Shown here one piece after another: positions 1 to 64,000 of a stretch of DNA of 64,000 nt. Positions within the stretch are counted from its first letter, which is position 1. Every line of letters begins with the position of its first letter. The DNA is from an uncultured Mycoplasmatota bacterium (GTDB lineage Bacteria > Bacillota_I > Bacilli_A > RF39 > UBA660): assembly GCA_946402735.1 (NCBI GenBank), contig CAMIXH010000002.1, forward strand, positions 29,080 to 93,079, written 5' to 3'. The notes under the pieces are model-generated. The model made no database searches and was not told where the DNA came from. It worked only from the letters and a program-made list of their open reading frames with translations. A program made the position numbers and the translations under genes.

Positions 1-373
1 CTCTAACTAATATTCTTCCACCAAATGCTCCTGGATTATCTAAACTAAGTCCAATAGCATCTTCCCATGTATGAGGACATATTTGATATTCTTTATTCTT
101 ACAATATTCACACTTTAAACATGGTGAGATTGGTAATGCTGTTACTCTTTGTCCTGGTTTAAATTCTTTACTTCCACCATTATCTAAAACAATACCACTA
201 AATTCATGACCCATTACTAGTCCCTTAGGACCACCACTTACAAAGTAATGTAAATCAGATCCACATATTCCAGCTTTAATTACATCAATTAGAATATATC
301 CTTTTTTACCTACTTTTGGTTCTCTATTTCTTACAACTAAACTCTTAGGTCCATTAATCTCAACACATTTCAT
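1..373 (-). CDS. Zn-dependent alcohol dehydrogenase (MDR family), N-terminal part. The C-terminal part lies beyond the window edge.
   Basis: Own reverse-strand translation from the ATG at 373-371 gives MKCVEINGPKSLVVRNREPKVGKKGYILIDVIKAGICGSDLHYFVSGG..GHEFSGIV..CLKCEYCKNKEYQIC. It has the GHE catalytic-Zn motif and a CxxCxxCx7C structural-Zn cluster. It is absent from the ORF track because it runs off the edge. Confidence 0.75.
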   Translation of the reverse strand, partial: MKCVEINGPKSLVVRNREPKVGKKGYILIDVIKAGICGSDLHYFVSGGPKGLVMGHEFSGIVLDNGGSKEFKPGQRVTALPISPCLKCEYCKNKEYQICPHTWEDAIGLSLDNPGAFGGRILVR

Positions 374-414
374 ATACTCACCCTCTTCTATTCCTATTAT
401 AGATTTTATCATAA

Positions 415-447
415 ACAAATAAAAAATGCATTATTTAAAATGCATTT
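415..447 (-). terminator. Rho-independent terminator after rubrerythrin
   Basis: The 9-bp stem AAATGCATT/AATGCATTT (424-432 / 439-447) overlaps the stop codon. A T-rich run follows on the minus strand. Confidence 0.65.
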
Positions 448-989
448 TACAAATAATTCTCAGCTTTTACTTCCATGAAGCTCTCTGGATGTTTACAAAC
501 AGGACATACTTTTAATGCCTTTTTACCTACATAAACATGTCCACAGTTTCTACAAATCCAAACTTTTTCTTCACCTTTTTCAAATACTAAATTATTTTCA
601 ATATTATCAACTAATTTCATGTATCTTTCTTCATGATGTTTTTCAATAGCACCAACTCCATCAAATAAAGCAGCTATTTCTTTAAATCCTTCTTCTCTAG
701 CAGTTTCTGCAAATTCTTTATACATACTAGTCCATTCATCATGTTCTCCACTAGCAGCATCTTTTAAATTAGTAAGTGTATCTGGTACATCTCCATCATG
801 TAAATATTTAAACCATAATTTAGCATGTTCTTTTTCATTATTAGCTGTTTCTTCAAATATAGCAGCTATTTGTTCATAACCTTCTTTTCTTGCTTTTGAA
901 GCATAATAAGTATATTTATTTCTAGCTTGACTTTCTCCTGCAAATGCAGTCATTAAATTTTGTTCAGTTTTACTACCTTTTAATTCCAT
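447..989 (-). CDS. rbr: Rubrerythrin
   Basis: The N-terminal ferritin-like four-helix domain has ExxH motifs ([18 protein letters not shown]). The C-terminal rubredoxin-like part has CRNCG..CPVC. Confidence 0.9.
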
Positions 990-1004
990 AAAATAATCTC
1001 CTTT

Positions 1005-1030
1005 TCTATAAAAATTATATCATTTATAGA
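1005..1030 (-). promoter_or_regulatory. Inverted repeat bracketing an extended -10 upstream of rbr (candidate peroxide/metal-regulator operator)
   Basis: The arms TCTATAAA (1005-1012) and TTTATAGA (1023-1030) are perfect 8-bp complements. On the minus strand the loop contains TGATATAAT (-10 hexamer at 1014-1019). The GGAG RBS and the rbr ATG follow directly. Confidence 0.4.
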
Positions 1031-1105
1031 ATGTATACACAATATTAATTTATTTACTACTTATACTCATTATGTTAAAATATACATAGAATAGGAAGTG
1101 GTATT

Positions 1106-3067
1106 ATGGATGAAGATACTAAAGACTATACTGAATTAGATTTAAGTAATGTTACAGAAGAAATAAATGACACTAAAGAAATAACTACTAATAATCTAAA
1201 AACAGTCACTGAACAAGTAAAAGAAATAAAAGAAAGTGAAATAAATAATAAAATAGATGAAATAAAAGAAGAACAAAATAATAATAAAAAACTAAGTAAA
1301 ACACTAATTATTTTAATTGTTATTTTCTCTATTCTATTTATATTATTAATATGCTATTTAGTATTTTTTAGAAAAAGTGATAATCCAAGTGATAATCCAA
1401 TAGATAATCCTTTAATTGTAAGACCTAGTGAAGATCTAGAATATACAATTCTAAAAGATAGTAATATATTCTTAGTATGTAATAAAGATGAACATGGTGA
1501 AAAAATAACTACTCTTAAAAAAGGATTAAAAATAGATTGTATATTAAAAATAAATACTAAAGAAAATATTAAAGAATTATATTTTGATTTAGATAATAGT
1601 TCAAACTTGCAATTAGTTAGTTGGGATAATGATACAGGATTAGATTTAACAAATGAAAAAAGTACTTTCTTATTATCATCAACTACTACATTTAACGAAT
1701 TAAATGATAATTTAGTATTTAGATATGTAGTAAATGATATAAGTGAAAAAACTGGTTATGCAGAAATAAAAAATATTGTATTTAAAGATAATCAAGATAC
1801 ATATTATAAGATGACAAATAATATATTTGCATTCCCACCAGAATATAATGACAAAATATTTATTTATAAACAAACTAACGGTGAAGATACAACATATATT
1901 GGTAGTAAAACTACTCTTAATGGAGAAGAAAATATAGAACTAATTGATACATATAAATGTACTAGTGAAGATTGTGAAGTAAAAAATAATTTCAAAAGTA
2001 ATTTCATTATTTATGATAATAATAAACTACTAGTATATGATGTACTTCTAAGAGTAAAACAAACTATTAATATTACTGAAGATAAATTTGATTATTCTAA
2101 ATATGAATATGAAGCTGTATCAAATAAAGCAGGTGAATTAATTGGCATATTATTTAAAAGTGATTATGTAAGTAATTTAGATTGTACTATAGTACCAGAT
2201 ACATGTATTGAAAAATCTATTTCAGGTTATAAAAATAGTTACTATTCACTAACTAAAAATATGTTTACTATCGCACTTGATTATGGATTTGTTGGTGCTA
2301 ATGTATATACTGATTATGATAAAGCATTATTACTTTCAAAAGATAATAAATATGGAGTCTTCTCATATGATGATGATGCTATGATATTAGAACTATCAAA
2401 GAATTATACATCTATAGAATATGATTCAAAATTAGATACTATTAAACTTGGTATGTATGATAAAGATAATAAAATTTATTATTATAAATATTATAATGTT
2501 GATGAAAATAAATTTAAGATTAATATAACAAATAAAAATGTTAAAACACTTAACAATTCAAAAGTAATATATTATGTAGAAGAAATAAATAAACAAGGTA
2601 AAAAAATATATTCACTATTTAATTCTAAAGGTGAACAATTAATAGATTTACCATATGTAACAGATTTAAATATTGAAATAATTAATAATACAATAGCTGT
2701 TAAAAAAGATGATGTTTATAACTTATATGATCTAAATGGTAACTTTAGTGAAACATCAGAATATGTTCAAAGTGGATTAAAAGTATTAAAAACAACTACT
2801 TCATATTTCCTAGCAACAGATGTAGATAATAACCTAGTAATTACAAATAATATTGGTAAAACAATCACTTCTATTATTCCATCTGAAAATGTTGAAGAAA
2901 TATATGATATAGATACTATGAACATAGTTAAGTTTGAAGAAAAGAATTCAGAATTAGAAATAATAATTACAAATTATAATATTACTGTTGAAGATAAAAA
3001 TGCTTATAAATTTAAAATGGATTCTAAAGGAAAAGTTACTCTAGAATACATAAGTTATGATGAATAA
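1106..3067 (+). CDS. Hypothetical membrane-anchored protein: acidic N-terminal tail, one TM, large Asn/Lys-rich extracytoplasmic region
   Basis: 653-aa ORF. It has a TM segment (LIILIVIFSILFILLICYLVFF) followed by SDNPSDNPIDNP. No recognisable catalytic motif. Confidence 0.7.
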   Translation: MDEDTKDYTELDLSNVTEEINDTKEITTNNLKTVTEQVKEIKESEINNKIDEIKEEQNNNKKLSKTLIILIVIFSILFILLICYLVFFRKSDNPSDNPIDNPLIVRPSEDLEYTILKDSNIFLVCNKDEHGEKITTLKKGLKIDCILKINTKENIKELYFDLDNSSNLQLVSWDNDTGLDLTNEKSTFLLSSTTTFNELNDNLVFRYVVNDISEKTGYAEIKNIVFKDNQDTYYKMTNNIFAFPPEYNDKIFIYKQTNGEDTTYIGSKTTLNGEENIELIDTYKCTSEDCEVKNNFKSNFIIYDNNKLLVYDVLLRVKQTINITEDKFDYSKYEYEAVSNKAGELIGILFKSDYVSNLDCTIVPDTCIEKSISGYKNSYYSLTKNMFTIALDYGFVGANVYTDYDKALLLSKDNKYGVFSYDDDAMILELSKNYTSIEYDSKLDTIKLGMYDKDNKIYYYKYYNVDENKFKINITNKNVKTLNNSKVIYYVEEINKQGKKIYSLFNSKGEQLIDLPYVTDLNIEIINNTIAVKKDDVYNLYDLNGNFSETSEYVQSGLKVLKTTTSYFLATDVDNNLVITNNIGKTITSIIPSENVEEIYDIDTMNIVKFEEKNSELEIIITNYNITVEDKNAYKFKMDSKGKVTLEYISYDE

Positions 3068-3096
3068 AAAAAGTGGAAATTAATTCCACTTTTTTA
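3066..3096. terminator. Bidirectional rho-independent terminator between convergent genes
   Basis: AAAAAAGTGGAA-loop-TTCCACTTTTTT: an 8-bp stem flanked by an A-run and a T-run. Confidence 0.8.
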
Positions 3097-3097
3097 A

Positions 3098-3643
3098 TTA
3101 CATTTTTGTTACTTGAATTAAATCCACTTCAACAGGTGTTTCTTGTCCAAATAGGTCGATAAGAACAGTAAGTTTTTCATTTTCCTTATCTTGACTTTCA
3201 ATTTTACCAGACATACCTTTGAATGGCCCATCTATAATTGAAACATTATCTCCTACTTCAACATCAGTATTAATTGGTTTAACTGTTTCTTGTCCATCAC
3301 CAATAAACTTCTTAACTTCTTCTGGTGACAAAGGAATTGGTTTAGCTCCTTTACCAGATGATCCGATAAATCCAGTTACACCAGGTGTATTACGAACAAC
3401 ATACCATGCTTCATCACTCATAACCATTTCGATTAAAACATAACCTGGGAACATTTTACGAGTTTTTTCTTTTTTAACTCCATCTTTAATCTCAACTTCA
3501 GTTCTTTCTGGAATAATAACTCTAAAGATATTATTTTCCATTCCCATACTTTCACGTCTTGATTCAAGATAATCTTTTACCTTTTGTTCATGTCCTGAGT
3601 ATGCATTAACAACATACCATAATTTCTTACTCTCTTCTTCCAT
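3098..3643 (-). CDS. nusG: Transcription termination/antitermination factor NusG
   Basis: The NGN domain reads WYVVNAYSGHEQKV...GYVLIEM. The C-terminal KOW reads GDNVSIIDGPFKGMSGKI. It sits in the classic secE-nusG pair. Confidence 0.92.
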   Translation of the reverse strand: MEEESKKLWYVVNAYSGHEQKVKDYLESRRESMGMENNIFRVIIPERTEVEIKDGVKKEKTRKMFPGYVLIEMVMSDEAWYVVRNTPGVTGFIGSSGKGAKPIPLSPEEVKKFIGDGQETVKPINTDVEVGDNVSIIDGPFKGMSGKIESQDKENEKLTVLIDLFGQETPVEVDLIQVTKM

Positions 3644-3819
3644 TATAATAGCCCCCTTATTAATGAGAATATTGCGTCTAATAAATAAAAGAACAATCCA
3701 AAGAAAATAATCATTAATATAGTAATTACAGAGTAATTAACTAATGTCTTTCCATCTGGCCATCTAACTGTCTTGCCTTCCTTTTTAACTCCTTTAAAGA
3801 AGCCTTTCAATTTCTTCAC
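3643..3819 (-). CDS. secE: Preprotein translocase subunit SecE
   Basis: Small single-TM protein immediately upstream of nusG. I moved the start to the internal GTG at 3819 because GGAGGG sits 7 nt upstream of it. The track start at 3843 is itself a GTG with no spaced RBS. Confidence 0.75.
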   Translation of the reverse strand: MKKLKGFFKGVKKEGKTVRWPDGKTLVNYSVITILMIIFFGLFFYLLDAIFSLIRGLL

Positions 3820-3907
3820 AAAAATCCCTCCAAAAAAAAACACCTTTCGTGTAATTAGAATATATCATATAAATCTAATAATTTCAAGTGTTTTTAAAAA
3901 GAAATGA

Positions 3908-4336
3908 TTAATAATTAATCATTTCTCTTCTTTTCATATCTTTCTCTTTCAAACTCTCTCTTTTATCATAAAGTTTCTTACCTTGACATACACCAAGTTC
4001 TATTTTAACTTTATTCTTTTTAAAATATAGTTTTAATGGAATTAATGTATATCTTTGAGTAGTAATTGTATGTTCTAATTTAATTATTTCATCTTTATGT
4101 AAAAGTAGTTTTCTTTCTCTTCTTTCATCATGATTAAATCTATTGCCTTCTTCATATTTAGCAATATACATATTAGTTAAAAATACTTCATAGTTTTTAA
4201 TTCTTGCATATGAATCATCTATATTAACAGAACCTTTTCTAATACTTTTAATTTCAGTACCTTTTAGTTCTATTCCTACTTCCATAGTATCTTTAACAAA
4301 ATAATCATGATATGCTTTTCTATTTAATACTTCCAT
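3908..4336 (-). CDS. smpB: SsrA-binding protein SmpB
   Basis: Contains [16 protein letters not shown].....LL.. and is of typical SmpB length. The hairpin GAAATGATTAAT/ATTAATCATTTC plus a T-run overlaps its stop. Confidence 0.9.
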
Positions 4337-4337
4337 A

Positions 4338-6704
4338 TTATAACTTCCTTATTAAAGCAAAGTCTACTTCTCTTCTTTCTGGATATGCTCCAATACATGA
4401 AACAAGTACTCTATCTCCAAATCTTAAATACATTCTTCCATTTCTATCATATCCAAACATCTTCTCATTATAATTATAGAAACCAGAGAATAGTCTCTTA
4501 TTCTTTTCAATAAATATACTAGCTTCTTCTGGATCAGTAATTTCCATTAATTCTTTTGCTTGATCCTCTTCTAAAAAGAAGTCTACTCTACCATCAATAA
4601 AATTATCTGTTCTAACAAAGAATCCACTTGGCAATAATCCATCAACAGTTGCTTCAAATTGAGTACCAAGTTTATCTTCTAAGAATGTTGCATTAAAGAA
4701 ATCATCTACTGCTCTTTCACAATCTTCTGCTTCAACTTCACATTCGCTTATATGATCACAAACATTATCTAAATAATCTCCCCAATATTTTAATGTTGCT
4801 GCATCATGATTTTCTTCTTTAATAAATACTTTATATATTGTATGAACTAATAAATCAGCCATTCTTCTAATAGGAGAAGTATAGTGACAATAATGATCAC
4901 TAGCTACTCCAAAGTGTCCAAAGTTTTCATGTGTATATCTAGCTTTTTGCATACAACGAAGTAGTTTTTGAGAGAATGCACTAAAATATGTTCTATCTTT
5001 TAGAGCATCTAATATATTAGCTACATCTCTACTTGTTACATTTTCTGGATCTATTTTAAATGGTAATACTACTCCATATGCACTTAACATATCCATAAAC
5101 TCTTCAATCTTTTTAGGATTTGGATCACCGTGTGTTCTGAATACAAAAGGAATCATATTAGAAGTTATCTCTCTTAACTTCTCTGTCATATAAAGAGTAA
5201 ATGCTTCATTAGCATAAATCATCTTGTTTTCAATTAATCTTTCTGCTTCTCTTTGTACTCTTGGAACTATATCAATAACATTATCATTTTCATCAAATAT
5301 ATGTTTACATTCATGACCATCAAAATCAAGTTTACCTCTTCTTTTTAAAGCATCTCCTTGTATTTTAGATGTTATATAGTAATTCTTAACTACTCTTCTA
5401 GTTGGAATATTAACTTCATGTCCAGATTTAAAGTCTTCTGGTTTATTATATTCTAATAATTCTTCGACAGTTGTCATGAATTTAAATGCTATATCATCAA
5501 TAGTTTCACCATCTTTAACTGTATATTTTAAAACAGTATAATCTTTTGTATCTTCAGTTTCTTTATTTTCAATAATATCTTGTACAGCATCATAATTCAT
5601 TTTCTTTTTAGATTTAATTACTGCCATAAATACATCTGGATTAATAACTCTACCAGCATGATCAAGTTCATATCTAACTACTAAAGAAAATCTGTCTTCA
5701 TTTGGATTCAATGAACAAATGCCATTAGAAAGTTCTACTGGTAACATTGGACCAACTTTATTTCCTAAATAATCTGAATTACCTTTTAGTTCGGCAAATT
5801 TCCAAATTGCACTACCCATTTTTACATAATGAGAAACATCAGCTATTGCTACAGTTTCTTCATAATTACCATTTGGTAGCATTATAGTATTAACAGCATC
5901 GTCTATATCTTTTGTATCTTTTCCATCGATAGTACAAATAGTTTCTCCTCTTAAATCTACTCTACCATCTTTTAGACCTTCTTCTACTTCTTCTGGAGTT
6001 AGAGATGTTTTAAACTTTTTAGCTTCATCTAATACATCTTGTGGAAAATCTAATCTTCTTCCAAACTCACTAGCTATCAAAGCTATATCAGAAGTTCTAC
6101 CTGGAGCATTCTTATGACAAATAATACTATCAATGCTAGCGCGTACTCTATGTTTATCTATTATTTCTTTAAAAGCTAAATGTACATATAATCCATCTAC
6201 TAAATTTAAGCTTGGATCTATATCTACTATTACTTCATAAGGTAATGATTCATCTAAAGATTTTACATATAAATGACCATTATCATTAATAACTTCACCT
6301 ACACCTCTTCCAAGTGAACGGTTAATTATTTTAACAATTCTTCCTTCTCTTTTATTCTTATCAGTTATTTCTATTTCTACTATATCGTTATCACATGCAT
6401 CTTTTATACTATCTCTTGGAATAAAAATATCTTCACTTTCTCCTTCTAAAATAACATGTGCATTTCCTTTTTCATGAAGATCTACTTTTCCAATAAACAA
6501 TTCATTTAAAACATAAGTACCTTTAGTACTTGTTCTTAAAATACCATCTCTACACATTAAATCGAGTTCATGTATTAATTCTCTTAATTCTTTAGCAGAA
6601 CCAACTACATTTCCTTTTAATTTATCCATTATTTCTATAGGTGTTAATCTTCTATTTTCTCTTTTTATAATATTTAATATTTTCTCTCTCATAAAGTACC
6701 TCAC
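4338..6704 (-). CDS. rnr: Ribonuclease R (3'-5' exoribonuclease) with an extra LysM-like insert
   Basis: RNB-domain motifs are present ([26 protein letters not shown]), followed by a C-terminal S1-like region. The start may be the internal Met (MREKIL) at 6692. Confidence 0.9.
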
Positions 6705-6758
6705 GATATATTTATTTTAACATATAAATTAAAAAAGTTCATAACTTTTTATGAACTT

Positions 6759-6971
6759 TTATATTGATAATATAAATGAAATTACTATAAATGCAAAACC
6801 TAATCCATAAGTAATCATTGTTATTATTCTTTCAAGTCCTCTTTCTTTAGTTTTGCCAAGTAATACTGCATTACCTCCAGTAATAATTTGACTAGCATCA
6901 CTAGCTTTATTACTTTGTAGTAATACTAATATTATAATTAATATTGATATTACAATTAATAAAGTTTCCAT
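6759..6971 (-). CDS. secG: Preprotein translocase subunit SecG
   Basis: 70 aa with two TM segments and the LLQS.K....GG motif. It lies next to rnr/smpB, as in many Bacillota. Confidence 0.75.
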   Translation of the reverse strand: METLLIVISILIIILVLLQSNKASDASQIITGGNAVLLGKTKERGLERIITMITYGLGFAFIVISFILSI

Positions 6972-7024
6972 ATTCTTTCACCCTCGCTTTATGTATTATA
7001 CACTAAATAATTATTTTGTGCAAT

Positions 7025-8257
7025 TTATTTCTTATTTAATTCTTCTTCTATTTGTAATAGTCTATTATATTTACAAATTCTTTCTCCTCTTGATACTGAA
7101 CCAGCTTTAATAAATGGAATATTTAAAGCAACAGCTGCATCTACAATAAATGTATCTGTTGTTTCTCCACTTCTATGAGACATTATAGTTGTATATTTAT
7201 TCTTATGAGCAAGTACTATTGTTTCTAACATTTCATAGAATGTTCCAACTTGATTTGGTTTTATTAATATTGAATTACATAAATGATTATCTATTCCATG
7301 TTGTAATTCTTTTTTATTTGTAACAAATAAATCGTCCCCTACTATATTTAATCTAGATAATTTTTCTGTCATCATTCTAAATCCTTCATAATCATTTTCA
7401 CTAAAAGGATCTTCTATAGATATAATTGGATAATGTGAGCATAAATCTATATAGTAATCTAGAAGTTCTTCTCTTGATAATAATTTATCTTCTATTTTAT
7501 ATTTTTCGGTTTGTTCATTATAGAATGTTGAAGCAGCTATATCAAGTGCTAAGAAAACATTCTTACCTGGTACATATCCAGCAGTTTCTATTGCTTTAAT
7601 AATATAATTTAAAGCACTTTTATTATCACTTAAATTTGGAGCAAATCCTCCTTCATCACCAACTGATGTAGTTAAGGATTCATTATCTAATAGTTTCTTT
7701 AATGAATGAAATACTTCACTAGCACATCTAAGAGTTTCTTTAAATGATTCCATCTTAGGTACAATCATAAATTCTTGAATATCTAAATTATTTTTTGAAT
7801 GCATTCCTCCATTAATAATATTAAACATTACTTTTGGAATTCTTTTTTCTCTATTACTTAAATACTCATATAATGGTTTTTTAGCTTCATTAGCACTAGC
7901 TTTTAAACATGCAATACTTACACCTAATATAGCATTAGCACCCATCTTACTTTTATTTTCAGTGCCATCTAATTCTATCATAGCTTTATCAATTTCCATT
8001 TGATGAGATACTTCCATACCAACTATAGCATCTCTTAAAAATGTATTAACATTATCTACTGCATTTAAAACACCTTTACCATCATATCTATAGTCATTAT
8101 CTCTTAGTTCAAGTGCTTCTTTACTTCCAGTAGAAGCTCCAGATGGTACACTGAATACACCTTTATAACCTTTCTCAGTTGTTACTTCTACTTCAACAGT
8201 TGGGTATCCTCTAGAATCAAGAATTTCTCTTCCTTTAATTTCTACTATCTTACTCAT
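7025..8257 (-). CDS. eno: Enolase (phosphopyruvate hydratase)
   Basis: Begins SKIVEIKGREILDSRGYPTVEVEV and contains SHRSGETTDTFI and LLQIEEEL. The start is moved to the ATG at 8257 because a GGAGG RBS lies inside the longer track ORF. Confidence 0.95.
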   Translation of the reverse strand: MSKIVEIKGREILDSRGYPTVEVEVTTEKGYKGVFSVPSGASTGSKEALELRDNDYRYDGKGVLNAVDNVNTFLRDAIVGMEVSHQMEIDKAMIELDGTENKSKMGANAILGVSIACLKASANEAKKPLYEYLSNREKRIPKVMFNIINGGMHSKNNLDIQEFMIVPKMESFKETLRCASEVFHSLKKLLDNESLTTSVGDEGGFAPNLSDNKSALNYIIKAIETAGYVPGKNVFLALDIAASTFYNEQTEKYKIEDKLLSREELLDYYIDLCSHYPIISIEDPFSENDYEGFRMMTEKLSRLNIVGDDLFVTNKKELQHGIDNHLCNSILIKPNQVGTFYEMLETIVLAHKNKYTTIMSHRSGETTDTFIVDAAVALNIPFIKAGSVSRGERICKYNRLLQIEEELNKK

Positions 8258-8342
8258 GAGATCCTCCAAATATTTATATATACATTATACTATTTTTTTA
8301 ATATTTATGCTATAATGTTAATGATATTTAGGAGGTAAATAT

Positions 8343-9596
8343 ATGAAGATAAAAGAAATTGATGAGAAAACTTTTAGCGAATTTGCTAGTTCACATATGT
8401 TAAAAAACTTCTATCAAACCAGTGAATATGGTGCTTTGATGAATCATAGTGACTTTCAAGCAATGTATGTTGGAGGATATATAGATGATACTCTAGTAGC
8501 AGGTAGTTTAATACTTTATAAAACTATTAGTTTAAATATGAAATATGGATATGCTCCAAGAGGTTTTTTAGTAGATTATTATGATCATGAATTATTAGCA
8601 ACATTTACTAAAAAAATAAAAGATTTCTTTTTCAAAAAAAGTTTTGCTTTTATAAAAATCAATCCAGAAATAACATTTGCTCAAGTAGACTTCGATGAAA
8701 AAACAAAAGTTATTAATTCTAGAAACAGAGATTTAATACAAGAATTAAAAGAATTAGGATATGATAAATTAAAAGATAACTTATATTTTGAAAGTCTTCT
8801 TCCTAAATTTACACCAGTTATTTATTTACCTACTTATGATATTAGTAATCTAGATGAAGCAACGCAAAACAATATCAAAAATGATGAACTTAGTGGTTTA
8901 AGATTAATAAATGGTGATGAAAAAGATTTAGAAACATTCTATTCATTTATTGATGAAAAAGATAATAAAACATTAAACTATTATAAAGCATTTTATGATT
9001 CATTTAAGAAAAGCGATAAAGTTGATTTATTATTAGTAGAATTAAATTATGAAACATATGTTAAATATCTACAAAAACAAAATATTTATGAAAATGAAAA
9101 GAATGAAAAAATAAATAAAGAATTTAATGAAAATCCTAATAATCAAGATATATATAATCAAAAAATGAAATCTGATCAAGTAATGGCAAACATTGCTTCT
9201 GAAATAGTAAAAGCAAATGACAAAATGAATGATAAAGATTTAAGAGAAATATTAGGTGCTGCATTAGTTGTTAAACATGAAGGAAGAGTTACAATACTAA
9301 TTGGTGGCCAAAACAATACTCATGAAGAAATGGATGTTAAAACATTCTTATATTACAAGATTATTGAAGTATATAAGAAAGCTGGATATTTATACTTTGA
9401 TATGAATGGTATTACTGGAGATTATAGTGATACTAATCCATATAAAGATCTAAATGCATTTAAATTAAAGTTTAAACCAAAAGTATATGAATATATTGGA
9501 GAATTTGATTTAATTGTTAATAAACCATTCCATCAATTGTTATGGTCAACAAATCAAATTCAAAAAGAATTTTATAGACCTGCAGTTAAAAAGTAA
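8343..9596 (+). CDS. FemAB-family peptidoglycan interpeptide-bridge aminoacyltransferase
   Basis: 417 aa. The N-terminus (FLQS/YQTSEYG..) is Fem-like, and a central coiled-coil insert is flanked by two GNAT-like halves, as is typical of FemX/FemA/MurM. Confidence 0.75.
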   Translation: MKIKEIDEKTFSEFASSHMLKNFYQTSEYGALMNHSDFQAMYVGGYIDDTLVAGSLILYKTISLNMKYGYAPRGFLVDYYDHELLATFTKKIKDFFFKKSFAFIKINPEITFAQVDFDEKTKVINSRNRDLIQELKELGYDKLKDNLYFESLLPKFTPVIYLPTYDISNLDEATQNNIKNDELSGLRLINGDEKDLETFYSFIDEKDNKTLNYYKAFYDSFKKSDKVDLLLVELNYETYVKYLQKQNIYENEKNEKINKEFNENPNNQDIYNQKMKSDQVMANIASEIVKANDKMNDKDLREILGAALVVKHEGRVTILIGGQNNTHEEMDVKTFLYYKIIEVYKKAGYLYFDMNGITGDYSDTNPYKDLNAFKLKFKPKVYEYIGEFDLIVNKPFHQLLWSTNQIQKEFYRPAVKK

Positions 9597-9618
9597 GCAT
9601 TAAGCTTACTTTTTTATT

Positions 9619-10806
9619 TTAGAAATTAAACATTAACCATTCAGGTTTATATATCATTAAGAATCCAATTATTAACATTATTATTCCACCTATCAAATGA
9701 GAATACTTAGCATATTTATTTGATATAGCTTTTATTTCTAATGTCTTCATAGCAATAATAAATATAATAATATCATCTATTAAGAAGAATAATACATATA
9801 TTAATGAATATACTATTTTCATAGCATTACCTACTTCATTAATAGTAAGTATTTCACTAAACATAACTGGAAGTCCTAAAGAACATAATAGTTCAATAAT
9901 ATTAACACTAAATGCTAATAATACTACTCCAAGAAGAGCTAATATAAATGACTTTTCTTTTATTATTTTTTTAATTGCATTAATAATTCTTTTTCTATTA
10001 TTTGTATTTACTACTTCACATCCATCATCTTTAGATAATGACTTAACAAATCTTACTATAGATACTGTTCCAAATATCATAGCAATACATGCAATAGCTA
10101 CTCTAACATAAGTTATCTTATCTAAAAACTCTGCTAGATTTAACCATGATACTAAGAATAAGAAATATACTAGTGCACTTGCTACTAAGAATGTGATACC
10201 AAGAGCAAGTCTTCTTTTTTTATCATTTAAACCAAGTAACATAGATATTAAGAATAAAAGTATCCACATAGCACATGGATTAAATCCATCGACTAAGCCA
10301 ATAACAATCGCAGATAATATAATTGAAACATCTTTTATATTTTTACGACCTATAATTGGAATATCTATTTCACTCTCATCATATTCTACTTCTTCATTTC
10401 CATTATCTTCTACAAGTCCTAAGTATATTCCAACCGTATCTCTATATTCAACATGTGAATAAAAACTAATAACATTTTTAATTGTATCTGGACTCTTCTC
10501 TTCATTATATCCAGTTATTATTTTATTACCAATTATTAAATATGGAATACTATTAGAATTATCTTTTAATAAGTCATGTATTTCTTTATATAATTTAGCA
10601 TTATTTTCATTATGCCATACTTCATATTTATATAGTTTTAAATTATCATTCTTTTTAACATATGGATCTAAAAATTCAAGTAGTGCATGACAATGAGGAC
10701 ACTCTTCTCCATAAAACAAATACATATTTATTTCTTTATCTTTAGCAAATACCATTACTGGAATAAACAAAATAAAAACTAATAAAATGCTAATAAACTT
10801 CTTCAT
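9619..10806 (-). CDS. Thioredoxin-like domain fused to a CcdA/DsbD-type thiol-disulfide transporter
   Basis: After the signal/TM there is a CPHC motif. A polytopic region follows with a Cys in a TM segment (GFNPCAMWILLF), typical of CcdA/DsbD cores. Confidence 0.7.
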   Translation of the reverse strand: MKKFISILLVFILFIPVMVFAKDKEINMYLFYGEECPHCHALLEFLDPYVKKNDNLKLYKYEVWHNENNAKLYKEIHDLLKDNSNSIPYLIIGNKIITGYNEEKSPDTIKNVISFYSHVEYRDTVGIYLGLVEDNGNEEVEYDESEIDIPIIGRKNIKDVSIILSAIVIGLVDGFNPCAMWILLFLISMLLGLNDKKRRLALGITFLVASALVYFLFLVSWLNLAEFLDKITYVRVAIACIAMIFGTVSIVRFVKSLSKDDGCEVVNTNNRKRIINAIKKIIKEKSFILALLGVVLLAFSVNIIELLCSLGLPVMFSEILTINEVGNAMKIVYSLIYVLFFLIDDIIIFIIAMKTLEIKAISNKYAKYSHLIGGIIMLIIGFLMIYKPEWLMFNF

Positions 10807-11057
10807 TATTTTATTTCCTCCATAATACTTTTAAATTCTTCTAAACTATGTTCACCACATAATCTATTTACTTCTTTTCCATCTTTATAAAATATAAATA
10901 CTGGTAATATATTACCTGCATTATATTCTTCTATATCATCAAAATCATAATCAAGAACTTCTTCTTCAAAAGAATATTCATTTTTAATTTGATTATATAC
11001 TTTATTCATTATAATACAAGAAGGACATCCAAGTGAATTAATTTTAACTATTTTCAT
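10806..11057 (-). CDS. Small thioredoxin-family protein
   Basis: 83 aa with a CPSC active-site motif. It shares a start/stop overlap with the downstream CcdA-like gene. Confidence 0.7.
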   Translation of the reverse strand: MKIVKINSLGCPSCIIMNKVYNQIKNEYSFEEEVLDYDFDDIEEYNAGNILPVFIFYKDGKEVNRLCGEHSLEEFKSIMEEIK

Positions 11058-11815
11058 TATCTAAGTTTCCTTTCTTGTATATTATATATTATTTTAAGTA
11101 ACATTTTTCTAGGAGCAAATCTAACAAAGAATACACTTAATTTCATTCTAAGATTTGGAATAATTAATAGTTTATTCTTTTTTAATTTTTTTAATGTATA
11201 TTTTGTTACATATTCACTTGATAGTGATTTAACTCCAAAGTGAACGTGAGCTCTATCATTAAATCCAGTATCAGTTGGTCCTGGACAAAGTACACTTATT
11301 TTAACATTACTTTCTCTTCTTCTCAACTCTTCATATATAGCCATAGTTAAATTATAAACATAACTCTTAGTACTATAATATGTTGCCATTAGAGGCCCTG
11401 GTTCAAAAGCAGCAAGTGATGCTACATTTAATATTCTTCCTTCATCTTTTTTAATAAAATCATTTAAAAATAATTTAGTTAATATATGAACACAAACTAC
11501 ATTTAAGTTTATCATATTAAGTTCATTATCTAAAGATGTCTTAATGAAATCTCCACATTCACCAAAACCGGCATTATTAATTAGGAAATCTATTTTATTT
11601 TTATATTTATCATATATTTTATAAACATTCTTTTCTACACTTAAATCCATTACTTCTATTTGAACATCAGTTTTAATTTCATTTTTTAATGCTTCAAGAC
11701 TATCCTTATTTCTAGCAACTAAAACCAAATCATATCCTTCATCTGCTAAAAGATATGCAAAATCTCTACCAAGTCCACTAGATGCTCCTGTAATTAATGC
11801 CCTCACTCTAATCAC
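11057..11815 (-). CDS. Short-chain dehydrogenase/reductase (SDR)
   Basis: Has a TGASSGLG cofactor motif, NNAG, and a YxxxK-type catalytic region (YYSTKSY). Confidence 0.85.
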   Translation of the reverse strand: MIRVRALITGASSGLGRDFAYLLADEGYDLVLVARNKDSLEALKNEIKTDVQIEVMDLSVEKNVYKIYDKYKNKIDFLINNAGFGECGDFIKTSLDNELNMINLNVVCVHILTKLFLNDFIKKDEGRILNVASLAAFEPGPLMATYYSTKSYVYNLTMAIYEELRRRESNVKISVLCPGPTDTGFNDRAHVHFGVKSLSSEYVTKYTLKKLKKNKLLIIPNLRMKLSVFFVRFAPRKMLLKIIYNIQERKLR

Positions 11816-11858
11816 CTATTTTATTTTAACATACTTTTTTTCATAAAAAAAGAAGTTA

Positions 11859-13457
11859 CTATTTAGCAACTTCTTCAGCTCTTGTCTCACGAATTACAAC
11901 TACTTTAATAGTACCTGGATATTGCATAGTTTCTTCAATCTTATCTTTGATTTCTCTAGCAACTTTATAACTTGTTAAATCATCAATTTCTTCTGGTTTA
12001 ACAATTACTCTTAATTCTCTACCAGCTTGCATAGCAAATGTTTTTTCAACACCCTCTATTTCATTACCGATATTTTCTAAATCTTCAAGTCTCTTAACAT
12101 AATTTTCAAGTGAATCATTTCTTGCTCCAGGTCTAGCTGCACTTAATGTATCAGCTATTGCAACAAGTTCTGCAATAACACATTCTGCTTTCTTATCACC
12201 ATGATGTGATTCAATAGCATTTAATACTACTTTATCTTCATGGAACTTTTTAGCTATATCAGCACCTATTTCAACATGTGAACCATCTGTTTCAAAATCA
12301 ATAGCTTTACCTATATCATGAAGTAGTCCAGCACGTTTAGCAAGTAATACATTTTCACCAATTTCACTAGCAAGTAAACCAGTTAAATTAGCTACTTCTA
12401 TACTATGTTGTAATACATTTTGCCCATAACTTGTTCTAAAGCTTAATTTACCAATTAATTCAATTAATTCTGGATCAACTTTAGGAATTCCAAGTTTGAA
12501 TAATGCTTCTTCTCCTTTATCACGGATAAGCTTTTTATAATCTTCACAAACTTTATCATAAAGTTCTTCGATTCTTGCTGGATGGATACGTCCATCTTTA
12601 ATTAATGTTTCAAGTGTAACTTTAGCTATTTCTCTTCTAAGTGGATCAAAAGAAGATAGTACAATTACTTCAGGAGTATCATCAATAATTAAATCAACAC
12701 CAGTAACTGCTTCAATTGTTCTAATGTTTCTTCCTTCTCTACCAATTATTCTTCCTTTCATTTCATCATTAGGAAGTTCTACTACAGATACAGTTTGTTC
12801 ACTAGTAACATCATTAGCGTATCTTTCCATACTTGAAACTAAAATATCTTTAGCTTTCTTATCAGCTTCTAATTTAGCTTCATCTTCTCTTTCTTTAAGG
12901 TAAACAGATATTTCTCTACTCATATCTTCTTCTACCTTTTTCATTACAAGTTCTCTAGCTTTTTCCTTAGAAAAACCAGAGATTTTTTCTAAAAGATCAA
13001 TTTGTTCTTTTAGTAAACTCTCCATTTTTGCATCTTTTTCTTGAATTTCTTTTTGTTTTGCCAATAAATTTTTATCTTTTGCTTCTAGATTTTTTTCTCT
13101 TTCTGTTAATAACTCATCACGTTTATCTAGACTCTTTTCTCTGTTGTCGATTCTTGAACTTAAATCATTTAGTTCTTTTTTCTTTTCTCTGATTTCTTCA
13201 TCAGTTTGTTTTTTTAATTTATAACTTTCTTCTTTTAATTCCATGATGCCATCTCTTTTTGCTTTTTCAGCTTCTTTTTTTGCATCACGAATTAATTTAT
13301 CAGCTTCATTTTTTGCAGCATTTACTCTTAATTTATTAAATATAATAACTACTACTGCTCCAACGATTAATCCAATAACAACAAGCAAAATGGAGAAACT
13401 AGGACTCATTCCTTTTGGCATTTTCTCCATTATCTCTCTTTCTAGAAGTACACTCAC
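11859..13457 (-). CDS. rny: Ribonuclease Y
   Basis: Has an N-terminal TM, a long coiled coil, a KH domain (GRIIGREGRNIR) and an HD domain (LLHDIGKA). Confidence 0.92.
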   Translation of the reverse strand: MSVLLEREIMEKMPKGMSPSFSILLVVIGLIVGAVVVIIFNKLRVNAAKNEADKLIRDAKKEAEKAKRDGIMELKEESYKLKKQTDEEIREKKKELNDLSSRIDNREKSLDKRDELLTEREKNLEAKDKNLLAKQKEIQEKDAKMESLLKEQIDLLEKISGFSKEKARELVMKKVEEDMSREISVYLKEREDEAKLEADKKAKDILVSSMERYANDVTSEQTVSVVELPNDEMKGRIIGREGRNIRTIEAVTGVDLIIDDTPEVIVLSSFDPLRREIAKVTLETLIKDGRIHPARIEELYDKVCEDYKKLIRDKGEEALFKLGIPKVDPELIELIGKLSFRTSYGQNVLQHSIEVANLTGLLASEIGENVLLAKRAGLLHDIGKAIDFETDGSHVEIGADIAKKFHEDKVVLNAIESHHGDKKAECVIAELVAIADTLSAARPGARNDSLENYVKRLEDLENIGNEIEGVEKTFAMQAGRELRVIVKPEEIDDLTSYKVAREIKDKIEETMQYPGTIKVVVIRETRAEEVAK

Positions 13458-13540
13458 TTCTAATATTATTTTAATTATTTATTGCAATAAAGTCAACTCG
13501 ATTTTAGGTTTTTATTTAAATAAAAAAACTATTTTAAATA

Positions 13541-14758
13541 TTAAATAGTTTTTCTAATTTTTCTTCTTAATTTTATTATTTTTCTTACTCTTCTAACATA
13601 TAGTATTCTAATTACAAGTAGTATTATAATTAATGCTATTATGATAAATATTTTGTTAATCCATAAATATGATAATAAACTAAATGTTAGTGTTCCATCA
13701 TATAATAAATCAAAATGATCTAATTCTTTTCCATCATAGTTTATTGTAACTTCTCCAATTTTAGAACCCTTCTTTAGATTGTATACTATTGTATCTAATC
13801 CATCATATTTATATTCTATTTTTTCTTTATCAAAATCATTTTTTAAATATTTTTCAATACTAATACCAGAATAAATATTAATTTCTTTTTCTTTAGCATA
13901 CTTAGTTTTTAATGTTACAATTTTTGTATCTTCAGATACTATACTTTTATAACTATAATTACTATCAAAATAATTATATTCTTTTATATGATCAGATAAA
14001 TGTTGTCCTTTGGGATAAGCTCCTAAACTAACAAATAAATAATTAACATTATTTAGAGTTGCTGTTGTTGCTAAACAATACTTAGCATCATCATAATATC
14101 CTGTTTTAGCTCCAGTTATGTATGATATATCTTTATTTGTATATTGAGCAACCGATCTTTTAACAGTTTTTCCAGTTGTTAATGTATATTTTTTAGTACC
14201 AAATATTTTTTTAAATTTTGGATTCTTTAATGCATACATTAATATTTGTGCTAAATCATATGCACTACTATAATTATTCTTACTATCTTTTCCAATTACG
14301 TTATCAAACTTTGTATTTTTAAGTCCAAGTTCTTTTACTTTAGCGTTCATTTTTTTAATAAAAGCTTCTCTACTTCCACATGTATTAATAGCAAGTGCAT
14401 TTACTGCATCAGCTCCACTATCAAGAAGTGCGCTATATAGTAAATCATCATATGTAAGTTTTTCTCCAACTTTAAAACCAGTAACATGAATATCCCAAGA
14501 AATATCATCAAATACTTTACTTGTTATTGTTACCTTATCATCAAATTTATCTATATTTTCTATTGCAATAATAACTGTCATTATTTTAGTTAATGACGCT
14601 ATATTTACTTCTTTATTTGGATCTTTTGAATCAATAATAGTATTATCATTTAGATTATATAAAATATAGTTTTTACTACTAAGATTAATCTCAGAAGCAA
14701 AAACTATATCAAATAGCAATAGAATAACTAATAAAATTTTACTTATTCTTTCTACCAT
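13541..14758 (-). CDS. D-alanyl-D-alanine carboxypeptidase (PBP5/DacA-type) with a C-terminal membrane anchor
   Basis: Has the SxxK motif (ASLTKIMT), a SGAD region, the KTG motif (GAKTGYY) and a C-terminal TM with a basic tail. Confidence 0.85.
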   Translation of the reverse strand: MVERISKILLVILLLFDIVFASEINLSSKNYILYNLNDNTIIDSKDPNKEVNIASLTKIMTVIIAIENIDKFDDKVTITSKVFDDISWDIHVTGFKVGEKLTYDDLLYSALLDSGADAVNALAINTCGSREAFIKKMNAKVKELGLKNTKFDNVIGKDSKNNYSSAYDLAQILMYALKNPKFKKIFGTKKYTLTTGKTVKRSVAQYTNKDISYITGAKTGYYDDAKYCLATTATLNNVNYLFVSLGAYPKGQHLSDHIKEYNYFDSNYSYKSIVSEDTKIVTLKTKYAKEKEINIYSGISIEKYLKNDFDKEKIEYKYDGLDTIVYNLKKGSKIGEVTINYDGKELDHFDLLYDGTLTFSLLSYLWINKIFIIIALIIILLVIRILYVRRVRKIIKLRRKIRKTI

Positions 14759-15182
14759 ATTTTTTCTTTTCTTCCATCATAAATGATGTTATAACTGTTT
14801 CAATATCAACAGCACCTTCTGGTGATAAGTTAGATATATAAACATTTTCTTTAATAGTATCTATTTCTATATCACTCCATATAAGATTATTTCTTACTTT
14901 TAAATCATTATACATATCTGGTGTTATTGCTGTAAAAAAGTATCCCCATAATAATCTTTTCTGTCCAATTATTATTCTCTTATTAGTAAGTGCTACTACG
15001 CATGAATTAATAAACATAAGTGAACTATAATTCTTTTGACCACAAAAAGCATATAATAACTTTTCATCTGGATTAATATGTTTTTGAACTACACTAGCAT
15101 GTTGTTTTAATCTAAATGCTACAGTTCCCTTAAATTTAGTTTTAAATTTTTTTACTAATTTATAAACACTTTTTTCTTTCAT
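14739..15182 (-). CDS. Hypothetical protein, possibly a bacterial PH-domain (YokE-like) protein
   Basis: 147-aa ORF overlapping the carboxypeptidase start by 20 nt. The assignment rests on weak pattern resemblance only. Confidence 0.5.
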   Translation of the reverse strand: MKEKSVYKLVKKFKTKFKGTVAFRLKQHASVVQKHINPDEKLLYAFCGQKNYSSLMFINSCVVALTNKRIIIGQKRLLWGYFFTAITPDMYNDLKVRNNLIWSDIEIDTIKENVYISNLSPEGAVDIETVITSFMMEEKKKYGRKNK

Positions 15183-15240
15183 AACATCACTTTCCTAACA
15201 ACGTTATTATAAAACATATAGTTTTATTTGTCATCTTTTA

Positions 15241-15789
15241 TTACATATTCTTTATAATGTTCTTAATTATTATATTAATAGATTCAATTACAAAATTATA
15301 ATTATTTCTATTAAACTCATCTAATATTTCATTAATATCTTCATGAATTCTATCAAGTATTTCTTGATTTAATTCATTATTATCATAAACATATATTATA
15401 GAATTAATATATTCAATAAAATTATTTGATACTTTAATTGTAACAAATGTTTTATTCTTATAAGCTATTTTATCTATGAATCCCATAGTTGCTTTTTTAA
15501 TAATATCACTATTAGCTTTTTTAGCTACATATTCATTTATAATCTTTTCATAATTAGCAAGTAAATTAATATAATTATCTATTACTTCTTCATTAGAATC
15601 ATTTAAATGATTAATTAAATTTTCATCTAAATTCTTAGCAATTATTTCATCATTCATTGGTATTTTATATTTTTTAAATATATTAACTAATCTTGTTACT
15701 AATCTATTTTTAAAAGCAGCAAACAAAAAACTATTATCAACGATAATATTATTTCCATTTTCCCTAATTGTCTGCATTACACTATTCAT
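15241..15789 (-). CDS. Hypothetical protein
   Basis: 182-aa helical, Asn/Ile-rich ORF with no motif recognised. Confidence 0.55.
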   Translation of the reverse strand: MNSVMQTIRENGNNIIVDNSFLFAAFKNRLVTRLVNIFKKYKIPMNDEIIAKNLDENLINHLNDSNEEVIDNYINLLANYEKIINEYVAKKANSDIIKKATMGFIDKIAYKNKTFVTIKVSNNFIEYINSIIYVYDNNELNQEILDRIHEDINEILDEFNRNNYNFVIESINIIIKNIIKNM

Positions 15790-15886
15790 ATTATTAATTA
15801 TAACAACATTTTACTAGTAAATATATCGTTTACAACTAACTTAACACATACTTTACTTTTATTATCTTTAGTGATATCATTTAATT

Positions 15887-16219
15887 ATGATAGATAAGAA
15901 AAAGTTATTACAATTAGAACAAGACTATGAGATAGGATTTTCAGAAATAGTTAAATATTATACTCTTCTTATGAATATCCCTTGTGTTCAAAGAGGAGGA
16001 GAAGATAGATGTCTAGAATGTTTAGAAACATTAATTCAAGATAGAGTCAGTGTTGAATTTAAACAAAAAGAAACAGCACAATTTGGAGTAATTGATGAGT
16101 ATAAGAGTTTTGACTATTCTATGTCTGATGCTTTATATAGAATTTATGAGGAAGAATCACTTCCATTCCTTTGTGAAGAATATAAAGAAGCATTAGGTTA
16201 TAGTGATTTCTCATTATAA
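15887..16219 (+). CDS. Hypothetical protein
   Basis: 110-aa acidic ORF, followed by a bidirectional hairpin (AAAAAAAGATAGC..GCTATCTTTT) at about 16236-16262. Confidence 0.55.
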   Translation: MIDKKKLLQLEQDYEIGFSEIVKYYTLLMNIPCVQRGGEDRCLECLETLIQDRVSVEFKQKETAQFGVIDEYKSFDYSMSDALYRIYEEESLPFLCEEYKEALGYSDFSL

Positions 16220-16256
16220 AAATTATTGTAATAAAAAAAGATAGCTTAGCTATCTT

Positions 16257-16751
16257 TTATTTTGCCTCTCTTGCTTCACTGAATATTGCTTGATATGATC
16301 CGTTTGGCAAATCTTCCATATTGTCTATATGACCTATTTTCTTATATTGATTATAACCAACAAAATCTGTTGTTGCGATTACTACACATGAGTCCCCATA
16401 TATTAATAAATCACCTTTCTCAATATTCTTTGGTTTATCAGAATCTCCATCAAACTTAAAATATACGCAGCCTTTCTTTTTATTAGTTCCATCATCACCC
16501 ATTTGAACTGATAATGGGAAATTACTAATGAAATTTTGAGATGCATAAGAAATTACAGTGTGTGCTTTGTAATATTTTCCGTTTAATTTAATTTGAATAT
16601 CCGGAAGTGTTCCAATATCTTTTATAGCATCTTCATATGTTTGCTCTCTTCCATTATTAACAATATTTTTTAAAAATACATATCCACCTATTATAAGTCC
16701 TACGAATACAATAAAGGCTATTGCTGTTGGTACAGTATTTGATCTATCCAT
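16257..16751 (-). CDS. Membrane-anchored hypothetical protein (possibly a cyclophilin-like fold)
   Basis: Has an N-terminal TM. The C-terminal GDLLIYGDSCVVIA pattern resembles cyclophilin-like DUF proteins. Weak assignment. Confidence 0.5.
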   Translation of the reverse strand: MDRSNTVPTAIAFIVFVGLIIGGYVFLKNIVNNGREQTYEDAIKDIGTLPDIQIKLNGKYYKAHTVISYASQNFISNFPLSVQMGDDGTNKKKGCVYFKFDGDSDKPKNIEKGDLLIYGDSCVVIATTDFVGYNQYKKIGHIDNMEDLPNGSYQAIFSEAREAK

Positions 16752-16862
16752 ACTTATCTCCTACCTTCATATTATTATTTTAGCATAATTATTTTATAAA
16801 TATTTTAAAAAAAATTAAATATTTACACTTTATTTATATTTATACCAAATAAAAAAGACTAA

Positions 16863-17528
16863 TTATTTAGTCTTTTTATAGTAATATCCTAATTGATAAT
16901 AAGATACTAATGTAAGTGAAATAATTACTCCACCAATAATATCACTAATCCAATGAACTCCAGAAATAATTCTTAATAATAGTACTAATCCAGTTAATAT
17001 AATTGTTACTAAATTAATCTTTTTGATATATTGTTTATTAAAATATTTCTTACTTGTTATTAATGAACTAAAGCAAATGCATAAAGCAAGTATTGTATGA
17101 CTTGATGGATAAGATGCTTCAAGTACTCCATCCATTAAAACTGGTCTATAATTTATTTCTATTTTTTCAAATAATACATAAACTACTAACATTAATACAT
17201 AAAAGCAACCTAGTTTAATTATTTCTTTATCAACCTTTAATAAACTCTTTCTCTTAATTAATTGATATAATCCAATACATCCATATATTACTACTAGAAG
17301 CATTACTAAGTATCCTAGTACTTCACTAATTTTATAGATTGTCATATTAGATCCAAGTAAATTATGAATTGCTTTATTCAAAGCAGCAAATCCAACTTCA
17401 CTTCCATTTGGACCTATTGGTTTAACATCTACAAACTTAACAAGTAATGTATATATAATAGATAGTAATGTAAAACCACCAGCTATTATAATATTCTTTT
17501 TATTTTCTTTCATATAATTCACACTCAC
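16863..17528 (-). CDS. PAP2-family phosphatase (membrane)
   Basis: PAP2 motifs are present (YRP...., YPSSHT, SGVHWISD) within a polytopic protein. Confidence 0.8.
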   Translation of the reverse strand: MSVNYMKENKKNIIIAGGFTLLSIIYTLLVKFVDVKPIGPNGSEVGFAALNKAIHNLLGSNMTIYKISEVLGYLVMLLVVIYGCIGLYQLIKRKSLLKVDKEIIKLGCFYVLMLVVYVLFEKIEINYRPVLMDGVLEASYPSSHTILALCICFSSLITSKKYFNKQYIKKINLVTIILTGLVLLLRIISGVHWISDIIGGVIISLTLVSYYQLGYYYKKTK

Positions 17529-17545
17529 TCTACTATAAAATTATA

Positions 17546-18217
17546 TCACATTTTAATTAATTCACAAAGTAATATTACTCTTTTATTTTTTTGACCTTTC
17601 TTACATGTAGATAGAATAAGCATTTTCTTTATATTACCATTTTTACCCATTAAATATTTATATATTTTTTTATTATAATTATTTTTATATAAGTATAAAT
17701 TATATGGAATATCATCATTTTCATTTACCTCTTTATACATTATTATATTTATATCATATTCTGTTTCACCTATTAATAGTTTTCCTTTATTATGAGTATC
17801 AAAATATGATTTGTTTTTATAATACTTTAATTCTGAAAACATTATTCTATATGACATATTATGACCATATATAATAGAAAAATCATCTTTTAATTCTTTA
17901 TTGTTTCTATAATCTAAAAATATACTTCCAGAACTACTATATTCATTTTTATAATTTAAAGTTAAATAGTCTGTATTATTCTTTCCTTGTACAATTGGAT
18001 AATTAATAATTGTATTATATATTTTAATATAACCAATTATGTTTTTATTATCATATTCTCCTTTTATAATTGGTTCATATAATTTTGATTCTTCTTGTGT
18101 TTTTATTTCACTATAAATTGGTAATAAATCATATAGACAATATAAGCCTAAAAACAGGACTATTAAGATAAATAATACTATTATTCCATTAAATAACTTA
18201 TCTATTAATAAAATCAT
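17546..18217 (-). CDS. srtB: Class B sortase
   Basis: Has an N-terminal TM, INYPIVQGKNNTDYL, SIFLDYRNN, IIYGHNM and the catalytic LILSTC. Confidence 0.8.
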   Translation of the reverse strand: MILLIDKLFNGIIVLFILIVLFLGLYCLYDLLPIYSEIKTQEESKLYEPIIKGEYDNKNIIGYIKIYNTIINYPIVQGKNNTDYLTLNYKNEYSSSGSIFLDYRNNKELKDDFSIIYGHNMSYRIMFSELKYYKNKSYFDTHNKGKLLIGETEYDINIIMYKEVNENDDIPYNLYLYKNNYNKKIYKYLMGKNGNIKKMLILSTCKKGQKNKRVILLCELIKM

Positions 18218-18667
18218 TTAAAAGTCTCTTATTTGCAGTCTAAATACGAGTTTACCAGATATATTATTTTTATCTATTAAACCAAAGTTTTTAGAATCAT
18301 TTATATTATTAATTAAAAACAATTCATTCTCTTTAATAGTATATGGATATTCATAATTATATTCTACTGATTCAAAAGATATATCATTATCAATATATAT
18401 TCTATTACCTTTATTATTTATTACTTGTCCATTAGTTCCTACTACTCTATATATTGTATTATTATAAAAAACTATATCATTATTTTGATAATCATTTTCA
18501 AGTTTATAATATATTAAAAAATCATGTGGATTTATATTAATACTTTTATAATCTATACTTTTTACAATATATATACCAAATACATACTTATTAAATAAAA
18601 ATATTATTAAAGATATTATTACTATTTTTATAATTAAAAATATAATATTCTTTTTATTTGTTAGCAT
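18218..18667 (-). CDS. Signal-peptidase-I-like protein, probably non-catalytic (SipA/LepA-type pilus assembly factor)
   Basis: Has an N-terminal TM. The box-D-like segment reads IYRVVG where KRxxG is expected, so the catalytic Lys is missing. A box-E-like segment reads NDSKNFGLIDKNNISGKLVFR. It sits between the pilin and sortase genes. Confidence 0.5.
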   Translation of the reverse strand: MLTNKKNIIFLIIKIVIISLIIFLFNKYVFGIYIVKSIDYKSININPHDFLIYYKLENDYQNNDIVFYNNTIYRVVGTNGQVINNKGNRIYIDNDISFESVEYNYEYPYTIKENELFLINNINDSKNFGLIDKNNISGKLVFRLQIRDF

Positions 18668-19691
18668 ATTTTTTTCTTGTTAATACAAATAAAACTAATC
18701 CCATTAATACCAAAATTAAATATGGAAATATATTACTAACTACTCCAGTAAATGTAATTCTTTCATAATTATTAACGAATTCATTAATATTTTCTTCACT
18801 AATATGTGATAATTTTTCTACACTTAATAATTTATTATCATCAGTAGAATTATTAATATATGTTTTATAATTTTCATGATCTACTTCTTCAATTGTATAT
18901 GATGTTCCTGCTTTTATTTGAGGACTTTCTCCATCACCAATTGTTACACTTTGACCATGTTTTAAATAAATATAATTATCCTCATTTGGATTATAAGTAC
19001 TACTAGTTATTACTTCTTCTCCATTATATAAAACACTAGCATCTTGATTCTTGATAACTACATTCTCTAAAGTATCATCATTTATTGTTATTTTGAATTT
19101 AAAATATTCATCTTTATCTGCCATATCACCAGTAACTAAATTATTGATTGTTATATAACTCATTGGTCTAGAATTAAATACTGCATCAGTTTTATTTTCT
19201 CCATCAGAAACACTACTTATAAGTGTCGCGATTAAATTACCTGTTGGAGTATTACCATTTAATTCATATCTTACCATTACAAGTGGATAATAACATTTAT
19301 TATCTATTGGATAAATACTAGGATTACTAGATGAAACTTCACATATTTTTAAATAGTAATCTCCTACTTTACTAAAAGTTAAACTACTAAGATCTAAACT
19401 ACTAGTAACACTAGCTACATTATTTACTGGTTCAACATTATTAAATGTAATTGAAAAATCTTCATTTATTCCTGTAATACTTCCTGGATTTTCACTCCTT
19501 TCTTCAGTAATCTTATAATTGAAAGTAGCATTTACACTTGATATAACATTATTAACATTTTTAGTTATATTGATACTCTTTAATTCTGAAGTATCATTAA
19601 TAGTTGTAGTTGCTGCTTTAGCACTAATTATGTATATACAAGATGTAATAATTATAAATAACCCCCTTATTATTTTCTTCATATTTATCAT
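18654..19691 (-). CDS. Pilin-like cell-wall-sorted surface protein (sorting motif ITFTG)
   Basis: Has a signal peptide and beta-rich Ig-like content (FNYKITEE, YYLKICE). The C-terminus reads ITFTG (18744-18758), then a hydrophobic stretch, then TRKKYANK. Confidence 0.6.
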   Translation of the reverse strand: MINMKKIIRGLFIIITSCIYIISAKAATTTINDTSELKSINITKNVNNVISSVNATFNYKITEERSENPGSITGINEDFSITFNNVEPVNNVASVTSSLDLSSLTFSKVGDYYLKICEVSSSNPSIYPIDNKCYYPLVMVRYELNGNTPTGNLIATLISSVSDGENKTDAVFNSRPMSYITINNLVTGDMADKDEYFKFKITINDDTLENVVIKNQDASVLYNGEEVITSSTYNPNEDNYIYLKHGQSVTIGDGESPQIKAGTSYTIEEVDHENYKTYINNSTDDNKLLSVEKLSHISEENINEFVNNYERITFTGVVSNIFPYLILVLMGLVLFVLTRKKYANK

Positions 19692-19855
19692 TTTAATTCC
19701 TCCTTAAATTATTATTTTAAGGATACAAAAAAACAAGTGAAAACAAAATGTATCCTATGCTCCACTTGTATGAAAATTAAATTTTAATTTTTGTTAACCT
19801 GTTTATTTACCACAAACATTATAACAAAGAATTATTATTTGTAAAGACTTTTTTA

Positions 19856-20581
19856 TTATTTATTATCACTAACCATTTTTCTTTTAAATACTATTATTGA
19901 AAGTATTACTACTATTATAGTATATACTCCAAAAACAATTATATTTCTTGTTAGTATTTCACTATTATTAAGTACACCTCTAATAATATTTAATGCACTT
20001 TCAAAAGGTAATATTTCACATATAGTAGCAAATCCCTTTCCCACTAAATCTTTTGAAAAATACATTCCACTTGTAAAACTAACTAATTGAACAATTATAC
20101 TTCCAACACCACCAGATGCTTTTTCACTTACTAAACTTCCAATTAGTATTCCAAATGATATAAATAATATTGATATAACTAATGATATTAATATTGTATA
20201 AATTATATTAATTGAAAAAGAAAGTCCCATTAGTAATGCTACTATAAAGAATAATATATCTTGTATTAATATAATAGGTATTAAAGATAAAATATATCCT
20301 AAAATATAATCACTTGATTTCATAGGTGATGTTCCAAGTCTAATCAATAAAGATGAACCTCTATCTTTAGCAATTAGAGTTGAAGTAAATAATGTAATAA
20401 AAGAAAAACCAAATAATATAATTCCTGGAGTAAAATTTTCTAACATATATTCTTCACCTGGTACTTTTATTTGTTGAAATATAAATAACAAGAATATTGG
20501 TAATGCTATTTCAAATATTAAACTAAGAGGATCTCTTACTAATTCTTTAAAATTTCTTTTTGCGAAATTTAACATTCTCAT
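19856..20581 (-). CDS. ABC-2 type transporter permease
   Basis: 241 aa with six predicted TM segments, translationally coupled to the upstream ATPase. Confidence 0.8.
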   Translation of the reverse strand: MRMLNFAKRNFKELVRDPLSLIFEIALPIFLLFIFQQIKVPGEEYMLENFTPGIILFGFSFITLFTSTLIAKDRGSSLLIRLGTSPMKSSDYILGYILSLIPIILIQDILFFIVALLMGLSFSINIIYTILISLVISILFISFGILIGSLVSEKASGGVGSIIVQLVSFTSGMYFSKDLVGKGFATICEILPFESALNIIRGVLNNSEILTRNIIVFGVYTIIVVILSIIVFKRKMVSDNK

Positions 20582-21315
20582 TATAATTCACCTCCTGTTG
20601 CTATTTGAATAAATGCATCTTCAAATGATTTAGTTTTAGTCTTTTTAATAAGTTCTTTAGAAGTACCAATATCAATTAAATTACCATTTGCCATTATACC
20701 AATTCTATCAGATAAACTTTCTGCTTCTTCCATATAATGTGTTGTTAAAATAATAGTAATTTTACCTTTTAAAGATGATATTATTTTCCATAATTCTTTT
20801 CTTGCTATTACATCTAATCCTAATGTTGGTTCATCCAAAAATAATATCTTAGGATCATTTATTAAACTAATTGCAATTGATACTTTTCTTTGCCATCCAC
20901 CAGATAATGTTTTAGCTTTTTTATTTAATACTTCTTCTAATTTAAATAATTTTATTAATTCTTTTATTTTGTTATCTTTATTTTTTATTTGATATACTCC
21001 TGCCATAAACTCTAAATTTTCTTTAACAGATAAATTAGGAGCAATAGCTGTTTCTTGAGGAGATACATTTAATATTTCTTTTATCTTTAATGTATCTTTT
21101 TTCATATTCATATTTTCTATTGTAATACTACCTTCAGTTGGAAGAATTAATCCAGATAACATCTTAATAGTTGTTGTTTTACCAGCTCCATTTACTCCTA
21201 AAAGAGCAAATAATTCACCCTCTTTTATTTGTAAATTCATATGATTAACAGCTATTTTATCTTTATATTTTTTTGTTAAGTTTTTAGTTTCTATTGAATA
21301 CATATTATTTACCAC
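20581..21315 (-). CDS. ABC transporter ATP-binding protein
   Basis: Has Walker A (GVNGAGKTT), the signature LSGGWQRK and Walker B (ILFLDEPT). Confidence 0.9.
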   Translation of the reverse strand: MVNNMYSIETKNLTKKYKDKIAVNHMNLQIKEGELFALLGVNGAGKTTTIKMLSGLILPTEGSITIENMNMKKDTLKIKEILNVSPQETAIAPNLSVKENLEFMAGVYQIKNKDNKIKELIKLFKLEEVLNKKAKTLSGGWQRKVSIAISLINDPKILFLDEPTLGLDVIARKELWKIISSLKGKITIILTTHYMEEAESLSDRIGIMANGNLIDIGTSKELIKKTKTKSFEDAFIQIATGGEL

Positions 21316-21502
21316 TTGGCATTATCTTATCAAATGTATCTTCAAATGTATCTGGTTTAACAATTGCCATTCCTTTCTCCTTATCACATAATACTACTAC
21401 AGTATCACCAGGTTTAATATCAAACATATCTCTTGCTTCTTTAGGTATAACTATTTGTCCTTTTTCACCAACTCTAGCTATACCAATAAATTTATTTTTC
21501 AT
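21305..21502 (-). CDS. AbrB/MazE/SpoVT-family DNA-binding protein
   Basis: 65 aa. GQIVIPKEARDMFDIKPGDTVVV is the looped-hinge-helix pattern. It is the first gene of the ABC operon. Confidence 0.7.
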   Translation of the reverse strand: MKNKFIGIARVGEKGQIVIPKEARDMFDIKPGDTVVVLCDKEKGMAIVKPDTFEDTFDKIMPSGK

Positions 21503-21599
21503 GTTTCCTCCTAAGTATAATTTGTTATACTTTTCATACTATTATTATATCTCTATTTATTTTTTAAAACAATAAAAAAAGCAGATTTTAATCTACTTT

Positions 21600-23435
21600 C
21601 TATTCATAAGCCGCTACACATTTTTTAGTGTATTCATACACATACTTAGAACCCTCTTTTGTATAGTGTATTCCATCTCCACTATTTATATATCCTTTAC
21701 TTGTCCAATCATTAAGTGATATTGCTTTATTTGAATCACAATAATATATTTTATATCCCGGATGATTTGTTTTTAATTGATTCAAACAAGTACCCTTCAT
21801 ATAGTCATTAAACTTATCAACATTAGCATTAGTATTACTATCTTTATAATATGTAACTTTGCTTTCCCATATTGGATTAACAGATACTATAATAAACATA
21901 TTTTTCTTATCTACTTTACTTAAAAAATTATCATAATAATCACAGAAAGATTTATAAGCTCCTTTTGAATTAACACCATAATTTACTGTTATAGCATAAG
22001 TCTTATCTTTATTATTATTTATTTTATTTAATGCACTACTCATTTGTGATTTAAAGTATTCATCATATCCAGTAGATACTTTTGCATATATTGTTTCTTT
22101 ACTATCATTAAATCCTAAATATGTTTTTATACTACTATATGCTATTGTTCTAGAATCACCTAAATAAATAATATTAGATTTAATATTATTTATATCAGCA
22201 GTACTAGGATCAGAAGTTGTTGTAGCACCTGCTATTGTATTTCTACAATCATATACATGAGCATCTTTATAATAACCAGATAAAGTATGTCCACTCTTTA
22301 ATCCTTCAACCATGCCTAATAAGTCTTTTCCTTTAGCAGAATTATTTTTAAGTACTTTCAAAATACCTGAACTAGTATTATATCTTACATCTATTAATTC
22401 ACCTTTACTATTAACAAGGATAAAATATTTTGATGATGCCATTACTGAATCAATCTTATCTTTAAATTTACCAGATTCATATCTACTTCTATATATATTT
22501 TCTCTATAGTTTTGAGTACAACTACCAGCTACATAATCAAGAGTATCTAACATTTGATTAGCTTGTCCTCTTCTTACTTGTCTTGGAACTAAACTCTTTA
22601 AAATAACATTTGTATACATAACTGCAAACGTTTGTAATAAATTATCTGGTCCATAATCTGGTGGTATTTCTCCAAAGAATAATCCCATTCTATATTTAGA
22701 AAATGGTATTGTTTCTTTAGCATAATAATTACCATTTTTCATAACATATCCACCAGGTAATGCTTCACGTGGATTCTTATATTGATGAGAATCTGTACAT
22801 GTTCTAAGTTGAACTTGAACTTTATCATCATTAAGTACATATAAACAAGCTGTTTTTATTTCATCAGTCATTTTTATTTCACTACCATAACCAGTAGTAT
22901 ATGTTCCAGATGACGTTCTTTTATTAGCTTCATCTATCTTTTCTTTTACCTTAGCAAGTCTTGTTTGAAATTCTTCTTTTTTTTCAGAATCTTTAACATT
23001 TACTAAATAACTTTGAGCGGTAGAATAATCATATATATTATTTGATTCTTCTGCTTTTTGTACAAGATCTTCTTCTTGATCAACATATATTTTTCTTATA
23101 TCTTCTAAAGATTTAACTTGTAAACATTTTTTATATTCATTACCAGGATCAACTAAAGTTACCATTACATCTACAAATGTAGGAATTAGAAATACTAGTA
23201 CAGCTGCAATAACATTTCTCACTATTACTTTATACATTTTAGGCATTTCATCTTGTGAATTAGAAGTCACTATTCTAACAAGTTTTATCATCACACTTAA
23301 AATAAGCATTATAGGTACAACTATTCTTATAATGCTAATTACAATGTTTATTATTCTCATTACTTCCAATACTTTTGGTAAATCACATATACTTCCTATC
23401 ATTTTTTCCTCTATACTTAGTTTATCATAAATCAT
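21600..23435 (-). CDS. Membrane-anchored putative cell-wall enzyme: SpoIID-like region plus a C-terminal SGNH/GDSL hydrolase
   Basis: Has two N-terminal TMs. A SpoIID-like patch reads FAVMYTNVIL...GSCTQNY. SGNH blocks are present: IIYLGDSRT (GDS), NYGVNS and GDGIHYT (DxxH). Confidence 0.55.
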   Translation of the reverse strand: MIYDKLSIEEKMIGSICDLPKVLEVMRIINIVISIIRIVVPIMLILSVMIKLVRIVTSNSQDEMPKMYKVIVRNVIAAVLVFLIPTFVDVMVTLVDPGNEYKKCLQVKSLEDIRKIYVDQEEDLVQKAEESNNIYDYSTAQSYLVNVKDSEKKEEFQTRLAKVKEKIDEANKRTSSGTYTTGYGSEIKMTDEIKTACLYVLNDDKVQVQLRTCTDSHQYKNPREALPGGYVMKNGNYYAKETIPFSKYRMGLFFGEIPPDYGPDNLLQTFAVMYTNVILKSLVPRQVRRGQANQMLDTLDYVAGSCTQNYRENIYRSRYESGKFKDKIDSVMASSKYFILVNSKGELIDVRYNTSSGILKVLKNNSAKGKDLLGMVEGLKSGHTLSGYYKDAHVYDCRNTIAGATTTSDPSTADINNIKSNIIYLGDSRTIAYSSIKTYLGFNDSKETIYAKVSTGYDEYFKSQMSSALNKINNNKDKTYAITVNYGVNSKGAYKSFCDYYDNFLSKVDKKNMFIIVSVNPIWESKVTYYKDSNTNANVDKFNDYMKGTCLNQLKTNHPGYKIYYCDSNKAISLNDWTSKGYINSGDGIHYTKEGSKYVYEYTKKCVAAYE

Positions 23436-23474
23436 AAAAAACTAAAATAGCATAATAAAAAGCTTATAGTCAAA

Positions 23475-25502
23475 CTATAAGCAATTATATAATTTTTTTA
23501 ATTTAATAAATCCTATTAAACTAACTACTAACATTAATACATATTCAATAATGTTATCTCCAGTAGGAGGATTATCTCCACCTCTACCATAGTTAATATT
23601 GATTACATAGAATCCTTCATCCATGTCTCCTTCAATTATATAGAAGTATTCATCTAATTCTACTTCATCAACAGTATATTGAATTAATTTACCTTTATTA
23701 TATTTTGGTAAATCTTTAAATGTATGTTTCCAATCATTTTCTGCACTAATTTCAACAGTATCTACTATTTCATCATCTGCATATAAATGAATAGTCACTT
23801 TATCAGGTCTTATTCTAGCAGCATTACCTTTATCATCCCATATTTTTTCAACTGGAATATCTCTTTTTTCATCATTATTATATTCATTTACTAATTCTAC
23901 TTTTACTTCTTTAGGTTCTATATCTAAGTATCCTGTAATACCAAGTAAGTTTTGATATCCATCATCTTCTTCTGGTTTATTTAATGCTGTATAAATATAA
24001 ATATTCATACCTTCTGGATGAGTTAAATTAATTGATGTTTCATCTCCTAATAAGAAATAATATAATTCTGCATATTCAGGATGATCAACTGATAAGTTTT
24101 TAGTTTCATGTAATGGTTTACTATTAGCCCAGTGTCTTGCAAAGTTTCCAAGAGAATCACCATGACCAATATCTACTCTCCATCCATTTGGAGCACTTGG
24201 ATCATATACATAATCTTTATACATATGCATTAGATACCAATAATAAGCACCATCTTTTTCATTTAAAGCGTCATCTCCAGGTTGTTGAGTTCTAAATCCT
24301 TGGATTTGTGTAATACCAGCATTAGTATAATTCTTTAATGCAGTTTCAGTTATATAACTAATTGCTTCATCTGGTATATCTTTAAATTGATCATAATCTT
24401 TAACTAAATTACGGCGATATATAATATCTAATACTTTATTATATAATTCATCATCATCCAATGTTTGATCAGATACATCAACTGGTCCATCCGTTAGATG
24501 TCCATGACCACTAGTAATATATTCAGGATATCTATCATGTAATTCTTGATAATTAGCATCAGTATTTTTATATGGATCTTTTAGTGTAACTTGTTTTGTA
24601 TAATTTCTAATATCTCCTGGTTGTAATATAATTCCATTATAATTAGCATCTTCTCCTGGTTCTGCTAAATATTGATTAATACAATATACTTCATACTTCT
24701 TGCCTTCAATTTCAACATAGTAAGTAGTTGCTGCTTCACATGGAATATTTGGATATTCTGTATCAGCTTGATAACCAATTGGAACAACAACATCTACTGT
24801 AAATTCCTTATCATCTGCTTTCTCATATCCATCAGGTTCTTTTTCTTCATGAAGAGTATATGTCCCAGCTGGTAATCTATATTCAAAGTCTTCTGTATCG
24901 CTACTTATCCATTCAACTACAAGATTACCTTTTGAATCAAATACTTGAAGTAAAGCTCCTTTTACTCTCTCTCCATCTTCATTAACTTTAGAAAAAATAA
25001 CCTTAGCCTTTTGAACAGGTACACCATCATCTTCTTTATTAGTATCTGTAGTAGTTTCTACTGGTGCACTAACTGGTTCAGTTACAACATTTGTGTTATT
25101 TTCCTCTTCTTGCTTTCCTGTAGCTACTTCTGTATTAACTACTTCTTGAACCTCTTCTTCTACAACTTCTTCTTTTGGTTGTTCCTCTTCAACAACTTCT
25201 TCTTTTGGTTGTACTTCTTCTACAACTTCTTCTTTTGGTTGTTCCTCTTCAACAGGTGTTTCCTCTACTTTATTATTTGAAGGATTCTCTTCTACTATCT
25301 CTTCTTTTGGTGCTTCATTCTTTGGTGTTTCAACAATCACAGGTTCCTCCTTCTCTTCAGTAGGCTCTTCTTTTTGAACAACTTCTTCAGTTTTTTCATC
25401 TTCTACTTCTTGTGTTTCTAATTCGTCTGCGTATACACATTTAAGATTAAAAACGAAAGTAGAAATGAATAATAACAATAATAGTATTATGTATTTTTTC
25501 AT
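23475..25502 (-). CDS. Thioester-domain surface adhesin with Cna-B/SpaA-type domains and an NPPTG sorting signal
   Basis: Has a signal peptide (MKKYIILLLLLFIS) and an E/K/P-rich stalk. A prealbumin-like domain reads GALLQVFDSKGN..YTLHEEKEPDGY. A TQXA-type thioester signature is present (VYCINQY, ITQ). A Cna-B domain reads IPVEKIWDD..YTVDEV. NPPTG (23559-23573) is followed by a TM and KLKK. The start is set to the ATG at 25502, behind a GGGGGGAG RBS. Confidence 0.7.
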   Translation of the reverse strand: MKKYIILLLLLFISTFVFNLKCVYADELETQEVEDEKTEEVVQKEEPTEEKEEPVIVETPKNEAPKEEIVEENPSNNKVEETPVEEEQPKEEVVEEVQPKEEVVEEEQPKEEVVEEEVQEVVNTEVATGKQEEENNTNVVTEPVSAPVETTTDTNKEDDGVPVQKAKVIFSKVNEDGERVKGALLQVFDSKGNLVVEWISSDTEDFEYRLPAGTYTLHEEKEPDGYEKADDKEFTVDVVVPIGYQADTEYPNIPCEAATTYYVEIEGKKYEVYCINQYLAEPGEDANYNGIILQPGDIRNYTKQVTLKDPYKNTDANYQELHDRYPEYITSGHGHLTDGPVDVSDQTLDDDELYNKVLDIIYRRNLVKDYDQFKDIPDEAISYITETALKNYTNAGITQIQGFRTQQPGDDALNEKDGAYYWYLMHMYKDYVYDPSAPNGWRVDIGHGDSLGNFARHWANSKPLHETKNLSVDHPEYAELYYFLLGDETSINLTHPEGMNIYIYTALNKPEEDDGYQNLLGITGYLDIEPKEVKVELVNEYNNDEKRDIPVEKIWDDKGNAARIRPDKVTIHLYADDEIVDTVEISAENDWKHTFKDLPKYNKGKLIQYTVDEVELDEYFYIIEGDMDEGFYVININYGRGGDNPPTGDNIIEYVLMLVVSLIGFIKLKKLYNCL
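25162..25251 (-). repeat. 3 x 30-bp in-frame tandem repeat (QPKEEVVEEx) in the adhesin stalk
   Basis: The unit acaacttcttcttttggttgt.c.tcttc. recurs at 25162, 25192 and 25222. Confidence 0.85.
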
Positions 25503-25608
25503 ACCAAACTCCCCCCTAATAATACAAGTCAATATACTATCATCGAATAATATTCATGTCAATAAAAAAGTCCTAAAAAAGGACATTTTTTAATTATAAT
25601 ATGTAAAT

Positions 25609-25636
25609 TAAAAAAGTCTGATTTAATCAGACTTTC
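25609..25636 (-). terminator. Rho-independent terminator of the tRNA operon
   Basis: The minus strand reads AGTCTGAT-TAA-ATCAGACT followed by TTTTT, just 3' of tRNA-Pro. Confidence 0.8.
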
Positions 25637-25645
25637 ATTCACTAA

Positions 25646-25722
25646 TGGTCGGGAAGACAGGATTTGAACCTGCAACCCCTCGGTCCCAAACCGAATGCTC
25701 TACCAAGTTGAGCCACTTCCCG
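25646..25722 (-). tRNA. trnP: tRNA-Pro (anticodon UGG), CCA encoded
   Basis: The reverse complement reads CGGGAAGTGGCTCAACTTGGTAGAGC..TTCGG-TTTGGGA-CCGAG..GGTTCAAATCC..CTTCCCGACCA. Confidence 0.93.
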
Positions 25723-25728
25723 AATATA

Positions 25729-25805
25729 TGGTGCGCCCAAGAGGAGTCGGACCCCTAACCTTTTGATCCGTAGTCAAATGCTCTATCCAATTGAGCTATG
25801 AGCGC
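25729..25805 (-). tRNA. trnR: tRNA-Arg (anticodon ACG), CCA encoded
   Basis: The reverse complement reads GCGCTCATAGCTCAATTGGATAGAGC. The anticodon loop is CTACGGA and the T-arm is GGTCCGACTCC. Confidence 0.92.
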
Positions 25806-25834
25806 TTATTAACGCCTTGTTCTTACAATTAAAA

Positions 25835-25910
25835 TGGTGGCTTCAGTTGGAATCGAACCAACGACACCAAGATTTTCAGTCTTGTGCTCTGCCAACTGAG
25901 CTATGAAGCC
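25835..25910 (-). tRNA. trnF: tRNA-Phe (anticodon GAA), CCA encoded
   Basis: The reverse complement reads GGCTTCATAGCTCAGTTGGCAGAGC. The anticodon loop is CTGAAAA and the T-arm is GGTTCGATTCC. Confidence 0.93.
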
Positions 25911-25914
25911 ACAA

Positions 25915-25990
25915 TGGCGGTTCGTACGGGACTTGAACCCGTGATCTCTCGCGTGACAGGCGAGCGTGATAACCACTACACCAACGAACC
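25915..25990 (-). tRNA. trnD: tRNA-Asp (anticodon GUC), CCA encoded
   Basis: The reverse complement reads GGTTCGTTGGTGTAGTGGTTATCACG. The anticodon loop is CTGTCAC and the T-arm is GGTTCAAGTCC. Confidence 0.93.
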
Positions 25991-25991
25991 A

Positions 25992-26068
25992 TGGTTGCGG
26001 GAGCCGGATTTGAACCAACAACCTCTGGGTTATGAGCCCAGCGAGCTACCAGATTGCTCCATCCCGCG
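25992..26068 (-). tRNA. trnfM: Initiator tRNA-fMet (anticodon CAU), CCA encoded
   Basis: The reverse complement reads CGCGGGATGGAGCAATCTGGTAGCTCG. It has a C1xA72 mismatch and three G-C pairs closing the anticodon stem (GGGCTCATAACCC). Confidence 0.9.
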
Positions 26069-26084
26069 ATGATATATATTAAAG

Positions 26085-26177
26085 TGGCGGAGGAAAAGGG
26101 ATTCGAACCCCTGCGCCGATTTCTCGACCTCCCGGTTTTCAAGACCGGTCCCTTCAACCAGACTTGGGTATTCCTCC
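26085..26177 (-). tRNA. trnS: tRNA-Ser (anticodon UGA), long variable arm, CCA encoded
   Basis: 93 nt. The reverse complement reads GGAGGAATACCCAAGTCTGGTTGAAGGGA. The anticodon loop is CTTGAAA. Confidence 0.92.
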
Positions 26178-26187
26178 ATTAAAATTA

Positions 26188-26276
26188 TGGTGCCTCAGGT
26201 CGGACTCGAACCGACATGAGCTTTTACACTCGCAGGATTTTAAGTCCTGTGCGTCTACCTATTCCGCCACTAAGGC
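26188..26276 (-). tRNA. trnL: tRNA-Leu (anticodon UAA), long variable arm, CCA encoded
   Basis: 89 nt. The reverse complement reads GCCTTAGTGGCGGAATAGGTAGACGC. The anticodon loop is CTTAAAA. Confidence 0.92.
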
Positions 26277-26281
26277 ACACC

Positions 26282-26357
26282 TGGTGTCTCGCTGGGGATT
26301 TGAACCCCAGACCCCTTGATTAAAAGTCAAGTGCTCTACCGACTGAGCTAGCGAGAC
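26282..26357 (-). tRNA. trnK: tRNA-Lys (anticodon UUU), CCA encoded
   Basis: The reverse complement reads GTCTCGCTAGCTCAGTCGGTAGAGC. The anticodon loop is CTTTTAA. Confidence 0.93.
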
Positions 26358-26376
26358 ATCATTTATAAAAAAAATT

Positions 26377-26452
26377 TGGTTGCCTCGGCAGGATTCGAAC
26401 CTGCGGAATGCAAGAGTCAAAGTCTTGTGCCTTACCACTTGGCTACGAGGCA
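26377..26452 (-). tRNA. trnQ: tRNA-Gln (anticodon UUG), CCA encoded
   Basis: The reverse complement reads TGCCTCGTAGCCAAGTGGTAAGGC. The anticodon loop is CTTTGAC and there is a U1-A72 pair. Confidence 0.9.
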
Positions 26453-26462
26453 AACATTCAAG

Positions 26463-26546
26463 TGGTGGAGAGACATGGATTCGAACCATGGAACCCGAAG
26501 GAACAGATTTACAGTCTGCCGCGTTTAGCCACTTCGCTATCTCTCC
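26463..26546 (-). tRNA. trnY: tRNA-Tyr (anticodon GUA), long variable arm, CCA encoded
   Basis: 84 nt. The reverse complement reads GGAGAGATAGCGAAGTGGCTAAACGC. The anticodon loop is CTGTAAA. Confidence 0.92.
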
Positions 26547-26553
26547 ATATTGA

Positions 26554-26629
<76 letters not shown>

Positions 26630-26641
26630 AAAAAAATAATA

Positions 26642-26718
26642 TGGTGGGCGATGAGAGACTCGAACTCCCGACCCCCTGCTTGTAAGGCAGATGCTCTAAC
26701 CAACTGAGCTAATCGCCC
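26642..26718 (-). tRNA. trnV: tRNA-Val (anticodon UAC), CCA encoded
   Basis: The reverse complement reads GGGCGATTAGCTCAGTTGGTTAGAGC. The anticodon loop is CTTACAA. Confidence 0.93.
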
Positions 26719-26742
26719 ATAATTCGTCTGTTGACGTTATTA

Positions 26743-26771
26743 AATATATCATTTATTGTATACCATGTCAA
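26743..26771 (-). promoter_or_regulatory. Sigma-A type promoter of the tRNA operon
   Basis: The minus strand reads TTGACA (26771-26766), a 17-nt spacer, then TATATT (26748-26743). This is about 25 nt upstream of the tRNA-Val 5' end. Confidence 0.7.
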
Positions 26772-26786
26772 GACAAAATGTGATTT

Positions 26787-27188
26787 TTATGGCGTTTTTG
26801 CACTTTTTTCGATTTCTTCTAATTTTTCCTTAATCCATTTATCTAAGTTTTCTTTTAAAGGCGCAAAACCACTACCTTTTTCCTCTAAACCATCTATTAA
26901 TTTTCTATTAGTTTTATGACCTTTTATTGTAAGTTTCACTTGCTTTTTCTCTTCATCAACTTCTAATACTTTTGCTTCGAAATTATCCCCTTCAATAAAT
27001 AGTCTTTCTATATTGCTAACATACTTATTAGATATTTCAGATATATGAATTAAGCCACTATACTCTTCATCAAGTTTTACAAAAACACCATAATCAGTTA
27101 AACCTGTTACACAACATTTAACAATGTCACCTTTTTTATATTTGCTCATAAAATCACTCATCTTAATTATATCATATTTATTAGTCAA
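26787..27188 (-). CDS. S1-domain RNA-binding protein (GSP13/CvfD-like)
   Basis: The S1 OB-fold reads GDIVKCCVTGLTDYGVFVKLDEEYSGLIHISEIS..VKLTIK. Confidence 0.8.
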   Translation of the reverse strand: MTNKYDIIKMSDFMSKYKKGDIVKCCVTGLTDYGVFVKLDEEYSGLIHISEISNKYVSNIERLFIEGDNFEAKVLEVDEEKKQVKLTIKGHKTNRKLIDGLEEKGSGFAPLKENLDKWIKEKLEEIEKSAKTP

Positions 27189-27256
27189 TCCAATTGTTAA
27201 GTTATTTTTTTACTATTTTTTTACAAAAAAAATTAGTCATTTCTGACTAATTATTT

Positions 27257-28621
27257 TTAAATAAACATTCCACCTTGAATTGGTGTGTCATCTACTGATG
27301 AAACATCATATCCTGGTATTTGACTTAAAGCATCAACTAATTCCTCTTGTTTCTCTGTTGGTGCTGGTGCTGGTTGATCAAATACTGGAGCTTCTAGTGA
27401 TGGTCCTGCTGGTGCTGCTGGAGTATCTAAAACAGGTGCTTCCATTGCAGGTTCTGCTGCTGGTGCCATCATTGGCTCTCCCATTGCAGGTGCCTCTAGA
27501 GTTGGTGTTTCTAATACTGGAGCTTCCATTGCTGGTAAAGCTTGAGTATTATTGAACACTTCTGATCTTTCCTCTATTTTTTCTCTAATAACATCAAGTG
27601 AATCACTAATGTTATTTAATCTATCTAATATTTCATCTAATCTTTCATCATTAATTTTATATTCCATCATACCGTTTACTGGTTGTGGTTCCTCCCCTTC
27701 ACTTGGTGCCTCTGGTGTTTCTTCTAAAGTACCTACTTCAGGAAGTATTGGTGCATCTGTAAAGTCTACTCCAGGTAAGCCTTCAATTGGTTCTTCAGTA
27801 GTTTCTACTTGTGCTTCAGGAGTATCTTCTGGTGTTTCTTCAACAGGAAGTTCTGTTTCAACAGGTGCTTCTGGTAACTCTGGCATTTCAGGGAATAATG
27901 TTTCTTCCTCTGTTGCTGGAGCTGCAGGTGCAGCTGGTTCTTCTGGAGTTGGTGTCTCAGGTACAACTGGTGTTTCTACTACTGGCTCTGCAGGTGTATC
28001 TACAAATAAATTATTATCAACAGTTGTTGGTGCCTCTGCTAATATTTGATCTGGCATTTCTGGCAAGTCAACTGGTGCTTCTGCTGGCGCTTCTTGTGTC
28101 TCCTCTTGAGGTCTTTCATCTACCAATGGTATATTTGGAATAATAGAATTAAAATCTACTCCTTCTAATTCAGTTGGAGGTACTACATCTACTGGTGCAT
28201 CAGTTAATATATCAGTTGGCATTGCAGGTTCTGCTGGAGCTTCAGTTACTGGTGCAGTTGGTTCTGCAACTGGCTCAGTTGGTGCAACTGGTACTTCTGG
28301 AACTGGTGTGTCCATTGCTGGTGCTGCTTCTACAGGAGCTGCAACTGGTGCAACAGGTTCTGCTGAAGTGCTAGGTGTTAAATCTAACTCTTCTGTTATT
28401 TCAGGTTCTGCTGGTGCTACAGGTGCTTCCATTGCTGGAGCAGTTTGAGTTTGTGTAGTTTCAATAGTAAAAGCACTTTGTTTTGAAAGTGGTACTTCTC
28501 CTTTTTCATCTGGAGATAAATTTGCTGATGAAACTCCTATTGCTTTATCAGCATTTACTTTTCTTACTACTTCTCCATTTAATATGTTTTCTACTTCACT
28601 TATCATTCTATTCCACCTCAA
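27257..28621 (-). CDS. Pro/Ala/Glu-rich, largely disordered protein with a short central helical segment
   Basis: 454-aa ORF with recurring APAMEAPV / PVAP / EAPV units and the central segment MEYKINDERLDEILDRLNNISDSLDVIREKIEE. It shares a 4-nt start/stop overlap with the upstream gene. Confidence 0.6.
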   Translation of the reverse strand: MRWNRMISEVENILNGEVVRKVNADKAIGVSSANLSPDEKGEVPLSKQSAFTIETTQTQTAPAMEAPVAPAEPEITEELDLTPSTSAEPVAPVAAPVEAAPAMDTPVPEVPVAPTEPVAEPTAPVTEAPAEPAMPTDILTDAPVDVVPPTELEGVDFNSIIPNIPLVDERPQEETQEAPAEAPVDLPEMPDQILAEAPTTVDNNLFVDTPAEPVVETPVVPETPTPEEPAAPAAPATEEETLFPEMPELPEAPVETELPVEETPEDTPEAQVETTEEPIEGLPGVDFTDAPILPEVGTLEETPEAPSEGEEPQPVNGMMEYKINDERLDEILDRLNNISDSLDVIREKIEERSEVFNNTQALPAMEAPVLETPTLEAPAMGEPMMAPAAEPAMEAPVLDTPAAPAGPSLEAPVFDQPAPAPTEKQEELVDALSQIPGYDVSSVDDTPIQGGMFI

Positions 28622-28872
28622 CCTTCTACTATCTCTTTCATAGCTTGTTTAACCCTGTTCCATACTGCATCATCAGTAATTCCAATTAAACTATAAACTC
28701 CAGGAGTATCTTCAGTAAATTCAGATATATAAATCTTACTCATACCTTCTCCTGCTGTTTCACCTTTTGACAATATTACAAATCTTTTATTAATATCACT
28801 AATCTTGAATGCGTTAACTAAATCAACTTGTTCTACTGTACCATCTAAATTTTTAACTGATATTCTTTTCAT
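28618..28872 (-). CDS. Small DUF1292-like protein
   Basis: 84 aa. The pattern is a beta-rich N-terminus followed by ..ITDDAVWNRV, resembling the UPF0473/DUF1292 family. Assignment is from memory. Confidence 0.5.
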   Translation of the reverse strand: MKRISVKNLDGTVEQVDLVNAFKISDINKRFVILSKGETAGEGMSKIYISEFTEDTPGVYSLIGITDDAVWNRVKQAMKEIVEG

Positions 28873-28934
28873 TAATACACCATCCTATCATAGATAATTT
28901 TATCATATAAAAAAAATAATATCAATTCCTAATA

Positions 28935-29216
28935 TTACTTTTCTTCTACTTTTTCTAGTATAAAATACTTACAATCGTATGCGCAATTTTCCTTTAAGTA
29001 TTTATCTAAATTATTATAATCATTTATATTATTGTTAATCTTATTACCTTTTTTAGTAAAACCTTTTAATCTTAATTTAGAATATGCAATATCTCCTACT
29101 ATATAATCATACTCATTAAAGAAAGATGTATATTTTTCTAAAAATAAATCTTTATCAAAAGCTTCTCTATAATCTTTTATTAATTTATATTTATTATTCT
29201 CTACTTCTACTGTCAT
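28935..29216 (-). CDS. YutD-family protein (DUF1027)
   Basis: YKLIKDYREAFDKDLFLEKYTSFFNEYDYIVGDIAYSKLRLKGF matches the conserved YutD core pattern. Confidence 0.65.
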   Translation of the reverse strand: MTVEVENNKYKLIKDYREAFDKDLFLEKYTSFFNEYDYIVGDIAYSKLRLKGFTKKGNKINNNINDYNNLDKYLKENCAYDCKYFILEKVEEK

Positions 29217-29284
29217 GTTTAACTCCTCAATAACATATTAATTATAACATATTTTTCATAAAATAAAAAAGAGATTACTCTCTT

Positions 29285-38173: not shown

Positions 38174-39807
38174 TTTTGTTCCCTCATTTTCTTAATCATT
38201 TCATGTTTCATATTTACGTATTCTGGTGTACCATCTACATAATATTCATGAGGATTAAGTGTTCTTTTAACTTCTGGATATAATGTTTTCATTTGACTCT
38301 CACAATAAGCTTTCTTTTCAAGTAATGTTGGATTTTCATATACTAACTTTCCATCTAAGAAGATTGGTTTTTGTAATCTCTTTAATTCAACATTATTAAG
38401 TGTTGTACTTTTAATGAAATCTTTTAAACTTACTATTTCAAGTTTTCTTCCATCAATATCTTTACCGCGGCTGCACATAACATCAGCAACTGCATATCCA
38501 GTTTCTTTATCATATGCTCTATATAAATCTTTGAAGTCTGGATTAACAATTTTAATTACATCTCCACTTACTTTGATCTTTGGAATAACTTGTCCATTTT
38601 CTATAACTGCTACTTCTTTATATACAGCCCCCATTCTTCCAGCTGGTTTAGAAATGTTATCTCCTACACCAAGTGAATCAAAGCATGCTCCTTGATTAAT
38701 TAAAGATTCAATTGTTTCAGCTGTAAGTCCATTACTTAAACAAATCTTAGCTTGTGGAAAACCAGCTTCATCTAACATCTTTCTTGCTTCTTTTGATAAG
38801 TAAGCTAAGTCTCCAGAGTCAATTCTGATTCCAATCTTATCTGTTCTAATACCATGTTCTTTCATATAGTTAAATACTTTAATAGCATTTGGAATTCCAA
38901 TTCTTAAAGTGTCATATGTATCAACTAGAAGTGTTGCATTGTCTGGATGATCTAGTGCAAATGTTAAGAATGCTTCATATTCACTATCGAATGTTTCTAC
39001 AAAGCTATGAGCCATTGTTCCAAGTGCTTTCATGTTATTCATCTTAGCTGCTAATACATTACTTGTTCCAGCACATCCAGCCATAATTCCATATATACTT
39101 GAATCAATTGCTGCTTCAGGTCCATCTGCTCTTCTTGCTCCAAATTCCATAACTGGTACATTCTTAGGTGTTGCTTCAATTATTCTTCTTGCTCCAGTTG
39201 CATGTTCCATAGCTCCATTTACAAATGATAGAAGAGCTGTTTCAACTATTTGTGCTTCTATTAAAGGTGCCTTAACAGTAATTAATGGTTCATTTGGGAA
39301 TACTGGAGTTCCATCAGGTATTGCATATATATCACCAGTAAACTTAAAGTTCTTTAAATAATCTAAGAATTCTTCACTGAAGTTATATCCAGCATTTTTA
39401 AAATACTCTATATCCCATTCATCAAATTTTAAATCTTTAATATATTCAATTACTTTATCTAAGCCAGCCATTACTGTGTATCCACCACCATTTGGAACAA
39501 CTCTATAAAATACATCGAATACACCTTCAACACCTTTTTTAGTTTTTACATATGTATCTGACATAAATAATTCATAAGCATCAGTCATTAATGTATAATC
39601 TCTAGCTATTCTATTTTTCTTTCTTAATGATTCAGCATGTATTTTTTCTAATCTAAGATTTTTTTCTAATTGTTCTACAGTTAACTTTTTATAAAAATTA
39701 TAAGTTCTTTCATAATTATCAAGTAACTCTTCGTAATAGTTTTCACCTTCTTCTGGTTTTCTATATCCTTTTAATTCAAATATTTGTTTAATTAATAAAT
39801 CTTTCAT
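38170..39807 (-). CDS. pncB: Nicotinate phosphoribosyltransferase with an N-terminal extension of about 65-70 aa
   Basis: The family core starts at YTLMTDAYELFM. Downstream are MEFGARRA and GTMAHSFV. The total is 545 aa. Confidence 0.87.
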   Translation of the reverse strand: MKDLLIKQIFELKGYRKPEEGENYYEELLDNYERTYNFYKKLTVEQLEKNLRLEKIHAESLRKKNRIARDYTLMTDAYELFMSDTYVKTKKGVEGVFDVFYRVVPNGGGYTVMAGLDKVIEYIKDLKFDEWDIEYFKNAGYNFSEEFLDYLKNFKFTGDIYAIPDGTPVFPNEPLITVKAPLIEAQIVETALLSFVNGAMEHATGARRIIEATPKNVPVMEFGARRADGPEAAIDSSIYGIMAGCAGTSNVLAAKMNNMKALGTMAHSFVETFDSEYEAFLTFALDHPDNATLLVDTYDTLRIGIPNAIKVFNYMKEHGIRTDKIGIRIDSGDLAYLSKEARKMLDEAGFPQAKICLSNGLTAETIESLINQGACFDSLGVGDNISKPAGRMGAVYKEVAVIENGQVIPKIKVSGDVIKIVNPDFKDLYRAYDKETGYAVADVMCSRGKDIDGRKLEIVSLKDFIKSTTLNNVELKRLQKPIFLDGKLVYENPTLLEKKAYCESQMKTLYPEVKRTLNPHEYYVDGTPEYVNMKHEMIKKMREQK

Positions 39808-39823
39808 TTTTTATTTTCCTTTC

Positions 39824-40393
39824 TTATCTAACTTCAATTCCTGCTTGACGCATTAATTTAAGTGCCATCTCGTTATATTCTTTGGCTTCATGAGTTGGAG
39901 CATCATATGTTTCAATTGCATCCTCATAAACCATAACTTTTACATCTCTATCATTTTGATCAAAGTAATTTGTTAGTGGTATTGCTAAATTCAATACACA
40001 TATATCAGTACAACAACCTGTTATAATTACTTCTCTTAATTTCTTCATTGCTTCTATATCTTTCATAAATCCAGGAGCAAACATTGTACTAGTTGAATTC
40101 TTTTCATATACAAGTCCATCTTTCTCATATGGTTTTAATTCATCAACCAACTCACTTTCTCTTGTTCCTTTAACACAATGTTCTGGAAATTTTTTAAATT
40201 CTAAACATCCAACCTCATGTGTATCTTTTATAAGTGCAACTCCTTCTTTTTCTTCTAAAGCTTTATCTACTAGAGTTTTTATTCTTGGAATAATGTGTTC
40301 AATATTTGAACTAGCCATTGCTCCCTCTCTAATAAATCCATTCACCATGTCTACTACTACAAGTAATTTTTCTAAATCTTCTTTTCTCTTCAT
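39824..40393 (-). CDS. pncA: Nicotinamidase (isochorismatase-family)
   Basis: Has LLVVVDMVNGF and the catalytic Cys in ITGCCTDICV. The start is set to the ATG at 40393, behind GAAAGGAG. The longer track ORF (to 40519) would read through the promoter. Confidence 0.85.
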   Translation of the reverse strand: MKRKEDLEKLLVVVDMVNGFIREGAMASSNIEHIIPRIKTLVDKALEEKEGVALIKDTHEVGCLEFKKFPEHCVKGTRESELVDELKPYEKDGLVYEKNSTSTMFAPGFMKDIEAMKKLREVIITGCCTDICVLNLAIPLTNYFDQNDRDVKVMVYEDAIETYDAPTHEAKEYNEMALKLMRQAGIEVR

Positions 40394-40409
40394 ATTAACT
40401 TTCTCCTTT

Positions 40410-40428
40410 CTTTTTAACATTTTGTTAA
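40410..40428 (-). promoter_or_regulatory. Operator-like box A in the 5' UTR of the NAD operon
   Basis: CTTTTTAACATTTTGTTAA is identical to box B over 19 nt. It contains the palindrome TTAACA-TTT-TGTTAA and lies between the predicted TSS and the RBS. Confidence 0.55.
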
Positions 40429-40475
40429 TAACAAAGATTATTTTTAAAGAGGTCTTTTCTCCTCTTGTTATTAAC

Positions 40476-40504
40476 ATTATATTAAAAACAGATTTGTTTG
40501 TCAA
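40476..40504 (-). promoter_or_regulatory. Consensus sigma-A promoter of the NAD operon
   Basis: The minus strand reads TTGACA (40504-40499), exactly 17 nt of spacer, then TATAAT (40481-40476). Confidence 0.8.
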
Positions 40505-40508
40505 TACT

Positions 40509-40531
40509 CTTTTTAACATTTTGTTAAAAAG
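40509..40531 (-). promoter_or_regulatory. Operator-like box B, a 23-bp palindrome abutting the -35
   Basis: CTTTTTAACA-TTT-TGTTAAAAAG has perfect 10-bp arms and lies 4 nt upstream of the -35 hexamer. Confidence 0.6.
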
Positions 40532-40628
40532 ATTTTAAAATATTCTACTCTTCTCCCATTTTACGGGCTTTTTTTATTGTAAAATTTTTATTAAATTGAT
40601 ATAATATATCATCAAATGAGGGGCTAAT

Positions 40629-41249
40629 ATGATAGATGATAGTATATTTAACAGATGGAAAAAAGAATATATTGAAGGAATTAATTTAGAAAACATTGAA
40701 TATCTAACATTAACTGAAAAAGAATTAGAATTATTTGTAAGAGAAAACTATTTTGATCAAACAACAAATAAACTAATATCTAGACAGTTAGATTCATATA
40801 GACCTATTGGTCTAACTTATTTATCATTTGATAGTATTGTTTCTAGTAGTCCTTATGAAGTTGAAAAAACATACTTAATCGGAGTATGTACTAATCAAAA
40901 AGGAACTAAAACTATTCTATCTGTTATAAAATATGTGGATAATTTTTTATATTATGAAAACTATACTATTCCTCAAACATTCTTTGGTTATGTTGAAGTA
41001 AATGATTTTTTTAGACAAAAAGGATTATGCAAACAAATAATAGATGTATTTGCAAAACAAATAAATCCAAATAACCCAGTACTTATAACTGAAGAATCTG
41101 TACTTGGTAGAAGATGCAAAACGATTAATATGGTTAAAAGTTCACTAATTCAAAATGGATTTACTCAAAGTATAAAGTCATTTGGTGAGTTTACTAGAGA
41201 ATATTATGATAATAGATTACAAATGTTATTAGAACAAAAAAGCAATTAA
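40629..41249 (+). CDS. Hypothetical protein, possibly a GNAT-like acetyltransferase
   Basis: 206 aa. FFRQKGLCKQIIDVF resembles the acetyl-CoA binding R/Q-x-x-G-x-G/A motif. It has its own promoter, TTGTAA-17-TATAAT (40578-40606). Confidence 0.5.
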   Translation: MIDDSIFNRWKKEYIEGINLENIEYLTLTEKELELFVRENYFDQTTNKLISRQLDSYRPIGLTYLSFDSIVSSSPYEVEKTYLIGVCTNQKGTKTILSVIKYVDNFLYYENYTIPQTFFGYVEVNDFFRQKGLCKQIIDVFAKQINPNNPVLITEESVLGRRCKTINMVKSSLIQNGFTQSIKSFGEFTREYYDNRLQMLLEQKSN

Positions 41250-41264
41250 TAATAATTGCTTTTT

Positions 41265-42353
41265 TTATTCATCTTCATCTTCTTCTATTTGTAATGTTGT
41301 TTCTTCATCAATTTTAACATTATTAATAGAATCAAATCTCTTAGTAATCTTTTCAGTTGTTTTATGAATGTTCTCTACATCATTACTTACTGTTTGAATA
41401 CTTCTAGATAGTTTATCCCATCTTTCTCTATAACGACCAAACTCTATTCCAAGTTTATTTAATTCTTCATGTATTACTGATGTATATTTATCTCTTTCAA
41501 GACCCATTAATACACTTTGTATAATTGTAAGTAAACTCATTAATGTAGTTGGACTAGTAATCCATACCTTTTTACTAGCAGCATATTTAATAATATTAGT
41601 ATGATATGCATTAATTTCTGCGAATATTGCTTCTGCTGGTAAAAACATAATTGCTTGATCAGATGTTTCACCTGCGATTATATATTTAGAACTAATCGCA
41701 TCTATATGTTTTTTAACATCTGATTCAAATGCTTTACTTCTTAGTTCCTTTTCAGTATTAGTTAGACCCTTCTCAACAAGTCTTCTATAATTTTCTAAAG
41801 GAAATTTTGAATCTATACATATTGTTCCTAGAGGTTCTGGTCCAAAAACAATCGCATCAGCTATTGTAGTATTAGATAGTGTATATTGAGTTTGATAAAT
41901 CTTATCATTCTTTTCTCCAAATATACTAGATAAAATATGATATAAATTAACTTCTCCAAATATACCTCTACTCTTTTTATCAGTAAGTATACTTTCAAGT
42001 GATACTATTTCATTTCCAAGACCATCTATTTTCTTTTGAGCTTCATCTATTCTAGTAAGTCTTGCCATAACTTCATTAAATGTTTTACTTGTTTTATCAA
42101 AACCATCTTCTAATTTTTCATTTACTTTTTGATTCATTAGATTTAGTTTACGTTCAATTCTATCATTTAATTCATTAAAATCTTTATTTAAATCACTAGA
42201 AAAGTCATGTTTAAATTCACCTATTTCTTTAACTACATTTACTTCTGTTCTAGATATTTTTTCTTCTAATTCATTATTATTTTGTTTCTTAAATATTAGT
42301 ACTATTTCTAAAATAACTACTACTATTAATAAACCCATTAATACATATTCCAT
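41265..42353 (-). CDS. rmuC: DNA recombination protein RmuC
   Basis: Has an N-terminal TM, a coiled coil, and a C-terminal nuclease-like region (DAIVFGP...CIDSKFPLENY) typical of RmuC. Confidence 0.82.
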   Translation of the reverse strand: MEYVLMGLLIVVVILEIVLIFKKQNNNELEEKISRTEVNVVKEIGEFKHDFSSDLNKDFNELNDRIERKLNLMNQKVNEKLEDGFDKTSKTFNEVMARLTRIDEAQKKIDGLGNEIVSLESILTDKKSRGIFGEVNLYHILSSIFGEKNDKIYQTQYTLSNTTIADAIVFGPEPLGTICIDSKFPLENYRRLVEKGLTNTEKELRSKAFESDVKKHIDAISSKYIIAGETSDQAIMFLPAEAIFAEINAYHTNIIKYAASKKVWITSPTTLMSLLTIIQSVLMGLERDKYTSVIHEELNKLGIEFGRYRERWDKLSRSIQTVSNDVENIHKTTEKITKRFDSINNVKIDEETTLQIEEDEDE

Positions 42354-42363
42354 AACTTCACCT

Positions 42364-42975
42364 CTATAAATCTAATTTAAATATTTTCTTTACTAATAAA
42401 TATATTATATAACATAATGCCATACTTATTACTATTTTAACTATTATTATAGGATTAGTAATACTTTCAACAAGACTTGTTCCAATATAACCCCAGAAAT
42501 ATACCATAGATATTTTACCTATTACCAAAGCTATAAAGTATTTTTTAAAATCCATCTTGCATAAACCAGCTACTATGTTTACTACAAATGCTGGTGTAAA
42601 TGGCATTGCTATTACTAATACTAATTTGCCAAGTGATATATCTTTAAACATCTTTTTATATCTTTTAATTAATTCTTTATTCTCAGTTAAATGATCAAAC
42701 TTTTTACCAAAACCATTTCTAAAAATAAAGAATGATATACAACAACCTATTATAGTAAAAAACCATGATACTAAAAATCCCCATACTTTACCAAGAACTA
42801 ACATAGTTATTGTTATAAATACACCAAGTGGTAAAAATGGAAGTATTGATTCAATAGTCATCATTCCACACGAAATAAAAACACCTAGTGTTCCTGATCC
42901 TTGTATGAATTCAACTACTTTTTCTAATAATTCTACTATACTTTCCATACATAAGATTATAGTACAAAACACCAT
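42364..42975 (-). CDS. TVP38/TMEM64 (DedA-related) family membrane protein
   Basis: Polytopic and about 200 aa, with the pattern F.....P..P......G...G. The start may be the internal Met (MESIVELL). Confidence 0.7.
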   Translation of the reverse strand: MVFCTIILCMESIVELLEKVVEFIQGSGTLGVFISCGMMTIESILPFLPLGVFITITMLVLGKVWGFLVSWFFTIIGCCISFFIFRNGFGKKFDHLTENKELIKRYKKMFKDISLGKLVLVIAMPFTPAFVVNIVAGLCKMDFKKYFIALVIGKISMVYFWGYIGTSLVESITNPIIIVKIVISMALCYIIYLLVKKIFKLDL

Positions 42976-42988
42976 TTATTTCAACGTA

Positions 42989-43018
42989 CAAAAAAAGAGA
43001 TGTTTTAAACATCTCTTA
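42989..43018 (-). terminator. Rho-independent terminator ending the T4SS-type operon
   Basis: The minus strand reads AAGAGATGTTT-A-AAACATCTCTT followed by TTTTT. The stem includes the coupling-protein stop codon. Confidence 0.8.
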
Positions 43019-45406
43019 TTCATCTTCACCACCGAAGAAATCATCAAAGAAATCTTCATTATTAGTATGATTATTAACAACAACACTATCAACATCAATA
43101 TTAACTTTTGGTTTTTCAACATCCTCATATGTAGGTTCTTGTTTTACTCCATCCATTGGATTAACTCTTACTGGTTCTTCATCTACTACTTCAACTACTG
43201 GTGCTGGTTTATTAATTTCAACATTTACTACAGGTTTTTCTTCTTCATGTAAACTTGGAACTATTTCTTCTAACTCTTCATCATCATCACTTGTAATATA
43301 TGTAGGTTTAGTCTCAGTTTTTTCAGTTGTATTAATATTGATATTTACTGTTGGTTCAGATTTATGATCAAGTATATCATTAATTTCTTTCTTGATATCT
43401 TTTTCATCTCTAATAGCAGTATTTTCAATTTCTTTTTCTTCTTTTTCTTTTGCTGCTAATTTTTCTCTTTCTTTTCTTTCCTCTTCTTCTTGTTCTTTTT
43501 CTAGTTTAGCAATTTGTTCATCAAGTTTCTTAACATAATCATCTAAACTAGTACTCATCATTGGTTGACTTCTCATTCCACCAGGAACATATCCTCCACT
43601 CATTGGCATACCCATCATATTAGGCATACCCATTCCTCCTGCCATACCTGGCATACCTGGCATTCCTGAAGGTTGTTCTCCTTTTAATTTAGTAACGAAT
43701 CCTTTTAAGTCAAATACTTTTATTTCACGACGTGGTCTAGTAGTATATCCCATATCTTCATATTTTTTACCCCAATCTATTTGCCAGTTTGGAGTTAATT
43801 TTGTTTTAAAAGGCATACTTCTAAATCTATTAAATATAACTTCATTTTGTTTTAAAGCTTGTAAATCACTAACTGTGAATAATGGTCTAATTGGTTGAGC
43901 TGGCTCATCCTTTTTAGGTTTATCTGGTTTTTTATCACCAAGTAATTTACTAATTTCTTCTAAGGCAGCTAACTCTGTAGACATGATATATACAAAGTTA
44001 CCACAGTTACCTTTAATTGTTTCTGCTACATCTTTTCCATAAACTTGATTTAATTGTGAAAAGTTTTGAATAGCAAATGTAAATCTTATATTTCTTGAAC
44101 GAGATGCTGTAATCATAGTACCAATATCATTAAGTGCTGGCATATTAGCAAACTCATCAAGAATAAAGTTTGTTCTATATGGAAGTTTTAATTTTGGACA
44201 AGTTTGTGCTACCGCAATTAAAGCTTCATAACATTGTTTTACGAATATTGTTGCAAGTGCATGATATGTAGTTTTTTCATCATGTACTTTTAAGAATACT
44301 GCTGTTTTTTCTTTACCAATATCCCTAATATCGAAATCACTATATGATAGCATCTCTGATAAGTTCTCTTGACTTGAGAAAATTCTTGTCTTTGTTCTAA
44401 ATGTAGACATGATACCACCACGTGTTTCATTAGGTGCATTAATACAAGATGCTGCAGCTATATATGCAGGAGATAATTCTCCTTTACTCTTAAAGTATTC
44501 TTTAATATAGTTAGATGAACCAAATCTATCTTCACCTACTTCAGCCATCATGTTAACGCTATTGATGTTTACTTCATCTTCAGTAGCATCATCAAATAGT
44601 CCTAATGATAAACCAGTAAAGAAGTTAGATGCTGTTTGTTCCCAGAATGGCTCAGCTTTATTATTTGGGTCTACCAAAATGTTTTTAGCAAGGTCTTGTA
44701 ATAACTCATTTGCTTTATCTACATTACCTTCTTTATATATTCTATATGGATAACTAAATGGGTTCCATGCACTTCCTTCATTAGGATCACGGAAGTTTAA
44801 TAGAATAATTTTATATCCTTTTTCTTGTAATAATTTTCCACAACCTTCATAAAGTTCACCTTTAGGGTCAGTAACGATAATACTTTCGCCATGACGAGCT
44901 AATATATTAACAAGTGGGAACATTAATTGTTGAGTTTTACCAGAACCAGAAGCACCCATAACTAATGCGTGTGGTTCTCCACTATCATCTACCCAAGCAT
45001 CAGTTCCATTATTTATAAATGGAAGACCACCTCCTGGATAATCTTCATCTTTTAAGTGAATCTTAACAATACCACGTTCTTTTTTCATTTCACGTTCACT
45101 TAATAGTTTACTATATCCATCATTTTTACTCTTTAATTCAGTTGTAAAACCAAATCCTTCTTCTCTTTCAAAGAAATATGATGAACAAGCAAGCATCAAA
45201 GCGATTAATGTTAAGAAGTAAAATACTAATGTATAGAAAATAAAGTCAGAACGAAAAGCAGGGCCTGGATTTAGTCCCCAAATTTCACCATCAACAGCAA
45301 AACTATGTAAGTTTAATACTGCGATTGCTACTAAATATAATAAGAAAATACAGAATATTACAAATATTACAACGTCTTTCTTTTCTGCCCTGAACTTTAA
45401 CTTCAT
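43016..45406 (-). CDS. virD4: Type IV coupling protein (VirD4/TraG family) with a long low-complexity C-terminal extension
   Basis: Has two N-terminal TMs, Walker A (MGASGSGKTQ), VTDPKGELY and Walker B (FILDEFANMP). The C-terminal ~200 aa contain GMPGMPGMAGGMGMPNMMGMPMSGG, a coiled coil and an acidic tail. Confidence 0.85.
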   Translation of the reverse strand: MKLKFRAEKKDVVIFVIFCIFLLYLVAIAVLNLHSFAVDGEIWGLNPGPAFRSDFIFYTLVFYFLTLIALMLACSSYFFEREEGFGFTTELKSKNDGYSKLLSEREMKKERGIVKIHLKDEDYPGGGLPFINNGTDAWVDDSGEPHALVMGASGSGKTQQLMFPLVNILARHGESIIVTDPKGELYEGCGKLLQEKGYKIILLNFRDPNEGSAWNPFSYPYRIYKEGNVDKANELLQDLAKNILVDPNNKAEPFWEQTASNFFTGLSLGLFDDATEDEVNINSVNMMAEVGEDRFGSSNYIKEYFKSKGELSPAYIAAASCINAPNETRGGIMSTFRTKTRIFSSQENLSEMLSYSDFDIRDIGKEKTAVFLKVHDEKTTYHALATIFVKQCYEALIAVAQTCPKLKLPYRTNFILDEFANMPALNDIGTMITASRSRNIRFTFAIQNFSQLNQVYGKDVAETIKGNCGNFVYIMSTELAALEEISKLLGDKKPDKPKKDEPAQPIRPLFTVSDLQALKQNEVIFNRFRSMPFKTKLTPNWQIDWGKKYEDMGYTTRPRREIKVFDLKGFVTKLKGEQPSGMPGMPGMAGGMGMPNMMGMPMSGGYVPGGMRSQPMMSTSLDDYVKKLDEQIAKLEKEQEEEERKEREKLAAKEKEEKEIENTAIRDEKDIKKEINDILDHKSEPTVNININTTEKTETKPTYITSDDDEELEEIVPSLHEEEKPVVNVEINKPAPVVEVVDEEPVRVNPMDGVKQEPTYEDVEKPKVNIDVDSVVVNNHTNNEDFFDDFFGGEDE

Positions 45407-45460
45407 CTATTTATTCACCCCGATACAAAAATATTATACACTATAAAATATTTTTTTTCA

Positions 45461-46267
45461 CTAATATTCTAAATTTTTGCTATTTAAAATTTGATATTTA
45501 AAGAATTTACCACTATTATTTATCTTAAACTGTATTTGTTTATGAGTGGTTTTACCATTTAATACCCCTTTTACTATATTAATAGCACTAGGAGCATTAC
45601 TATTTTTAATAGATATATTTAACTCATCTATAGCTTGTAATTCTTTAGGAGTATCAGTTATATAATATTCAAATAAATATAAATTAGTAGTTACTATTCC
45701 TTCTTTAACACTAATAGCATCTACCATAATTTTTATTTCATTGTTATAATCACGAGCTACATTTCCAAAGTTAAAACAATAATTATTACCCCTAGATTTA
45801 ACATATTCATAATAACCATCTAATAAATCAATATTTTCAGATATTTTAACTCCGTATAACTCTTCAAATGAATCTATAACATATTTACTTCTCATACAGA
45901 AATTACCTGTACTATAATCAATTGAACTTAAATACTTTTTATTATTTAATTCAAATGCAAATATATAATTCCATACCATTTGTTGTAAAGAAGCACCACT
46001 ATAAAACTTATAATTATAATTTGAAATTAATGCTTCTTTACCAAATAGATAATCTGTCTCTAATCTATCCTTGATTTCTGCATATGTTGGACTAGATTTA
46101 TCGCTCACATCTTTTTCACTAATATTTAAATTGTCATAATCTGGAAAATTAGTTTTATCTTCTTTATTACTACTTGCGCTAGCTAATATATATACTAGGA
46201 TTATAAATAATATAGCTACTCCGGCTACGATTAATCCGGCTTTTAATTTTGATTTATCTATCTCCAT
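45461..46267 (-). CDS. Membrane-anchored T4SS accessory protein (VirB8/TcpC-like by position and topology only)
   Basis: 268 aa with a single N-terminal TM and an extracytoplasmic globular part. It sits between the hydrolase and the coupling protein. No sequence motif was recognised. Confidence 0.35.
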   Translation of the reverse strand: MEIDKSKLKAGLIVAGVAILFIILVYILASASSNKEDKTNFPDYDNLNISEKDVSDKSSPTYAEIKDRLETDYLFGKEALISNYNYKFYSGASLQQMVWNYIFAFELNNKKYLSSIDYSTGNFCMRSKYVIDSFEELYGVKISENIDLLDGYYEYVKSRGNNYCFNFGNVARDYNNEIKIMVDAISVKEGIVTTNLYLFEYYITDTPKELQAIDELNISIKNSNAPSAINIVKGVLNGKTTHKQIQFKINNSGKFFKYQILNSKNLEY

Positions 46268-46276
46268 ATTGCCCTC

Positions 46277-49200
46277 CTAATACTTTAACTCAAATAGTTT
46301 TCCATCATATGTTCCAGAGTTTCCATTTCTTCCATAATTTCCACCCCAATTAAATCCAGCATCTTTGTATGCATATGCCCATAATATATAGTTAACGTTC
46401 TTACAATTTTCTTCACTTCCACCAAGTGCATTAACAAATTCTAAATATTCAGATAATTCACGAGTATTATATGGAGAATATTCTTTTCCATTAACCGTTA
46501 TTCTCTTAGAATAATTTATATCTTGAGCAATACCATATGCATGAGAATCAAATGTTCCACTAGCTGTTTTTTTCTCTATAAATACAGTACCATCCATAAT
46601 ATCATTCATAGTATATTTACAAGTTTGACCATTTGTAATTTTAACACCATTTGTTAACATCTTACATACACTCTTAAATGCTTTTTCAAAGTTTTTAACT
46701 GCATTTTTATGAACAGTATATTGTTTACTAGCAAATTCACTATTTCCTTCACATGTTGGACTAATAGTTACTAAATTAGCTGTTTTCCAATCAGGATTAA
46801 TAGTTATATGAGTAGCATCACTACCATCCTTATAACTAAATCCATAGAAGTTACCTCTATCTGGTGCTACATTAGGATATTCTGAAGTTGGTTTATTACC
46901 AGTTCTATCTTCATCTTCAGGAGTTTCTGGATCTGCTGGAGTACTATCTCCATCAGAACATCTAATTAATGTTGCTCCTTCATCTCCATATTCCTCTTGC
47001 ATTATTTGAGTAAATGACATACCTTGGTTAGCTTTATCTTCCCAACGATGTTGATATGTATCTACATAATGTGCACTAAATGGTGCACTGCCATCTATAA
47101 TTAAATAATCAGATGCTTTTTCATATAATGCTTGATATATAGGATATAAACTTTCATTTACTCCTTTATATGTTCCTCTTCCAGGATAGTAACTATGACA
47201 ACCTTGAAGTGTTGGAAGTGGTGTATTTAGTGAATAACAACCTCTCAAAATACCACAATAAACTTGATCACAGTTACCACTTCTCATTTTTATTGTACTA
47301 CCCTTTGTATAATTATTATTTCTTCTTAAAGCATAACTAATAGCTGCTACCATTTGAGATAATACATAATTATCATTATTTCTTTGAGCACCTATTTCTC
47401 CATAAGTTACACCCATTATATAATCTGCAAAAGTTGTTTTAAGCATAGGTGAACCTAAACAGTCTGTTAATTCAACTGTTATTTCATTTAAATTTGCTGT
47501 TAAATATTGTTGACAATTTGCTCCAGTTGGAACACCTGTATATCCACCTAATGTACTATCATAATCATCCCTTTCATCAGGGTCATCTCTATTTAAAGAA
47601 TGATTCATATTTGTTTTTCTTCCAACAATATCTTGTATTAATTGTTCTACTACTTTTGGAGTAAACACGTCATCATACGTAATATTTACTTTTCCATAGT
47701 AAACACCACCTGAATCCATAGATGGACCAAATGATGGGAAGTTTTGATATGCATATCCATTTCTATAATCAAAAGCTACTCCACCATATCCAGTAAAATA
47801 ATCTTTTGTTTTAGAATTAAGATCTGCTGCTTGATAGAATATTTCACTAGATGTAGCATCAGGTGTTTCTAATGCCTTTCTAGCTTTATTAACACTACCC
47901 ATATCAAGCTTATATGTAACATTAGATCCATATGATGAAGCAATAGCTTTTAATTGTTGATTTAACACTTCTTCAGTATAAGCATCATCAGCATTTTTAC
48001 ATTCATCAGAAGATGTTTCAAAGTTTTTATACTTTAATACTACTTCATCAAATTTATCAGCAGCATCTGCTCCAAATCTCATAAATACTTTCCACTTATC
48101 TAGATTATATTTATCAGATTCTGATTCTTTATATTCACATTTACCAGTAATACTTGTTACTTTATCATTTTCATCTTTAGTTACATCAACTACCCATTCA
48201 TAATAATATGATTTAGTAACAGCATGTGAATGCTTAATTAAATCATCAATACCTTTTCTAGTTATATGAGTATTTTTATCTTGTAAAACTTCACTTAAAC
48301 TAGAATAATGCTCTGTAGTTGGTGCTAAATTAGGTGCTTCATTTGGATTAATATATTGATCTACTGTCGGTCTTGTATCATATCCATAGAAAATTGTTGA
48401 GAATATCAATGCTTGATCTACATTGTTCTTCTTAGTTTCTTTTTCAATATATCTAATAAGTTCACAAGTTTCAGTTATTTTGTGTCCCCATAAACTATTC
48501 CACCCATCAGCTATACCAGTCCAGAAATTACCTTCACAACTCTTATTATTTTCTAAATAATTAATAAGATCTGTTCTATTCATTGGATTTCCATTTGCAT
48601 CATATTGATACTTTTCATCATCTACTAAACCTGGCATCTCACCTGTTTCTTCTTTAGTAGCTTCAGGCAAACCAAAGAAACTAACAAGTCCTAATGTTAG
48701 ATTATCAATTGCGGCCATTACTGCTATAACAATAAATGCAACAACAAATGCAGCTAACATTCCGCCAATAATTATGATATACCATTTATATTTCTTCCAT
48801 AGCTTTTTGCCAATTTTTAATCCGCCGCCACTATCTTTATCATCATCTTTATCTTTGTCAACGCCATCATCATCGTCTTTTTTGTCTTTTTCTTTTTTGT
48901 CATCAGAAGATTCACCATCTTTTTTCTCTTTATCACCAGATGATTTTTCTAGGCCATCACTATCACTTTTTTCTTTATCTTTGTCATCCTTACTTTCTAG
49001 ACCATCAGTATCTTTTTTCTTTTTTTCTCCAGTAATGTCATCAGCTTCTTGATCTTCTTCTTTTTGTTTCTTTTGTTTAGAACTAGTCTTTCCATAATCT
49101 TCATCAGTACCTCTTATTTCTTGATTCTTACCAGTTCTATCATTTATGCTTTTAATGTCATCAGTTTTATTATCGTTGCCCATGCTAAAACCACCGAATT

Positions 49201-49291
49201 CACCAAATCCGTTAAAAGAAACACTAACATTACTTTGACTAGCTTGATCTATATCTTGTTCAAGTGACTCATCATTATAATCGTCATTCAT
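46277..49291 (-). CDS. Large T4SS-associated cell-wall hydrolase: disordered charged N-tail, TM, SpoIID-like region, C-terminal LAS (M15-type) peptidase-like domain
   Basis: The D/K/E-rich region covers residues 1-165, followed by a TM (WYIIIIGGMLAAFVVAFIVIAVMAAI). The SpoIID-like patch reads MVAAISYALRR..GNCDQVYC. The LAS motifs are SHAYGIAQD and GFNWGGNY..DGKLFEL. Confidence 0.6.
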   Translation of the reverse strand: MNDDYNDESLEQDIDQASQSNVSVSFNGFGEFGGFSMGNDNKTDDIKSINDRTGKNQEIRGTDEDYGKTSSKQKKQKEEDQEADDITGEKKKKDTDGLESKDDKDKEKSDSDGLEKSSGDKEKKDGESSDDKKEKDKKDDDDGVDKDKDDDKDSGGGLKIGKKLWKKYKWYIIIIGGMLAAFVVAFIVIAVMAAIDNLTLGLVSFFGLPEATKEETGEMPGLVDDEKYQYDANGNPMNRTDLINYLENNKSCEGNFWTGIADGWNSLWGHKITETCELIRYIEKETKKNNVDQALIFSTIFYGYDTRPTVDQYINPNEAPNLAPTTEHYSSLSEVLQDKNTHITRKGIDDLIKHSHAVTKSYYYEWVVDVTKDENDKVTSITGKCEYKESESDKYNLDKWKVFMRFGADAADKFDEVVLKYKNFETSSDECKNADDAYTEEVLNQQLKAIASSYGSNVTYKLDMGSVNKARKALETPDATSSEIFYQAADLNSKTKDYFTGYGGVAFDYRNGYAYQNFPSFGPSMDSGGVYYGKVNITYDDVFTPKVVEQLIQDIVGRKTNMNHSLNRDDPDERDDYDSTLGGYTGVPTGANCQQYLTANLNEITVELTDCLGSPMLKTTFADYIMGVTYGEIGAQRNNDNYVLSQMVAAISYALRRNNNYTKGSTIKMRSGNCDQVYCGILRGCYSLNTPLPTLQGCHSYYPGRGTYKGVNESLYPIYQALYEKASDYLIIDGSAPFSAHYVDTYQHRWEDKANQGMSFTQIMQEEYGDEGATLIRCSDGDSTPADPETPEDEDRTGNKPTSEYPNVAPDRGNFYGFSYKDGSDATHITINPDWKTANLVTISPTCEGNSEFASKQYTVHKNAVKNFEKAFKSVCKMLTNGVKITNGQTCKYTMNDIMDGTVFIEKKTASGTFDSHAYGIAQDINYSKRITVNGKEYSPYNTRELSEYLEFVNALGGSEENCKNVNYILWAYAYKDAGFNWGGNYGRNGNSGTYDGKLFELKY

Positions 49292-49325
49292 AATTAACTC
49301 CTTTTAAGAAAAAAAGAGGATTTTA

Positions 49326-51116
49326 TTAGAATCCTCCTCCTGATCCAAATGATTCTAACTCTTGTTGAGTTGCTATTACATTAATACGCATTCTTCTGTT
49401 TCCACATACAAATAATGCTTGTCCTTGAGAATATCTCTTTATAGAATCTCTTTCTTGATCATTTAAGTCTATTAATTTTGATAAATCATCAACAGCTTGT
49501 TTCTTAAGTCCCATAACTAAATAATATGAAGCATTATCAAATATAGCTTTACCATGAACAAGTACGTTAGGAGCAGCAAAGTCTGTTGGTTGTTGTGTAA
49601 TAACAATAGTACCTGTATTATACTTACGACTACGTCTTTGGATACGTGCTAAGAATTCAGCACCTAATGTATTTTGATCAGCAAGAAGCATATGTGCTTC
49701 ATCAACCATTAATATAGTATTTACTTCTCTATCTAATGTAAGTCCCCATGCAAACTTTAATATGTTGAAGAATAATGCATTTCTGATATTACTATCTGCA
49801 TTCATAACTTCACGAATATTAAATACTATAAAGTCTGCATCTGTATCAATAGTAGTTTTACCTGTGAAATAATATCTTAGCTCATTTACTAATGGTCTAA
49901 TCTTTATTTCAAGTCTTTCCATGATATCTCTTTCATGAGTATGCTCAGTCATAGCAAATAATTTACCTTTGATTGTAGCATATACATCATCAAATGTTGG
50001 ATAATCATGTGCGAATATCTTAGTAAAATCAGTATTGAAATCTATTTTATATCTCTTATATGTTTCTTGAACCATTTCACTGAATAGTGTTAAAACATCT
50101 TCTTCAATGTCAGGACTATAGTACTTCATGAATGCTTTTAATGTTTGAAGAGTACGAGTAAGTACAGCATATCCCATACCTTCTGTCATTTCTTCTTCAT
50201 CAGCATCAAGTACTACTTCTAATGGGTTTATCATACCAAAGTCGCCACCACGACCTAAGTCGATAAAATCTCCACCATATAATCTAGTCATTTCTTCAAG
50301 CTCACCTTCAGGGTCTATTGCTACGATCTTATGACCATTTCTAATATTACTTCTTAAAAGAACTTTAGCAGCTGTAGATTTACCACTACCAGAAGTACCT
50401 AAGATAATCATATTAGCATTATTTCTATTAAATTCTTTCTTAGTTTGATATAAGAATTGGTTAAATAAGATAACACCACCAGAGTAATCAACACCAAGTA
50501 AACATGCAAGTCCTGGATCCTTAATACTATCGAATACAAATGGATACATAGCAGCCATTGTAACTGATGGTATTGGTGTACCTATTCTATCTTCTATATC
50601 ATTCTTTTCAAATATAGGAAGCATACTTTCTATAATTTTTCTTTGTTCAAATCTTAAAACTAATCCCTTCATTCCCATAGCATCTAAATAGTTCTTAACT
50701 TGAACTTTTTTATTTTCTAATTCTTCATGAGAATCAGCACTTAATAATAAATGCATTTGGAAATCGAAGATTCTAGCTTGTGTTGCAGCTAGCATTTCAA
50801 TAAAACTTTCAATACTTTCATAATCTTGACGATATCTTTCTTGAATAGTTCTATCTCTTTCATCTTGATATCTAGCTTTTAAATCAGCAATCTCTGAGTT
50901 TAACATTTTTGATAAAACGCTAAATGAGATTGGAATATGTTTAATACATACTTTAATTCCAGATAATTGTGTAATATTTGCAAGATAACCTTCACTAATA
51001 GATTTAGGATAACTAACTATTGTTAAAACACAACAGTATTTATCACTAATAATCATTTCTGAAGATTTAAATTCTAATCCCTTTGGGGCTAATTGACTCT
51101 TAAAACTTACGCTCAT
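49326..51116 (-). CDS. virB4: VirB4-family T4SS ATPase, C-terminal (ATPase) portion
   Basis: Has Walker A (ILGTSGSGKST) and Walker B (LMVDEAHML). The N-terminal LEFKSSEMIISDKYCCVLTIVSYP resembles the mid-region of full-length Gram-positive VirB4s. Confidence 0.85.
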   Translation of the reverse strand: MSVSFKSQLAPKGLEFKSSEMIISDKYCCVLTIVSYPKSISEGYLANITQLSGIKVCIKHIPISFSVLSKMLNSEIADLKARYQDERDRTIQERYRQDYESIESFIEMLAATQARIFDFQMHLLLSADSHEELENKKVQVKNYLDAMGMKGLVLRFEQRKIIESMLPIFEKNDIEDRIGTPIPSVTMAAMYPFVFDSIKDPGLACLLGVDYSGGVILFNQFLYQTKKEFNRNNANMIILGTSGSGKSTAAKVLLRSNIRNGHKIVAIDPEGELEEMTRLYGGDFIDLGRGGDFGMINPLEVVLDADEEEMTEGMGYAVLTRTLQTLKAFMKYYSPDIEEDVLTLFSEMVQETYKRYKIDFNTDFTKIFAHDYPTFDDVYATIKGKLFAMTEHTHERDIMERLEIKIRPLVNELRYYFTGKTTIDTDADFIVFNIREVMNADSNIRNALFFNILKFAWGLTLDREVNTILMVDEAHMLLADQNTLGAEFLARIQRRSRKYNTGTIVITQQPTDFAAPNVLVHGKAIFDNASYYLVMGLKKQAVDDLSKLIDLNDQERDSIKRYSQGQALFVCGNRRMRINVIATQQELESFGSGGGF

Positions 51117-51700
51117 ATACTACTCATCACCGTCCCAAAATTAATAGTGTCTCCACCATTCATAAATCCATCTAATAATGTTCTTAAATCATCATTACTT
51201 ACTTGTGTTGATTGTAGTCCAGCTAAAGCAAGTCCTGATACCATATTTTGTATTCTCTTTTGAATAACTTCAGGTCTTCTTTCTTTAAATAGTAAGAAGT
51301 ATTCAGTATCAGTTACATTAACTTCTTTACTCATAAATAAATTAGCTTTTTCTATATCTTCTCTAACTAATTTTCTCATAGCTTGAGATTGTACAGAATT
51401 ATAAAGTAATTTTAATTGAGCAAGATATACATTAATATCAACTGGTCTATCAGATACAATTAACCAGAAAGGATAATCTATAGTATTATAGAAATTTCTT
51501 AAATTAAAGATGGCATTACTTTGACTATCATAGTCTAAGATAAAGATGTTTCTAGGTTTAACTTTAACACCTGTTACTCTATATCCATTATCTAAAAATA
51601 TTTCACCATTTTGAATACCCTTTATAGGTAACCAATCTTCTGCAAATTTTCTTGTAGAATTACTTTTTGATTTGTTCGCTTCCGTATTCAATTCTAGCAC
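51113..51700 (-). CDS. VirB4 N-terminal domain encoded as a separate ORF
   Basis: AEDWLPIKGIQNGEIFLDNGYRVTGVKVKPRNIF resembles the N-termini of Tn916-Orf16 / PrgJ-type VirB4 proteins (from memory). It has an ATGA stop/start overlap with the ATPase ORF. 195 + 596 aa comes to about the length of a full VirB4. The start codon is GTG. Confidence 0.6.
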   Translation of the reverse strand: MLELNTEANKSKSNSTRKFAEDWLPIKGIQNGEIFLDNGYRVTGVKVKPRNIFILDYDSQSNAIFNLRNFYNTIDYPFWLIVSDRPVDINVYLAQLKLLYNSVQSQAMRKLVREDIEKANLFMSKEVNVTDTEYFLLFKERRPEVIQKRIQNMVSGLALAGLQSTQVSNDDLRTLLDGFMNGGDTINFGTVMSSI

Positions 51701-51986
51701 ACCATCCTCTCCAACAATACTGTTTAGGCTCTAATATAAATATTATAGCCTCCTCTATAAATACCAGAACATTGTGGTAATAAGGTATAGGCACAACCAA
51801 TAATACACACAATGTTAATGGTAATAACTTTAATACAAGAGTCATAAAACCTTCACCAGGCACTATAAACATCATCATCAATGTTACAAACCCACCACCA
51901 ATAAGAACAGCCAAGTCTATTGGTCTAAATACACCAAACATTAACTGACCTTTTTTACTATTGGCGGGTATTAAATAATTATTCAT
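51660..51986 (-). CDS. PrgI / VirB3-like small membrane protein
   Basis: 108 aa with an IP..SKKGQLMFG..RPIDL N-terminus and two TM segments. It sits immediately upstream of VirB4, as in Gram-positive T4SS loci. Confidence 0.55.
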   Translation of the reverse strand: MNNYLIPANSKKGQLMFGVFRPIDLAVLIGGGFVTLMMMFIVPGEGFMTLVLKLLPLTLCVLLVVPIPYYHNVLVFIEEAIIFILEPKQYCWRGWCARIEYGSEQIKK

Positions 51987-52026
51987 ACTCTTTTTTCCTT
52001 TCTATTAATTTAATATCAATTTTAAA

Positions 52027-54192
52027 CTATTTATTCTTTGGATTTCCTCCATGAGTTCTTTGATAACTTGGCTTATTTTGTATAGCAGCTTTTTCTTCGT
52101 GGATTCTTCTCTTCTCATCTGTTCTGTTCTTACCACTAGCGTCTCTTCCACCAGCATCAAGATAACTTTGACGTTTACTTCTAACATCGGCGCTATGATC
52201 ACCTTCAAATCCTTTTCTAGCATCATAGTAATCTTTAGCACGTTTTTCTGCATTATGACGAGCCACTTCTGCAGCAGTTTTAGCATCTGCAATACTCTTC
52301 TCTTGTGCTGCAAGTCTTTCTTCAGCTTCTATCTTTCTTTGTTGCATTTCTTCAAGAAGTTGTTGACCAGCAATTCTATCTTCATCAGTTGTTGCTGAAT
52401 CTAATTGTTCTTGTGCTTCAGCAACTCTTCTATCTGCATCAGATATATTACTTCTATATGAACTTAAATCTGTTGTACTAATACTATCGTATGCAGCTTG
52501 AGCTTGTTGATATGCTTTGTCATAATCAAGCATTTTAGCAGCATAAGCATCTTTATCTTCTCCAAGTTTAACATCACTATATCCACCTGAATATGTATCT
52601 CTAAAGTAGTCTGCAGCATGATCAGCATCGTAACCCTCTTGACTTGCACCCCAAGTTTGATCGAATTGTGATGTTAAATGTCCGTCGTTATCAACAGTTC
52701 CCATCTTAGAATCTTTAACTGCGAATTTTTCTGCTGAATCTAATGCATCTAAAGCCGCACTTTGTCTATCAAGTTTAGCAATCTTTCTATCTTGTGCATT
52801 TCCTACACCAGCAGCGCTTTGTACATTTCCAATTCCAGTTTGTATTAAGCCACCTCTAGCAGCAATATTTTGTCCTTTTGCTTTTGTATCTTTACCAACT
52901 TGTCCTTGTCCTTTGAAGAAATCTGCAACATTCTTTCCTTTTGCTCCAGATCTAGCACCACCAGTTATACCTGATCCAATACCAGCTATAGCTCCGCCAA
53001 TGCCACCTCCGGCAAATCCACCGACTGCACCAACAAGTCCACCAATAGTGCCACCTGCAACTCCTCCAACAAGTCCTTTAAGGAATGGCATGAAGTCACG
53101 CTTTTTAGTTTCTATTTCTAAATGTAATATTTCATTTATAAAGCTTGGAATATCTCCAGCAAATTTAAATGCAGCAATAATAATTAATATTATCATTAAT
53201 GCTACTGTATACCACTCATCAGAGTTAATTGCTGGGAAGTAATCTGTTATATTTCTAATAAATTTAACTACAAAATTACAAACAAGAAGCATACTAAACA
53301 TACGTATAAATACTTCTACATATACAGCACTATACTTCTTTACAAAAGCTGAGAATGTTTTACCTTTAATACCCTCACCAATAATAGTGATTATTGCTAT
53401 TGGGGCTACTACTTGCAAGATTAATAACTTAAATGCACGAACTCCAACTTGAATAGTCGTTTTTATAAATGCGTAAATCATATAACATGCCGCAGCAAAA
53501 CCAACTACATAGAAGTAGTCAAACTTCTTACCAATATCACCTGCTATTTGAGGTAGATTTCTAAATTCTATATGACCATTATCATTTAATGCTTGTTTTA
53601 AAGGTTCTTGATTCTGTGGATCTTTAGCATCTGTTATGAATGTTGAACATACCGAAAACGCAATATATTCACCAATATCTGGCATTTCTTCAGCAGTACC
53701 AAAAACAATTCTATTAATAAGACCAGAATCTTTTCCACCTGTTATATCTGCTATTTGCCCCAAAACAACAAAATTATAGTTATCTGGAGTACCTATAATT
53801 AACATACTAAGTTCATTAAATAATGTAAAAATTGTATTATAACTTAACAGTAATGCCGCAGTTATAAATATATTAATAAGTATTTCTTTACCTTTTTTAC
53901 TAGCTTCTTCTGGATTTAACATAAAGTTAATCAAAGAAATACCTAATTTATACACAACAAAAACCATAACTAGAGCTTCAATTCTAGTTAGGATACCTGA
54001 AATAAGTCCATATAAACTATTAAAGTTTAGTGTACACATCAATTGGAATAACTTATATGAATATGCTAGTAGCATATAAGCAAGACCATCAAAGAATAGT
54101 AATGCTTTATAGAAAATCTCTGTAATCCAATCGACAAAGCCACCTATATTTATCAAATCAGTGAAAAAACCTATAATTGTAAGTATATTCAT
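52027..54192 (-). CDS. VirB6-like polytopic T4SS membrane protein with a Gly-rich segment and a long hydrophilic coiled-coil C-terminus
   Basis: Has about 8 TM segments in the first ~400 aa, then GGVAGGTIGGLVGAVGGFAGGGIGGAIAGIGSGITGG, then a ~260-aa Ala/Glu/Lys/Asp-rich tail. The start is moved to the ATG at 54192, behind GGGAG (7-nt spacing). Confidence 0.6.
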   Translation of the reverse strand: MNILTIIGFFTDLINIGGFVDWITEIFYKALLFFDGLAYMLLAYSYKLFQLMCTLNFNSLYGLISGILTRIEALVMVFVVYKLGISLINFMLNPEEASKKGKEILINIFITAALLLSYNTIFTLFNELSMLIIGTPDNYNFVVLGQIADITGGKDSGLINRIVFGTAEEMPDIGEYIAFSVCSTFITDAKDPQNQEPLKQALNDNGHIEFRNLPQIAGDIGKKFDYFYVVGFAAACYMIYAFIKTTIQVGVRAFKLLILQVVAPIAIITIIGEGIKGKTFSAFVKKYSAVYVEVFIRMFSMLLVCNFVVKFIRNITDYFPAINSDEWYTVALMIILIIIAAFKFAGDIPSFINEILHLEIETKKRDFMPFLKGLVGGVAGGTIGGLVGAVGGFAGGGIGGAIAGIGSGITGGARSGAKGKNVADFFKGQGQVGKDTKAKGQNIAARGGLIQTGIGNVQSAAGVGNAQDRKIAKLDRQSAALDALDSAEKFAVKDSKMGTVDNDGHLTSQFDQTWGASQEGYDADHAADYFRDTYSGGYSDVKLGEDKDAYAAKMLDYDKAYQQAQAAYDSISTTDLSSYRSNISDADRRVAEAQEQLDSATTDEDRIAGQQLLEEMQQRKIEAEERLAAQEKSIADAKTAAEVARHNAEKRAKDYYDARKGFEGDHSADVRSKRQSYLDAGGRDASGKNRTDEKRRIHEEKAAIQNKPSYQRTHGGNPKNK

Positions 54193-54220
54193 ATGTACAC
54201 TCCCTATTCCTATCATAAGA

Positions 54221-54262
54221 ATTATAACATAAATATTTTTTAAAATAAAGTATTTATGTTAT
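54221..54262 (-). promoter_or_regulatory. Extended -10 promoter overlapped by a perfect 12-bp inverted repeat, upstream of the T4SS-type operon
   Basis: The arms are ATAACATAAATA (54224-54235) and TATTTATGTTAT (54251-54262). On the minus strand TGTTATAAT (54229-54221) lies within one arm. Confidence 0.5.
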
Positions 54263-54516
54263 TCAAAATATTCATTTATTTCAACTTTATGTTCTAAAAA
54301 TAATTTGTTAATAACATAGTTAAATTCTTCCTCATCATCAATAGGAGAATACTTTGTTATTCCCCCTTCAAAATTAACCTTAACTATTGAAACGTCATTT
54401 TCAAATTCATCATTATTTATTAGATAAAGATATGTATTATCTTTATGTTTTAATACATCTATTACTAAATAATCCCCATTGTTAAATTTAATAACATTAT
54501 TCTTTTTTATATTCAT
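54259..54516 (-). CDS. Small hypothetical protein (DUF1292-like pattern)
   Basis: 85 aa. The SPIDDEEEFNYVINKL segment resembles the DUF1292 C-terminal motif. Weak assignment. Confidence 0.45.
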   Translation of the reverse strand: MNIKKNNVIKFNNGDYLVIDVLKHKDNTYLYLINNDEFENDVSIVKVNFEGGITKYSPIDDEEEFNYVINKLFLEHKVEINEYFE

Positions 54517-54518
54517 TT

Positions 54519-54767
54519 TTATAACCCCATAACATTATCTTTTTCATAATCACTAACATATTCACTAGCTGCATCAATTGTTTCACCAATTGAATCTTTT
54601 AAGAATCCTCTTGAATACATTAAAGAAACTAATACAACATTAGCATAATCAGTCTTTTCATCTCTAATAGCACCCTCACTTACAAATAAATGAGTACCTC
54701 TTGTATTAGGATTATATCTTGTTAATTCACTAATATTTTCAGCATCTACAATAGGTTTTATTTTCAT
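54519..54767 (-). CDS. Small hypothetical protein
   Basis: 82-aa ORF with an AGGTGAAGAGG RBS. No motif recognised. Confidence 0.5.
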   Translation of the reverse strand: MKIKPIVDAENISELTRYNPNTRGTHLFVSEGAIRDEKTDYANVVLVSLMYSRGFLKDSIGETIDAASEYVSDYEKDNVMGL

Positions 54768-54825
54768 AGCCTCTTCACCTATTATAATTTTATCATATTA
54801 TGGAACAATAAAAAAGAGTTATTTT

Positions 54826-64000: not shown

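Follow-up and report, generated by a model that had tools for sequence, protein, structure and literature searches.

The 64-kb window, by which we mean the whole stretch of DNA analysed, contains seven co-directional genes on its minus strand (43016-54216) that encode a complete Gram-positive (MPF_FATA) type IV secretion system (T4SS). From first to last, these encode a TrbL/VirB6-like protein, a PrgI/VirB3-like protein, a TrsD-like protein, a TrsE-like VirB4, a cell-wall hydrolase, a bitopic protein with an NTF2-like ectodomain, and a VirD4. All seven ORFs had been listed in an earlier note made by reading the letters, and all were found in place on the minus strand, together with the motifs quoted for the two ATPases: Walker A GTSGSGKS and Walker B ILMVDE in VirB4, and Walker A GASGSGKT, DPKGE and FILDEFAN (with Walker B FILDE) in VirD4.

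The extended -10 promoter element that the note had read ahead of the first gene, TGTTATAAT, is present on the minus strand at 54221..54229. In the close clade, about 20 of 25 loci have TGnTATAAT 20-50 nt 5' of the orthologue of the first gene, compared with 9% of random 190-nt windows; a generic promoter scan of this AT-rich DNA gave promoter-like sites not above chance. Transcription of the operon would start from this element. The start previously given for the first gene, 54216, is probably wrong because it lies only 4 nt past the -10 element, and the ATG at 54192 is likelier to be the true start. The predicted intrinsic terminator downstream of the module was also confirmed, at 42995..43017 on the minus strand (10-bp stem, 3-nt loop and T-run). 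Just past it, at 42984-42956, is a strong promoter-like site for the TVP38 gene. Base composition had been said to match the flanks; it is close to them but not equal, since GC3 is 0.16 in the module versus 0.10 +/- 0.03 in other genes.

The first gene (52027..54216, minus strand) encodes the VirB6/TrbL-like polytopic membrane protein. A transmembrane scan finds at least six segments within residues 70-356, followed by a linker rich in Gly and a C-terminal half that is charged and coiled. Its NCBIfam matches fall below cut-off (ICE_Mbov_0396_TM, 2.8e-7; the MMCAP2_0566 conjugal transfer protein, 1.5e-6), while Pfam TrbL_4 is matched by 2/28 orthologues (3e-8) and by the L161 orthologue at 34.4 bits against a cut-off of 27. 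The protein occupies the position of TrbL in the gene order of plasmid pBMB67, and an orthologue is present in 75/81 related loci. The next gene (51660..51986, minus strand) encodes a small protein with two transmembrane segments, claimed earlier as PrgI/VirB3-like and assigned here to the VirB3/PrgI/TcpE-like proteins. By hhalign its family aligns with the PrgI-family protein of pBMB67 over 92 columns (probability 74.8%, E 2.6e-5), and orthologues, found in 78/81 loci, match Pfam TcpE (4/26) or PrgI (3/26).

VirB4 is encoded by two ORFs. The upstream one (51113..51700, minus strand) encodes the N-terminal domain as a separate, TrsD-like protein of 195 aa, which matches positions 92-276 of the NF045975 VirB4_plasma profile (E 2.6e-12) and is homologous to the 227-aa protein encoded ahead of VirB4 in pBMB67. 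A separate TrsD protein is known from the pGO1 subclass and from Patescibacteria (PMC12102498). The downstream ORF (49326..51116, minus strand) encodes the TrsE-like C-terminal motor part, which matches the VirB4 C-terminal domain structure 4ag5 in the PDB (4.4e-62), Pfam P-loop_TraG and AAA_10, and, in NCBIfam, NF045975 (2.8e-107; the score of 359.6 is below the equivalog cut-off of 590) and NF045971 (7e-51). The two ORFs lie in different frames and overlap by ATGA, so that they are translationally coupled, as the note had proposed. The split in different frames is kept in 79/79 related loci and is therefore genuine rather than a frameshift error.

The VirB1 slot of the operon is occupied by a cell-wall hydrolase gene (46277..49291, minus strand). 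Its product begins with a disordered acidic N-terminus and has a single transmembrane segment (172-190). The ectodomain is large, conserved and Cys-rich and contains a SpoIID-like segment, and an M15-type peptidase forms the C-terminus; an AF2 model has a pLDDT of 82. Described earlier as a dual wall hydrolase, the window protein itself is sub-threshold in Pfam for both SpoIID (E 0.004) and Peptidase_M15_4 (E 2e-4); orthologues and same-slot analogues in relatives pass the thresholds for M15_4, SpoIID (32 bits), CHAP, VanY or NlpC/P60. PF13539 is precomputed in 18 of the 57 homologues listed, and PF08486 in one.

Between the hydrolase and VirD4 genes lies the gene for the bitopic membrane protein of 268 aa (45461..46267, minus strand), with one transmembrane segment at residues 10-28. 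An AF2 model built on a 27-sequence alignment (pLDDT 88.9, pTM 0.79) retrieves almost only NTF2-like folds from the PDB with Foldseek, such as ketosteroid isomerase, limonene epoxide hydrolase, SnoaL and designed NTF2 proteins (best E 7e-3, none reaching 1e-3). The note had suggested examining this protein for HUH or Rep_trans folds; Foldseek against the PDB matched neither, and the protein is rejected as a relaxase. It is a candidate VirB8/TcpC/PrgL-class protein.

The last gene (43016..45406, minus strand) encodes the VirD4-type coupling protein, which has two N-terminal transmembrane segments and a long Gly/Met/Pro-rich, acidic C-terminal tail. Identified earlier as a coupling ATPase from its motifs, it passes the cut-off of the CD1115-family VirD4 model NF045973 (conju_CD1115; 296.8 bits, cut-off 250) and matches Pfam T4SS-DNA_transf (5.4e-53), TrwB_AAD_bind (4.6e-26) and TraG-D_C (1.5e-22). 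VirD4 is found in 56/81 loci within +/-10 kb.

Most of the wider lineage has the module within a larger locus that also contains arrays of VirB2-like pilin genes (1-7 genes; PF18895 matched by 13/21) and a Tad-like pilus cluster, the latter present in at least 514 species. The clade of the window has neither pilin array nor Tad genes adjacent to the module, and none of the best 80 matches to the Tad ATPase came from this clade's assemblies. The only pilin- or Tad-type part found in the 64 kb is encoded 20 kb from the module and outside the coordinates first noted (21600..23435, minus strand). This 611-aa protein joins a VirB2-like pilin domain at its N-terminus (about residues 1-105) to an ectodomain resembling wall enzymes. 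It matches an HMM made from related loci's pilin arrays (E 1.9e-19), Pfam T4SS_pilin (E 0.006) and, by tblastn, genes of the pilin arrays in 50 loci. The VirB1-slot protein of locus L060 is matched by residues 195-476, and the C-terminus is weakly GDSL-like (E 0.005). It is probably an accessory component or cargo of the T4SS.

Pfam finds no relaxase, integrase, recombinase or replication gene among the uncharacterised ORFs of the 64-kb window, in agreement with the earlier reading, and the remaining genes were judged to be housekeeping from their translations. Two small ORFs near the module encode 82-85 aa, one of them a DUF1292 protein by Pfam, and the seven-gene operon leaves no additional conserved gene of unassigned function as a candidate relaxase. 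The MobP3 relaxase of the comparator plasmid had no match in 3.67 Mb of related loci (+/-10 kb around each), whereas the same plasmid's VirD4, TrsD-like, VirB4, SAF and CpaF proteins had matches in 80-120 of them.

Relatives of the VirB4 C-terminal part occur in at least 549 species-level genomes, and clusters at 90% identity number at least 7200. The best 80 relatives, at 73-93% identity, are without exception from uncultured gut Bacilli or 'Tenericutes' MAGs. The lineage, one of uncultured, AT-rich, small-genome gut Bacilli, probably belongs to the order RF39, in or near the family CAG-1000, as judged by synteny with 'Clostridium sp. CAG:1000' and the GTDB family name rather than by phylogeny. 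Record titles of relatives name the gut of humans, ruminants, rabbits, mice and chickens. In a library of 50% representatives the whole lineage's VirB4 collapses into one cluster; outside it, two sequences on short contigs are 44% and 41% identical and the rest are at most 34%. The nearest named relatives, at 30-34% identity, belong to Erysipelotrichales and a Mycoplasmatota plasmid. No near-identical ICE or plasmid copy, which the note had named in advance as evidence of a recent fragment, was found, the best plasmid VirB4 being 29.6% identical.

Synteny across relatives reveals one fixed site. The module lies directly upstream of rmuC in 33/33 close species (rmuC at least 77% identical), a sample drawn through this neighbour and independent of T4SS presence, and the order recG-yebC-T4SS-TVP38-rmuC is conserved. 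In a second arrangement (L041, L048 and L060), recG and yebC are still adjacent, downstream of VirD4. These syntenic housekeeping flanks rule out that the related loci are a single mobile element misplaced by assembly or binning. VirB4 identity follows that of rmuC (Pearson 0.92, n=70) and recG (0.91, n=28). The dN/dS values, approximate because a dS of 0.5-0.8, alike in module and flanks, is near saturation in DNA of 25% GC, range from 0.04 to 0.38 in the seven genes: 0.04 for VirB4, the lowest in the region, 0.09 for the VirB3-like, 0.11 for the TrsD-like, 0.14 for VirD4, 0.27 for the NTF2-like protein, 0.37 for the VirB6-like protein and 0.38 for the hydrolase, compared with 0.09 (recG), 0.05 (yebC) and 0.09 (rmuC) in the flanks. 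The note's first reading took the module for a chromosomal T4SS domesticated for a role other than conjugation. Its domesticated, chromosomal half is strongly supported by the fixed site, the spread across species, the co-divergence with the flanks, the matching dS and the dN/dS values; the non-conjugative role we only infer.

Among known systems, the module resembles the MPF_FATA plasmids pBMB67 and pGO1-pIP501 in the order TrbL(VirB6)-PrgI(VirB3)-TrsD-like-VirB4, the split VirB4 and the CD1115-family VirD4, and homologues of a pBMB67-type SAF/CpaB-AAA-CpaF-TadB/C-like pilus cluster are found in the wider lineage's loci. Unlike the module, pBMB67 is a plasmid typed as conjugative, with replication and partition genes and a MobP3 relaxase beside VirD4; the module lies between housekeeping genes, is fixed in its lineage, and has a VirB4 only about 30% identical to that of pBMB67. 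The mycoplasma ICEs (MICE; VirB4 Mbov_0397/CDS17, VirD4 CDS5) reside in related host lineages (Bacilli/Mollicutes) and share the lack of a recognised relaxase. Their NF045975 is the best-scoring curated family for the window's VirB4, and the VirB6-like protein weakly matches MICE membrane-protein families. However, MICE VirB4 is one long protein rather than split, the window's VirB4 stays below the equivalog cut-off, MICE are mobile, variably present and carry a DDE recombinase, and their hosts are wall-less whereas wall hydrolases are integral to the module here. The T4SS of the Streptococcus suis 89K island ('type IVC') has the same minimal Gram-positive set (VirB1, B3, B4, B6, B8 and D4) and a proposed non-conjugative, effector role (PMC12857230), but 89K is a transferable island limited to particular strains, with no core-gene-like conservation across a lineage.

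The closest known parallel is the domesticated T4SS of Patescibacteria/CPR, such as Southlakia epibionticum (Wang et al. 2023 Cell; Quinonero-Coronel et al. 2025, PMC12102498), a relaxase-less, chromosomal, MPF_FATA-derived system with an adjacent TrsD and pilin arrays that is essential for epibiotic growth (PMC12102498, PMC12857230). Both systems are chromosomal, lineage-wide, vertically inherited, derived from MPF_FATA and without a nearby relaxase. Both have a separate TrsD-like gene beside virB4, VirB3/PrgI, VirB6 and wall hydrolases, and in many loci divergent VirB2-like pilin arrays (PF18895), some loci also having recG; both hosts are small-genomed, uncultured lineages. Differences lie in the host, here Bacilli with the nearest named VirB4 relatives given above, in the filament genes, which are Tad-like here and type IV pilus genes there, and in the VirB8-class NTF2-like candidate of the module. 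The window's VirB4 seems unlikely to belong to the Patescibacteria VirB4 clade. The analogy is also imperfect because the Southlakia coupling protein (T4CP) is unlinked and non-essential; T4CPs are mostly unlinked in Patescibacteria, whereas VirD4 here is operonic and conserved.

We propose, with about an even chance of being right, that the T4SS is a VirD4-driven, contact-dependent interbacterial export machine that serves a partner-dependent lifestyle, in analogy to the essential T4SS of epibiotic Patescibacteria, and is not self-transmissible. Its ancestor would have been a conjugative module like that of pBMB67/pGO1 (order TrbL-PrgI-TrsD-VirB4 ... VirD4, often with a Tad-like pilus), which lost its relaxase, recombinase and mobility; the module is maintained by purifying selection equal to or above that on neighbouring housekeeping genes. 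The SpoIID-like/M15 hydrolase may breach the wall of the producer cell, and possibly that of the partner, for a membrane and wall channel likely built from the VirB6-like, VirB3-like, TrsD/VirB4 and NTF2-like VirB8-class proteins. VirD4 would recruit a cytoplasmic macromolecule, protein or DNA, and feed it outward into a contacted neighbour cell; from the conserved, operonic VirD4 above its family cut-off we infer this direction of transport. The co-encoded VirB2-like pilin arrays and Tad-like pilus would give most of the wider lineage its contact and reach.

The machinery could instead serve chromosomal conjugation or DNA donation between members of the lineage, using a relaxase encoded elsewhere or of an unrecognised kind, as in the note's second reading. 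The process would be like the chromosomal transfer that ICE T4SSs drive in mycoplasmas, or like the DNA secretion of the Neisseria GGI. This is possible, if somewhat unlikely. VirD4 passes the cut-off of a conjugative T4CP family and has TrwB DNA-binding-domain and TraG-D_C matches, and an operonic VirD4 of the conjugative CD1115 family suits DNA transfer no less well than protein export. VirB4 scores best in NCBIfam against a mycoplasma ICE ATPase family, and mycoplasma ICEs are not known to have a recognised relaxase. The module lies between the recombination genes recG and rmuC, with recG-yebC remaining adjacent in the second arrangement too, and T4SS loci of the Patescibacteria class ABY1 likewise contain recG, radA and comF (PMC12102498). 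Yet neither the window nor the related loci yielded a relaxase by the Pfam and MobP3 searches, the operon offers no candidate for one in its NTF2-like protein or in the two small ORFs beside it, and the fast-evolving surface parts and divergent pilin arrays weakly suggest heterologous rather than conspecific targets.

Protein secretion to the milieu or an animal host rather than into bacteria, like the release of the protease SspA-1 by the S. suis 89K T4SS, would suit a lineage that is gut-associated in animals, and S. suis provides the precedent of a Gram-positive T4SS that translocates effectors (PMC12857230). We consider it improbable: the operon encodes no candidate effector, the S. suis system is on a mobile pathogenicity island rather than at a lineage-wide core locus, and the wall-degrading modules, pilin arrays and Tad pilus of relatives better suit contact with walled partner cells. 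Very improbable is a competence system like Helicobacter ComB or archaeal Ced, taking up DNA for nucleotides or recombination. The adjoining recG and rmuC fit it, a small-genome lineage could gain from scavenging nucleotides, and VirB4 weakly matches Ced ATPases in NCBIfam (CedD 5e-11, CedB 0.004), as expected of any VirB4/HerA-type ATPase. But the known uptake systems (ComB) run without VirD4, which is operonic here and under purifying selection (dN/dS about 0.14), and T4SS essentiality in Southlakia is independent of ComEC-dependent transformation (PMC12857230). Finally, the module is neither a functionless, decaying ICE remnant, as the note had also considered, nor a recently acquired plasmid or ICE fragment: the absent relaxase and integrase and slightly raised GC3 would fit such a reading, but against it stand intact ORFs under selection, one site in all 33 close species, relatives in at least 549, co-divergence with the flanks, a coupled VirB4 split kept in all 79 loci, and no close plasmid copy.

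No earlier description of such a T4SS in this gut Bacilli lineage was found in the literature. The presence at a fixed site, in hundreds of species, of a T4SS without DNA-processing or integration genes suggests that the bacteria concerned rely on contacting other cells.

The seven close-packed ORFs on the minus strand between positions 43016 and 54216 make up what appears to be a full MPF_FATA channel and its coupling protein, kept under selection and not mobile. The window in which they lie is very AT-rich (approximately 26% GC) and uses the standard bacterial code. The last gene of the operon (43016-45406, minus strand) encodes VirD4, which scores 296.8 bits (cut-off 250) against the NCBIfam equivalog NF045973, 'VirD4-like conjugal transfer protein, CD1115 family', and matches three coupling-protein (T4CP) Pfam families (T4SS-DNA_transf, 5e-53). 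It has two N-terminal TM segments and supplies the VirD4/TcpA-type coupling protein of a Gram-positive MPF_FATA T4SS. The VirB4-family ATPase of such a system is also present, divided between two ORFs. The 596-aa motor part, VirB4-C (49326-51116, minus strand), has intact Walker A and Walker B motifs and matches PDB entry 4ag5 (4e-62), NF045975 (3e-107) and NF045971 (7e-51), while the preceding TrsD-like ORF of 195 aa (51113-51700) aligns to positions 92-276 of the VirB4 profile NF045975. The two ORFs lie in different frames with an ATGA overlap, and long ORFs are intact under translation table 11, so the division is not an artefact of genetic code 4, in which UGA encodes tryptophan. Nor is it a frameshift or pseudogene, since the two-ORF VirB4 is kept in 79 of 79 loci with varied sequences at the overlap junction.

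p108 (51660-51986), encoded beside virB4, is the VirB3/PrgI/TcpE-like protein of the channel. It has two TM helices, its family aligns to the PrgI-family protein of the conjugative plasmid pBMB67 with an hhalign probability of 74.8% (E 2.6e-5), and 7 of 26 orthologues match Pfam TcpE or PrgI, though with weak E-values. The VirB6-like p729 (52027-54216) has at least six TM helices and shows weak, sub-threshold NCBIfam similarity to membrane proteins of mycoplasma integrative and conjugative elements (MICE). Pfam TrbL_4 is above threshold in only 2 of 28 p729 orthologues, and comparison of the family with TrbL of pBMB67 gave an hhalign E-value of 0.027 and a probability of 1.8%; the position of the gene agrees with that of TrbL in the plasmid. 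p268 (45461-46267) has a single TM helix and a confident AlphaFold (AF2) model (pLDDT 88.9), with which Foldseek returned almost only NTF2-like folds, weakly (best E 7e-3, target-normalised TM 0.3-0.4). The top 50 matches included no VirB8, TcpC or PrgL entry, and the model resembled no relaxase fold. NTF2-like is the fold class to which VirB8, TcpC and PrgL belong. The predicted fold thus speaks against the idea in the earlier note that p268 might be a hidden relaxase. The two small ORFs at 54259-54767 were likewise rejected as hidden relaxases: they encode proteins of 82-85 aa, one a DUF1292 protein and the other kept in only nine loci.

The 1004-aa hydrolase p1004 (46277-49291) has one TM helix and sub-threshold Pfam matches to SpoIID (E 0.004) and M15_4 (E 2e-4). 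Its orthologues, together with proteins in the same slot of related loci, pass the thresholds for M15_4, SpoIID, CHAP, VanY or NlpC/P60, and the slot therefore pairs a glycan-cleaving module with an exchangeable peptidase, in the manner of a VirB1-like bifunctional peptidoglycan hydrolase. Against the PDB, the p1004 sequence profile gave only a weak match, to a spore cortex-lytic enzyme, and a structure search with an 805-residue multi-domain model gave no meaningful match (all E > 0.7). In one related locus, L077, the slot after VirB4 (11908-14515) is occupied by a DHHW/AlgX-like SGNH protein and an MBOAT O-acyltransferase in place of the usual hydrolase. Pairs of this kind typically O-acylate cell-surface polymers. 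A Pfam search for toxin/immunity cargo between VirB4 and VirD4 of relatives found only wall enzymes and the MBOAT/DHHW pair.

Both transcription signals proposed in the earlier note are present. The operon ends in an intrinsic terminator, a 10-bp hairpin with a T-run (43017-42995, minus strand), and begins with the extended -10 element TGTTATAAT (54229-54221, minus strand). A generic promoter scan did not rise above chance; in its place a conservation test was used, in which the position of the element was kept in approximately 20 of 25 close relatives against a background of 9%. Because TGTTATAAT lies only 4 nt ahead of ATG 54216, the true start of the first gene is probably ATG 54192, which has AGGGAG 7 nt upstream. 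The base composition of the module was also said to match its flanks, and it is close, but GC3 runs a little higher in the module: 0.16 against 0.10 ± 0.03 for the window's other 37 genes, and consistently so, with 0.12-0.15 for the T4SS genes and 0.28 for p108. The difference may reflect codon usage or be left over from an earlier composition, and may be the sole faint sign of foreign origin. A separate GC peak at 25-29 kb is due to the gene for a 454-aa Pro/Ala/Glu-rich low-complexity protein (27257-28621, minus strand; 41% GC against approximately 26% for the genome) and to tRNA genes, which form a cluster of 12 at 25646-26718 (minus strand). The window yielded no rRNA genes.

Genes for mobility were sought among all ORFs of at least 110 aa in positions 1-40500 and of at least 70-80 aa elsewhere in the window, by reading their translations and searching the unknowns against Pfam. 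No relaxase, integrase/recombinase, replication or partition protein was found among them, as the earlier note had held, and no transposase or DDE gene is present in the window; the flanks consist of conserved housekeeping genes in syntenic order. B. thuringiensis pBMB67, the nearest annotated plasmid relative, served as a positive control. Its gene order is MobP3 relaxase-VirD4-x-TrbL-PrgI-(TrsD-like)-VirB4, accompanied by a SAF/CpaB-AAA-CpaF-TadB/C-like cluster. Homologues of its VirD4, TrsD-like, VirB4, SAF and CpaF proteins occur in 80-120 of 232 sequences (the window plus 231 lineage loci, 3.67 Mb), and its MobP3 relaxase has 0 matches in the same set. The relaxase of a self-transmissible element is thus missing, by Pfam, from the window's uncharacterised ORFs and, as MobP3, from the lineage loci.

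In a scan of one genome per species, relatives of the VirB4 were found in at least 549 genomes, the best 80 being 73-93% identical and all from uncultured gut Bacilli/'Tenericutes' MAGs. The recurrent order in relatives is recG-yebC-(DUF1292)-VirB6-VirB3-TrsD-VirB4-hydrolase-p268-VirD4-TVP38-rmuC. To avoid selecting on presence of the T4SS, species were also sampled through the neighbouring gene rmuC (at least 77% identity and enough upstream sequence), and the module lies directly upstream of rmuC in 33 of 33. The rmuC-to-recG synteny comparison suggested earlier therefore places it at one and the same site in all of the close species sampled. VirB4 identity to the window follows that of rmuC (Pearson 0.92, n = 70) and recG (0.91, n = 28), and dS against the nearest genome is 0.5-0.8 in module and flanks alike, so the patchy presence and host-incongruence of an ICE or plasmid are not seen. 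The dN/dS comparison proposed for the seven genes gave values of 0.04-0.38, approximate because dS is high: VirB4-C has the lowest of the region (0.04), VirB3, TrsD and VirD4 fall at 0.09-0.14 and the three surface-exposed proteins at 0.27-0.38, with recG, yebC and rmuC in the flanks at 0.05-0.09. That the module is a dead remnant is, on these figures, highly improbable.

Near-identical copies on ICEs or plasmids, which the earlier note took as the mark of a recent fragment, were looked for, and the best plasmid VirB4 is only 29.6% identical. Clustering of a library at 50% identity leaves a single representative for the whole lineage, the two that follow (44% and 41%) come from short contigs, and all remaining VirB4 sequences are at most 34% identical, those with names belonging to Thomasclavelia/Coprobacillus, Solobacterium, Erysipelotrichaceae and a Mycoplasmatota plasmid. 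The nearest named relatives of the VirB4 thus lie in Erysipelotrichales and Mycoplasmatota. A syntenic module is carried by 'Clostridium sp. CAG:1000' (VirB4 85% and rmuC 83% identical), and GTDB places family CAG-1000 within order RF39 (PMC8035907). On the strength of this name and of the synteny, the window probably belongs to RF39, in or close to family CAG-1000. Several other contigs syntenic with the Bacilli locus (L027, L041, L057, L060, L063, L066 and L149 among them) appear in their MAG records as 'uncultured Muribaculaceae', 'Bacteroides helcogenes', 'Bacteroidaceae' or 'Clostridium sp.'; such labels are evidently taxonomic or binning errors.

In species less closely related to the window, extra genes stand upstream of the VirB6-like gene in place of the recG-yebC flank. 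The first of these are arrays of one to seven genes with a two-TM, Cys-flanked pilin domain; 13 of 21 small array members match Pfam T4SS_pilin (PF18895) and two match CagC. Further upstream lies a Tad-like cluster encoding a SAF/RcpC-like protein, a CpaF-like ATPase, two TadB/C-like proteins, a small pilin-like protein, and one TadE-like and one TadZ-like protein. Pilins, Tad-like cluster and T4SS make up a composite locus of approximately 20 kb in most of the wider lineage (examples among the related loci L027-L080 and L161-L240 are L027:491-7120 and L161:2509-9750). Species-level relatives of the Tad ATPase number at least 514, with none from the window's close-clade assemblies in the best 80 matches. 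The window itself has only one gene with such a pilin domain, a fusion encoding 611 aa (21600-23435, minus strand) at a distance of 20 kb from the operon, with an ABC transporter on one side and a Cna_B surface protein on the other. Its N-terminal VirB2-like pilin domain matches an HMM built from the arrays (E 1.9e-19), its ectodomain resembles VirB1-slot and T4SS-linked wall enzymes of other species, and its C-terminal GDSL/SGNH signal is weak.

In the window's clade recG-yebC is on the upstream side of the T4SS (54826-57644 in the window), and in the related loci L041, L048 and L060 it is downstream of VirD4, so recG adjoins the T4SS in two different arrangements. A gene for a rhodanese-domain protein of 71-95 aa follows VirD4 and precedes TVP38 in 40 related loci (L003, L016 and L027, for example) and is absent from the window. 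At 17546-19691 and 23475-25532 (minus strand) the window encodes a locus with sortase, signal peptidase and pilin-like surface protein and a large Cna_B/SpaA-domain surface protein, from which it follows that the cell is walled and has surface structures anchored by sortase. Genes for NAD salvage and uptake are densely clustered at 31447-40519; they encode NadR, PnuC, NadD, NadE, PncB and PncA, recognised from their translations, and an NrtR-like Nudix regulator found by Pfam, and are consistent with a scavenging, reduced-genome lifestyle.

The closest precedent for the module is the T4SS of Patescibacteria (CPR), a chromosomal, relaxase-less and MPF_FATA-derived system that has pilin arrays and an adjacent TrsD and that Southlakia requires in order to grow epibiotically (PMC12102498; PMC12857230). 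Two traits described for that system (PMC12102498) recur here: a lineage-wide chromosomal locus with no relaxase nearby and a TrsD-like gene beside virB4. A third, divergent VirB2-like pilin arrays near virB4, is seen in the more distant relatives (one to seven genes per locus), the window itself having only the fusion gene 20 kb away. The CPR loci reached via rmuC included no T4SS. The module differs from MICE in that its VirB4 is split and scores 359.6 against NF045975, below the equivalog cut-off of 590, and in that the window holds no DDE recombinase (CDS22). The machine itself is of a known kind, and its lineage-wide, relaxase-less situation is known for Patescibacteria. In the literature searched we found no paper linking RF39 with a T4SS, nor any account of the situation in this lineage, where non-CPR gut Firmicutes inherit a relaxase-less Gram-positive T4SS vertically and lineage-wide, with VirD4 in the operon and, in relatives, VirB2-like pilins and a Tad pilus.

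We favour, at about even confidence, a role for the module in contact-dependent export between bacteria. In such a mechanism, pilins and the Tad pilus, where present, would establish contact, p1004 would open the wall, and VirB6, VirB3, TrsD-VirB4 and the putative VirB8-class protein would form the translocon through which a cytoplasmic macromolecule recruited by VirD4 might pass into the contacted cell. Rapid evolution of the exposed proteins, together with divergence of the pilin arrays, would suit interaction with variable partner surfaces. Transfer or donation of chromosomal DNA, employing a distant or unrecognised relaxase, is a less probable though serious alternative: VirD4 is of the conjugative type, VirB4 is MICE-like, and the repeated proximity of recG and rmuC has a counterpart in the patescibacterial class ABY1, whose T4SS loci are associated with recG (PMC12102498). 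Less probable still are secretion towards the host or milieu and DNA uptake; ComB-type uptake works without VirD4, whereas here VirD4 is present, operonic and conserved. Extending the contact-dependent reading, we tentatively propose, as a rather doubtful possibility, that RF39-type Bacilli, a major and prevalent gut lineage not yet cultured, independently domesticated a conjugation machine as a core organelle of T4SS, VirB2-like pilins and Tad-like pilus for attachment to, and macromolecule exchange with, other gut bacteria. The cells would then be obligate or facultative episymbionts, and theirs the first T4SS outside Patescibacteria upon which a lifestyle depends.

Almost every Gram-positive T4SS studied to date is the conjugation machine of a mobile element, and a 2025 review, in which other roles are a long-standing open question, lists S. 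suis 89K and the systems of Patescibacteria as the sole exceptions (PMC12857230). The module adds a third and very large case, a relaxase-less T4SS with a fixed chromosomal place in hundreds of species of a gut lineage that resists cultivation, and one so tightly conserved that the dN/dS of VirB4-C is below those of recG and rmuC. If it mediates DNA transfer, gut Firmicutes would have a chromosomal 'mating' system that spans a lineage. If instead it acts in contact-dependent export, it would offer a second, independent natural experiment in the domestication of conjugation machines, a marker locus for finding partners, and a hypothesis for why these bacteria grow poorly alone, namely that a partner may be needed.
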